From Basidiobolus meristosporus CBS 931.73 (taxonomy: Eukaryota > Fungi > Basidiobolomycota), in assembly GCA_002104905.1 (NCBI GenBank), contig MCFE01000452.1:1-64000 (forward strand): a stretch of 64,000 nucleotides of DNA, read 5' to 3'. The notes under the pieces are model-generated. The model was not told the origin of the DNA and did not search any database. It saw nothing but the letters and a program-made list of their open reading frames with translations. The position numbers and the translations under genes are program-made. Below, piece after piece: positions 1-64,000 of the stretch (its first letter is position 1; the number at the start of each line of letters is the position of its first letter).

Positions 1-32
1 TCACTTCCAATATCTCCAAGACTCTTATAACA
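1..32. repeat. Terminal 32 bp of a Copia-A LTR (element continues left of the window)
   Basis: Reverse complement TGTTATAAGAGTCTTGGAGATATTGGAAGTGA matches the LTR end at 2999 and 12503. Confidence 0.75.
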
Positions 33-2210
33 TCAATAAGTTACTCCATTAAATCCACCAATCAATAAATATATTTGTGGTAATGCTCTGTTTCTATGAC
101 TTTGGCAGGAACCCTGCAGCTTTGTGCCAATGTTCACTCACTGGTTCCCATACATCCTGGTCTTCAGCTGGCACTACAAGGTCTAGCACCTCATCTGCCA
201 GTCTTTGCAATAAATGCTTGCAATATTTAAGTGTGCTTTCTTGATCACTACTCCTGAAGAAGTGCTGCAACCACTTGGTGTGCCTTTTAATGTTTCCAAA
301 TTCCACTGTAGGCATTGGGATACTCCTTTGAGTTCTTAACATTGTTGCTTTTTCTGTCAGTGGGATCTCCATCCTGTCTGCAAAGAAGGACATGGAGGCA
401 GTGGTAGACAAATTGCTTTTCTCTGAAAACTCATCTACCTCACTGGAGTGTAGCTCAATTGGCTGCACTTCCAACTTTTGAGAAAGTAGCTTTTGTCATG
501 ATGGTAATTCTTCTGGGCTATGAAGGGACTCAGCCTGTTCTGGGCTGACAGCATCAATTAGTGAGAACTGCAGCCTTTTTCTTGCGCCTCCCTGACTCTG
601 GCCTTGGTAGATCTTTTTCTCTTTGCCTTTGCCTAATCACTGCTAAGTCTTTCACTGTTGTTTTGACCAAGTGCTTCTTGTATAGTACTCTGTTTACTCC
701 TTGATGAATACTGCAGTAGTGCATCTGCCTTTGCCTGCCTATCCCTTGCCAGCACTCTCCTGGCAACCTGATGTTTCTTTGCCACTGGCTTGGAACTATC
801 AGCATTGCTTGTGACAGGTTCCTGTGAAAGCCATGGGTCTTTATCACCATCAAGTTCCTTACTACTACTGTGACCAAGTTCCTCTTGTATTGAACTTTAT
901 TTTCTCCTTAATGAATGCTGAACTGATGCATCTGTTTTTACCTGCTTTCTGTTGCCAGCGCTCTACCAGAAACCTGAAATTTCTTTGCCACTTGTTTAGA
1001 ACTTCCAGCCCTGCTTGTGACAGACTCTTGAGAAAGCCATGGGTTTTTTCACTGTGAAGTCCTTCACTGCTACTGTGACTAAGTGCTTCTTGTATTGACC
1101 TACTTTTCTTCTTCATAAATGCAACACTAATGCATCTGTTTCTGCCCACCTGTCCCTTACTGGCACTCTGCTGACTACCTGACACTTCTTTGTAGCTTGT
1201 TTAGAGCATTCAGCCCTGCTTTTGACAAGCTCTTGAGGAAGCCACCAGCTTTTAGCTGCAGCACCCTTGTTCTTCTGCCTTTGGAAGTTTCTGCTATTCT
1301 TGAGATACTTTCTTAGCATACCAATGCTGGCCCAAAATCCATTTGCTTGCTTGAATGCTGGATTATGCTCATGGAACAGGTCAAGCACTGTGGTAGGGTA
1401 ACCATACATCCCACAGACAAGCTTATCCATGCATTATCATATGACTATTATACCACTCCACTTTGCCCATATCATTAGTATTATACCTGTATGACTTTTA
1501 CCCTGATTAGTATTAGCAATAGTTATCGCAGATGTTAGTAAGCTTTGTGATCTATGTATTTATAAACACTAGGCAAAACCTGCTTCAGTACCTGTGACAC
1601 ATGACCCAGGTCTGTGGTACCATCCTCACCATCTCAATACCATATATGGTATCTCTATGTTACACAGGTTTCAGACTTCTGATCCCTGATTGTTTGATGT
1701 GCTGTGCCTTTTAGAACCTTCCAAGACCTTCTTGGAGTATCTTTAGCTCATAGTGATGTCATCCAGCATTCCACTGATGCTAGGAACCTTCTAGAACCTG
1801 GTATAGTATTAACTTGGCAATCAAGAAAAGTATTTAAGGGAAGTCAAGCTCTCATCAAGAAATTGTCCCATCTATCAGTAACATTTGTCCCTTATTGATT
1901 AGCAGTGGATCACTGCACCTATCTTTTACAGTTACACCTCAGACCTGCCATCAAGGAGCTTTACAGGGTAGTGCACAAGTCACACAGAGACCTTTGGAGA
2001 CACATGGTGCACCTAGGAAGCCAGAGAAGCAGGAGCTTTTACCATAGAGATATAATGACAAAGGAACCTGCAGTTTAGACCCAGAGATTATTGCAATCAT
2101 CAACCACTTCCCGCACCTTGAGTTGTGTTGTTTCTTCCAGGAGTACCTCTACACCACAACAGCTCATTCTGCTTGGCCTTGAGTTCCCAATGGTCTTATG
2201 GTATGCCAGC
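33..2210 (-). pseudogene. Degenerate copy of CACTA-like element ORF2 (three repeat units), interrupted at 1389-2161
   Basis: ORFs 94..474, 554..877, 865..1185 and 1113..1430 are homologous to 7675..8232 and 28497..30071. Host sequence resumes at 2162. Confidence 0.8.
1389..2161. mobile_element. LTR-like insertion, related to 26184-27249
   Basis: Starts TG, ends CA, and interrupts ORF2. 1570-1830 matches the reverse complement of ~26790-27050. Flanks GCAC/GCTC are only an imperfect duplication. Confidence 0.55.
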
Positions 2211-2998
2211 CCTTATGAAAAATAATTTGGTCCCATGGGTGGATCCAGTTCAGATCAGCCATCAAGATCCTATCAGGAGACCACTACAATACCAGTAGCT
2301 TGGAATTAATGACCATCTACACAATCTTATGATAGGATCACAATGGCATTTGGCTGATTTTACAGGCAAATAAAGTAAAAAACATAACAATGTTTGTACA
2401 GTGCTTTGCTAAGGGTGGCATGGCATTAATGCAGTCTTAGTGCACTCTACAGCTATTTGAGTGGATCTAGCCAGCCAGTACATCCAATTGCCTTATATGG
2501 CTAAAGGTTTACTGGTGTCTTGATGGCCTCATTGTGGGCTTATTACAGCAGTATGGCAGCCTACAGCTAGTTCAGTATAATGCTACTGTACCAATTTACC
2601 AAAGGGTATTTCCTTTTTTACCTCCCCTTGTGCAATTCATATATTCCACTATTGAATCACCCCTCTATATTTGCTGACCCACTACTACCTTGGGTATTCA
2701 ACATATAGCTTGAATCAGACTTCTGTATGTTCTCTCAGTGGCAATTTGATGTTCTTAGTATTGGTGGTTGGGTAATAATGATGTGTATGAGTTATGAAGT
2801 AAGTCCCCTGGATCTCACACATTTGGCAGCAATACCATCCATTGCATCCAGTAAAGCCAGCTATTTTGTGGATGGTGGGGGCATCTCCAATGCAGATAAT
2901 AGTATGCACTTTGACATGATGGCCATTTACTGTTATCCCACTGGAAAGCATACAAAATTTATCCAGCAATGAATACAGGTAGCTATCCAGGTTGGAAA

Positions 2999-3347
2999 TG
3001 TTGTAAGAGTCTTGGAGATATTGGAAGTGATTGGGAGAACAAGTAGATTATGTGGTTTTCACTTAATGATTTATTGAATGTAAAAGTGGTATTTATACTT
3101 TTACCTGGTCTTGGCATTACAAACACGTAGAATAGGTTAAGAAAGGTCCCAAGAACATGTGTGCAAAGTTTGGGGCTGTTTGGACAACTTTGAGAATTTT
3201 CATGTTCTGGGTACCTGGTATTTTGGTGAAAATATTCTAAGTAAATCCCAACAAGGAATTTGGTCAGTATTCTCTAGGATTTGAAGGTGATGATCTAAGT
3301 GACTAAGTTAGGTGAATATTTAGGTGGAAATACAAATTTTTACAACA
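2999..3347. repeat. Solo LTR of Copia-A (349 bp), 5-bp TSD GGAAA
   Basis: TGTTGTAA...TTACAACA ends. GGAAA at 2994-2998 and 3348-3352. Close match to LTR 12503-12851. Confidence 0.95.
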
Positions 3348-3850
3348 GGAAAGTGATTCAGGCCCAGATACCGGTGAGACTACCATTGGATTTCTGCTTT
3401 GATATTGTAAGATAGGCAGTAGATTCAGGTTGATGAGAATCTGTGGCCAGCAGGATTTGTTGGAAGAGTACTTGTTGAATGAGAATCCATCAAGTGCCAA
3501 GGTAAAGGCATGGTCATACATACCTTCAAAGTGGCCATTGCTTCTTAGCTGCTTGTAATGTTTGCCACTAAATACATCAGATATGTTTACACTTTATTGA
3601 TACTGAATGTGGTATTTATAGCTTCACAATACTTGTTGGACTGCATGAGCTTCTTTAGATGTGATATTACTGGAATATATCCAGAGTGTGAACTAAGTTT
3701 TCCCCCAATGGTGGTGGATTCCTGACAAGTGGGACACCTTGCAACAGTTGCAGTTATAGAAGTATTAAGCTGCTGGCAAGATATTGTTGATACAGTAGTG
3801 ACTGGTGAATGGTCAAATATGACATGTGTGGCAAAACACTGGCTGTGATC

Positions 3851-5049
3851 TGTTGTGTTCTACTATGATTAGTTTGGGGCTTGTTCTACAATGTGGAGGC
3901 TAATCAACAATATACAACAACTTCCAGTATGCTGATACCAAAATAGTTTATTGGGAGTATGATATACCAATAGAAGATATAACTTTCACTAATATCCACA
4001 ATCTTAGGCTCAAAATATACTATAGGCAGTGTTTTTTCACTTCTACAGCAGTGTTCTGACCTTCTGTTGACTATTGGGCTTATTTACTTTTATTGTAACC
4101 TTTCCTTACTAGGTAGTCACTTTGCTTTCTGAAAAATATTTCCTACTATGGAAATTCTGAGCTCCCCCTGAACCTAAAGGGTGTGGTGTAGAAGTCTCTA
4201 ATGGGGTCTTTAGACCTAAAGGGGTGTCTTTAGAGTAAAGGGGCTTCTTGTAGCGGTCTCTAAAGTGAATTTTACACTAAAGGGGTGCCCAACAGGGCTT
4301 CTTTAGAGCAAAGGGGCTTCTCAAAGTGGTCTCTAAAGGGGTCTTTAGACTAAAGGGGCTTCTGAGAGGGGACTTTTCCAACAGAAAAATGGTAGTTTTC
4401 TTGTAGAACTTAGATTGGATTCTTGTGAGCTCTGCAGTCTCTTTACTGATCTAATACCAATCAAAGTCAGAGTACCCAGCAGTGCAAGTGATGCAGGGGA
4501 AGTCTTATAACCTTTAAACTTGTAATTGTAGTGTGGAGATTCTGGAAAGAGAGGCTCTCCTTTATTTTTCAGCTGGGGAATTCATATATATGAAAATTCT
4601 GAAGGATCAAAGCTTTTGGGCAATTGCGCAAGCAATTCATGGGATACAAAGCTAAAATTTTGCCATGGCACAGAACAGACTTAAGTGGAGCATCTGTGTG
4701 AATATCACGTGATATGATTGGCTGGCTCAAAAGTTGCATGCAATCAAATTCCTCATAGTAATCCTAGCAATAGAGGTCCAGTACATATAATAATTGGACT
4801 CTTTGGTCATAACTCCTTAAGTACTGCCTCAAATGAGCTGTAATTTGAAGCATGTGTTGGCTACTGTGTGTTCTCTATGACATAATATTCTTGGGTGGAT
4901 TGCTTGTCAGGGTCTGGAGCATTTGTCCTTCAAAGTTGTGAATTCTTGATCTTTCACCTGTGTGTTACAATAGCAAAAAGCAAAATAAAGAAATGAGTGC
5001 AATATTGGTTTTGAGATATTGTAATAATGGAATACTTTCCATTAACACA
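3851..5049. mobile_element. 1.2-kb LTR-like insertion, 4-bp TSD GATC
   Basis: TG...CA ends with GATC on both sides. The flanks rejoin as GGCTGTGATCCTTGT, as in the uninterrupted copy near 27667-27680. Confidence 0.7.
4170..4380. repeat. Degenerate G-rich minisatellite (TAAAGGGG core)
   Basis: About seven (C/T)AAAGGG(G) cores separated by TCTTTAGA-like spacers. Confidence 0.7.
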
Positions 5050-5389
5050 GATCCTTGTATTACTTCCTATGCTGTCTGTGGGCTTCCTGGCTGAGAGGCT
5101 TGCTACAATAGCCACATGGTCTTTTTTCTCTTTGCTGTCAGCATTTACTCAAAGTGGTCTTGCCCATGGGGCAAACTGTTTGACACTCAACAACATAACA
5201 CTATTTTATTACTTTTCTGTTAATACTTATATGAATTCAAGACAGTTTTATATATGAGACATTGCAACTACATGAATGTAAGATTCAATGATGACCAGCC
5301 ATAGTAAGCATTATAGACAAAGTTGTAGGACTACAGGCATATGTATATGTAACACTATTTTGCCTTTAGTTTGACTCACTTCCATATAT

Positions 5390-6978
5390 ATGCCACCAAA
5401 GAATAAAGCAAAGTTGCCTGGTTCCCAACCAAGCCCCACTGCTGACAGCAGCAGAAGTGTAATTGAACAACAGCTTGCTTTGACATTCAGTGCAACAAGT
5501 GGGACTACAACCAAAAAGGCCCTGTGGACAATGTACCCACTAAATGTAATAATGTGGACTCCTCAGGCGCTTGGTCAAGTAGGCAATTGGGAATATCTGT
5601 GGAGCTGCAAGCTGAGCAGCATGCTGAGGCAGATGAGAATCTAGCAAAAGCAGTACCTTGAACTGAAGACTAGCAAGTGGCCATCACAATATCACCACCA
5701 CCTCTATTAGCAAGTATGTTACCAGCTGATACCAAAGCATTAATGAGGCAATTAGGTGTAGTGGCTGATAGGATAGACACAATGGCCCAGAGAAGTTAGT
5801 GCTCCCCCCCTCTCAGCATTGTGTTGAGGTGGCAGGGAAGCAAAGCTGATTTTGCCCCCACAGACATGAGGCATCCCAGGAGAACCTCAAGCACCCCCAG
5901 TCATTAGGAAATAGACCAGAAACAGGATGAGCAAACAAAGGGTGTGGGTAATAAACATCCCAGGCAGAGAGAGCAGTATCTTTGCTGAAAAAAAGGAACT
6001 TAAGTAGCTTGATGTCACATTCAAGATTTGAGCCATTTCTCAATGTAACAGCAGAGGAACACTGTACAGTCTTTGAAGCACAACAACAGTGCCTAAAGAT
6101 AAAGCCCACAGAAAAACCTATCACAGCATAGGAGAGAGAAGATGCAGTGTTTGTAACCAGGCCTAAAAATCAAAATACATTGCAGATCTGTGAAGCTGAT
6201 GAGTGCAATGATGAAGAGTGAGCTAATTTTCAAGACACTGTTAGATGTCTAACACACCAACATCTCAAGGCTGGCATACCATGGGACTATCAGGAACTCA
6301 AGGCAAAGCAGAATGCACTTGACTTGCTCCATGAGCATTATCCTTGTTTCAAACAAGCAAACAGATTTTGGGCCGGCATTAGTATGATAAGAAACTCTCA
6401 AGAATAGCAGAAACTAACAAAGGCAGAAGAACAAGGGTGCAGTGACTAAAAACCAGTAGCTTCCTCAAGAGCCTGTTACATGCATGGCCAAAAGATCCAA
6501 TCAAGCATCACAGAGACATCAGGTAGCTAGAAGAGTGCCAATAAGGGTAAAACAGGCAGACACAGATGCACCAAAATGGCATTTACCAAGGAAAGAATGT
6601 AGTTCTACTCAAGAAGTACTCTGCCAAAGTAGCAGTGAAGGGCCTGGCAGTGATTCAAACAAGCAGCTACCTCAGGAGCCCATCACAGCAGGGGCTGAGT
6701 GCTTGATACAAGCAGAAAAGAAGCATCAAGTTGCCTGCAGAGTGCCAGCAAGAGACAAGCAGGCCAAAACTGATGCATCAGAGCAGCATTTATCAAGGCA
6801 ACAGCATGGTTCAATTCACAAAGCCCTCTGACAGAGTAGCAGTGAAAGACCTGGTAGTGATAAAGGAAACAGTAAAGGGAAAAAAGTCTACACAAGCCAG
6901 AGACAGGAAAATCTGAGAAAAGAGCTGCAGTTCTTTCCAACAGATGCTGTAAGCCAGGAACAGACTGAATCCCATCAT
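5390..6978 (+). pseudogene. CACTA-like ORF2, copy 1, with stops, truncated
   Basis: ORFs 5390..5644 and 6484..6831 are colinear with 28012-29500. Confidence 0.8.
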
Positions 6979-7343
6979 ATTCTTGTTGGTAACTCTTCTT
7001 GGCTATGATGGGACTCAGTCTGTTGTGGGCTGATGGCAATAATTGGTGAGAACTGCAGCTTTTTTCTCCTACTTATCTGTGTCTGGCCTTGGTACACCTT
7101 TTTCTCTTTACCTTTACCTTTATCACTGCCAATTCTCTCACTACTATGCTGACTGAGTGCTTCTTGTATTGTGCTCTGTTTGCTCAAAGAAGAATGCTCC
7201 ACTGTTGCATCCATTCCTGCCTGCTTGTCTCTTGCCAGTATTCTCCTGGCATCTTGGTGTTTCTTGACCACTTGGTTGGAACTATTGGCCCTGCTTGTAA
7301 TGGGCTGCTGAGAAAGCTGCAGGATTTATCACTGTCAAGCATG
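6979..7343 (-). pseudogene. ORF2 remnant, left half of the host sequence split by element copy 2
   Basis: ORF 6975..7271 is homologous to the ORF2 repeat region and continues colinearly at 17687. Confidence 0.75.
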
Positions 7344-7674
7344 CCCTATGAAAAATTATTGAGATGTTCCCATCAAAAGGCCGTCACAAAGTCAATATCT
7401 TGTGAGAAAGAGGTACTGATCTTGTCAGGACACCATCCAGAGACTGTTGAAAAATAATTGCACCCCAGATTTAACAAAAAACTTGGTTAAAATTTTTCAT
7501 CACAACAATGTATAAGTGGCTTTTGAATGGTTCCTGGCCAATTTGCTCACTTTCTGATCCCAGACACTCTATTGCCTCCCTTGTTGGTGTGAATTGATTG
7601 GCTATTGCCTCTTTTTCACACTCCTTACTTCCTGACTCAACCATTTCTCTTACTTTTCACGCATACAAATTGAT

Positions 7675-8230
7675 TCATTTCTGTTGAAACTTCAGTAGTA
7701 CCTCAATTGCCAATTGTATTGACAAATACAAGTCTCTATACCCTACACTAACATTAAGCCCAACCCTACACTCAACAAGTAGCTCCATTAAAATCCACCA
7801 CTCCATAAGTATATCTGCTGAATTGCTCTGGTTCCACAACTTTGGTAGGAACCCAGCAGCTTTATGCCACTGCTCTTTCACTGGTTCCCACATGTCCTGG
7901 TCTTCAGCCAGCACTGCAAGGTCTAGCTCCTCATCTGCCAGTCTTTGCAATAAATCCTTGCAATATTCCAGTGCATTTTCTTGAGCACTGCTCTTAAAGA
8001 AGTGCTGCAACCTCTTGGCATGCCTCTTAATGTTCCAAAACTCCACTGAAGACATTGTGATAGTCTTTTGAGCTCTTGACATTGTAGCCCTGTCTGTCAG
8101 TGGGATCTCCACTCTGTCAACAATGAAGGCTGTGGAAGCTGTGGTAGAAAGATTGCCTTTTTCAGCAAACTCATCTACCTTGCTGGAGTGTAGCTCAACT
8201 GGCTGCGCTTCCAACCCTTGTGAAAACAGC
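7675..8230 (-). pseudogene. ORF2 C-terminal part (copy 2)
   Basis: ORF 7675..8232 is homologous to 29520-30071 and 94..474. Confidence 0.8.
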
Positions 8231-8528
8231 ACTTAATGATCTATTGAATGTAAAAGTAGTATTTATACTTTCACCTGGTCTTGACATAACAAACACATAG
8301 AATAGGTTAAGGAAGGTCCCAAGAACATGTGTGTAAAGTTTGGGGCTGTTTGGACAACTTTGAGAATTTTCATGTTCTGGGTACCTGGTATTTTGGTGAA
8401 AATATTCTAAGTAAATCCCAACAAGGAATTTGGTCAGTATTCTCTAGGATTTGAGGGTAATGCTCTAAGTGACTAAGTTAGGCAAATATTTAGGTGGAAT
8501 TACAAATTCTTACAATACTCCCACTCAG

Positions 8529-11500
8529 CTATATGTTCATACTGACTAGTCCTAATTTTGACCTAAGATATTCAAACTTGTCTCTAGGTAATGGTTTAGT
8601 AGATATGTCTGCAATCATTTCATCTGCAGGGCAGTAAACTAAGCTAACTAAGTTATTCTCTATAGCTTCACGTATGAAATGGTGTCTAATATCTATGTGC
8701 TTGGTTCTAGAATGAAAAGTTGGATTTCTACCTAATTGTATACATTCTTGATTATCTTGAAATAAAGTAATAGGCATTTTTTAACATAGGCCTAAATCTG
8801 TAAAAGGTTTTCTTAACCACATTGCTTCTTTTGTAGCTTCACAGGCTGCCATATACTCTGCCTCTGTGGTGGAAAGTGCTATGATTGGTTGCTTTCTTGA
8901 ATTCCATAAAATTGCTCCTTTACAGTAAAGAAATGTGTATCCTGTGGTGGATCTTCTGTCTTCCAAATATTGTCCCCAATCAGCATCAGAGTATCCCACA
9001 AGATCCTGTTCTGAATCCTTATAAGTGTATCTTAAGCAGATATCAGCAGTTCCTTTTAGGTATCTAAAAATCTGCCTAACTGCTGCAATATGATCAGATC
9101 CATAGTTCTGATTATGCTGGCTGACAACTCCCACTGAATATGAGATATCTGGATGTGTTCCAAGCATGATATACATCAGACTGCTGACCATAGATTGATA
9201 AGGAAAGTCAGGGCTTTCAGATTGCACCAAGCTCTCTTGATTTGGTTGTGTTTTGATCAAGTTAAGGTTTGTATCCATTGGGGTAGCTGCTGGTTTACAG
9301 TCTTCCATTTGGTACTTCTTTAGTATATCTTGAATATACTTGGATTGGCTTAGGGTGATAGTCTGGGTACTTATGTCTATGGAGAACTTAATCCCTAAGT
9401 AGTAACTAAGTTCTCCTAGATTGGACATCTTGAACTCCTTAGATAGGCTGGATTTAGTCTCTTCCAATGTTTCTAGGTTATTGGCATCTATAATAAGATC
9501 ATCCACATATAGAGCTAATAGAACTGGATTTGCTCTATCTGGCTTATAGTATATACTATAGTCAGCATTACTTCTTTTGAAACTCAAAGATTTCAAATAA
9601 GAATCTATCTTGCAATTCCAGGCTCTTAGTGATTGTTTGAGACAATAAAGTGACTGTTTAAGCTTGCAGACCAAATGGGGGTTATCTTGGTCAACAAACC
9701 CATCAGGCTGGTTCATATACATGTCCTCATCAAGTTCTCCATTCAAAAAATGCAGTTTTTACATCCATTTGATAAATAAAAAACTTATATTTGGCTGCAA
9801 TAGCCTATATTAATCTGATGGAATCAAAGTTGGCTACCAGTGCAAAGGTCTCAGTATAGTCAAGTCCTTTTGTTGGAGAGTATCCTTTGGCTACAAGTCT
9901 TGCGTTGTATCTTTCAATTGTACCATCAGCCTTGTATTTTCTCTTGAAGACCCATCCGCATCCAATTGATTTTTGGTTGATTGGTTATTTGACCAAGTTC
10001 CACGTTTGATTTTCCATTAGGGCCTGATAATCCTCAGTCATTGCAGATCTCCAAAACTTCTGCTGAGGGCTATTTAGGGCCCCTTTTACAGTCTGGGGTT
10101 CATCAATATGGACTGAATAGGCATAGGCTAAGTTTGTACCCTCATTGATATAGTAATTTGGGCTATTTCTTGTCTGATTGGATCTCTGGGCATTTGATAC
10201 TGGAATGATCACTTCTGGGATACTCCTGGGCACTGATTCTGGCTGAACCACAGTTGTAGAGTCCTCTGGAGTGAAAAAGATTTCATTGTTTTGCTCTGAT
10301 TCAATCCTGACAATTGGTGGATTTGAGATCAAATATTCTTCATCATCTGATGTCATTTTTTGAGAATATTTTGAATTTTCATCAAACAACACATCCCTGG
10401 ACTTGATCAGCTTCTTTACTTTGGTATTATGGAGTCTGTATGCCTTACTCTCATTGCAGTAGCCCAAAAATATGCATTTTAAACTTTTTGGCTCAAATTT
10501 TGACTGATTTCCGGCCAGTTTTTTGGCATATGCTGTACACCCAAATATTCTTAGATGTTCTGCACTTGGTCTGTATCCATATCATGCCTCAAATGGGGTA
10601 GATTCACAAAGTATTCTGTTATAACTCCTATTTTTATGGTATACAGCAGTGGCAACTGATTCTGCCCAAAAATTATAGGATAATTTTTGATCATGGATCA
10701 TAGATCTTGCCATATCAATTATTGATCTATTAGCACATTCTGCTACTCCATTTTGCTGTGGGGAGTATGGTACAGTAGTCTCTTGCTTTATCCCATGAAT
10801 TTTGCAGAAGTGGATGAAGAGTTTTGAGGTATATTCTCCACCATTGTCAGAGCGTATTTTCTTGATTTTTTCACCTATTTCTCTCTTCACCATTGCTTTA
10901 AGCTCCCTGAACTTAGACAGAGCTTCTTCCTTTCTCTCCATGACGTAGACCCATGTGTATCTTGTATAATCATCAATAAAGGTGATTAAATACTGCATCC
11001 CGCATAAGGATAAATTTTGAATAGGTCCACACAGATCTGAGTGAATTAGATCTAATTTTTTCTTAGTTTTGATTAACCCTCAGCTTTTGAATGGTTGTTG
11101 GGCTTGCTTCCCATATATGCAGGCTTCACAGTGCTCCAAATTAGCTGGGGGATCCATTTTCACTCCAGATATTAGCTGATCTTTGATCATTTTACGCAAA
11201 TAATCAAAATTGATGTGTCCAAATCTACCGTGCTAAAGCATTGGTGTTTCTTCATTTAAGTTACTTATATTGGCTTCCAGATATGATGGAATATAAGTCA
11301 ACTTGTATAGATTTTGATCTCTGATGCCCAAAGCAATATGGCCACCATTTTGATCAGTGATCCTGCATCCAGAATTGTCAAAACTGAAACTGAGTCCTTC
11401 TGCTGTGGCCTTGCTTACAGAGAGTAGGTTCTTGGCAATCTCTGGTACATAGAGTACTTCTTTAAAGGTCAGTGTATGGCTTCCATCACTGCTTCCAAGG

Positions 11501-12480
11501 TTTACTTGGATAGTTTCTTCTCCCACTGCATTAAGTGTTCTATTGTCACCCATGAAAACCTTCCTAATTGGAATTTTTTGATGTTGCATAAAAAGTTCTT
11601 TTTGGTGTGTAAAGTGTTGAGACGCTCCCAAGTCAATATACCACATCTGAGAGTCCTTGTTTGCAGTCATATTTAGTGCAGATATGAATAGTCTATCTTC
11701 AGTTGCTGCAGCATTTCCATATGGAGGCTTATTTTTCTGATTATCTTTCTTTTTGAGACACTGGTCTGATGTGTGTCCTTTCCTTTTGCAGTAGTTGCAA
11801 AATAGGTTGCTGTTGCCTTTGTAGGGTCTTGGGTACCTCCTTTGTTGGTTATCATTGCTTATTAAAGCATTTTCTTCCTTCTTATTGGCGCTGGATTTTC
11901 TTAATTCTTCATCCAGGAGCCTTCCATATATGTAATTTAAGGTCAAATCTTCAGTTCTGGACTCTAAGGCTGATACAAGGCCCTGAAACATGTCTGTCAG
12001 GCTATTCAAGATGGTAACTATCACATTCTCATTAGAAGTTGGTACACCCACATATTCCATCTCATCTACCAGCAGGGTAATTCTGTTAATTAGATTTTTC
12101 ATTTCTTCTCCTGGCAGCATCTTTGCAGTGAAGAATTTTTGTCTCAGATACATTTTCTTAGCAGCTGAACATGACTGGTAGGTGTCTTCTAATGCCTTCC
12201 AGGTATTCTTTGCCATTTTTGCTCTTGAGCATTGAATTAGCAATTTGTCTTTAACATTAAGGCAAATGCAGTTAAAGGCACTTTGTTCTTTCTTCTAGTA
12301 CATTAAGGCCTCCTCTCCCACATTTTTAGGAGGGCATTCTTCTCCCATGACAATAGCCAAAAGGCCTCTTTCTTGTAGCAGCATCTTCATTTTCACCTTC
12401 CACACTTGGTAGTTAGATCCATCCAACTTTTCAGCAGAGGGAGATATTCCAGTAATAGCAGTAGTAGACATTGCAGAGAG
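8529..12480 (-). pseudogene. gag-pol: Copia gag-pol with frameshifts and stops
   Basis: KLDGSNYQVW gag start, CNYCKRKGHTSDQC zinc knuckle, WYIDLGASQH protease, RSDNGGEY and PQQNGVAE integrase, LYVDD RT, GYSDADWG and RTKHIDIRHH RNase H. Confidence 0.93.
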
Positions 12481-12490
12481 TGACAGCTTG

Positions 12491-12502
12491 GGGCTCATAG
12501 CC
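12491..12502 (-). other. Primer-binding site GGCTATGAGCCC
   Basis: Directly inside the 5' LTR. The same motif (GGTTATGAGCCC) sits at 36075 and 46323-46334. Confidence 0.75.
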
Positions 12503-12851
12503 TGTTGTAAGAGTCTTGGAGATATTGGAAGTGATTTGGAGAACAAGTAGATTATGTGGTTTTCACTTAATGACTTATTGAATGTAAAAGTAGTATTTAT
12601 ACTTTTACATGATCTTGGCATAACAGCCACGTAGAATAGGTTAAGGAAGGTCCCAAAAACATGTGTGCAAAGTTTGGGGCTGTTTGGACAACTTTGAGAA
12701 TTTTCATGTTCTGGGTACCTGGTATTTTGGTGAAAATATTCTGAGTAGATCCCAATAAGGAATTTGGTCAGTATTCTCTAGGATTTGAGGGTAATGATCT
12801 AAGTGACTAAGTCAGGTGAATATTTGGGTGGAATTACAAATTTTTACAACA

Positions 12852-14295
12852 GCAAGAACTGCAGTTTTTTTTGTATGCCTCCCTGTCTCAGGCTTAGGTA
12901 GACATTTTTCCCTTTACCTTTTCCTTTATCACTGCCAGGTCTTTCACTGCTACTTTGTCTGAGTGCTTCTTGTAAAGAACTACATTTTCTCCTGAATATA
13001 TTCTGCTCTGATACATCTATTTTGGCCCGCTTGTTCCTTGCTAGTACTCTTCTGCCAACCTGACATTTCTTTTCAGCTTGTTTTGAACTCTCAACTGTAG
13101 TTGTTATGGGCTCCTGTAAAAGCAGCTAGTTTTTATCACTGCCAGGTCCTTCACTACTACTATGAATGGGTGCTTCTTGAGTGGTACTGCGCTTTTTCCT
13201 TGATAAATGTTGTGCTGATTCATCCATGTCTGCTTGCTTGTCCTTAATTGGCACTCTTCCAGCTGCCTGACATCTCTTTGACGCTTATCTGGAGCTTTTA
13301 GCCCTGCTTGAAATGGGCTCTTGAGGAAGCCGCTGGTTCTTAGCCATGGCACCCTTGTTCTTCTGCCTTTGATAGTTTCTGCCATTCTTAAGATACTTTC
13401 TTAGCATACCAATGCTGGCCCAAAATCTGTTTGCCTGTTTGAATCCAGGATAATGCTCATGGAACAGCTCAAGTGCATTCTGCTTTGCCTTGAGTTCCTG
13501 ATGGTCCCATGGTATGCCAGCCTTAAGGTGATAGTGTGCTAGACTTCTGATGGCCTGTTGTATATTAGCCTACTCTTCATCATTGCACTCATCAGCTTTA
13601 CAGATCATCAATGTCTTTTGATTTTTAGGCTTTGGTATAAACACCACATTGTCTCCCTCTCACGCTGTGATAGGTTTTTCTGTGGGCTTTATCTTTGGGC
13701 ACTGTTGTTGTGCTTCAAAGACTATATGGTGTTCCTCTGCTGTTGTATTGGGAAATGGCTCAATTCTTGGCTGTGATATTGAGCTACATGAGTTCCTTCT
13801 TTGCAGCAAAGATACTGCTTTCTCTACCTGGGATATTGATTGCTCTACACATATTATCTGCTCATCCTATTTCTGGACTACTTCCTGACTTCTCTGGGCC
13901 ATTGCATCTATCCTATCAGCCTCTGCACCTAATTGCTTCATTAATGCTTTGGTATGAGCTGACAACATACTTGCTGATATGGGTGGTGGTGATATTATCA
14001 TGGCCACTTGCTGATCTTCAACTGAGGGTACTGTGTTTGCTACATACTCATCTGCCTGAGCATAACAGTCAGCTTGTGGCTCTGCAGAGGTTCTCAATTG
14101 CCTACTTGACTGAGAGCCTGAGGAGTCCGCATTATTACCTTCAATGGGCACACTGTCCACAGGGCCTTTTTTGGATGTAGCCCTGCTCATTGCACTGAAT
14201 ATCAAAGCAAGCTGTTGTCCAACTGTTCTTCTGTTGCCATCAGTGGTGGGGTTTGGTTGAGAACCGGACAACTTTGCTTTATTTTTTGGCGGCAT
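12852..14295 (-). pseudogene. ORF2 N-terminal and middle part (copy 2)
   Basis: ORF 13867..14295 (MPPKNKAKLSGSQPNP) and 13104..13385. Colinear with 28012-29455 on the opposite strand. Confidence 0.85.
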
Positions 14296-14382
14296 ATATA
14301 TGGAAGTGAGTCAAACCAAAGGGGAAATAGTGTTACATATACATGTGTATGTGGTGCCACAACTTTATTTATAATGCTAACT
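14296..14382. promoter_or_regulatory. Short spacer between divergent ORF2 and transposase starts, putative bidirectional promoter
   Basis: About 80-90 bp with TATATA and TTATAA motifs, conserved at ~5300-5389, ~21825-21910 and ~27920-28011. Promoter function is inferred. Confidence 0.45.
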
Positions 14383-17323
14383 ATGGCAGGTTATCATTGA
14401 ATCTTACATTCATGTAGGCGCAATGTCTCAAATATAAGACTGTCTTAAGTCTACATGAGAATTGACCTAAAAGTGATATAATAGCATTATGTTGTTGAAG
14501 GTCAAACTGTTTGCCCCATGGACAAGACTACTTTGACTCAACACTGTAAGAGAAGAGAAAAAAGACCATGTGGCTATTTTCACAAGCCTCTCAGCCATAA
14601 TGCATGCAGACAGCATAGGAAGTATTACAAGGATCATGGCCAGTGTTTTGCCACCCAAGTCATATTTGACCATTCATTGGTCACTATTGTACCAACATTA
14701 TCTTGCCGGCCAGTTAATACTTCAATATTGGCACCTGGCCATCTTTGTCACCTTGTGCAAATTGAGTCAGGTGAGCTTGTGATGCCTTTAGGCTCACCTC
14801 AGCCTTCTGAATATGGCATGCAGAGTGATAGCTCTGACAAAGAAGGTTCACCAATGGATTTTTGAGCCTATCTCCCCTAACAACAGTACCATGTATGAGC
14901 CCAGTTAAATCCCTATATGCAATGAGACAAAACCCATTGAAACAAATGGCAAGGATATTTTATGGAGCCAAGTGAGCCCAGTAATCCATTTACTGGTGAA
15001 TGATGTAATGTTGTTGCTAGAAAAGTGGTGTGTTTCCACTGGTATCAGTAATGGGGGCTTTGAGGATTTATTACTACTTCTTGCCAAAATCATACCAGGA
15101 TGCAACTTACCATATACATGGTACAAGTGGACAACCATCAAGCAGCTGGCTACATATGATCCAGAGACTGTCCTGATTGCAGCAAGTGTTAACAGTTGCA
15201 TGGCATTCACATCCAAAAGTGCTACCATTGCAACATGTCCAAATTGTCAGGAATCCACCTCCATTGAGGGAAAACATTGTTCACACTATGTATATATTCC
15301 GGTCATACCCCATCTGAGGAAGCTGATGCAGTCCAACAAATATTGCAAAGCTGTACAGTACTGCACTCAGTATAAAGTAAGCGCAAACATATCCAATATA
15401 TTTGATGGCAAACATTACAAACAGCTAAGAAGCAAGGGCTACTTTGAAGGTATGTATGACCATGCCTTTGCTTTAGTACTTGATGGATTCTCATTAAACA
15501 AGTACTCTACCAGCAAATCCTGCAGGCCACTGATTCTCATCTATCTGAATTGGCCGCCCGTCTTACGGTATCAGAACAATAATCTGATGGTAGTCTCACT
15601 GGTATCTGGGCCTAGATCACTGTCCAACCTGGATAGCTATCTGTATCCATTGCTGGATAAATTTTGAATGCTTTCCAGCAGGATATTGGTAAATGGCCAT
15701 CATGTAGAAGCACATATTATCATCTGCATTAGAGATACCCCAGCCATCAGCAAGATGGCAGGTTTTTCTGGGCACAATGGATGGTATTGCTGTCAAATGT
15801 GTGAGATCCAGGGTATTTACTCCATAACTCACACACATTATTATTACCCAGACACCGGCACTAAGAACATCATCTTTCCACAGGGAGAACATACAGAAGT
15901 AAGCAATCAATTGCAGCAAAGTTGGCAAGCTATAAGCCATTGGCTGGAATATGGAATCAATTGAAAACCGGAGATACTTAAGATAGACGGTATCTGTTGG
16001 AGCAAAAACTTTCCACTGGGAGCAATCCATTTGCTTTTCAACAATATCCCTATACTGATGACCAAGTTGTATATGGGGCATTTCAAGCTAAATGAGCCCT
16101 TCAAGATACCGGAGAAATTTGAAAGAATTGGCAAGATATTACAGAGTATCCGCTACCCTAAGTACTTCTCACAGGCTCCAATCAACATTCATATGCATAT
16201 GCAACAATGCAAATGCAAAGACTGGATGAACTGATATGTATTTATTCAAGTGGTGTTCTGAAGCCATTCCTACCAAGAGTACATTGAAAGCATTGGGAGT
16301 CATATGTGAAGAATGTAGGAATATTTATCCCAAAGCGGACCACCAATGCCAATTTGACGCATCTACAGCTGTTGTGTGAGGAGTTTGTGACAGGATTTGA
16401 GCGGCAATACTACAAACATAAAGCTGAATGTGTAGATCTCTGCCACTACTGTATCCATTCTCTACTCCATCTTGCACAGCGTGTGGAGAGTATTGGGCCT
16501 TGCTTCACCTTTTGGGAGTTTTTTATGGAGGAGGTGTGTGGGAAGATAGGAAGACAAGTCAAGTTGCAGGTACTACCATATCCCAATCTCATCAAGAATA
16601 ATACCTTCAAGTCTGTCATGGATGTGATGAGTTGGCACATGGAGTACAGCCTGAAAGAGTTGGAAAATACTGAAGACAAATGTGCATGCGGAGAGACCTA
16701 TGCCTATAGCATTAAGAAGCTAAGCAGCCCCAATGCATGGGTAATCAGTTAAGTAATGCAAAGTTGGGTTGGGTGCAACAAGCCACTAATTTTTATCAGG
16801 AAAACTCCACCAAGATATGCTGGATTTCTTGTGGTCACAAGCCAACTTCTACACCATTCAATACATGATTCACACAAACAAAAGCCAGAGCACACCTATA
16901 AGGGGGACTAGAAGCCAGCAGGGAGAAGGAATATATTGGCTAAATACTACAAAGTTCTTTGTCAATATTCAGGAGGTATTCATGGCAGAAGTGGCAACAA
17001 CCAAGCATATGTTTGCAAGATGTATATGCTACCTGCAGTACAAGGTATATGGCAACTTTGCAAGTATCACACTGAAAGCCACAAAGTTGAGGTAATAGAA
17101 GTATGTCAATTGAGGCAGGTGTGCACGTTTGTAGAGGTTACTAAGCAGGGGGCCATAGTCTTTTTTGATTCAAACTATATGTGGAATACCCAAGGTAGCA
17201 GTGGGTAAGCAAATAAAGAGGGGTGATTCTACAGTGGAATATATGAGTTGCACAAGGGGAGGTAGAATAAGGAAATGCCATTTGGTAAATTGGTACGGTA
17301 GCATTATACAGAACCAGCGGTAG
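14383..17323 (+). pseudogene. CACTA/En-Spm (CMC) family transposase, multiple stops
   Basis: CPNC, IFDGKHY, LDGF, LNWPPVLRY, SGP, DTPAISKMAGFSGHNGWYCCQMC, HSLLHLA and GPCFTFWEFFMEEVCG motifs typical of Tnp2/TnpD-like transposases. Start codon is uncertain. Confidence 0.88.
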
Positions 17324-17686
17324 GCCATCATACAGCCAAAAAAATGACATCAAAGTGTTGCTGTGAGGCTGTCAAAATACTGTCAAGCTTCTTGCCATAT
17401 AAGGCAATTAGAAGTCCTGACCAACTGGATCCACTTAAAATAGTAATAGAGTGCTGAAAGACCGCAACAATACCATATGAATATTGTCACAGCACCAATC
17501 CAAAATCATCAAGTTTTATCCCTTTATTTGGCTGTAAAACTTGAAAAACACCGTCATGATCTTGTTATAAGATTGTCAGGAGGGTCACTAATTCCAAGCT
17601 GCTGTTATTATGACAGTCTCTAAACAGACTCTTGACAGATGATATGGATTGGATCCACCTGTGGGACCAAGTTATTTTTCATAAGG

Positions 17687-18130
17687 AGCACTTCACTGCT
17701 ACTGCAACCAAGTGCTTCTTGCATTGTACTTTGCTTTCTACTTGAAGAATGCTGAGCTGGTGAATCCTTTTTTGCCTGCTTGTCCCTTGCCAGCACTCTG
17801 TTAGCAACCAGACATTTCTTTGCTGCTTGTATGAAACTTTCAGCCCTCCTTCTGATGGGCTCCTGAGAAAGTTATAGGCTTTTATAACTGTCAAGTCCTT
17901 TACTGCTAAAATGTCTGAAAGCTACCTGTATTGAAATATGTTTTCTCCTTCACAAATGCTGCACTGATGCATCTGTTTCTGCCTGCCTGTGCATAACTGC
18001 ACTCCTATGGCAACATGACAGTTCTATGCCACTTTTTGGAACTTTCAGTGCTGCTTGTGATGAGCTCCTGAGGAAGACACTGTTTTTTAGCCATGGCACC
18101 CTTGTTCTTCTACTGCAAGACCTCTTTTAT
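17687..18130 (-). pseudogene. ORF2 remnant, right half of the host sequence split by copy 2
   Basis: Continues the ~207-bp repeat units from 7343. Confidence 0.75.
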
Positions 18131-18273
18131 GCACATTGCATTCTCCAGATACTTTTGCATTTCAACTCTCACAAATAACAGCGCCTTCATTTTACAAGGT
18201 AAACTGTGTCAGGATTATTTGAATTCAAGCTGGTTTGGACTAGTGTTGGATAGTGGCACCCACCTTTGATAAG

Positions 18274-18355
18274 GACAATATGGCCAAGTGGTTAAGGCAT
18301 ATGACTAGAACTCATATGGGCTCTGCCCGCGCAGGTTCATATACTGCTTTTGTTG
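18274..18355 (+). tRNA. tRNA-Ser-AGA: tRNA-Ser(AGA), probable pseudogene
   Basis: A box TGGCCAAGTGGTTAAGG, anticodon arm TATGA-CTAGAAC-TCATA, long variable arm, damaged B box GGTTCATATA. Confidence 0.88.
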
Positions 18356-18360
18356 AATTT

Positions 18361-18434
18361 GCTTGCATAGCTCAGTTGGTTAGAGCATGGTGCTAATAAT
18401 GCCAAGGTTGCAGGTTCAACCCCTGCTGTGAGCA
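18361..18434 (+). tRNA. tRNA-Ile-AAT: tRNA-Ile(AAT), probable pseudogene
   Basis: TAGCTCAGTTGGTTAGAGC, loop CT-AAT-AA, GGTTCAACCC. Stem mismatches fall at former CpG positions. Confidence 0.9.
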
Positions 18435-18756
18435 TTATTTTTTATCCAGGCTGGCAGTCTTCATACTTCTACAAGAAAATGGTAGCAATTACATGCATTG
18501 CAAAGGGTGCACTGCATCCACCTTCCCCCTAATCAATGTTATAGTCAGTTCACACACCTACCTTATTTTGATGTTCTACAGGCGCATCTGATTTTGAATT
18601 TATGCTTTGCTGGTATTGTGCACTACCTATATTTTTTAACAGAATGAGTTGGCTACCTTGAACTCACAGTGTGGAGATGGGAATGATATGTAAGTCTGAA
18701 CAATAACAGAAGACTGCATTGTATCTAAAATTGAATTCTACAAGTATAATGTATCA

Positions 18757-18828
18757 TCTCAGATAGTATAGTGGTAAGTATCCCCACCTGTTGTGCAGGA
18801 GACCTGGGTTCAATTCCCGGTCTGAGAG
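18757..18828 (+). tRNA. tRNA-Asp-GTC: tRNA-Asp(GTC)-derived pseudogene (anticodon now reads GTT)
   Basis: TCTCAGA/TCTGAGA acceptor stem, TAGTATAGTGGTAAGTAT Asp-type D arm, GGTTCAATTCC. CTGTTGTGCAGG is explained by CpG decay of CTGTCGCGCGGG. Confidence 0.82.
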
Positions 18829-19064
18829 TTTTGTTTTAAGTGTCTGGGGTACATCAAAATTATGCTTTGACTGTTCTTGAGTTTGTGTACTCAACAGTAC
18901 GCACTAAATATGACATGATGCTAAGATAAAAAAAACTCTTACAAAATGGACCGTAGCTTGTATCTATACAGGTTGTTATTTTTATAGAACTACTAGTGTG
19001 GTTGATTGATATGGATGTAAAGAGCTACTTTGATTAAACCAGTACTGGTTTTTCTAGCAACAAC

Positions 19065-19137
19065 GTGCATATGGCCAAATGGATAAGGTGCCTGACTACA
19101 GATCAGGAGATTCCAGGTTCAATCCCTGGCGTGCTTG
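19065..19137 (+). tRNA. tRNA-Arg-ACG: tRNA-Arg(ACG)-derived pseudogene (anticodon now reads ACA)
   Basis: CCTGA-CTACAGA-TCAGG followed by AGATTCCAGGTTCAATCCCTGG, the eukaryotic Arg(ACG) body with CG>CA. Confidence 0.82.
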
Positions 19138-19351
19138 AAGTTATCTTTTGTCATCAGCGTGTACAGATAAATGCTAAGCATATTTACCTCTTCCTAAGCA
19201 ATTCAATAAATCCTATGGATTGATGATTTTTCTGCCCAAGAATAGTATGTAGTACAAATATATTCTTCCATATATTGTCCAATTTATTTTCTACAACATT
19301 ACTTGCTCAGCAATGTAATCATAATCTAAGCCTTGGTTTTACAGACGTAAA

Positions 19352-19422
19352 GCATACTTGGTTTAGTGGTATAATTACCACCTGCCACGCGGTAGACCAG
19401 GGTTTGATTCCCCAAGTATGCA
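19352..19422 (+). tRNA. tRNA-Gly-GCC: tRNA-Gly(GCC), probable pseudogene
   Basis: GCATACT/AGTATGC acceptor stem, loop CT-GCC-AC, B box mutated to GGTTTGATT. Confidence 0.88.
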
Positions 19423-19616
19423 GTTTATACTTTTCCACTATGGTACCTTTTTGCATAACTGTATTCCTCAAATGGTTTGTTTTCCAGAACTTAATAGCTT
19501 ACCAATATGCATGTCCACTATACATTATGTTGGGTCACTACACTATTGGAAAAATGGAAAGATGGATAGTCCCATAGCATGCAATACTTACAATGATGCT
19601 GTGCTACACTTCCAAG

Positions 19617-21245
19617 TGTTGTAAGAGTCTTGGAGATATTGGAAGTGATTTGGAGGATAAGTAGATTATGTGGTTTTCCCTTAATGATGTATTAAATGTA
19701 AAAGTAATGTTTATACTTTTACATAGTCTTGGCCTTACAAGCACATAGAACAGATTAAGAAAGGTCCCAAGAACATGTGTGCAAAATTTGGGGCTGTTTG
19801 GAAAACTTTGAAAATTCTCATGTTCTTGGTACCTGGTATTTAGGTGAAAATATTCTAAGTAAATCCCAACAAGGAATTTGGTCAGTATTCTCTAGGATAT
19901 GCAGGTAATGATTTAAGTGACTAAGTTAGGTGAATATCAAGGTGGAAATACAAATCTTACAACACTCCCACCAGCTAAATGCTCATACTGACTAGTCCTA
20001 ATTTTGACCTAAGATGTTCCAACTTGTCTCTAGCTAATGGTATGTTAAATATGTTAGCAATCATTTCATCTGCAGGACAGTAAACTAAGCTTACTAAGTT
20101 ATTCTCTATAGCTTTACATATGAAATGATGTTGAATATCTATGTGCATAGTTCCAGCATGAAAAGTGGGACTTCTACTTAGTTGTATACTTCCTTGATTA
20201 TCTTGAAATAAAGTAATAGGCGCTTTTTACATAGGCCTAAATCTCTAAAAAGCTTTCTTAGCCATATTGCTTTGTTTGTAGTTTCACAGGCTGCCATATA
20301 CTTGGGCTCTGTGGTAAAAAGTGCTACGGTTTGTTGCTCCCCTGAATTCCATGAGATTGCTCCATACAGTAAAGAAAGGTGCATCCTGTGGTGGATCTTC
20401 TATCTTCCAGATTTTGTCCACAATCAGCATCAGAGTATCCCACAAGATCCTGTTCTGAATCCTGATAAGTGTATCTTAAGCAGATATCAGCAGTTCCTTT
20501 TAGGTATCAAAAAATCCGCTTAACTGCTGCAATATGAACAGATCCATAGTTCTATTATGTTGGCTGACAACTCCCAATGAATATGAAATTTCTGAATGTG
20601 TTCCAAGCATAATATACATCAAGCTGCCAACCATGGATTGATAAAGAAAGTCAGGGCTTTCAGATGGCACCAAGCTATCTTGATTTGGTTGAGTTTTGAC
20701 CAAATTAAGGTTGTCTCCATTGGGGTAGCTGCCGGTTAACAGTCTTCCATTTGGTGCTTCTTTAGTATATCCTGAATACACTTGGATTAGCTTAGGGTAA
20801 TAGTCTGGGCACTTCTGTCTGTGGAGAACTCAATCCCTAAGTAGTAACTGAGTTCTCCTTGATCAGACATCTTGAACTCCTTAGATAGGCTGGATTAAGT
20901 CTCTTCCAATGTTTCTAAGTTATTGGTAACTATAATAAGATCATCCACATACAGAGCTAATAGAGCTGGATTTGCTCTATCTGGCTTATAGTATATACTA
21001 TAGTCAGCATTACTCCTTTGAAACTCAAAGATTCCAAGTAAGAATCTATCTTGCAGTTGCAGGCTCTTGGTGATTGTTTGAGACCATGTGGTGACTTTTT
21101 AAGCTTGCAGACCAAATAGGGGCTATCTTGGCCAACAAACCCATGAGGCTGGTCCATATACATATCCTCATCAAGTTCTTCACAGCGGTAGTTCAGCCTG
21201 AAGCAGTGCCCAGGAATATCCCAGAAGTGGTCATTCCGGCATTAA
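19617..21245 (-). mobile_element. Truncated Copia-A copy (3' LTR 19617-19964 plus RT/RNase H remnant)
   Basis: LTR matches 2999-3347. ORFs 20178..20384, 20500..20781 and 20957..21163 match 8529-9746. 21180-21245 is a short inverted piece of the same family. Confidence 0.9.
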
Positions 21246-23912
21246 AATGTACTGTAGAGTGTTCCTCTGCTGTTACATTGCAAAATGGCTCAATACTTGG
21301 CTATGGCATGGAGCTACATAAGCTCCTTTTTTGCAGCAAAGATACTGCACTCTCTCCCTGGGATACTGCTTGCTCTACACCTTTTATCTGCTAATCCTGT
21401 ATCTGGCCTATTTTCTGATTTCTCTAGGCCATTGATTCTATCCTATTGGCCACTATACCTAATTGCCTCATTAATGCTTTGGTATGAGCTGACCACATAC
21501 TTACTAATCCAGGTGGTGGTGATTTATGGCAGCTGCTTGCTGGTCCTCAGCCAAGGGTACTGCGCTTGCTACATTCTCATCTGCCTGAGAATTATAGTTA
21601 TTTTGTGGCTCCTCAAAGATTCTCATTTACCTACTTGACTGGAAGCCAAAGGAGTCTGCATTATTACCTTAAATGGGCCCACCAACAACATGGTCTTTTT
21701 TGGATGTAGCTCTGCTTGTTGGACTGAATGCCAAAGCAAGCTGTTGCTTAGCCATTATTCTACTGCTAACAATGGTGGAGTTTAGTTGGGAACCAGAAAA
21801 CTTTGCATTAATTTTGGGTAGCATATGTATGGAGGCAAGTTAAATCAAAGGGGAAACAGTGTTACTTATACATGTGTGTGTGGCATCACAACTTTATATA
21901 TAATGCTTTCTATGGCAGGTCATCATTCAATATTACATTCATATAGGTTCAATGTCTCCAATAAAAGACTGTGTTGGACTCACATGACAATTGACAAAGA
22001 AAGGTATGGATGTATTATAAGGATCCCAGACAGTGTTTTGCCACACATATCATATTTGACCATTCATTAGTCACTATTGTGCCAACAAATCTTGTCAGCC
22101 ACTTGATACTTCTATACAGGTACCAACCCATGATTGTCACCTTGTGCAAACTGAGTCAGGTGATTTTGTGGCATATTTAGACTCACCTGAGCCTTCTGAA
22201 TAAGGCATGCAGAGTGGTAGCTCTGAAGAAGAAGGCTCACTGATAGATTGTGGGCCTATATCCTCTAACCACAATACCCTGCATGAGCCCCTCCATATCC
22301 TAGTATGCAATGAGATATTACCCATAGAAAATAATGCCAAGGATACTTTGCAGTGCCAAGTGAGTGCAGCAATCCATCTACTGGTGAATGATGTGATTAT
22401 GTGGTTAGAGAAGTGGAGTGTTTCCTCAAATATTGATAACTGGGGTTTTGAGGATTCACTATTACTTCCTGCAAAAATCATTCTGGGATGCAGCTTACTT
22501 TGTGCATGGTACAGATGGTCAACCATCATGTAGCTGGCAACATATGATGCAGAGTCTGTCCTGATGCTGGCATGTGTTAGCAGCTGCATGGAATTCACAT
22601 CCAAAAATGCTACCATTGCAATGTGTCCAAATTGTCAGGAACACACCACAATTGTAGGAAAGCATTGTTCACATTCAGGATATATTCCAATAGTACACTG
22701 TCTAAATATGCTCAAGCAGTCTGGCAAATATTGTGAAGCCATAAAGTACCATACTCAGTATCAATCACACACAAACATTTTCAATTTACTTAATGGCAAA
22801 CATTACAAACAGCTATGAAGCCAGGGCTACTTTGATGGTGTATATAACCTTACCTTTGCCTTGATACTTCATACATTACCATTAAACAAGTACTCTACTG
22901 GCAAACCCTGCTGGCTACTGACTTTTGTCAACCCTAATCCACCACCTATTTTATGGTATAAGAGCAGAGATCTCATGGTAGTCTCACAAGTATCTGGGCC
23001 TAGCTAACCATCCAACTTAGACAGCTCCCTGTACTCATTGCTGTATGATTTTTATAAGCTTTCCAGCAGGATACTACTAAATAGTCATTATATCAAAGCA
23101 CATATTATTATCTGCATTTCAGATACCCTAGCCATCAGTAGGTTAGCTGGCTTTTCTGGGTACAAGGGATGATTCTGCTGTCAATTGTGTGAGATCCAGG
23201 GGACTTACTTTGTATGTCACACACATTATTATTATCCAAACTCCAATACTAAAGACATCATCTTCCCACAAAAGGAATGTACAAAAGTCAGCTTGCAATT
23301 GCAGCAAAGCTGATAAGCTATAGGATATTGGCCAGGATATGGAATTAATGGAAACTGGAGATACTTAAGATTAAGGTTATCTGTTGAAGCAAAAGCTTAT
23401 CACTGGGAGCAATGCATTTGCTTTGTAGCAATATCCCTATGCTAATAATCAACTTGTACTTTGGGCATTTCAGACTGAATGAGCCCATTCAGTTGGCAGA
23501 TATATTCAAACAAGTTAGCAAAATATTACAGAATATCTGCTATCAAAAGTCCCTATGAAAAATAATTAGGTCCAGCAGATGAATCCAATCTGGATCAGCC
23601 GTCAAGATCCCATTTAGAGACCACCATAATAACAGCAGCTTGGAATTAGCAACCCTCCTAACAATCTTATAATGGGATCATAACGGTGTTTTGCTAATTT
23701 GACAACCAATTAAAGGGTTAAACTTGACAATATTTCATTGGTGCAGTGACAATATTTTGATGATATTGCTGTGGTCTTTCAGCACTCTATACCTGTTGTA
23801 TGTGGATCCAGTTGGCTAGGACATCCAATTGCCTTATATGGCAAGAAACTTAATGGTATTTTGATGGCCACACAGCAAAACTCTGATGGCTTTATATCAG
23901 CAGTATAACGGC

Positions 23913-26900
23913 CTACTGCTGGTTCTGTATAATGCTACCATACCAATTTACCAAATTGTATTTCCTTTTTCTACCTCCCCTTGTGCAGTTTATATATTTC
24001 ACTGTAGAATCACCCCTCTTTATTTGCTTACCTACAACTACCTGGGGTATTCCACATAGAGTTGAATCAGAAAAAACTATGGCCTCCTGCTTACTAACCT
24101 CTACAAATGCGCACACCTGCCGCAATTGACATACTTCTACCACATCAACTTTACAGCTTTTTAGTGTGATACTTGCAAAGTTGCCATATACCTTGTACTG
24201 CAGGTAGCATATACATCTTGCAAACATATGCTTGGTTGTTGCCACTTCTGCCATGAATACCGCCTGAATTTCTGCAAAGTACTTCTTGGTATTTAGCCAA
24301 TATATTCCTTCTCCCTGCTGGATTCTAATCCCCTGTATAGGTGTTCTCTGGCTTTGTTTTTGTGAATTCCATATTGAAAGGTGTAGAAGTTGGCTTGTGA
24401 CCATGAGAAATCTGGCATATCTTGGTAGGGTTTTCCTTATAAAAATTAGTTGCTTGTTGCACCCAACCCAACTTTGCATTACTTAACTGATAACCCATGC
24501 ATTGGGGCTGCTTAGATTCTTAATGCCATAGGCATAACTGTCTCCATGTGCACATTTGTCCTCAGTATTTTCCAACTCTTTCTGTCTGTCCTCCATGTGC
24601 TAACTCATCACATCCATGATGGACTTGAAGGTAATATTCTTGATGAGATTGGGATATGGTAGTACTTGCAACTTGACTTGTCTTCCTATCTTCCCACACA
24701 CCTCCTCCATAAAAAACTCCCAAAAGGTGAAGCAAGGCCCAATACTCTCCACACACTGTGCAAGATGGAGTAGAGAATGGATACAGTAGTGGCAGAGATC
24801 TACATATTCAGCTTTATGTTTGTAGTATAGCCGCTCTAATCCTGTCACAAACTCCTCACAGAACAGCTGTAGATGCATCATATTGGCATTGGTCATGCGC
24901 TTCTGGATAAATATTCCTACAATGTCCACATATGACTCCCAATGCTTCCAGTGTACTCTTGGTAGGAATGGCTTCAGAACACCACTTGAACAAATAAATA
25001 TCCAGTTCATCCAGTCTTTGCATTTGAATTTTTGCATATGCATATGAATATTGTTTGGAGCCCATGATAAGTACTTAGGGTAGCAGGTACTGGGTAATAT
25101 ATTGCCAATGCATTCAAATTTTCTGGTATCTCAAAGGGCTCATTTAGCTTGAAATACCACATGTACAACTTGGTCAACAGTATTGGGATATTGTTGAAAA
25201 GCAAATGCTTTGCTCCCAGTGGAAAGCTTTTGCACCAACAGATACCCTCTATCTTAAGTATCTCTGGTTTCCAATTCATTCTATATTCTGGCCAATGGCT
25301 TATAGCTTGCCAACTCTACTGCAAGTGCATGCTTACTTCTGTACATTCTCTCTGTGGAAAGATGAGGTTCTTAGTGCTGGTGTTTGGATAATAATAATGG
25401 GTGTGAGTTATGGAGTAAATCCCCTGGATCTCACACATTCAACAGCAATACTGTCCATTGTGCCCAGAAAAACCTGCTATCTTACTGATGGCTGGGGTAT
25501 CTCCAATGCAGATAATAATATGTGCATTTACATGATGGCCATTGACCGTTATCCTGCTGGAAAGCATACAAAGTTCATCCAGCAATGCATACAGGTAGCT
25601 ATCCAGGTTGGATGGTGATTTAGGCTCAGATACTGGTAAGACTACCATCAGATTATAGCTCTGATACTGTAAGATGGGCTGCAGATTCAGATAAATGAGA
25701 ATCAGTGGCCTGCAGGATTTGCTGGTAGAGTACTTGTTTAATGAGAATCCATCAAGTGCTAAGGCAAAGGCATGGTCTTACATACCTTCAAAGTAGCCCT
25801 TGCTTCTTAGGTGTTTGTAATGTTTGCAATGAATATATTGGTTACATTTGCGCTTGCTTGATACTGAGTGTGGTACTGTATAGCTTTGCAGTATTTGTTG
25901 GACTGCATCAGCTTCCTCAGATGGGGTATGACCGGAATATATACATAGTGTGAACAATGTTTTCCCTCAATGGTGGTGGATTCCTGACAATTTGGACACA
26001 TTGCAATGGTAGCATTTTTGGATGTGAATGCCATGCAACTGTTAACACATGCTGGAATCAGGACAGTCTCTGGATCATATGTTGCAAGCTGCATGACAGT
26101 TGTCCACTTGTACCATGTACATGGTAAGTTGCATCCTGGTATGATTTTGGCAAGAAGTAGTATCAAATCCTCAAAGCCCCCATTGCGGTGTGGTGGTGTA
26201 TAGGTCCAAGGGAGAGATACATCCAACACTTCTCAAGTGTTTTGTGTGTGGGGTGTTCACTGGGTGCGATAACCTCTGGCAAAAGCTTGCTAGGAATACT
26301 TGGGTTCTGTTTCTAATCTAATATGAAGGGGAATAAAGCCACAAGCTTGTCAAGGGAAAACTATTGAGCTACAATCCCCAACTTAATTAGCGTCTTAACA
26401 AAAGTATGTGCTGGGTTCAGCGTCCTTTGAGATGACAATGTACTAAAGCTTCCAAAGTCAAAACAACTGTAAACTCCTCCAGCAGGGACTTGATAAGAAT
26501 GCAGCTGTGGTCAATAGTTACAAAGACAGAAAAGTATCTTTGCCTGTAGAAGAACAAACTTGGGAAAGAATCAAATATGATAAAAGATACCTACTCTGAG
26601 TATTCCTTGCAAGTAGTGCCTCCAAGGTCAGTTGGCTGTCAGCACGGTTTCCTGGGAGTGTCCTATGGTCTGGGGTTGGAAGTTCAGGTAGCAGCAGGTA
26701 GCAGTGATCACACTAATCAACAAGTTGGTATATTGATAAAAGGGATGATGATTTATTGTTGAGGGATAGCCTCCCTTATATACTTTTCTTACCGGCTAAG
26801 TGATTACTAATCATGGTGTTCCAGAAGGTTCCAGATATCAATAGAAATCTTAATGACATCAGAATGACCTAAGAATGCTCTAAGTATGTGCCGGAAGGTT

Positions 26901-27920
26901 CTAAGAGGCACAGCACATCCAACCAATCAGGAATCAGTATTCTGAAACCTGTGTAACATGGGGATACCATATATGGTATGGCAATGTTAGGGATGGTGAC
27001 ACGGGTTGATCATGTGTCACAGGTACTGGCACGGGTACTTGCCTAACATAGAAGTACTTATAGCTAGTAATCTTACATAAAGTGAGGGGTAACTTATGCA
27101 ATAAGGTAAGCAGGTGTGATAGTCAACCGGCTTATGGGATAGTACTGATTGGGTAAGACAAATGGGATAAAACTAAAATAAGTGTAGTAGAGATATAGGC
27201 AAGTAGAAAATAAGGGTATGAGCACATCTGTCAGTGGGTGTCACTGTCACCCCATTACAGTGGATGTTAGTGGAAACGTGCCACTTTTCTAGCCACAAAA
27301 TTACATCATTCACCAGTAAATGGATTACTAGGCTTACTTGTCTCCATAGAGTATCCTTGGCATTTGTTTTAACAAGTGTTGTCTCATTGCACATAGGGAT
27401 TTGACCAGCTCATATGTGGTACTTTTGTTAGGGGAGGTAGGCTCAAAATCAATCAGTAAACCTTCTTTGTCAGAGCTATCACTCTGCATGCCATATTCAG
27501 AAGGCTGAGGTGAGACTAAAGGTGTCACAAACTCAACTGACTCAGTTTGCGCAAGGTGACCAAGATGGCCAGGTGATGATATAGAAGTATCAACCGGCTG
27601 GCAAGATAATGTTGGCACAGTAGAGACCAATGAATGATCATATATGACTTGGGTGGCAAAACACTGGCTGTGATCCTTGTAACACTTCCTATACTGTCTG
27701 CATGCATTATGGCTGAGAGGCTTGCCACAATAGACACATGCACTTTTTTCTCTTCTTTTAAAGCATTGGGTCAAAGTAGTCCTGTCCATGAGGCAAACAG
27801 TTTGACCTTCAACAACATAATGCTATTATATTACCTTTTGGTCAATACTCATGTGAGTTTAAAACAGTCTTGTATTTGAGACATTGCATCTACATGAATG
27901 TAAGATTCAATGATGACCTG
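23913..27920 (-). pseudogene. CACTA-like transposase (copy 4), interrupted by an insertion
   Basis: ORFs 23913..24479, 24600..25043, 25439..25648, 25807..26229 and 27334..27789 are homologous to 14383-17323. Confidence 0.88.
26184..27249. mobile_element. 1066-bp LTR-like insertion, apparent 6-bp TSD CCCCAT
   Basis: TG...CA ends. CCCCAT at 26178-26183 and 27250-27255. Host transposase rejoins across it. Confidence 0.7.
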
Positions 27921-28011
27921 CCATAGAAAGCATTATAAATAAAGTTGTGGCGCCACATACACACATATATGTAACACTATTTCCCCTTTGGTTTGACTCA
28001 CTTCCATATAT

Positions 28012-30071
28012 ATACTGCCACAAAATAAAGCAAAGCTGTCTGGTTCTCAACCAAACCCCACTGATGATGGCAACAGTAGAACAGTTGAACAACAGCTTGC
28101 TTTGACACTCAGTGCAACAAGCAGGGCTATATCCAAAAAAGGTCCTGTGGACAGTGTGCCCATTGAAGTTAATAATGCGGACTGCTCAGGCTCTCTGTCA
28201 AGTAGGCAATTGAGAACCTCTGCAGACCCACCAGCTGACTGTTATGCTTAGGTAGATGAGAATGTGGCAAATGCAGTACCCTCAATTGAAGATCAGCAAG
28301 TGGCCATGGTAACATCACCACCACCCATATTAGCAAGTATGTTGTCAGCTCATACCAAAGCATTAATGAGGCAATTTGGTGCAGTGGCTTATAGGATAGA
28401 TTCAATGGCCCAGAGAAATCAGGAAATAGTCCGGAAACAGAATGAGTAGATAATACATATAGAGAAATCAGTATCCAGGTAGAGAATACAGTATCTTTGC
28501 TGCAAAGAACAAACTCAAGTTGCTCAATGTCACAGCCAAGAATTGAGCCATTTCCCAATGTAACAGCAGAGGAACACCATACAGTCTTTGAAGCACAACA
28601 TCAGTGCGCAAAGATAAAGCCCACAGAAGAACCTGTCACAGCTAGGGAGGGAGTCAATGTAGTGTTTATACCAAAGCCTAAAAATCAAAAGAACTTGAAG
28701 ATCTGTGAAGCTGTTGAGTGCAATAATGAAGAGTGGACTAATATACAAGAGGTCATCAGAAGCCTAGCACACCATCACCTTAAGGCCAGCATACCATGGG
28801 ATCATCAGGAACTTGAGGCTAAGCAGAAAGCACTTGATTTGTTCCATGAGCATTGTCCTAAATTCTAGCGGGCAAACAGATTTAGAGCCAGCATTGGTAT
28901 GCTAAGAAAGTATCTTAAGAATAGTAGAAACTATCAAACGCAGAAGAACAAGGGTGCCATGGCTAAAAACCAGCAGCTTCCTCAAGAGCCCATTACAAGC
29001 AGGGCCAAACACTCCAGATGAGCATCAAAGAGATGTCAGGTAGCTGGAAGAGTGCCAACTAGGAACAAGCAGGCAGACACAGATGCACCAGCACAACATT
29101 TATCAAGGAAAAAGTATAGTACCACTCAAGAAGCACACAGTCAAAGTAGCAGTGAAGGACATGGCATTGATAAAAACCAGCCGCTTTTACCGGAGCCTGT
29201 CACAAATACAATTGAGAGCTCAAACCAAGTGGAAAAGAAACGTCAGGTGGTCAGAAGAGTTCCAGCAAGGGACAAGCAGGCCAAAACAGATGTGTCAGAG
29301 CAGAATTTATTCAGGAGAAAACATAGTTTTTTACAAGAAGCACTCAGACAAAGTAGTAGTCAAAGACCTGGCAGTGATAAAGGAAAAGGTAAAGGGAAAA
29401 ATTTCTACCTTAGCCTGAGACAGGGAGGCATGCAAAAAAAACTGCAGTTCTTGCCAATTAATGCTGCAAGCCAGGAACAGACTGAATGCCATCACAGCCA
29501 AGAATAATTACCAACAAGAAAACAGCTGTTTTCAGAAGAGTTGGAATTGCAGCCAGTTGAACTACACTCCAGCAAGGTAGATGAGTTTGCTGAAAAAGGC
29601 GGTTCATCTACCACAGCCTCCATTATTGACAGAATGAAGGTCCCACTGACAGACAAGGCTACCACATCAACAGCTTGAAAGACTATCACAATGCCTTCAG
29701 TGGAGTTTTAGAACATTAATAGGCACACCAAGAGGTTGCAACATTTCTTCAAGAGCAGTGCTCAAGAAAAAGCACTGGAATATTGCAAGGATTTATTGCA
29801 AAGCCTGGCAGATGCGGAGCTAGACCTTGCAGTGCCAGATGAAGACCAGGATGTGTGGGAACCAGTGAATGAACAGTGGTGTAAAGCCATTGGGTTCCTG
29901 CCAAAGTTGTGGAATCAGTGCATTTCAGCAGAAATACTTATTGAGTAGTGGATTTGAATGGAGTTACTTGTTGAGTGTGGGGTTGGGCTTAATGTTAGTG
30001 TAGGGTATGGAGCCTTGTGTAGGTCAATACAATTGGCAGATGAGGTACAACTGAAGTTTTTATGGAAATAA
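28012..30071 (+). pseudogene. ORF2 (copy 4), uninterrupted extent ~2.06 kb (~680 codons), function unknown
   Basis: ORFs 28264..28449, 28497..28868, 29052..29507 and 29736..29948 form one decayed reading frame containing two ~69-aa repeats. Confidence 0.82.
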
Positions 30072-30749
30072 ATCAATTTGTATGTGTGAAAAGTAAGAGA
30101 AACAGTTGAGTCAGGAAATAAGGAGTGTAAAAGAGAGGCAATAGCCAATCAATTCACACAAATGTAAGAGGCAATAGAGTGTCTGGGATCAGAAAGTAAG
30201 CAAATTGGCAGTGAGCCAATCAAAAATCACTTATACATTTTGGTGATGAAAAATTTTGCCCAAGTTTTTTGTGAAATCTAGGGTGCAATTATTTTTTAAC
30301 GGCCTATGGACAGTGTCCCAACAAGATCAGTACCTTTTAGTCACAGGACTTTAACTTTGTGATGGCCTTTTGAAGGGATCATCTCAATAATTTTTTGTAG
30401 GGAGTACTTCTTATGGGCTCCAATTCATATTCATACCCATATGCAATAGTGCAAATACAAGAACTGGATGAACTCTATGTATATTAATTCAAATGACCCT
30501 CTGAAACCACTTCTACCAAAAGTACATTGGAAGCATTGGAAGTCATATGTTGGCATAGTTGGAAAATTTATCCAGAGTTGGACTTCCACTACCAAACTGA
30601 CACTTCAGCAGCCTTTATATAAGAAGTTTGTAATGGGATTTGAGCAGCTATACTATGGGTGTAAAGCTCAATGCATGGATTGCTACCATCACTGTATCCA
30701 TTCCCTACTCCATCTTGCTTAGTGTATGGTAAATATTGGGCCTTGCTTT

Positions 30750-31117
30750 TGTTACAAGTCTTGGTATAAGAGTTGTAGAGGAATAGGGAGTTTAGCTAGT
30801 ATTGTATTCACTAAAACTTGAACTGATTTTTATTGAGGTTCCAGCAGCTCCTTATATACATTTTGCCAGATCAATTGCTGACTAATTGTATTTCCTAATG
30901 TAGGTTGTGGCTGATGACTCATTTGATTGCATCATCATCACCCAATAAGATCCTACTTAATATATCTATTTCTGTCTGATAAGGATCTGCTGATTCATTT
31001 GCTGACTAATGCTACTGATTTCATAGATAATACTGATATACTGATAACCTAAACATATACTAATTGATTTGACTAAATACTGATCAAATTTACACATTCA
31101 AGCAGCAGATCATAACA
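30750..31117 (-). repeat. Solo LTR of the Gypsy family at 51443
   Basis: Reverse complement of LTR 51443-51810. Flanks CTTT/CTTA, an imperfect 4-bp TSD. Confidence 0.92.
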
Positions 31118-32399
31118 CTTAGCCTTCTGAGGTTTCCTATTGAGCAGATATATGGCAAGATAGGAAGACAAGTCAAGTTGCGGGTACTACTCTAACGCAA
31201 TTTAATCAAGATTATTACCTTCAAGTCTGTCCTAAATGCGATGAGTTAGCACATGGTGGACAGGCAGCAGGAGTTGTAAATTACCAAGGATAGGTCTTCA
31301 CAATGAAACACTTACACCTTTGGCAGTTAAAAGCTACACAGCCCCAATGTGTGGGTAACTAGTTAATTAATACAAAGTTGGTTTGGGCTCAACAAGCAAC
31401 CAATTTTTACTAAGACCACTTTACCAATCTATGCCAGGTATCTCCTGGTTACAAGTTAATTTCCACACCACTCAATAAAGAACTCACATGAACAAGAGCC
31501 AGAGTGCACCTATAAGGGGGACTAAAGTTCAGCAGGGAGGAGTAATATATTGATTAAATACAAAGAGGTTTATGGTGGATATTCAGGAGGTATTTATGGC
31601 AAAAGTGGCAGCAACCCAGTATAAGCTTGCAATATGTATATATTACCAGCAATACAAGGTATGTTGCAACTTTGCAAGTATCACACTAAAAACCCCAAAG
31701 TTGAAGTGAATGAAGTGTGTCAATTGGGGCAGGTGTGCAGGTATGGAGAGGGTAGTAAGCCAAAGGCCGTAGTTCTTTTTGATTCAACCTATAGGTGGAC
31801 CACCTAAGGTGATAGTGGGTAAGCAATTAAAGAGGGGTGATTCTACAGTGGAATATGTGAGCATTGCAGGTGGAGGTAGAAAAAGAAAACACCGTTTGGT
31901 AAATTGGTATTGTAGCAGTATACAGAGCTATCTGTAGGCCACTGTACTGCTACTTAATGCCAGCAGAGATTTGCAATGTGGCCGTCAGAATACTATGAAG
32001 TTTCTTGCCATAAATAGCAATTGGATGTATTGGCCAGCTAGGTCTGCTGAAATAAGTTAAGAGAGCATTAATACTGTTGGAATGCCAGGTAGTACTTGTC
32101 AAAGGACAACAAAAACACTCTCAAGTTTTTACTTATTTGGCAATATAATCTGCAAGATGCCAACTCATTCCTACCGTATGATTATATGGAGGGTCATTAA
32201 TTTCAAGCTGCCAACATTGTGACAGACTACTTGCAGGATCATGATGGCTGGTCTGGAATTGATCCACCTGGGGGATAAAAGCATTTTTCATAGAGACAGC
32301 CAGTATTGATCCAGAAGAATTAAACTTGGCTGCCAGAGCAACATTCCTGGTATAGTTAAGTCCTTTAACTTGAGAACTTTCTTTAGCCACTAGTCTATA

Positions 32400-33530
32400 T
32401 ATATATAAATGTAGAGCAATCAACATCATAGGTAGAGAGTGGAGTATCTTTGCTGCAATGAAGGAACTCAAGTAGTTGAGTGTCACAGCTCAGAATAAAG
32501 ATACTTCCCAATGTAACAGCAGAGACACACCATAGAGCCTTTGAATTACAGCAATGGTGCCCAAAGCATAGGCTAATACTCTAGAGGCCATTAGAAGTCA
32601 AGCATGGTATCATCTGAAGGCCATAATACACAAAGCTTACCCATGCTAGATATATTCAACCAAAATAAAAAATATGTGGTTCACACCAATTAACATCTTA
32701 AGTTCAGAACAGGCTGATTCCCTTCATAGCCACAAAGAATCTGCTAAAACAAAAGCTGCTGTCTCAAGAGTTGAAAGTGTAGCCAGTTGATGCGCACTCC
32801 AGTGAGATAGATGAGCTTGCAGAGAATGGCAATTTGTCTATCACAATCTCCACACCCTCCATTGTAGACAGAGTGCAGATCACACTGATAGACCAATCAA
32901 CAATGTCAAGAGCTTGAAAGACTATTGCAATGTCTACTGTCAGCTTGGAGGCAATAATAGGCTCAGCAAAAGGTTGCAGCACTTCTTCACAAGCAGTTCT
33001 TGAAAAAATGCACTCCAATAGAGCAAGAATACATTGCAAAAACTGGCAGATGAGGTGCCAGATCTTGCAGTGCCAGATGAAGACCACAACTTATGGAAAC
33101 CAGTGAAAGGATAATGGCACAAAGCCATGTGGTTCTTGCTAAAGTCATGGAATAAGTGCATTTTGGCTGATATACTTATTGAATGGTAGACCATGATGGA
33201 GTTGCTTGCTAAGCATGAAGCTGGGCCTAGTAATAGTGCTGGGTAGAATGATTTGTATAGGTCTGTACAACCTGAAAGCAAGCTCTAGCCAAAGATTGAA
33301 CAAAGATAAACCAGTTTATGCATGAAAAGTAATAGCATTGTTTCAATTACAGAGTAAGTATTGTGCAAAAGAAGCAATGTTCTACTAATGTAGACAAATG
33401 TAGGAGGTGATTGAATGTCTTGGATCCATAGTGAGACAATTGTCAGAATGCTAATCAACAGCCACTTGGGTATTGCTATGATAAAAAATCTGATCAAGTT
33501 TTTATCAAGTCTGAAATGTAATTTTTTCTC
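32400..33530 (+). pseudogene. Old ORF2 remnants
   Basis: 32440-32560 resembles 28490-28600, and 32750-33300 resembles 29510-30050. Confidence 0.65.
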
Positions 33531-34049
33531 CATGGTCTTTGCATAGTGTCCAAATAGCATCAATACCCCTCACTCACTGGATTTAAGATTTGTGACAGAC
33601 TTTTAACTGGATTATCACATTTATTCTTCATTGGGGCTGCTGCAATATGACCAGATTCATAAATCTGACTAGACTTGTCCTGATGGATGATGCCATATGG
33701 CGGCAGCCAGTTTGTAATACCCAGTCAAGCTGGCACCTTATGGCATTACTTTGCACAAGATTTTTTACAATGATGCCAGCGGTAGGATTTAGTTATTTGT
33801 AATTTTGGTTAATCTGGCTTGGGTTGTTTGGAAGGGTGCTTTTCTAGCTTTATTTACTCTGCATAATGCTCCAGACACAGGAATAGATAAGGAAGCTGGG
33901 TGCAAGCAACTGGATATGAAGCTTGTGCTGTTCAGATCAGGTGTGTCTGTTGATGTCTCCACTTTGGGAGCAAAGTGCAATTTGAATGAATAAAGGCCTG
34001 AAATGACTGTTTTATTTTTCCAGCATCCTGATACTGTCAATACCTCTTA

Positions 34050-35706
34050 GTTACAATATTTTAACTTTGTGCTGGTCTTTTGACAGGATACTCATACTTC
34101 AATTACATCAGAGTAGTGATTGGTAATCCTTGGCTAAGGCTTGTGAGACAAAACACTAATAGTAATCCTTGTAATACTTCTTATGCCATCTGCATGTTGC
34201 ATGAGCAAGAGACTTGTTACATTAGCCACATGATCTCTTTTCTCTACTTGTACGGTGTGGAAGCAAAAAAGTCTTGTCCATGGGGCAGATAGTTTGCCAC
34301 TTAACAACAAAGCCCCATTTTATGACTTTTTGAACAATACTCATGTGAATGTGTGACAGTTTTATACCTGATACATTGCACCAGCGTGATTATGAGATTC
34401 AATGCTAACCCACCATATATAGCCTTGTAGTTGAATCTGTGGTACCACCTATATGCATATTTGTACCACTATAACCCTTTAGCTGGACTCACCTCTATAC
34501 ACATGCTACAAAGAATATATCTCAGTTGGCTAGTTCCCAACCAAACTACACCACACTTAATTGCTAGCTTTGACATTCAGTGCAACAAGTAGGGCTACAA
34601 CCAATAAAGACCATATTACAACTTTTAAAGTATTTGAAATGATCCCATCAAAGAGATGTCATGACAGCCTTAGAGTGTTGCCATGCTAGAGATCCTACAG
34701 CCTCTTTACATTGGTTCATTTGTGAACAAAGCACTGAATAGCTTCACTGATCTTTCATGTCTTTTTGATATATGGGCTGGGGTTCAAAGTTCAAGGTCTC
34801 ACACTCACATGCAGCATTGGGTTTTTTACTGCAATCTATCCATGAATATTGCCGTTATGCTTCAAGGACTTTGTGGTATGCTTCTGCTGTTAAAATGGGA
34901 AAAAGCTTAATTCTTGGCTGTGACATTGAGCTACATGAGTTCCTTCTTTGCAGCATAACAGTGAATTATCCACCAGGGATATTCATCACTCTATATTAAG
35001 TCTCTGCTCCTCCTATTTCTATACTTTTCATGACTTTGCTGAGCCATTTCACCTATCCTATTAGCCACAGCACCCAATTGTCATACTGATGTGTTAGTAT
35101 AAGCTGAAAATATATTGATAGTGCTGGTGCTGCAAGGCCATGATTGTAATTTGCTGATCTTACACTGGAGGTATTGCATTTGCCACATTTTCATCTGCAT
35201 AAGCATCATGGACAACTTCCTGCTTCACAGAGATTTCAACTGCACACTTGACTAAGAGCCTGAGGAGTCTGCATTGCTACCTGGTGTGGGCACACTATCA
35301 TAGTAGTCTTCTTTGAATGAGGCTTTGCTTATTAAGCTGAATAAACTGACTTTGTCTTACTTTTGGCAGCATTTGAATAGAAGTGAGTCATACATAATGG
35401 AATGTAGTGCTACCTAAGTGCATATATATGGTGCCACAGAATTAATTATGATGCCCACTTTGACATGTTGTTGCTTAGTCTTATATTCATGCAAGTGCTC
35501 TGTCTCAGATACAGTACTGCTATAAGTTCACACAAGCATTGACAAAGAGTGATATAATAATGTTATATTGCTAGCAACTTAGCTGTTAGCCCCACGGACA
35601 TGCTTGCATTGATCAACATCATGACAGAAGGTCCAAATATTAATGTGGCTATTGCAACAAGCCTGCAGACAGTATAGGAAGTATTATAAGTATTGTAGCC
35701 AGTGTT
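34050..35706. mobile_element. Two very degenerate CACTA-like central fragments in inverted arrangement
   Basis: 34050-34620 resembles 27550-28130 and 34660-35700 resembles 13530-14650. Each spans the ORF2/transposase head-to-head junction. Confidence 0.6.
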
Positions 35707-38630
35707 TGTTGAAATATTGAGCTATTTGGCATCATTCAATACCTAAAAATTTATCTTGCAACTCTGACTGGTCTTGATCACTGTAGAGCTATTTTTGCAG
35801 CCCTAATTTTGCCACTTCCTATTATATTTTGATTCTGTGTCAATTCCTTCACAGTTAAGATTAAATCAGCACTTTTACCAAACATTATGAACTCACTCTA
35901 AAATTGTTAGAGAATGCTCCTGAGTGCAGAGAAAATATCTTTCTTAGTGTTACAGTTGTATTGCTTCTACTAAGGCACAAATATTGAGCTTCTTTATGAA
36001 TAAATATCAGCTCAACTATTACCACGACTTGTAAAGAAGTTTTTTCTACTCAAAACACTTCTTAAATTGCAACAGGTTATGAGCCCTGATTGCCTTAATC
36101 TAATTTAAAGATGACATCTACCGGTAAACCAAACAATACAAATATCTTCCCTGTAAAGGAGATGTGTGATGGAAGGAACTTCAGACTTTCAACTATCACA
36201 ATGCATATTGACCTTGGGGAAAGTAAGCTTTGAATATAGTAACAGAAAAGGAAGTTGAGCCCTCAGGAACAGCAGAAGAAGCTGAAAAGTTTCAAGAGAT
36301 GGAGAAAAAGTCTTTACTGCCATGTGTATCAATGTGCAAGATTTCTTCATTGGATAAATTCACGCTTCATTACTGCCAAAGCAGCATAGGAACTCCTAGA
36401 GAAGATCTTTAGAGCAAAGTAAGTATCAAGCAAGCTTCATTCCACAAGAAAGTTCTTCAACATGAGGAGGAAGCCAGATGATAACATGCTACAACTCATT
36501 ATCAGAATGGAAACACTTGCAGAAGAGCTTTACAGCTGGTATATATGACAAAGAAAAGATACTCTGTCTGCTTTGCAGCTTACAAGACAAGTATCAGCTA
36601 CTCAATCTTTCTTTTGGAAGGCAAGACAACAAACTAACATTAGACTACATCAAAGGAGAAATTTTTCATGAAGAGCTCAGACATAATGACCAAGCAGAGA
36701 ACTTGAAGTGATTGCTTTCTATAGCTCAGAGAGGCACACAGAAAACATGGGAAAGCAACAGAACCAGAGAAAACCTGGTTGCTCTAACTAATGCAAGAAG
36801 CCAGCACACTGGGCAAGCAAATGCAGGGAGACACAAGCATGTAACAAACAGAAGCTAAAGCAGGCTGAAAATACAATTATAGATGAACAGTTTTTTTTAA
36901 CTCTACAAGAGAGTGCAAGTAAACACAGCAATGCATGGTATATAGAGTCTGAAGCATCAAAGGATATTTGCAGTATACAGGAGTAGCTTGGCAACTTCAT
37001 TACTTTTCCCCTAAGGGAGGTTTATCTGGGATGCAACTCTGCACTTGAAGTTACTGCCAGTAGGTCCATAATACTAACATCTTTGCCGCCAACCAGACAA
37101 GTATGAGCCACTCATACTTTCTTTTAAAAGCAGAGAAGACAATCTGAGGCTAGACAATGTCAAAGGAAGACTTCTCCATGAAGAGCTCAGATGCCATGAT
37201 CAAGCACAGAGATTGAAGACAATGCTTTTTTCAACTCAGAAAGGCACACATAAGAGAAGGGAAGGCCACAAATCCAAGGAAATCCTGGTTGCTCTAACTG
37301 CTGTAAAAAGCCAGGACAATGGGCAAGAGATTGAAAGTAGAAATAAGCCAGCGAAAACAGAAGCTGTAGTAGGCAAGCCATATAACTACAGATGAACAGT
37401 TGATTGTAACTATACAAGAGAGTGCAAGTAGCCAAAGTAATGAACAGTATAGTGACTCTGGAGCATCACTGCATATTGGTGGTAGACAGGAGTAGTTAAG
37501 CAACTTCAATACTTATCCCATAAGTAAGGTTTATCTGGGAGATAACTCTGAGCTGGAGGCTACTACCTGTGGGTCCATACAACTAAATATGAGTGATATC
37601 TCAGGTGCTAATACAGCAAAACTAACTGAAATACCTTATGTGCCTGTAATAGCCCATAATCTACTCTCAGTAAGTAAAGCAACTACTCAGGGACTGAGTT
37701 TGTTTTTACCTGATTGAGCTGCTCAATATTGAGTGAAAATGGAGATATGTTATCTTGGAATCAGAGTTCACAGCCCATACAAGTTACAATGCAAGATCAT
37801 TATACCTTAGTAGGTCAACATTGCTAAAACTGATGCAAATAACTGGGAGATGAGGTATAGAAGGATAAGACACATTGGGGAATGGAAAATTTGTCAATTG
37901 GTGAAAAATCAACTTCTTTTGGGATTAGGTTACTGAACTCTAGTAAAGCCAAGTGTCTGTAAGGGATGAATTTGTGGCAAACAATCTAGGCCACTTTGCA
38001 GGAGCTCAGTAGGAGCTAACACCCCCAGTATACTGGCTATAATACACTCGGACATATGTAGGCCCTTGAGAACATTGTCCTTCAGAGCCAAGAGATACTA
38101 TATGACATTTATTGAAAACATAACAAGATATATATGGGTATACTTCCTCAACACAGTGGCTTAGGCTTTAGAGGTGCTTAGGCACTTCAAGAACATGGCA
38201 GAAGCACAGACCAGATTTAATATGAAGGTACTTTGAAGTGATAATGGAGGGGGAAAACACTTGGAGGAGTTCTGAAAGTACCTCTCAACTATTGTTATCC
38301 TTCAACAGACCACTGTTCCACATATTGCATGGCAAAATGGGTAGCTGAATGTAGAGATTGGAAGATTTGTGATACACAAGAAGAAAATGAAATACAGGTT
38401 CTGGGCTGAATCTGCTTCTACTGTGATAAACACTGAAAGTAGATTCTCAACATCAGCACTGTGTGATTCTACAACCATAGAAGCATATATAGGCAGAAAA
38501 CTAGACTTCCAGCACTACAGGATATTTGGCAGTCATGTTATCTATTACATCCCTAACAAAAAATGCTTAATGTTCTAGCAAAGAAGTCGAAAAGGAATCT
38601 TTCTTTGCCATTGTAAAAATACCAAGAGCT
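35707..38630 (+). mobile_element. Degenerate Copia-B remnant (LTR 35707-36074, PBS, gag/PR/IN) with an internal duplication
   Basis: LTR is the reverse complement of 42017-42385. GGTTATGAGCCC at 36075. The gag-PR segment occurs twice (~36590-37070 and ~37095-37570). Confidence 0.82.
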
Positions 38631-39864
38631 TATTGACCCAAGGTTTGGAAAACTTATTCTTACCAACAGCTGAGTTAAGGGCTGTGTAGTCAATGCGCAT
38701 CTTAATTGCTCCATCCTCCTTTTCACAAACAACACTGGTGCTGCCTAAGGTGGCTTGTAGATCTAGATGTGTCCTAACACCAATGGTTGATCAAGTTGTC
38801 TCACCTTCACTTCCAACCCCAAGGAGCACATCCTGTAAGATATTTTGCTTACTGAGGGACTATCTCTTGTGTCAATGGCATGAGCTACATCTTTGACTAA
38901 GGGTAGGCTTACAAATTCCTCTGAAAACAAATCTTAATATATCTTCAGAAGAGTCAGGACTTGTGGGGGAACTGGGGTCTAGTAGGTAACAGCTCATAGG
39001 TCTTATTGTCTGCCAGGATCTGAGCAGCATGGGGTCTCAATTCAATGGATGGATTACAGGTGTGTAACCATTTTTTCTAAGTATTTGGTTATATTGGCAG
39101 CTTCCGCATATGTAGGACTGTATATCTTCTTCATGGTCATTGATCTTCATTCTTACTTGTGGAGTGACACAGTTGATTATATGGGAGATAGTATCAGCTG
39201 TTAAGGCTGAAGTTAACTTGGTAAGTTCCAAGTAGATTCCAGCTGTCTAGGCAAAATGCTCTGACATGTACTTGTGTGATGTTCCTGAGTCAACCATGCT
39301 CTTTGTAGGTACTCCATTGATGACTCCACTAATGTACAATAGTTTGCTGAGTTTAAAGTCCTTTGGATAGGTACTCTTATATCATATTGAAGGAGAGTTC
39401 TGAGTCTGCTGACAGCTCATCCTCTACTTCAATATCTTCTTGGGTGTAAATACAGTTGAGAATTTGACAGCTTGAAGGGGGCTCCTTTTTTCTTCAGCAG
39501 GAGGATTACCAATTAATGCTGCTACCAATGTTACATGTCTTGTTATAAGAGTAGTTGAGGAATAGTGAGTTTAGCTAGTATTGTATTGGCTAAAACATCC
39601 ACCAATCATTATTATGATTCCAGCAGCTCCTGATATACTTTTGCCAGATCATTTGGTGTCTAGTTGTATTCCCTAATGTGAGTTATAGCTGATGCTCTTT
39701 TGATTGCATCATCATTATTCAACTTGATCTTACTTAATATATCTATTACTATCTGACAAGGATATGCTGATTCATATGCTGAAATTCTGAGAGACTAAAC
39801 ATAAAGCATATTGAATTGACTAAAAGCTGATCTAACTTGGATATATGAGCACTAGATCATGACA
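38630..39864 (-). mobile_element. Deleted Gypsy remnant (5' LTR 39529-39864, PBS, protease and RT start)
   Basis: Reverse strand reads TGTAACA-TTGGTAGCAGCA as at 51804-51822. LYxxGVINGVP protease and LFVKxxDGxxRMxIDY RT homology. Confidence 0.8.
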
Positions 39865-39893
39865 ATAAGAAGCATAAATATGTGACTGCCTAT

Positions 39894-40261
39894 TGTTACA
39901 AGTCTTGATATAATAGCTATTTGGAAATGCAAAATTTAGTAAGTATTTTATTTACTAAAGCTTAAACTGATTCTTACTGTGGTTCCAGTAGCTTCTTATA
40001 TACATCTTGCCAGATAAATTGAAGACTGATTGTATTTCCTAATATAGCTTGTGGCTGATGACTCATCTAATGGCATCATCATCACCCATTTAGCTCTCAC
40101 TTAATACACCTATTTCTCTCTGGTAAAGATCTGCTGATTAGCTGCTAACTATAACTACCGATTTCATTGATGATACTTAGATAGTGATTGGCTTAACATA
40201 AAGTTGACTGGTTTGACTAAGAGTTGGTCTAACTGCAACATTCAAGCAGCCTGTAATGACA
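39894..40261 (-). repeat. Divergent Gypsy-family LTR
   Basis: Homologous to 30750-31117 along its length. Confidence 0.8.
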
Positions 40262-40569
40262 AGTTAAACCTAACAGCAAATTACATTTGTTTTACCTGAA
40301 TATACACTGTGATGGATATATTTGACTTTGACTATTTTGTCACCCAGTATTAAATTAAGAAGAAACAAACTTGAAGATTATAATAATTTTGCTGGTGGCA
40401 GTTGCATAAAAAACTGCATTGGTGGCACAAGCTGAGATAATGAAGAGCAAACTCTTGAAAATTTCCTATTAAGTGGGTTTGCAAAGGCAAGTTTACAACA
40501 AGTCTTTTAAAAAAGCATCACACATTATTAGGTAGCCGAAAGATTTTGCAAATAAGCTACACACAGTAT

Positions 40570-41440
40570 TGATCATAAATAAATGCACCCCAGATTTCAC
40601 CAAGAAATTGGTCAAAATCTCTTATCACAACAATGCAAGAGTGGCTTTAGATTAGACTTGTTGCGCTGTATAGTGCCACATTGAGCCATGAGTGCTAAAT
40701 GATGCCATAGTGTTCCAGAGAGGCCAAGGGAGCCTATATTTGGCCACAGAGTGTGAAACATAGATCTGCATATTCATGCAAAGCAGCCCCTGTGTTTCAC
40801 CTATGATGCAGGAGAAAATCCATTTTTTGACGTTTTTTTGCGGATCAATGTTATGTAGGATGTGTAAGTGCATAGAAGAGCTGAAGACATGCATCAGGTA
40901 CTCAATACCCATGGCACTCTGAATCTAGCTCCTGTGGCTTTTAACATGCCACAAAAATGCATGGCACTATCTTGGTCCACAACCTTCAGAGTTCTTGACA
41001 TTGTTTCTTTGTCTGTAAGTGGGATCTCCACTCTGTCAACAAAGGAGGGCATGGAGGCAGTGGTAGACAAGTTGCCTTTCTCTGTATACTCAGCTACCTT
41101 ACTGGAGCTCAGCTCAACTGTCTGTGCATCCTTCAATTGTGTAAACAGCTCTTTTCTTGTTAGTAGGTATTCTTGGCAATGATGAGAATCAGTCTGCTCT
41201 GGGCTAATGGCACTAACTGGCAAGAACTTCAGCTTTCCTCATAATCTTCCTAGTCTCTAGCTTGGGTAGACTATTATGCCTTTGACTTTTCCTTTATTAG
41301 TGCTAGATCTTTCACTGCTAATTGGTCTGGGTGCTTCTTGTATTGAGCTATATTTTCTCCTTGATAAATGCTGCTCTGATGCTTCTGTTCGGGCCTGTTT
41401 GTCTCTTACTGGCACTCTGCAGATAACCCAAAGCTTCTTC
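40570..41440 (-). pseudogene. CACTA-like subterminal and ORF2 remnant
   Basis: 40575-40650 resembles 7455-7530. ORFs 40868..41223 correspond to the ORF2 C-terminal region. Confidence 0.65.
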
Positions 41441-42016
41441 CATTACAATTTAAGAAGTGATATGGATACAAGGAACTTATCCAGAAATAGTGATATTAGT
41501 TGACCTGTTGCTTATTCATAAGAAGCAGTGTTTGTACCTTTGTAGAAGCAATACAGGTGTAACACCAATAAGGAGGGTTTCTTGACAATCAGGAGCATTG
41601 GGTAACAGCTTCAGGGTTAGTACATAATGGTTGATAAAAAGTGTTAATTTGATCATCACTATAGGGGAATAATCATAAGATCACATATGTGAAGAAACTC
41701 TCAAAGTTGGGGCTGCATATTAGTCCTACAGTCAACACAACTAGCTTAGAGATGTTAAACTTTTATCTGCTGAATGATACCATATAGTCAAATATTTCAA
41801 CAGATAAAAGGATCTTATCAAGATATAATGACAATAGTTGAACAACACCCCCCCTCAGCTAAAGAATTTCTTATTCCTAATTCCTTTCTGAGATTCTCAA
41901 ATTGTGGTCTAGCCAGTGGTTTTGTCATTATATCTGCCACTATTTTGTCAGTTGGACAGTAAACTAAATCTTCTAAGTAATTTTCTACAGCTTCCCTCAC
42001 AGAGTGGTGTTGAACA

Positions 42017-45000
42017 TGTTGCAATTTAAGAAGTGATTTGGATATAAGGAACTTATCAAGAAATAGTGATAATAGTTGAACTGTTGTTTATTCATAAAGA
42101 AGCTCAGTATTTATACCTTTGTAGAAGTAATACAGCTGCAACACTAAGTAGGGAGGGTTTCTCAATACTCAGGAGCATTCTGTAACAGTTTCAGGGTTAG
42201 TACACAATGTTTGGTAATAGTGCTAATTTGATCCTGACTATAGGGGAATAATCATAAGATCATATATCTAGAGAAAGTGGCAAAGTTAAGGCAGTAAATG
42301 AGTCCTACAGTGACTAAGACTAGCCTAGAATTGTTAAGTAAATTTTCAGCTGCCAAATGATACCAAATAGTCCAATATTTCAACACTCCCCCTCAACTAA
42401 ATAATTTCTTAATCCCAATTTCTCTCTAAGGATCTCAAACTGTGGCCTAGCTAGTGGTTTTGTCAATATGTCTGCCACCATTTTGTCAGTTGGGCAGTAA
42501 ACCAGCTCTACTAAGTTATTTTCTACAGCTTCCTTCACAAAGTGATGCTGTATATCAATGTGCTTAGTTCTGGCATGATTAGTAGGATTTCTAGCTAATG
42601 AAACACAACTTTGATTATCCTTGTAAATACATGTTGGTTCACCTGAATTAAAACCTAAGTCTTTGAATAATTTTCGTAGCCATATAGCCTCCTTAGTTGC
42701 TTGACATGCAGCCATATATTCGGCTTCAGTTGTAGATAGTGCCACAGTTGGTTGTTTCTTGCAATTCCAAGTAATAGCTGCACCAGCATAAAGAAATACA
42801 TAGCCTGTGGTAGAGCGTCTGTCAATCAAATCCCTACCCCAATCTGAATCACTATAACCATCAAATTTTTGCCTATTAGCTGCTCCAGAGTATTCCAGTA
42901 CCATATTTATTGTACCTTGTAGATATCTGAAAATCTGCTTAACTGCTGCAATTTGATCTGATCCATAATTCTGCATAAATTGACTGACTATTCCAACTGC
43001 TACTGCAATATCTGGACGTGTAGACACCATCAAGTACATTAGGCTACCAACCATTGATTGATAGGGAAAGTTTTGGTCCATATTTGAGCCGTTTTCATCT
43101 ATAACTGGCTGAGATTTGCTTAATCTCAGGTTATTGTCCATAGGGGTTGCTGCAGGCTTGCAATTTTCCATTTTGAAGCATCTAAGAATGTCCCTGATGT
43201 ACTTAGACTGATTCAGCACAATTTTCTGCGTAGGTATGTCAAATTTGACCTGAATTCCAAGAAAATAGCTCAATTTTCCAAGATCTTTCATCTCAAACTT
43301 GCTGAAGAGATCTGATTTCGTCTGTTTAAGTGCCTCTTGATCACTTGTAGCTATAATTAGGTCGTCCACATAAAGAACTAGGATAATCACACCCTTTTTG
43401 AGCTGTTTCACATATATACTGTGATCTGCAGTGCTACGAGAGAACCCAATTTCCTCTAGATATGTGTCAATCTTGTTATACCATGCTCTGGGTGCCTGCT
43501 TAAGCCCATACAACAATTTTCTAAGTTTGCACACCTTATGGGGGCTTTTTGGATCGGTAAAACCTTCTGGTTGCTCCATATATATAGTTTCTTGCAAATC
43601 CCCATTTAGAAAGGCTTCTTTGACGTCCATTTGGTGTAGATCTAGACTGTGTACAGCTGCCAGGGCTAGAACTGTCCTAATAGAGTTAAACTTGGCAACC
43701 GGAGCAAATGTTTCCTTAAAGTCTAGTCCCTGGATCTGGGAATAGCCTTTAGCTACCAATCTAGCCTTGTACTTATCAACGGCACCATTTGAGGTTATCT
43801 TGATCTTGTAGACCCATCTACATCCTATTGGCTTTCTCCCATTTGGTAAATCTACCAGTTCCCATGTTTTTGCCTTGATCAGTGATTGGTACTCCTCCTG
43901 CATGGCTTGTTGCCACTTAGTAGCATCTGGACCTTGCATTGCCTGTTCCAGATTCTGAGGTTTGGCACATAAGGCAAGATAAGCTTCTTCATGATCATTG
44001 GATGTCTGCCACCAGGATCCAGGGGCATTTCTTATTCTGGTAGATCACCTAACTGGGATAATCTGTTCTGATCTGGAACTGGTAGAAGTATCTTCCATCT
44101 CTGGCTGGATTTGGTACGTATCTTCCTCATTTGTGTTGATTGCATCATCAGGCAGCTGGCCAATGATTTCTGTGGCTTTCTGATCTGAATTCTCCTCAAA
44201 TACAACATCCCTGCTCTTGATCAGCTTCTGAATTTTGCCATCATACACTCTATACCCTTTAGTATCTTCACAATACCCAAGAAAGATCCCTTTTCTACTC
44301 TTTGGTTCCAACTTTGAGCGTTTTTTGTCAGGGATGTGATAAAAAACATCACTGCCAAAGATCCTGAGGTGCTGGAGATCTGGTTTTTTGCCTGTATATG
44401 CTTCAAAGGGTGTAGAATCACGTAGTGCTGTTGTTGGGCATCTGTTCTTGATGTATACAGCGGTAGCAACAGATTCAGCCCAAAACTTGTAGTCCATTCC
44501 CTTATCATGTAGCATAGATCTTCCCATCTCTACTATTGTTCTATTTGCACGTTCTGCTACTCCATTTTGCTGTGGAGTATGAGGAACTGTGGTCTGTTGA
44601 AGTATACCAGTAGACAAGCAGTATTTTGCAAACTCCTTTGAGCAGTATTCTCCTCCATTGTCACTTTGTAGTACCTTCAATTTACACCCAGTTTGTGTTT
44701 CTGCCATGTTCTTGAAGTGCTTAAACGTCTCTAAAGCTTCATCCTTTGTTTTGAGGAAGTACACCCATGTATATCTTGTCTTGTCATCAATAAACGTCAT
44801 AAAGTATCTCTTGGCTCCAAAGGACAGTGTTCTCATGGGGCCACATATGTCTGAGTGTACAATAGCCAATATTTTGGTAGTATTGATGCCTTCTGAGCTC
44901 TTGAAACGTTGCCTAGCTTGTTTGCCATATGAACATCCCTTACAAACATTCAATCTGATCGGAATTGAGTATTTTAGGCCCAAAACAAGCTGATTTTTCA

Positions 45001-46703
45001 CCAATTGGCTCATTTTCTGTTCCCCTATGTGTCCTAGCCTCCTATGCCACGTCTCCCAGTTGGTTTCATCAGTTTCAGCAATGTTGACATACTCAGGTAC
45101 AATGATCTTGCATTGTAACTTGTATATATTGTGATCTCTGATTCCCAAAGCTAATTTGTGTCCATTTTCACTCAATATTGAGCAGCTCAGCTTAGTAAAA
45201 ACAAATTTCAGTCCCTGAGTAGTTGCTTTACTGACTGAGAGTAGGTTCTTAGCTATTCCAGGTACATAGAGTACGTCAGTCAGTTTTGCTGTTGTTGCCC
45301 CTGAGTTATCACTCATATTTAGTTGTATAGACCCACTAGCGGTAGCTTCCAATGCAGAGTTATCTCCCAGATAAACCTTTCTTACGGGAATAGTCTTTAA
45401 GTTGCTGAACCAATCCTTTATACCACAAATATGCTGTGATGCTCCAGAGTCAATATACCATTCATTACTTTGGTTACTTGCACTCTCTTGTACAGTGACA
45501 AATAACTGTTCATCAGTAGTTATATGGTTTGCCTGCTCTAGTTTCTGTTTTTCATCTGCTTGTTTCTTCTTGCATTCTCTTGCCCAGTGTCCTGGCTTCT
45601 TACAGTAGTTACAGCAGCCAGGTTTTCTTCGGTTTTGTTGCTTTCCCTTCTTTTCTGTATGCCTTTCTGAACTGAATAAAGCATTATCTTCAATTTTCTC
45701 TGCTTGATCATTACGTCTGAGTTCTTCATGGAGAAGTCTTCCTTTGACATAGTCTAAAGTCAAGTTGTCTTCTCTGCTTTCAAAAGAAAGTATGAGTGGC
45801 TCATACTCATCTGGTAGGCTGCAAAGCAGACAGAGTATCTTTTCTTCATCATCTACACCAGCATTAATACTGTAAAGTTCTTCTGCAAGTGTCTCCATTC
45901 TGGTAATGAGTTGTAGCACGTCATCATCTGGCTTTTTTCTCATGTTGAAGAACATTTCGTTTCAAATAAAGCTTGCTTGATACTGACTTTGCTCTAAAGA
46001 TCTTCTCTAAGGATTCCCATGCTGCTTTGGCAGTATTTGAGGCATGGATTTGTCCAATGAAGGAGTCTTGCACATTGATGCATATTGCATTGAAGGCCTT
46101 TCTCTCCTTCTCTTGAAACTTCTCCACATCTTCTGCTGTTCCTTTGGGCTCAACTTCCTTTCCTGTTACTATGTTCCAAAGCTTTCTTTCCTCAAGGTGG
46201 ATCTGCATCTTGATTCTCCAAAGTCTGTAGTTCTTCCCATCAAACCTCTCCTTTACAGGGAAGATGTTGGTATTGCTTTGTTTGCTGGTAGAAGTCATCT
46301 TTAGAATAGATTAAGGCAATCGGGGCTCATAACCTGTTGCAATTTAAGAAGTGATTTGGATATAAGGAACTTATCAAGAAATAGTGATAATAGTTGAACT
46401 GTTGTTTATTCATAAAGAAGCTCAGTATTTATACCTTTGTAGAAGTAATACAGCTGCAACACTAAGTAGGGAGGGTTTCTCAATATTCAGGAGCATTCTG
46501 TAACAGTTTCAGGGTTAGTACATAATGTTTGGTAATAGTGCTAATTTGATCCTGACTATAGGGGAATAATCATAAGATCATATATCTAGAGAAAGTGGCA
46601 AAGTTAAGGCAGTAAATGAGTCCTACAGTGACTAAGACTAGCCTAGAATTGTTAAGTAAATTTTTAGCTGCTGAATGATACCAAATAGTCCAATATTTCA
46701 ACA
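42017..46703 (-). mobile_element. Full-length young Ty1/Copia element (Copia-B, 4687 bp), 5-bp TSD GAACA
   Basis: 369-bp LTRs 42017-42385 and 46335-46703 differing at 5 positions by my count. GAACA on both sides. PBS and polypurine tract present. Confidence 0.97.
42380..46298 (-). pseudogene. gag-pol: Copia gag-pol, one frameshift (~45955) and one premature TGA (44045)
   Basis: ORFs 45924..46298, 44045..45955 and 42380..43939. CCHC knuckle, IDSGAS protease, GAG-pre-integrase WHRRLGH, DDE core, YVDD, RNase H. Confidence 0.95.
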
Positions 46704-49700
46704 GAACATCTATGTGCTTAGTTCTGGCATGATTAGTAGAACTACTGCTAATGAAAAACAATACTGATTATCTTTGTAAATACATGCTGGTTTATCTGAG
46801 TCAAAGCCTGAGTCTTGGAACAATTTCCATATCCATATAGCCTCCTTAGTTGCTTGGAAAGCATCCATATATTCAGCTTCAGTTGTAGATAGGGCCACAG
46901 TTGGTTGTTTGTTGCAATTCCAGGTAATAGCTGCACCAGCATAAAGAAATACATACCCATTGGTAGAGTATCTGTCAGTTAGATCTCTACCCAATCTTCA
47001 TCACTATAACCATCATATTCTTGCCTTTTAGCTGCTCCAGAGTATTCTAGTACCATTCTTATGGTACCTTGTAGATTTCTGAAAATCTGCTTAACTGCTA
47101 AAATTTGATCTGATCCATAATTCTGCATGTATTGAATGACTTTTCCAACTGCCACTGCAATATCAGGACTTGTAGACACCATGAAGTACATCAGGTTACC
47201 AACTATTGATTGATAGAGAAAGTTTTGGTTCATAATTGAGCTGTTTTCACCTAAAACTGGCTGAGATTTGCTCAATTGTAGATTATTTTCCATGGGGGGA
47301 GCTACAGGCTTGCAATTTTCCATTTTGAAGCATCTAACAATGTCACTGATGTACTAAGACTGATTCAGCACAATTCTTTATGTAAGTATGTCAAAATTCA
47401 CTTCAATTCCAAGAAAATAGTCCAATTTTCTAAGATCTTTCATCTCAAACTTGCTTGAGAGATCTGATATTGTCTGTTTAAGTGCCTTCTGGTCACTAAT
47501 AGCTAATATTAGGTTGTTCACATAAAGATCTAGAATGTTCACGCCCTTTTTGAGCTCTTTCACATATTTACTGTGATCTGCGGTGCTACAAATGAGCCCA
47601 ATCTCCACAAAGTTTGTGTCAATCTTGTTATACAATACTCTAGGTGCCTGTGTAAGCCCAAATAGCAGTTACCTGAGTCTGCACACCTTATGGGGACCTT
47701 TTGGATAGATAAAGCCTTTTCATTGCGCTGTATACATTGTTTCTTGCAAATCCCCATTTAGAAAGGCTGTTTTGATGTCCACTTGGTGTAGATCTGGACT
47801 GTGTACAGCTGCTAGGGCAAGAACTGTCCTAATGGAGTAAAACTTGGCAACCAGAGCAAATGTTTCCTTCAAGTCTAGTCCCTGGATCTGGGAATAGCCT
47901 TTAGCCACCAGTCTAGCCTTGTATTATTGACAGTATCATTGGAGGTTATCTTGATCTTGTAGACCCATCTACATCCTACTAGCTTTTTCCCATTTGGTAA
48001 GTTTATAAGTTCCCAAGTTTCTGCTGTGATCAGTGATTGGTACCCCTCCTGCATGGCTTGTTGCCACACGGTAGCATCTTGACTTTGCATTGCCTGTTCC
48101 TGACTCTGAGGTTTGGCACAAAAGGCAAGATAAGCTTCTTCATAATCATTGGATGGCTGCCACCAGGATCCAGGGGCATTTCTTATTCTGGTAGATCTCC
48201 TAACTGGCAAAATCAGCTCTGGCCTGGAGCTGGGAAATTTTCTTATCTATCTGACTGAATTTGGTATATATCTTTTTCATTAGTGTTGATTGCATCACCA
48301 GGCAGCTGACCAATGATTTTTGCGGTTTTCTGGTCTGAATTCTCCTCAAATGCAACATCCCTGCTCTTGATTAGCTTCTGAACTCCGCTATCATACACTC
48401 TATACCCATTAGTGTTGTCACAATTTCCAAGAAATATCTCTTTTCTACTCTTTGGCTCTAGCTTTGAGCAGTTTTTGTCATGAATATGATAAATGACACC
48501 ACTGCCAAAGATCCTGAGGTGCTGGAGGTCTGCTTTTTGCCTGTATATGCTTCAAAGGGTGTAATGTCATGTAGTGCTGTTGTTGGGCATCTATTCTTGA
48601 TGTATACTGTGGTTGCAATAGATTCAGCCTGAAACTTGTAGCCATTTCCTTGTTATGTAGCATAGATCTTCCCATCTCTACTATTGTTCTATTGGCATGT
48701 TCTGCTACCCCATTTTGCTGTGGAGTATGTGGAACAATGGTCTGTTGAAGTTTACCAGTAGATGAGCAGTATTTTGCAAACCCTTTTGAACAGGTTTCCC
48801 CCCCATCTTTGCTTCAGAGTATATTCAATTGATACCCAGTTTGTGTTTTGGCCATGTTCTTGAGGTGTTTGATTGTCTCTAAAGACTCATTCATTGTTTT
48901 GAGGAAGTATACCCATGTATATCTTGTCTGGTCATTAATAAAGTCATAAAGTTTCTCTTGGCTTCAAAGACCAGTGTACTCATGGGCCTGCAAATGTCTG
49001 AGTGTACAATAGCCTATATTTTGGTGTTGTTGATGTCTCCTGATCTCCTGAAATGTTACCTAGCTTGTTTGCCATGTGAAAATCCCTTACAGACACTGAA
49101 TATGATTGGAGTTGAGTAATTTAGGACTAAAACAAGCTGATTTTTCCCCAATTGGCTCACTTTCTGCTCCCCACTGTGTCCTAGCCTCCTATGTCATGTC
49201 CCCCCTTGGTTTCATCAGTTTCAGCAATGTTGGCATATTCAGGTACAATGATCTTGCATTGCAACTTGTATACACTGTGATCTCTGATTCCCAAAGCTAA
49301 TTTTTGTCCATTTTAACTCAATATTGAGCAGTACAGCTTAGTAAGAATAAATATCAGTCCCTGAGCCGTTGCTCTACTGACTTAAAGTAGGTTCTTAGCT
49401 ATTCCAGGTATGTAGAGTATGTCAGTTGGTTTTGCTGCAGTAGCTCCTGAGATATCACCCAAATGTAGCAGTATAGACCCACTAGTTGTAGCTTCCAGTT
49501 TAGAGTTGTCACTCAAATAAACCTTTTGTACACAAATAGTCTTTGAGTTGCTGAACCACTCTATTATACCACCAATATGCTGTGATGCTCCAGAGTCAAT
49601 ATACCATTCACTACTTTGGTTACTTGTACTCTGTTGTACAGTTACAAATATCTGTTCATCAGTAGTCATGTGGTTTGCCTGCTCCAGTTTCTGTTTTTTG

Positions 49701-51961
49701 TCTGCTTGTTTCTTCTTGCATTTTCTTGCCCAGTGCCATGGCTCCTTACAGTAGTTACAGCAACCAGGTTTTGTTTGGTTTTGTTGCTTTCCCTTCTTTT
49801 CTGTGTGCCTTTCTGTGTTGTATAGAGCATTGTCTTCAGTTTTCACTGCTTGATTATCACATCTGAGTTCTTCATGGAGAAGTCTTCCTTTGAAATAGTC
49901 TAAAGTCAAATTGTTGTCTGTGCTCTCAATAGAAAGTATGAGTGGCTCATACCTGTCTGGTAGGCTGCAAAGCAGACAGACCATCTTTTCTTATCCTCTA
50001 CACCAGCATTAATACTGTAATGCTCTATGCAAGTGTCTCCACTCTGGTAATGAGTTGTAGCATGTCATCATCTAGCTTCTTTCTCATGTTGAAGAGCTTT
50101 TGTTTTCAATTAAGCTTACTTGATACTGACTTTGCTTCAAAGATCTTCTCCAAGGACTCCCATGCTGCTTTAGCATTATTTGAAGCATGGCTTTGACCAA
50201 TGAAGGAATCTTAGACATTAATATATATAGCATAAAAGGCCTTTCTTTCCTTCTCTTGAAGCTTTGCCACTTCATCTGCTGTTTCTTTGGGCTCAACTTC
50301 TTTCCTGTTACTGTATTTCAAAGCTTTCTTTCCTCCAGTTGGATCAGCATCTTTATCCTCCAAAGTCCGTAGTTCTTCCCATCAAACCTCTCCTTTACAG
50401 GGAATATGTTTGTATTGTTCTGTTTGCTGGTAGAAGTTATCTTTAAAGTAGGTTAAGGCAGTCAAGGCTCATAGCCTGTTGCAACTTAAAAAGTGATTGT
50501 GATCCAAGGAACTTATCAAGACATAGTGATGATGGTTGAGCTTTTGTTTATTCATAAAGAGAATCAGTGTTTACACCTTTATAGAAGCAATACAACTATA
50601 ACACTCAGTAAGGAGGGTTTTGTAACATTCAGGAGCTTTCTGTAACAGTTGCAGGGTGGTATATAATGGTTGATAAAAAGTGTTATTCTGATCATCACTA
50701 TAGAGGAATAATTATAGGATCATAAATGTGAAGAAACTGACAAAGCTGGGGCCACATACTAGTCCTAGAGTGAACAAGACTAGTCCAGAATTGTTAAATA
50801 AATTTTTATCTGCTGAATGATGCTAAATAGTCCAATATTTCAACAGATAAAAGGATCTTATCAAGATATAGTGACAGTAGTTGAACTGTTGTTATTCATA
50901 AAGAACCTCAATATTTGTACCTTTGTAGAAGTAATATAAATGTTACACTCATTAGAGAGAGCTTCTCAACACTGAGGAGCTTTCTGTGACAGCTTCTGGG
51001 TTAGTAAATAGTGCTTTGTAAAAGTGCCAATTTGATCATGGCTATAGGGGAATATTCAAAGGATCATAAATCTGAAGAAAGTGGTAAAGTCAGGGCTGTA
51101 AGTTAGTTCTACAGTCACCAAGACTAAAGCTGGCTGCTATTAACTCAGTCTCAGTTTATTGTGCATGGGGATAGCTGCAGGCTTGCAATTTTCTGTCTTG
51201 AAGCATCTAAGAGTGTCCCTGATGTCCCTGGACTGATTCAGCACAATTTTACACATTGGTATGTCAAATTTGACTGTAATTCCAAGAAAATAGCTCTGTT
51301 TTCCAAGATCTTTCTTCTGAAACTTGCTGAAGAGATCTGATTTTGTGTGTTTAAGTGCCTCCTGGTCACTTGTAGCTATTATTAGGTCATCCACTTAAAG
51401 AACCTAGATCATGACACCCTTATTGGGCTGTTTTGGATATATTGTTATGATCTGCCGCTTGAATGTTTAAGTTAGATCAGTTTTTAGTCAAATCAGTTAG
51501 TATATGTTTAGGTTATCAATATATCAGTATTATTTATGAAATCAGCAGCATTAGTCAGCAAATGAATCAGCAGATCCTTTTCAGACAGAAATAGATATAC
51601 TAAGTAAGATCTTATTGGGTGATGATGATGCAATCAAATGAGTCATCAGCCACAACCTACACTAGGAAATACAATTAGTCAGCAATTGATCTGGCAAAAT
51701 GTATATAAGGAGCTGCTGGAACCTCAATAAAAATCAGTTCAAGTTTTAGTGAATACAATACTAGCTAAACTCCCTATTCCTCTACAACTCTTATACCAAG
51801 ACTTGTAACATTGGTAGCAGCAATAACCAGAAACATCCCTGCTGAAGAAAGAAGAAACCACCCTCAAGATGTTGGACAATCAAGAATGGAAGAATGCCAT
51901 GCAGTAAATCCTGGCCCAACAGCAACAGTTACTCCAGATCCTCAGCCAACAGCAACAAGGA

Positions 51962-52753
51962 ATGACAACCATGGCTCAGAGCCAGCAAAGCCCTGTCAAG
52001 AGCAACTTTGGTGTGAAGGTCAACCGGTACCATGGCAGAGTCAATGAAAACCTGGGAACTTGGCTCTTTCAGATTGAAGAAGCTTTTAAAGCTAAAGGAA
52101 TTGCTCCAGAGAGCAAGTTGCATTATGCAGCTTCTTACCTGGCAGATGCAGCCTTACAGTGGTACCACAACAAGATCAGGTCAGCCACTATGATGGGATG
52201 CTCTACAATCTCTACCTGGGATGAGTTTGTGTCGGAAATTCAGGGTGCTTTTGAACCTCCACACCAGCAGACACTACTAAGAAGGAAGTTAATGACACTC
52301 AGACGGAAAGGAATGGTTCAAGAATACATCTATGAGTACAGATGTCTACTTGGACAAGTTGAAAGAATGGACCCCTTGGATCAAGTTGAGTACTTTATTG
52401 ATGAGTTGAAAGAAAGTACTTGCAAGGAAGTGAATTACCAAAGACCTCAGACTATTGAAGAAGCCATCAAGATTGCCATTGACTATGACTCAGCTATGTT
52501 TGGAGTTGGGAAGCCTACAGTGACTAATCAGAAAGGCTACAATCATTATGAAAGAAGACAGTCAGAAGCAGTACCAATGGAAATAGACGCTATGCAGAAA
52601 AATCCTACCTCAGAAGAATGTAACAAGAAAGGACTTTGCTTCAATTGCCACCAGCAGGTACATATTGCAAAGTACTGCCCTCAGAGAAGAAATGGACACC
52701 AGCCAACAAGAACCTTCAACAATATTGAGTCCTATGAACACAGTAATGTGTAA
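51962..52753 (+). CDS. gag: Gypsy Gag (263 aa)
   Basis: Open 263-aa frame with a retrotransposon-gag-like region, VPMEID motif and CFNCHQQVHIAKYC zinc knuckle. Confidence 0.9.
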   Translation: MTTMAQSQQSPVKSNFGVKVNRYHGRVNENLGTWLFQIEEAFKAKGIAPESKLHYAASYLADAALQWYHNKIRSATMMGCSTISTWDEFVSEIQGAFEPPHQQTLLRRKLMTLRRKGMVQEYIYEYRCLLGQVERMDPLDQVEYFIDELKESTCKEVNYQRPQTIEEAIKIAIDYDSAMFGVGKPTVTNQKGYNHYERRQSEAVPMEIDAMQKNPTSEECNKKGLCFNCHQQVHIAKYCPQRRNGHQPTRTFNNIESYEHSNV

Positions 52754-55700
52754 GATGAGCTTGAAGAAGACTCAGAACTCACCTTCCACATGACACAAGA
52801 ATACCTATCCCAGATGACCTCAAACTCAGGAAAGCTATTATACTTGAATGGAGTAATCAATGGAGTACCTGCCAAGATCATGATTGACTCCAGAGCATCA
52901 CATGAGTACATGTCAGAGCAATTTGCTTTGAAAGCTGGGATCAACTTGGAACCTACCAAATCAACTTCAGTCTCCACAGCTGATGGGAACTCTCACATAA
53001 TCAACAGTATTACCCAGCCAGTAGGAATGAAGATCAATGACTATGAAGAAGACCTACAGGCTTTTATATTTGGGAACTGCAAGTTTGACCTTGTACTTGG
53101 AAAAACCTGGCTATTTTGTTGTAATCCATCAATCAACTGGAGAACCCATGCTACTCAGATCCAAAAAGACAACAAGACCAATGAGCTATTACCTGCTAGG
53201 CTGGATTTCAACTTGGTCAATTCTAGTGTGTGTGAGACAAGTGAACTTAGCAAGACCCGGTTCTGTAGAGCACTTAGAAAAGGTACTCAGATGTTCCTCA
53301 TGGTGGTTTTACAGGAGGATTCCTCTACCCCAGCACACCAGCAGGTCCAGACTCTCTTGAAGAAATATTCAGACGTGTTTCCAGATGAGCTTGTAAGCCT
53401 ACCACCAGTCAGAGATGTGGATCATGCCATTGACACAGGAGATAGCCCCCCAGTGAGCAAGACACCTTACAGAATGAGTCCATTGGAATTGGAGGAAATG
53501 AAGAGACAAATTGATCAGCTATTGGAGCAAGGATACATCAGGCGCAGCAAGTCACCCTGGGGAGCACCAGTGCTTTTTGTCAAAAAGAAGGATGGAACAC
53601 TTAGGATGTGCATTGACTACAGAGCCCTGAACTCAGTTACCATCAAGAATAAGTACCCCATACCTCAGATTGATGAGCTTTTGGACCAACTTAATGGAGC
53701 CACTATTTTCAGCAAGATTGACCTCATGTCAGGATACAACCAAATTAGGGTGAAACCAGAAGATATTCCTAAGACAGCATTTAGGACCAGATATGGACAT
53801 TACAAGTACTTAGTCATGAGTTTTGGCCTCACTAATGCCCCTGCAACATTCATGACGCTGATGCAGACTGTCTTTCAGGAGTACTTAGACAAGTTTGTGG
53901 TGATCTACCTGGATGACATATTGATATACAGCAAGACAGAAGAGGATCACGTAGTGCACATTGAAAAGGTCTTGGAGAAACTAAGAGAGAACAAGCTATA
54001 AGGCAAGCTAGCCAAGTGTGAATTCTTCAAGGAGCACGTTGAATACCTGGGACACATAGTGACTAGCACAGGAGTGACCTTAGACCCTAAGAAGGTTGAA
54101 GTTATGAAGAATTTGAAGCAGCCCAATAGCATATCAGAACTCAGATCCTTCCTTGGAATGGTTTCCTATTATCAGAGATTTGTCAAGTCTTTTGCAAGTA
54201 TTGCAGCTCCTTTAACTGATATCCTCAAGAAAGACAATGCCTACAAGTGGGACATAGCTTGTGAGACTGCCTTCCAGATGCTCAAGAATGAACTTGCTAA
54301 GCTGCCAAGCTTAAGAATACCAGACTTCAGAAAAGAGTTCACTCCGTGCACAGATGCTTCAGATTATGGAATTGGTGGAGTGCTGAGGCAAGAACACAAG
54401 GGAAAGGACTACCCTGTTGCCTTTGAGTCTAAGAAACTGAACTCAGCAGAACAAAACTATCCAGTCCATGAGAAGGAGATGCTTGCTATTATACACTGTT
54501 TGAAGACATGGAGATGCTATAATGAAGGAGTCAAATGCACTGTGAAGACTGATCATGCCTCCCTCCAGTATGTATTTACTCAGAAGGTACTCTCTAGAAG
54601 AATGACAAGATGGAGTGAATACATTCAGCAATTTGACCTGGAGATTGTCTACTGCCCTGGAAAAAACAACACGGTCGCTGATGCCTTATCAAGATTAGAT
54701 CAAGTTGCACAACTCAACTTGGTGCATGAATCAGATTGGCCAAGCCTATTACCAAAGTACTTGGAGGACCAAGCCATTCCTAATGAGGTGGATGAAGAGA
54801 TAAAGAAGATAATCCGGGTTGAAGCTAGCAAATTTGTTGTACAGGATGAAACACTCTACCAAATTGTTGATGGAAGCCCTATTGCCTATTGTCCTTATGT
54901 TGCTTGCCTGGATTTAATACATAAGCTACACAATGGATATGGACATCTTGGGATTGAAGGAACCTATAGCCTTGTGAAAGCCAGAGCATGGTGGCCCAGA
55001 ATGAAACAAAATATTGAGAAGCTAGTGAAAACATGCCCAAACTGCCAAATCAATCAAGGCCAACCACAAAGAATTGCCAAACTCTTCCCTTTGGAGCCTG
55101 TAAGACCATTTGAGAGATGGGGAATTGACTTTATTGGAAGACTGCCAACTACCAGGAAATGCAACCTTTGGATCCTAGTAGCAATTTACCATGCCACTAA
55201 ATGGCCAGTTGCTAAAGCTGTACCAATAGCCAGTGAACAAGAAGTTGCAAGTTTCATTTACTATGTGATCCTGATGAATTTTGGATGCCCTGTGGAGATC
55301 TTATCTGATAGAGGAGCAAACTTTCTGGCAAAGACATTAGAGGCTTACCTGGAAATGCAGCAGATCAGACACCTGAAAACCTTGGTATATCACCCCAGAA
55401 CTAATGAAGTCACTGAGTGGTTTAATGGATTATCTGGAAAAATGCTGACCAAGTATGCAAATGGAGTTGTCAGTAGATGGGATGAGTATATAGACCAAGC
55501 ACTCTTTGCATGCAGAGTCAGAGTACACAACACCACCCAGCAATCACCATTTTACTTAGTATATGGATGAGAACCAAGGATTCCAGGAGATCTCACACAA
55601 CCAAAGCTTACAGACACCTTTGAAGATGAACTCAGTCAGCCAAGTAGACACCAGCAACTGGAACAAAGACGTCAAGAGGCACAGACCAAAGTATCTCAAA

Positions 55701-56002
55701 GTGCAGAAAAGATGAAGCAGAGCTTTGATAAGACTATAGTACCAGAAGCATTGATAGTTGGGAACTTTGTATTGCTAAGAAACAACACTTGGAAGAAGTT
55801 TGAGCCACAATGGACAGGACCATTTAAGATCATCAGAGAATGTCCATTTGCAACTTACCAACTGGTGGACAAACAAGATAATATCTGGGAAGACTTAGTG
55901 CATAGGGACAGACTCAAGCTTGCAAGACTTGTTGATAATACTGAACCATCAAGATATTGGTATCACAAGAAAAGAGATTCAGGAGAACCCTCTCAATGTT
56001 AG
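52754..56002 (+). pseudogene. pol: Gypsy Pol (PR-RT-RH-IN), two premature stops (54001, 55570)
   Basis: MIDSRAS protease, YLDD RT, TDASDYGIG RNase H, HHCC and FERWGIDFIG integrase, WTGPF motif. All segments are in the gag frame. Confidence 0.93.
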
Positions 56003-56918
56003 TGGGGGAGAATGTTATGATCTGCAGCTTGAATGTTTAAGTTAGATCAGTTTTTAGTCAAATCAATTAGTATATTTTTAGGTTATCAGTATATCAGTAT
56101 TATCTATGGAATCAGTAGCATTAGTCAGCAAATGAATCAGCAGATCCTTATCAGACAGAAATAGATATTTTAAGTAAGATCTTATTGGGTGATGATGATG
56201 CAATCAAATGAGTCATCAGCCACAACCTACACTAGGAAATACAATTAGTCAGAAATTGATCTGGCAAAATGTATATAAGGATCTGTTGGAACCTCAATAA
56301 AAATCAGTTCAAGTTTTAGTGAATACAATACTAGCTAAACTCCCTATTCCTCTACAACTCTTATACCAAGACTTGTAACAATATACTGTGATCTGCAGTG
56401 CAACAACTGAACCCAATCTCCCCCAAATATATGTTAATCTTATTATAACATGCTCTGGTGCTTGCTTAAGCCCATTCAATAACTTCTCAAGTGTGCACAC
56501 CTTATTGGAGCCTTTTGAATCAGTAAAACCCTCTGGTTGCTTCTTGTATATAGTTTGTTGCAAGTCCCCATTTAGAAAGGCTGTTCTGATATCCATTTGG
56601 TGTGGATCTAGACTGAGTAAAGCTGCTAGGGCTAGAACTGTCTTGATGGAGTTGAACTTGGCAGCCAGAGCAGATGTTTCCTTAAGGCCAAGTCCCTGGA
56701 TCTGGAAATAGCCTTTAGCCACAAATCTAGCCTTGTACTTATTGATGGTACCATTTGAGGTTATCTTGATCTGGTAGACCCCTCTACATCCTATTGGCTT
56801 TCTGCCATTTGATAAATCTACCAGTTCCCACATTTTGCCCTGATCAGTGATTGGTACTCCTCCTGAATGGCTTGTTGCCACATAGTAACATCTGAACTTT
56901 ACATTGTCTGTTTCAGAA

Positions 56919-57214
56919 CCCTAAGAAAAAAATCAAGGAAAGGTCAGTAGAATACTATCATAAAATTGGCTGAAAACTATCATTATCTCATTTTTTAGCA
57001 GTTGGGCAGACAAGCAGATATATTTTCAAACAGGAAACTAGGCTAGGCAGGACTCACACCAAATTTGGTAATTAGCCGGCCACTACTTCCATCAATAATT
57101 GCAACTGAATATTTGTACAAAAACACCATTTGAATACCAGCTAAATGCCATCAGAATACAAGCAGAGGCTGGCTGAAAATCAGATGAATTACAGGTTTGA
57201 GATTTTTCATAGGG
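56919..57214. mobile_element. 296-bp MITE with CCCTA-type termini
   Basis: CCCTAAGAAAAAAATC...GATTTTTCATAGGG inserted in Copia pol, which rejoins across it. TSD degenerate (GAA/GTT). Confidence 0.75.
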
Positions 57215-58183
57215 GTTTCTGAGGTTTGCCACATAAGGCAAGATAAGCTTCTTCAGAATCATTAGATATCTACCACCAGGATCCAGGGGCATTTCTGATT
57301 CTGGTAGATCTCCTAACTGGGATAATATGCTCTGATCTGAAGCTGGTAGAGTTATCTTTCATATCTGACTGAATAAGATATATATCTTCTTCATCAGTGT
57401 TGATTGCATCATTAGGCAGCAGGCCATTGATTTCAGTGGCTTTCTGATCTGAATTCTCCTCAGATACAATGTCCCTTCTCTTGATAAGCTTCTGAATTTT
57501 GCCATTATACACTCCATACCCTTTAGTATCCTCTCAAAACCCAAGAATGACCTCTTTTCTACTCTTTGGTTCCAACTTTGAGTGTTTTTTGTCAGTAATG
57601 TGATAAAAAACATTACTGCCAAATATCCTGAAATACTGGAGGTATAGTTTTTTGCATGTATATGCTTCAAGGAGTGTAGAATCATGTAGTGCTGTTATTA
57701 GACATCCATTCTACAAGGCTCATGACTAAGCACATGAGTTATTCTGCCAATTGCACAATGCAACAAGTCTATCAGTATATATATAAGAGGCATGGCAAAA
57801 TATATGCTTTCAGATGCATTGATGCCAAGAGATATTGGCTAAAACTGATGGGGTTCTGGGGCAAAACATTGATAGTGTGCCTAGATTACAATATATTATG
57901 GAACAAACTAGAATACCACATGGGGATATGGAAGAGATCAGGTGAGCATACTGCATGGGGAGAATAGGTTATGCTTTCAAGCTGACCTCACCCTTCTAAA
58001 TTTGGCCCATATAATAACAGTACTGCAGAAGAAGACTCCTTAATGGATTGCAAGCCATAATTCCATCAAAAAAGTGCCCTGCTTGAGTCTAGTAAAGTCT
58101 CACTGCTAGACAAGACAGCATCTAAGGATAAAATCAATGCTTAGAGTTTGCTGAATAACTGAGCCCAGTGTTCAATTCACTAT

Positions 58184-58510
58184 TCAGTTATGCACAGCAT
58201 TGGGTAGAAAAGGCTTACATTTAACAGCAGGTATACCAAGCTGCATGCAACCCTTTGAAAAACTGGAGATATTTGAAATAAATGGCAAGATATTGCAGAG
58301 CTTGGGGACATTATACTGCAGTAATTTTACCAGTCTTTACAGGTATATTTGGGCAATATTTTGACACACTACTTGGAAAATATCCCTACTGTGCAAATGC
58401 CACTCTGGCATGGAGTCTTGAGCATGTGCTGGCCTTCTGACAGGATAACCTGAAATATTATTAAATTGCAGAATGACCATGAGTACAATCAGTAACTTTA
58501 GTTAGCACAT
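58184..58510 (-). pseudogene. Possible decayed gene for a small secreted protein
   Basis: Hand translation MC*LKLLIVLMVILQFNNISGYPVRR...IYL*RLVKLL...KC, 109 codons with two in-frame TAA. Confidence 0.4.
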
Positions 58511-58993
58511 GTAGTGTTTGTGGTATGCGAATCTTACAAAGCAATACATCAAGACATAACTAATTAATGTCCATTTGACAAGACATTGCATTCTTTCCCT
58601 AAAGCCAAATTCTGATTTGGGTACATGATTTGTAAAAATGTATCAGTCAGTACTTGATATCTATTGACTACAAATAGCATATCACAACCTTCAGTATAGT
58701 GTCAGCCAGAAGAAGGAAGAAAGTGAGCCCAGATATGAAGCAAGAATTCAAAGAGTGATATTTATTGGTTATATTACACATATTGATTGCCAAGGTTATT
58801 TTTTGGTCTTTTGTATGGATGACATCTCACCAAGATATTTAATCCAAGTAATTCACATATTTATTCTGGTTGCATGGCATTTTATCCTAATCTGAAAGGG
58901 TCGAGTAGACATTCACGTTTTCTGTACCTAGTCTGTCAGAAAGGTTCCTATCTTTGATGGAGTTAATATCACTTCCATGATGGCTTTAATGGA

Positions 58994-59284
58994 TCAGCAG
59001 TAGACATCGTTAGGGTTTCTCTTCAACCTGTCCAACAGTCTTCGTAGTCTTCTCCAGTCTTTGTCCACAATGTAGGCGGGAGCATCCGCTGGGCATTGCA
59101 GTTGTGTCTCGCATATAAAGATCACTTGTCCACGATTACAGAATGCAAGAATCCCATGTTGTCTGAAGATGATTCCTGGATAGTTTCTCGGTGTAAACGG
59201 ATGACGGCGTGAGGAATTCTCCTGCGCCCCCACGACAAAGAGCATGGCGATACAAGCAAGTAGTAATGTCAAGATATACTTCAT
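58994..59284 (-). CDS. Small secreted Cys-containing protein, PFTPxNYPGIIF family, paralog 1 (96 aa from MKYIL)
   Basis: Signal-peptide-like MKYILTLLLACIAMLFVVGA. Gap-free alignment with paralogs. Likely start is 59284 rather than the track's 59383. Confidence 0.85.
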   Translation of the reverse strand: MKYILTLLLACIAMLFVVGAQENSSRRHPFTPRNYPGIIFRQHGILAFCNRGQVIFICETQLQCPADAPAYIVDKDWRRLRRLLDRLKRNPNDVYC

Positions 59285-60727
59285 TTCAGAATAGAAATTG
59301 ATGGTTTTTGGAGCTCTTCTCAACGCGAGAGTATTTAAGGTTTTATGGTGAATCAGCTCCAGCGAATTGAGTATCCCAGCCACCGAGGAAATGAAACATG
59401 GCGTTCGTCTAACTCATTCACAAAAGGACGCCATGGGTCTTCTATCAAATCAGAAATGGTAGGGTGTGGTGTTCAAAAACCTTTGCAAGTTTAGACAGGT
59501 GGCGCACAGTAGAAGCATTAGCAGTCCACCACTGGCCCAAAATAATCGCTTATTTTCGTTGTAAAGAAGACAACCGGGATCTCCTGATCCTTCAATATTA
59601 TATTTAATAATCAGACAGTCGATTTTTGTCGAATAAGCGGCTTACCGTACTCTGATTGGACCCTTAAGAAAGAAGGCTTGCAAAATGCTAGGTCACCCAT
59701 GCACCAGCACTGAGCATGAACGAATGTGTAGATTGTGGCATCTTCTTGACTGTAGAAAAGAGGTTTAAAACAGGCCTGTAGACGAAGTCCTACCTATTTT
59801 GAACCTAAAATCCATTCCTAACTAGGTTACAATGGGAAGTTGCTGTGAGGTGGAATGAACCATGAGAGATATAAGCTTAAGTCGCGTTTCACTGAATCAT
59901 CCATGTATGATTCGCGCTGGAAGTTACCACCATCAATATACTTAACAAATGTATCAGATTCTAGTTATCGAGCCTCTTCAGGGGCGACAATTTGTAACCA
60001 TTTTGATAGAATATTTCCGGTCAAGTCATAGTATCCACAAATTTCGTTGTCTTACCTGGCTGCGCCGATATGAGCACATCGTCGATCACCGTTAGCAATG
60101 TCATCAATATGATTAGTTCAAGGCGTATTCGACTGCACTGAGCCTGGTAGGGTGAACTCCGTTCAAGTACGTGATTCTATGTTGCGCCATATATATGTAT
60201 GCTATTGGGGTTGATTTGGAATCATGATCTGTCAACAGCTGGTGTGGCCATGAGCGATGGCCACTAATTAGAGGTGCACACTTTGTTACTATAGAGCGCA
60301 TCATTTTTTACATCAGGATCAAACCGTGACTTACCCGTAGCAGAGAACTTTTGGTTTGTTGTGAAAGCACTGAAATAACCCGTCCTACCAAGCAGGAAAT
60401 ATTTGTAGGTACTGACAGGATTTTTGGTTATTTAGAAGTTTGACTGATAAGCCGCGTAAGCGAATGCACGGTCACGGAAAACAGCCACGTATTTGGAGCG
60501 AAAAAACCATTGAGGCCCGATACTGAATCCATTGATGGTATGACCTTAATGAATCTCTATTGGATTCAATAGGTTTATGGTGGTGAACTCCTACTTTATT
60601 TCTGTTGTGTTAAACATCATCCTTCAAATATGTTTCTTACATATTGGTATAACATAATAATATTGCTAAACACTCTGGTTAACCCTTCGTTTCCGCCATT
60701 CTCGCCTAACTTCTTATATCGGTCCAC

Positions 60728-61039
60728 TCAGCGTCTACATTTCCCCAGCTGCGGATTCTTCTTTATTTCGGCAAGTAGCTCCTCGATCTTGCTCCTGTCA
60801 TTCTCAAGGGTATAGCACCCTGCATCAGCTAGGCATTGGGCCGATGTCTCAACCAGGAAGATGATGTACCCGTTGTAACAGAGGGCATTTTTCCCGACCT
60901 CGTTGAAGATGATTCCCGGGTAGTTTTGCGGAGTAAACGGATTGCTGGAAGAGTCAGGGCACTTTGTAGAGTATGACTTAGCCTCTCCTACTGTAACTAT
61001 AGCAGCACAAGCAGCGATAAACGTCAGGATATACTTCAT
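60728..61039 (-). CDS. Small secreted protein, same family, paralog 2 (103 aa)
   Basis: Signal-peptide-like MKYILTFIAACAAIVTVGEA, then NPFTPQNYPGIIF. Confidence 0.88.
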   Translation of the reverse strand: MKYILTFIAACAAIVTVGEAKSYSTKCPDSSSNPFTPQNYPGIIFNEVGKNALCYNGYIIFLVETSAQCLADAGCYTLENDRSKIEELLAEIKKNPQLGKCRR

Positions 61040-61734
61040 TTTACAAAGTAATAGGACAGCGCTCTGCTCCTTTTATCGAACTTTTATGGTTTCCCCTTAT
61101 TATAGAGATTATTTACTACGACATAGCATCAAGTGGCTTCTCATTGAAAGTTGTAATGCACACCTCCCTGATACGAACCCCCGACTATTCGAGCGGTGAA
61201 TAAATTTCCCATGGCACTTTTCTCTCACCATTTATGCGGCATGTGCCCTTTTCCTGTCACTACGGGGATACCCCACCATGTACAATCTGTTTTGGCACTA
61301 TATACAACAGGTTTATTTAAGCCAACTCCTTCGACCTTATGGCTAGATTAATATATTAATAGATTCATATTATCCAGCCTATTCAATGTGCATGTCACAT
61401 TTCCGTAGTTTCTCTTGTTTCAACAACCATATATAGATCAGCGGTGCTGCATTATTATTATTATAAACCGGACACAACGGAGAAATATTTGAATCGTTCA
61501 ATTACAACTACTCTTTGTTTATTTTGATTAATATTTGGCCATTGTTTATTGAGATGATCTTTGTACAATTACCATATTTAGTCGAATTGCACCGAAACTT
61601 TATTTCTTGCGCCAATAAGGTTCTACCTTTAAAGATCACCCTTGGGTTTTCTCTCTGCACCACACCTGTTTGGAGTTTCACTTTAAACACATACCCACCA
61701 AGTCTTGCATATTTAGATGAACTCTCACAATTGC

Positions 61735-61810
61735 AGAACACATTGAAGCCATTCATCCAAAAGATAATTACCGGGTAGACTCTGGAGTGGGCGGATTACC
61801 TTCTGGATGA
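61735..61810 (-). pseudogene. Frameshifted fragment of the same family
   Basis: Reads NPPTPE/YPVIIFWMNGFNVFCN versus NPFTPKNYPGIIFRKDGFNVFCD in paralog 3. Confidence 0.7.
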
Positions 61811-62650
61811 TTAGCTCTCACGCTTTGACCAATGGACATCCCGGAAACCAACCTAGGGGCTAAATCGACGCCACCTAAAGCGATATGCTCTTACTTATCC
61901 TTGTACATTGAATATCAGAATGTATGCGAGTTAGTTGACAAAATTGGGGATCCTACAATGTCGCGCTTGATTTTCCATGGAATCTGAAGTACACCATTAC
62001 TACCCACGCTGTACCCCAAGCATACGCAAAACTTCAATTGCGGTCGTAAAGATGGGGCTGGCTTCTTCACGATAAAAATCTCCGGTCTAAAAATCCTTCA
62101 CATCCACTGAATGAACTATTTCGAAACACCTAGTCTATATATTCAGATGTATTTTGACTATTATGTGGAAGATTCCATGCTTTCGAAAGCACTAACCTCC
62201 GACAACGTGAGCATTCCTTTGCTGGGGCGAAGGAATGGATTTGATGGTTGATCACTGATCTCCAATGCTGTATATACTAGATTCTTAGAACCCCAAGGAA
62301 TTAAAACGGCGTTAGCCTTATAGATAATTAACTTTCACATTATAAGGAGAATTGGTAATTGATGGTCCCCTAGGTGGAAACCCAAAATAAGGCAGGAACC
62401 TACACCGCATAACTCGGTACTATTAGGTAATAGCACATTATCAGTAATCACAACGTTGGTTTCCCCCTTCCAGATTATCATAATTAGCTGGCAAACATAT
62501 CTTCGAGGACCAACTTCAATACACCGTTACATACTTCAGTGAGGTAAATACATGATCATTACTCAGTTTCCATCTTTGGTTGAACTTCGTCAGAACTTTA
62601 TTTCAGGAGGCAATAATATTTCTCCTACATAGGTCACTCGCGCATTTCCT

Positions 62651-62950
62651 CTACTTTCTGCACCACACCTGCTTGGGGTGTCGCTTCAACCTGGCCAACG
62701 CCCGTTCAAGATCCTTCCTGTTGAAGTCCAGAGTGTAGCTTGGGGCATCCGCGAGACACCTCAATGAAGTCTCGCATATGTAGGTGAGCACACCTCGATC
62801 GCAGAATACGTTGAAGCCATCCTTCCTGAAGATAATCCCTGGGTAGTTCTTTGGGGTGAATGGATTTCTGCGTGGAGAATCCGCTTTCGCCCCTTGGCCA
62901 AGGCACAGTACGGATATAAAGATAAGCGCTAGAGCGGAGATGTTCCTCAT
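62651..62950 (-). CDS. Small secreted protein, same family, paralog 3 (99 aa)
   Basis: Signal-peptide-like MRNISALALIFISVLCLGQGAKA, then RR-NPFTPKNYPGIIF and four Cys aligned with paralog 1. Confidence 0.88.
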   Translation of the reverse strand: MRNISALALIFISVLCLGQGAKADSPRRNPFTPKNYPGIIFRKDGFNVFCDRGVLTYICETSLRCLADAPSYTLDFNRKDLERALARLKRHPKQVWCRK

Positions 62951-63917
62951 ACTGGAAGGTGGAATGTTTGTCGAATGCTCGAAAGGCTGACCTTCTTTCT
63001 ATATTTATGTGATTCTCAATAGCCTCATGGTGATGTGTTGGCTGATCTATTTGCTGGTCAAGCATACATCGCCAAGGCAAATGAGAAGGGATTCGAGAGC
63101 TGAACTGGAAGGGTATAGCCTACAATTTAACGCCATCGTGAAGCGCTTAGTAATACCCGCTGAAAGACCTAGTCGTTAGTCATGCGCAGTTTAAGTTTTG
63201 GTGGATCCAATCAAAGAGCCTTTTAAGTGTGCCATCATCAGTGGGTGTAACTCAAACCCGATAATCATTTAAAACGGCGCACTAAGTCACATATTCTGAC
63301 CAATATAGTACACCTACTCCTACAGACCAACAGTTTCAAACCATTTCGCTTGCCATGTACTCATGTGGCGCCTGGGTTCCAATTAGGTAGCAAAGGTGTA
63401 CGCCTCCTTGGAAATTCAAGACCCATCATATGATGGGAAATCGAGGATCAGTAGAAATAGTGTATAGTTGTTGGCAATATCTCCACAAGTATTGCTACTC
63501 TTCGGGTCCAATGGAATAGATCCTACGAGTGGGAAATCGAAATTCTCGCTGCTTTGTCATTATTTTGCTTTATCTACCTCGGTTAGCCAATAGGTACTCA
63601 ACTGGGAGAACTTTCTGGCATCTGAACAAGCAGATGGGTTGTAAGGTCAGTCATGGACCCCTACCACTGTACGTATCATACTCCGGTGCGCACTATTCTA
63701 GAAAGCAGAAATGCCATTGGTCTATTCAGCATCTGTAGGTACGATCTATAGCCGATTTTATGAAATGTTGGAAATCCATCGAATGTGTTCTGTGGCTTTA
63801 TTTTTGACATTGTGAACAGCATTCGCAGGTATTGATTGCACATTGGTATTGTATAATAGTATTGCTACATGATCCTGTCAATCATTCATCTTCACCATTC
63901 TCATCTGCCTTGCTATA

Positions 63918-64000
63918 TCAGTCCACTGAGTGTCTACATTTTCCCAGCTGCGGATTCTTCTTTATTTCGGCAAGTAGCTCCTCGATCTTGCTCCTGTCAT
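63918..64000 (-). CDS. 3' end of paralog 4, nearly identical to paralog 2, runs off the window
   Basis: 63922-64000 nearly matches 60722-60800. C-terminus ...KKNPQLGKCRHSVD*. Confidence 0.75.
   Translation of the reverse strand, partial: DRSKIEELLAEIKKNPQLGKCRHSVD

Follow-up and report, generated by a model that had tools for sequence, protein, structure and literature searches.

The window, by which we mean the whole stretch of 64,000 nucleotides that was analysed (bases 1-64000 of the Basidiobolus meristosporus contig MCFE01000452.1), carries copia, gypsy and tnp2 transposon sequence from 1 to 58 kb. Beside this block the ORF listing and tblastn revealed, on the minus strand, three intact genes of the types A, B and C (96-103 aa), one pseudogene and the truncated 3' end of a fourth gene. 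An earlier, sequence-only reading of this DNA had described three complete ORFs, one partial ORF and one fragment, all on the minus strand and next to transposons, and both the number and the neighbourhood hold. The features are:

58310-58993, no strand: distal flank of the array, between the limit of colinearity with a second contig and gene A1
58994-59284, minus strand: gene A1, a type A short form of 96 codons and a stop, with a signal-like N-terminus, RR before HPFTP and four cysteines in the domain
59388-59403, minus strand: upstream 16-bp element with the consensus ACAACGCCATGTTTCA; the A1 copy is CGAACGCCATGTTTCA, with two mismatches
60728-61039, minus strand: gene B1 (P0002), a type B short form of 103 codons and a stop
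about 61651-61863, minus strand: C-like pseudogene, disrupted by stops in frame, by a frameshift and by a deletion (tblastn)
62651-62950, minus strand: gene C1, a type C short form of 99 codons and a stop, without annotation in the public record
62999-63008, minus strand: TATA-like box ATAAATATAG, which precedes the C1 ATG by about 50-58 bp
63918-64000, minus strand: 3' end (last 27 codons) of the B-type gene B2, which is cut by the window edge

The tandem array noted earlier is confirmed, and its size was understated. It extends 8.9 kb beyond the window to the end of the contig, and the window contains only its proximal third. At least nine copies are present on this contig, three of nine being annotated, and 11 on a second contig that is about 98% identical. 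The two contigs are colinear with 98.3% identity over 14.6 kb until position 58310, where the transposon block of the first contig starts, and the decay of the C-like pseudogene is present in both. All genes of the array are intronless, and the similarity between the types A, B and C (tblastn E values of 1e-20 to 1e-29) is far beyond chance. As a whole, the locus is probably best explained as the proximal part of a tandem array encoding small exported proteins restricted to Basidiobolus.

The A1 protein starts with MKYIL, and a 129-aa ORF beginning with GTG is an over-extension upstream. A1 is identical over 96 aa to the protein of copy A2 (annotated as K493DRAFT_295536, P0001), and its mature part has about 8.2 kDa and a pI of 9.4. 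The mature part of C1 is likewise basic (pI 9.6, charge +7), that of B1 near neutral. The complete B2 gene spans 63918-64238 of the contig and encodes 106 aa with 88% identity to B1. Types A and C are strongly basic, type B is neutral and type D acidic, and the net charge of the mature proteins lies between -5 and +7.

From [HN]PFTP to the last cysteine no gap is needed to align the three intact proteins, as had been claimed, and 29 columns are invariant. The sequence pattern proposed for them holds overall, except that the second leucine of LxxLK is isoleucine in type B. In all copies the invariant FTPxNYPG motif follows a signal-like hydrophobic stretch and a short linker. It opens a domain of about 70 aa and 8 kDa with four cysteines. 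The N-termini indeed resemble signal peptides as judged by hydropathy and a (-3,-1) heuristic, which was also used for the cleavage sites: all 16 full-length members checked have a 10-residue window with a mean Kyte-Doolittle value of 1.7-3.4 within the first 28 residues, and small residues were found by eye at -3 and -1 in the types of the window (VGA|Q, GEA|K, AKA|D). We infer that the proteins are exported. The end of the linker is often basic or dibasic, with RR before [HN]PFTP in the types A, A3 and C, and a single R or K before the domain in types D and E as well as in several of the long forms; type B has neither. A Kex2-like protease possibly trims the proteins directly ahead of [NH]PFTP. 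B1 retains the ancestral cysteine of GC-Y and has an additional cysteine in the linker, and the cysteine count of type B is odd if the linker is kept. Judging from cysteine spacing and secondary structure, two disulfides per domain are likely, one within a CX5C pair and one from strand 2 to the C-terminus.

For C1 a fold was predicted with high confidence, based on a shallow alignment of 13 sequences. An extended segment at the N-terminus is followed by a meander of three strands, a short helix at a turn and a fourth strand, and a helix forms the C-terminus. The sequence-only reading had taken the C-terminal segment for an amphipathic, often cationic helix. The helix is indeed predicted, but it would pack on the sheet of the globular domain and not work as a free cationic peptide, and the net charge of the mature proteins varies in sign. 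The model of a long form is poor (pLDDT 52.8), and the fold search with it was uninformative for that reason.

An exhaustive profile HMM search of 1.84 billion protein representatives identified relatives in two species, B. meristosporus and B. ranarum, and in no other. A word search with a wider profile yielded 12 clusters, all 12 of them from Basidiobolus, and the family is lineage-specific as had been supposed. Three further matches of the exhaustive search from outside Basidiobolus (P0008-P0010) are artefacts; they are perfect tandem-repeat proteins which match many unrelated Pfam families. Family proteins that were looked up occur on genome contigs only. A literature search on the locus tags and on small secreted proteins of Basidiobolus found no description of the family.

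The relatives outside the array are long forms with 113-190 aa as annotated. They adjoin genes for PhoD and COG4 at a locus which is syntenic in B. meristosporus and B. ranarum. In the tree the short forms group as one derived clade (support 94/88), and within the family the types A, C, D and E form one clade (100/96). The short forms have dropped a loop of some 30 aa that preceded the last cysteine. In the types A, C, D and E the cysteine of GC-Y is gone and one is found in IC-ET instead, which we read as a relocation preserving the CX5C spacing to the middle cysteine. The short forms of the array evidently derive from the older long-form family.

Gene-wide, pairwise dN/dS amounts to 0.1-0.4. 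It stays below 1 in all regions and is smallest over the N-terminal motif, whose strong conservation extends to more than 20 paralogues and two species. Because of these values the selection is most simply seen as purifying, not diversifying, and the highly variable positions that had earlier been emphasized do not indicate diversifying selection. Reading frames stay open across types of 40-50% identity. On this sequence evidence we regard the genes as real and under selection. The coding regions of A1 and A2 are 99% identical while their flanks share 58-67%, and for C1 and C2 the figures are 98.7% against 71-82%. Such homogenisation of the coding regions relative to the flanks points to gene conversion. 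The copies were multiplied by tandem duplication, including that of a 1.77-kb B-C block. Birth-and-death evolution, as suggested before, fits four decayed copies, but gene conversion would operate alongside it. The history of the array may have begun with long forms beside PhoD and COG4, from which a short form arose by loss of the loop; the cysteine would have been relocated in types A, C, D and E, and short-form copies would have been amplified beside the transposons, some of them becoming pseudogenes, while gene conversion homogenised the coding regions.

Each gene has a TATA-like box 35-60 bp 5' of the ATG, which is ATAAAAGG or TAAAAGAG at the equivalent position of other copies, and in most genes AATAAA follows the stop. 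The 16-bp element precedes the A1 ATG by about 105-120 bp. It occurs with 0-3 mismatches upstream of nine family genes in two species and is absent upstream of the types B, C and D. An exact 12-mer of it, at 59392-59403, has four exact copies in L001 against 0.14 expected. An upstream CCATGTTTCAT was considered as the start of a uORF and rejected, because P0003 and P0011 have CTG or TTG there, with the remainder of the element conserved. The invariant core of the 16-mer is TGTTTCA, so that the reverse complement contains TGAAACA, the consensus of the Ste12 pheromone-response element (PMC7017024).

By size (96-106 aa, below the limit of 300 aa), four cysteines, lack of a Pfam domain and restriction to Basidiobolus, the proteins are putative members of the operational class of small secreted cysteine-containing proteins or effector candidates. 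They resemble the lineage-specific proteins of this kind which other fungi encode in TE-rich clusters: about 100 aa, a signal-like N-terminus, an even number of cysteines, no known domain, a range of one genus, and tandem duplicates and pseudogenes beside transposons. They differ in that the producing organism is an early-diverging fungus associated with gut, dung and insects and not a plant pathogen, in the purifying selection with an invariant 10-residue motif, and in an ancestral locus among housekeeping genes. Basidiobolus lives in the guts of amphibians and reptiles, is carried by insects and occasionally infects humans, and to our knowledge hardly anything has been described of the proteins that it sends out toward hosts or competitors. 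As a tentative reading, the proteins could serve the fungus in its encounters with other organisms of its gut, dung or insect habitat, be it as antimicrobial, defensive or effector-like factors. They would act outside the cell, where the invariant N-terminal face might bind a conserved target, and what sets the paralogs apart would chiefly be the charge on the exposed face of the helix. The strongly conserved motif, the low dN/dS and the variable charge speak against both a classical arms-race effector and a generic cationic antimicrobial peptide.

Somewhat less probable, though still to be taken seriously, is that the proteins serve the fungus itself in a developmental, cell-surface or signalling role, for instance as extracellular signals or as parts of the spore or cell-wall surface when zygospores or conidia form, controlled by a Ste12-like MAPK pathway. 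The conservation of the motif under purifying selection throughout is consistent with this, as are the syntenic ancestral locus among housekeeping genes and the core of the upstream element. However, the likeness to the Ste12 element is a 7-mer that was recognised post hoc, the types B, C and D have no such element, and neither a GPI signal nor repeats in the sequences point to wall anchoring. A bolder version, in which the family represents a new fold of extracellular signals or recognition factors, switched on via the 16-mer as a candidate Ste12-type pheromone/MAPK element, with the array at the transposon side as a recently amplified offshoot, appears unlikely to us. We know of no proteinaceous signalling or mating-associated system described in zygomycete-grade fungi.

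The sequence-only reading did not recognise the family, and our searches agree with it. Neither Pfam-A (hmmscan of 19 members, E up to 10) nor PDB sequence searches, run with a single protein and again with the profile, yielded a confident match to a characterised family; such a match to a housekeeping family had been named as grounds for abandoning the idea. The proposed check by structure prediction and Foldseek led from the confident C1 model to no known fold: Foldseek against PDB and BFVD, shape and feature searches of the ESM Atlas, and VIA-align, both wide and in a second look, returned nothing above noise. UniRef nevertheless carries automatic names for two long forms, P0003 as "Ecp2 effector protein domain-containing" and P0004 as "RlpA-like double-psi beta-barrel domain-containing". 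We rejected both names, which have neither a Pfam match within that threshold nor fold support.

These names raise the question whether the proteins are very divergent members of a known superfamily (Hce2/Ecp2, cerato-platanin/RlpA-like DPBB or the KP4/KP6 killer toxins) beyond the reach of sequence methods, which we consider quite improbable. Size, export signal and four cysteines are compatible with it. Hce2/Ecp2 (PF14856), a domain of about 100 aa that fungi secrete, likewise has four cysteines; cerato-platanins and RlpA-like proteins include small secreted fungal proteins with two disulfides, as predicted here; and KP4, KP6 and AFP/PAF are secreted, disulfide-stabilised small alpha/beta proteins, again as predicted here, some of them processed by Kex2, and here the types A and C are strongly basic. 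However, the two names contradict each other, the 19 members lack any HMM match to these families, and the VIA-align and Foldseek matches include none of these folds. A six-stranded double-psi barrel does not have the predicted order of three strands, turn, strand and helix, and unlike in the killer toxins and AFP/PAF the charge is not conserved. Membership tests asked for a significant hit of the Hce2 profile HMM, for a double-psi beta-barrel fold or an HMM match, and for a common alpha/beta-sandwich or beta-barrel fold with a conserved disulfide pattern. By these the family does not qualify as Hce2/Ecp2, as cerato-platanin/RlpA-like DPBB, or as KP4/KP6 with AFP/PAF.

That the ORFs are non-functional and conserved only through recent duplication or as part of a repeated element could be suspected from the few annotated copies, the adjoining transposons and the several broken copies, but it is highly improbable given that between types dS is saturated while dN is low (dN/dS 0.1-0.2) with the frames still open, that orthologous long forms lie at a syntenic non-TE locus of a second species, that flanks diverge much faster than coding regions, and that promoter-like and poly(A)-like signals stand at fixed distances.

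Under the preferred reading of a tandem array of exported proteins, a genus-specific family under selection has a confidently predicted shape without a match in the PDB, BFVD and ESM Atlas searches. It also offers a compact evolutionary case, leading from an ancestral cluster amid housekeeping genes by loop deletion and relocation of a disulfide cysteine to amplification beside transposons and gene conversion limited to the coding regions. If an activity were found, the family would establish a new class of proteins secreted by fungi; if not, it would be one among many orphan secreted families.

One local likeness concerns the TATA-binding protein (TBP) with its repeat motif P-E-x-F-P-G-L-I-[FY]-R. 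The family profile matches both repeats of the archaeal TBP 1mp9 via PENYPGLI, over about 10 residues, with a whole-sequence E value of 0.0085; each stretch alone has an E value of 15-19. TBP is a nuclear protein, unlike the predicted exported family, and it is not among the structural matches. A relationship was rejected, and we read the likeness as a chance or convergent local motif. The GIIF part starts a strand in the C1 model, and the TBP segment likewise leads into a strand.

Three intact minus-strand genes of one family of small proteins, as claimed in the sequence-only reading, could be recovered in the window by ORF listing as well as by tblastn with the three proteins as queries against the window. 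The tblastn search also identified a decayed copy, and part of a further gene lies at the window edge.

58994-59284, minus strand: gene A (copy A1), 96 aa from the MKYIL start
60728-61039, minus strand: gene B (copy B1), 103 aa
about 61651-61863: C-like pseudogene with stops and frameshifts
62651-62950, minus strand: gene C (copy C1), 99 aa
63918-64000: 3' part of another B-type gene, last 27 codons

The proteins A, B and C are 42-52% identical in pairs, and because tblastn E values between the types range from 1e-20 to 1e-29 their likeness is not due to chance. The gapless alignment holds from [HN]PFTP to the last cysteine, with 29 invariant columns. No family copies were found in bases 1-58,000 of the window, which consist of copia, Ty3/gypsy and tnp2-type transposon sequence.

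8781-12243, 49382-49984 and 56309-56881: other copia fragments
14972-15667, plus strand: tnp2-type transposase fragment
42380-45955, minus strand: near-complete copia-type element (gag, integrase, RT)
51962-55570, plus strand: Ty3/gypsy element (capsid, protease, RT, RNase H, integrase)

The window corresponds to bases 1-64,000 of the 72,929-bp contig MCFE01000452.1 (sequence-checked). The array reaches past the window to the end of the contig; read in gene orientation, its copies are A3 (frameshifted), B3 (premature stop), C2, A2, B2, C1, the pseudogene, B1 and A1. The same array is found on a second contig, MCFE01000009.1 (265 kb), with 98.3% identity across 14.6 kb; there two extra types, D and E, are present, type E with ATA where ATG is expected, and A3 is intact. 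The two contigs represent either haplotypes or a recent segmental duplicate. Their colinearity stops exactly at window base 58310, where the transposon block of MCFE01000452.1 starts, and this break marks a TE block specific to one haplotype or else the border of a segmental duplication. Beyond it MCFE01000452.1 continues with about 58 kb of transposons and MCFE01000009.1 with unrelated sequence (17864-20369 of the fetched stretch L001), in which a 420-aa ORF (18608-19870, minus strand) without a Pfam match is located.

By word-index search protein A was identified as K493DRAFT_295536 of B. meristosporus CBS 931.73, and the exact protein is encoded on two contigs of GCA_002104905.1. Copy A2, just past the window (6743-7111 of L002, the stretch reaching beyond its edge; contig 65819-66187), shares all 96 encoded residues with A1 but has no stop after the last cysteine, and with the 26 residues that follow it yields the 122-aa product annotated as K493DRAFT_295536. 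A1, C1, C2, D and E are absent from the public annotation. The majority of the short copies is unannotated even in B. meristosporus, and genome-wide copy number as well as short forms in B. ranarum were judged from annotated proteins and six fetched loci.

Each copy is one ORF without signs of introns, preceded by a TATA-like box (ATAAAAGG, TAAAAGAG or ATAAATATAG) at 35-60 bp upstream of the ATG; in most copies AATAAA is found within 50-130 nt after the stop. By a hydropathy heuristic, used in place of SignalP, each full-length member has an export-type N-terminus, with a 10-residue hydrophobic window (mean hydropathy 1.7-3.4) in the first 28 residues; types A, B and C have small residues at -3/-1 after the hydrophobic stretch (VGA|Q, GEA|K, AKA|D). 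The following linker of 10-28 residues ends with RR in A and C and with a single R/K in D, E and several long forms, while B has no basic residue, so that Kex2-like trimming of the linker is possible. From the invariant motif to the end the proteins comprise 69-71 aa (about 8 kDa) with four cysteines, and the net charge of this part is -5 in D, about 0 in B and E, and +5 to +7 in A, A3 and C.

The family had been regarded as lineage-specific, and this is supported. As the claim depends on absence, an exhaustive profile search of 1.84 billion representatives was carried out, which gave seven true matches, all from Basidiobolus: the two window clusters, three more B. meristosporus proteins and two from B. 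ranarum. Three more matches are artefacts, namely perfect tandem-repeat proteins which also match dozens of unrelated Pfam families. A widened profile in the word-index search found 12 clusters, from B. meristosporus and B. ranarum only. No Pfam matches for family members (E up to 10), no credible match in PDB sequence searches and no description in literature searches could be found. The automatic UniRef names of two long forms ("Ecp2 effector domain" and "RlpA-like DPBB") contradict each other and find no support from HMM or fold tests.

The long forms (113-190 aa as annotated, full-length ones about 130-145 aa) are distinguished by about 30 additional residues (NGNEVWP...RIDPK...KDWPGKG...ATC), which are placed after the helix and before the last cysteine. 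They flank a syntenic pair of PhoD and COG4 genes in B. meristosporus (L003, MCFE01000102.1) and B. ranarum (L004, JASJQH010000311.1), which is a conserved, non-TE locus, and form small arrays there with at least four copies in each species; some copies are unannotated or cut off at the locus ends. When a maximum-likelihood tree was computed from the 68-residue domain common to both forms, a branch with support 94/88 set all short forms apart; under midpoint rooting they fall among the long forms, and A, C, D and E form one clade (100/96). In type B the cysteines are still the ancestral ones (aIC ... xC-x5-GC-Y ... C-terminus). In the A/C/D/E clade the cysteine of GC-Y is gone and a new one stands in IC-ET, and in both states the changed cysteine is five residues from the invariant middle one. 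This suggests that a CX5C disulfide was relocated, with the other bond running from strand 2 to the C-terminal cysteine, a pairing proposed without model coordinates.

Intact pairs have dN/dS values (Nei-Gojobori) of 0.08-0.38; the sole pair reaching 0.68 is B2 with the pseudogene B3. By region, constraint is strongest in the N-terminal motif (0.03-0.13) and weakest in helix and tail (0.15-0.8). As no region exceeds 1, the positions described earlier as highly variable reflect tolerated surface change and not demonstrated positive selection. The proposed birth-and-death is visible in four decayed copies (the pseudogene, B3, A3 on MCFE01000452.1, and E without ATG), which show gene death. A 1.77-kb B-C block is duplicated (copies 90% identical). 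Gene conversion fits as well: the coding sequences of A1 and A2 are 99% identical (dS 0.03-0.05) with 300-bp flanks at 58-67%, those of C1 and C2 98.7% with flanks at 71-82%, which would be consistent with conversion tracts limited to the CDS. What lies in the window is a portion of the short-form array, which is derived, amplified and in part decaying, and which ends at a transposon block.

The AlphaFold2 model of type C, computed from a 13-sequence family alignment, has a mean pLDDT of 82.5, with block means of 88-97 at residues 31-99 and low values only in the signal region. An extended N-terminal segment bearing PFTPxNYPG is followed by strands 40-43, 46-51 and 53-59, a one-turn helix 62-64, strand 71-73 and helix 78-90. 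In this last helix the hydrophobic positions (L/I at i, i+3/4, i+7) are conserved and the exposed ones vary in charge among paralogues. Therefore it seems to belong to a globular domain and not to be a free, membrane-active peptide. Foldseek with this model gave no match with E below 2 against PDB and none against BFVD; in the ESM Atlas the TM was at most 0.46 by shape, and scores by features were 0.76-0.77, under the lead threshold. According to the tool notes a best Z of 7-8 is typical for models without a match. The long-form model is poor (pLDDT 52.8) and its empty fold search carries no weight. Since the domain is small and the alignment shallow, we claim for the predicted structure that no known fold was found, and not a new fold.

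Promoter comparison revealed a 16-mer, ACAACGCCATGTTTCA, 77-124 bp upstream of the ATG in nine family genes with 0-3 mismatches: the short forms A1, A2, A3 and E and the long forms P0003 and P0011 of B. meristosporus, and three long forms of B. ranarum.

Window 59388-59403, minus strand: 16-mer
L001 2061-2076, 3255-3270, 9877-9892 and 16767-16782: 16-mer
L003, about 85 bp upstream of 10001 and of 11220: 16-mer
L004 256-267, minus strand: 16-mer (12-bp span)
L005 5713-5724: 16-mer (12-bp span)

The surrounding sequence is diverged. Exact 12-mers of the element occur four times in L001 (0.14 expected), and background 300-bp windows typically have a best match with 6-7 mismatches. The element is absent from types B, C and D. 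A conserved upstream start codon is ruled out because the internal ATG is replaced by CTG or TTG in P0003 and P0011. Its core, TGTTTCA, is invariant and reads on the opposite strand as TGAAACA, which is the consensus of the Ste12 pheromone-response element (PMC7017024). This likeness, recognised after the fact, is a lead which may point to a shared regulator.

The family is real, under selection and restricted to the genus; its small proteins have N-termini of the export type and a compact fold that is predicted with confidence. The proteins would be secreted with two disulfides each, a pro-peptide may be trimmed, and the invariant N-terminal face would bind a target. Our tentative preference is an action on other organisms (antimicrobial, defensive or effector-like), for which the habitat, the basic paralogues and the array's growth next to TEs speak; the acidic paralogues and the low dN/dS speak against it. 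A self-directed developmental, surface or signalling role appears possible though rather doubtful; the invariance of the motif, the PRE-like element and an ancestral locus of housekeeping type would fit it. A hidden link to a known effector superfamily is very unlikely, and a lack of function is hardly credible.

Both repeats of the archaeal TATA-binding protein (PDB 1mp9) contain P-[DE]-Q-F-P-G-L-I, which is similar to the family motif PENYPGLI; profile positions 18-44 match residues 30-56 and 121-147 at a whole-sequence E of 0.0085. This candidate relative was rejected, and the likeness is probably a convergent loop-into-strand motif.
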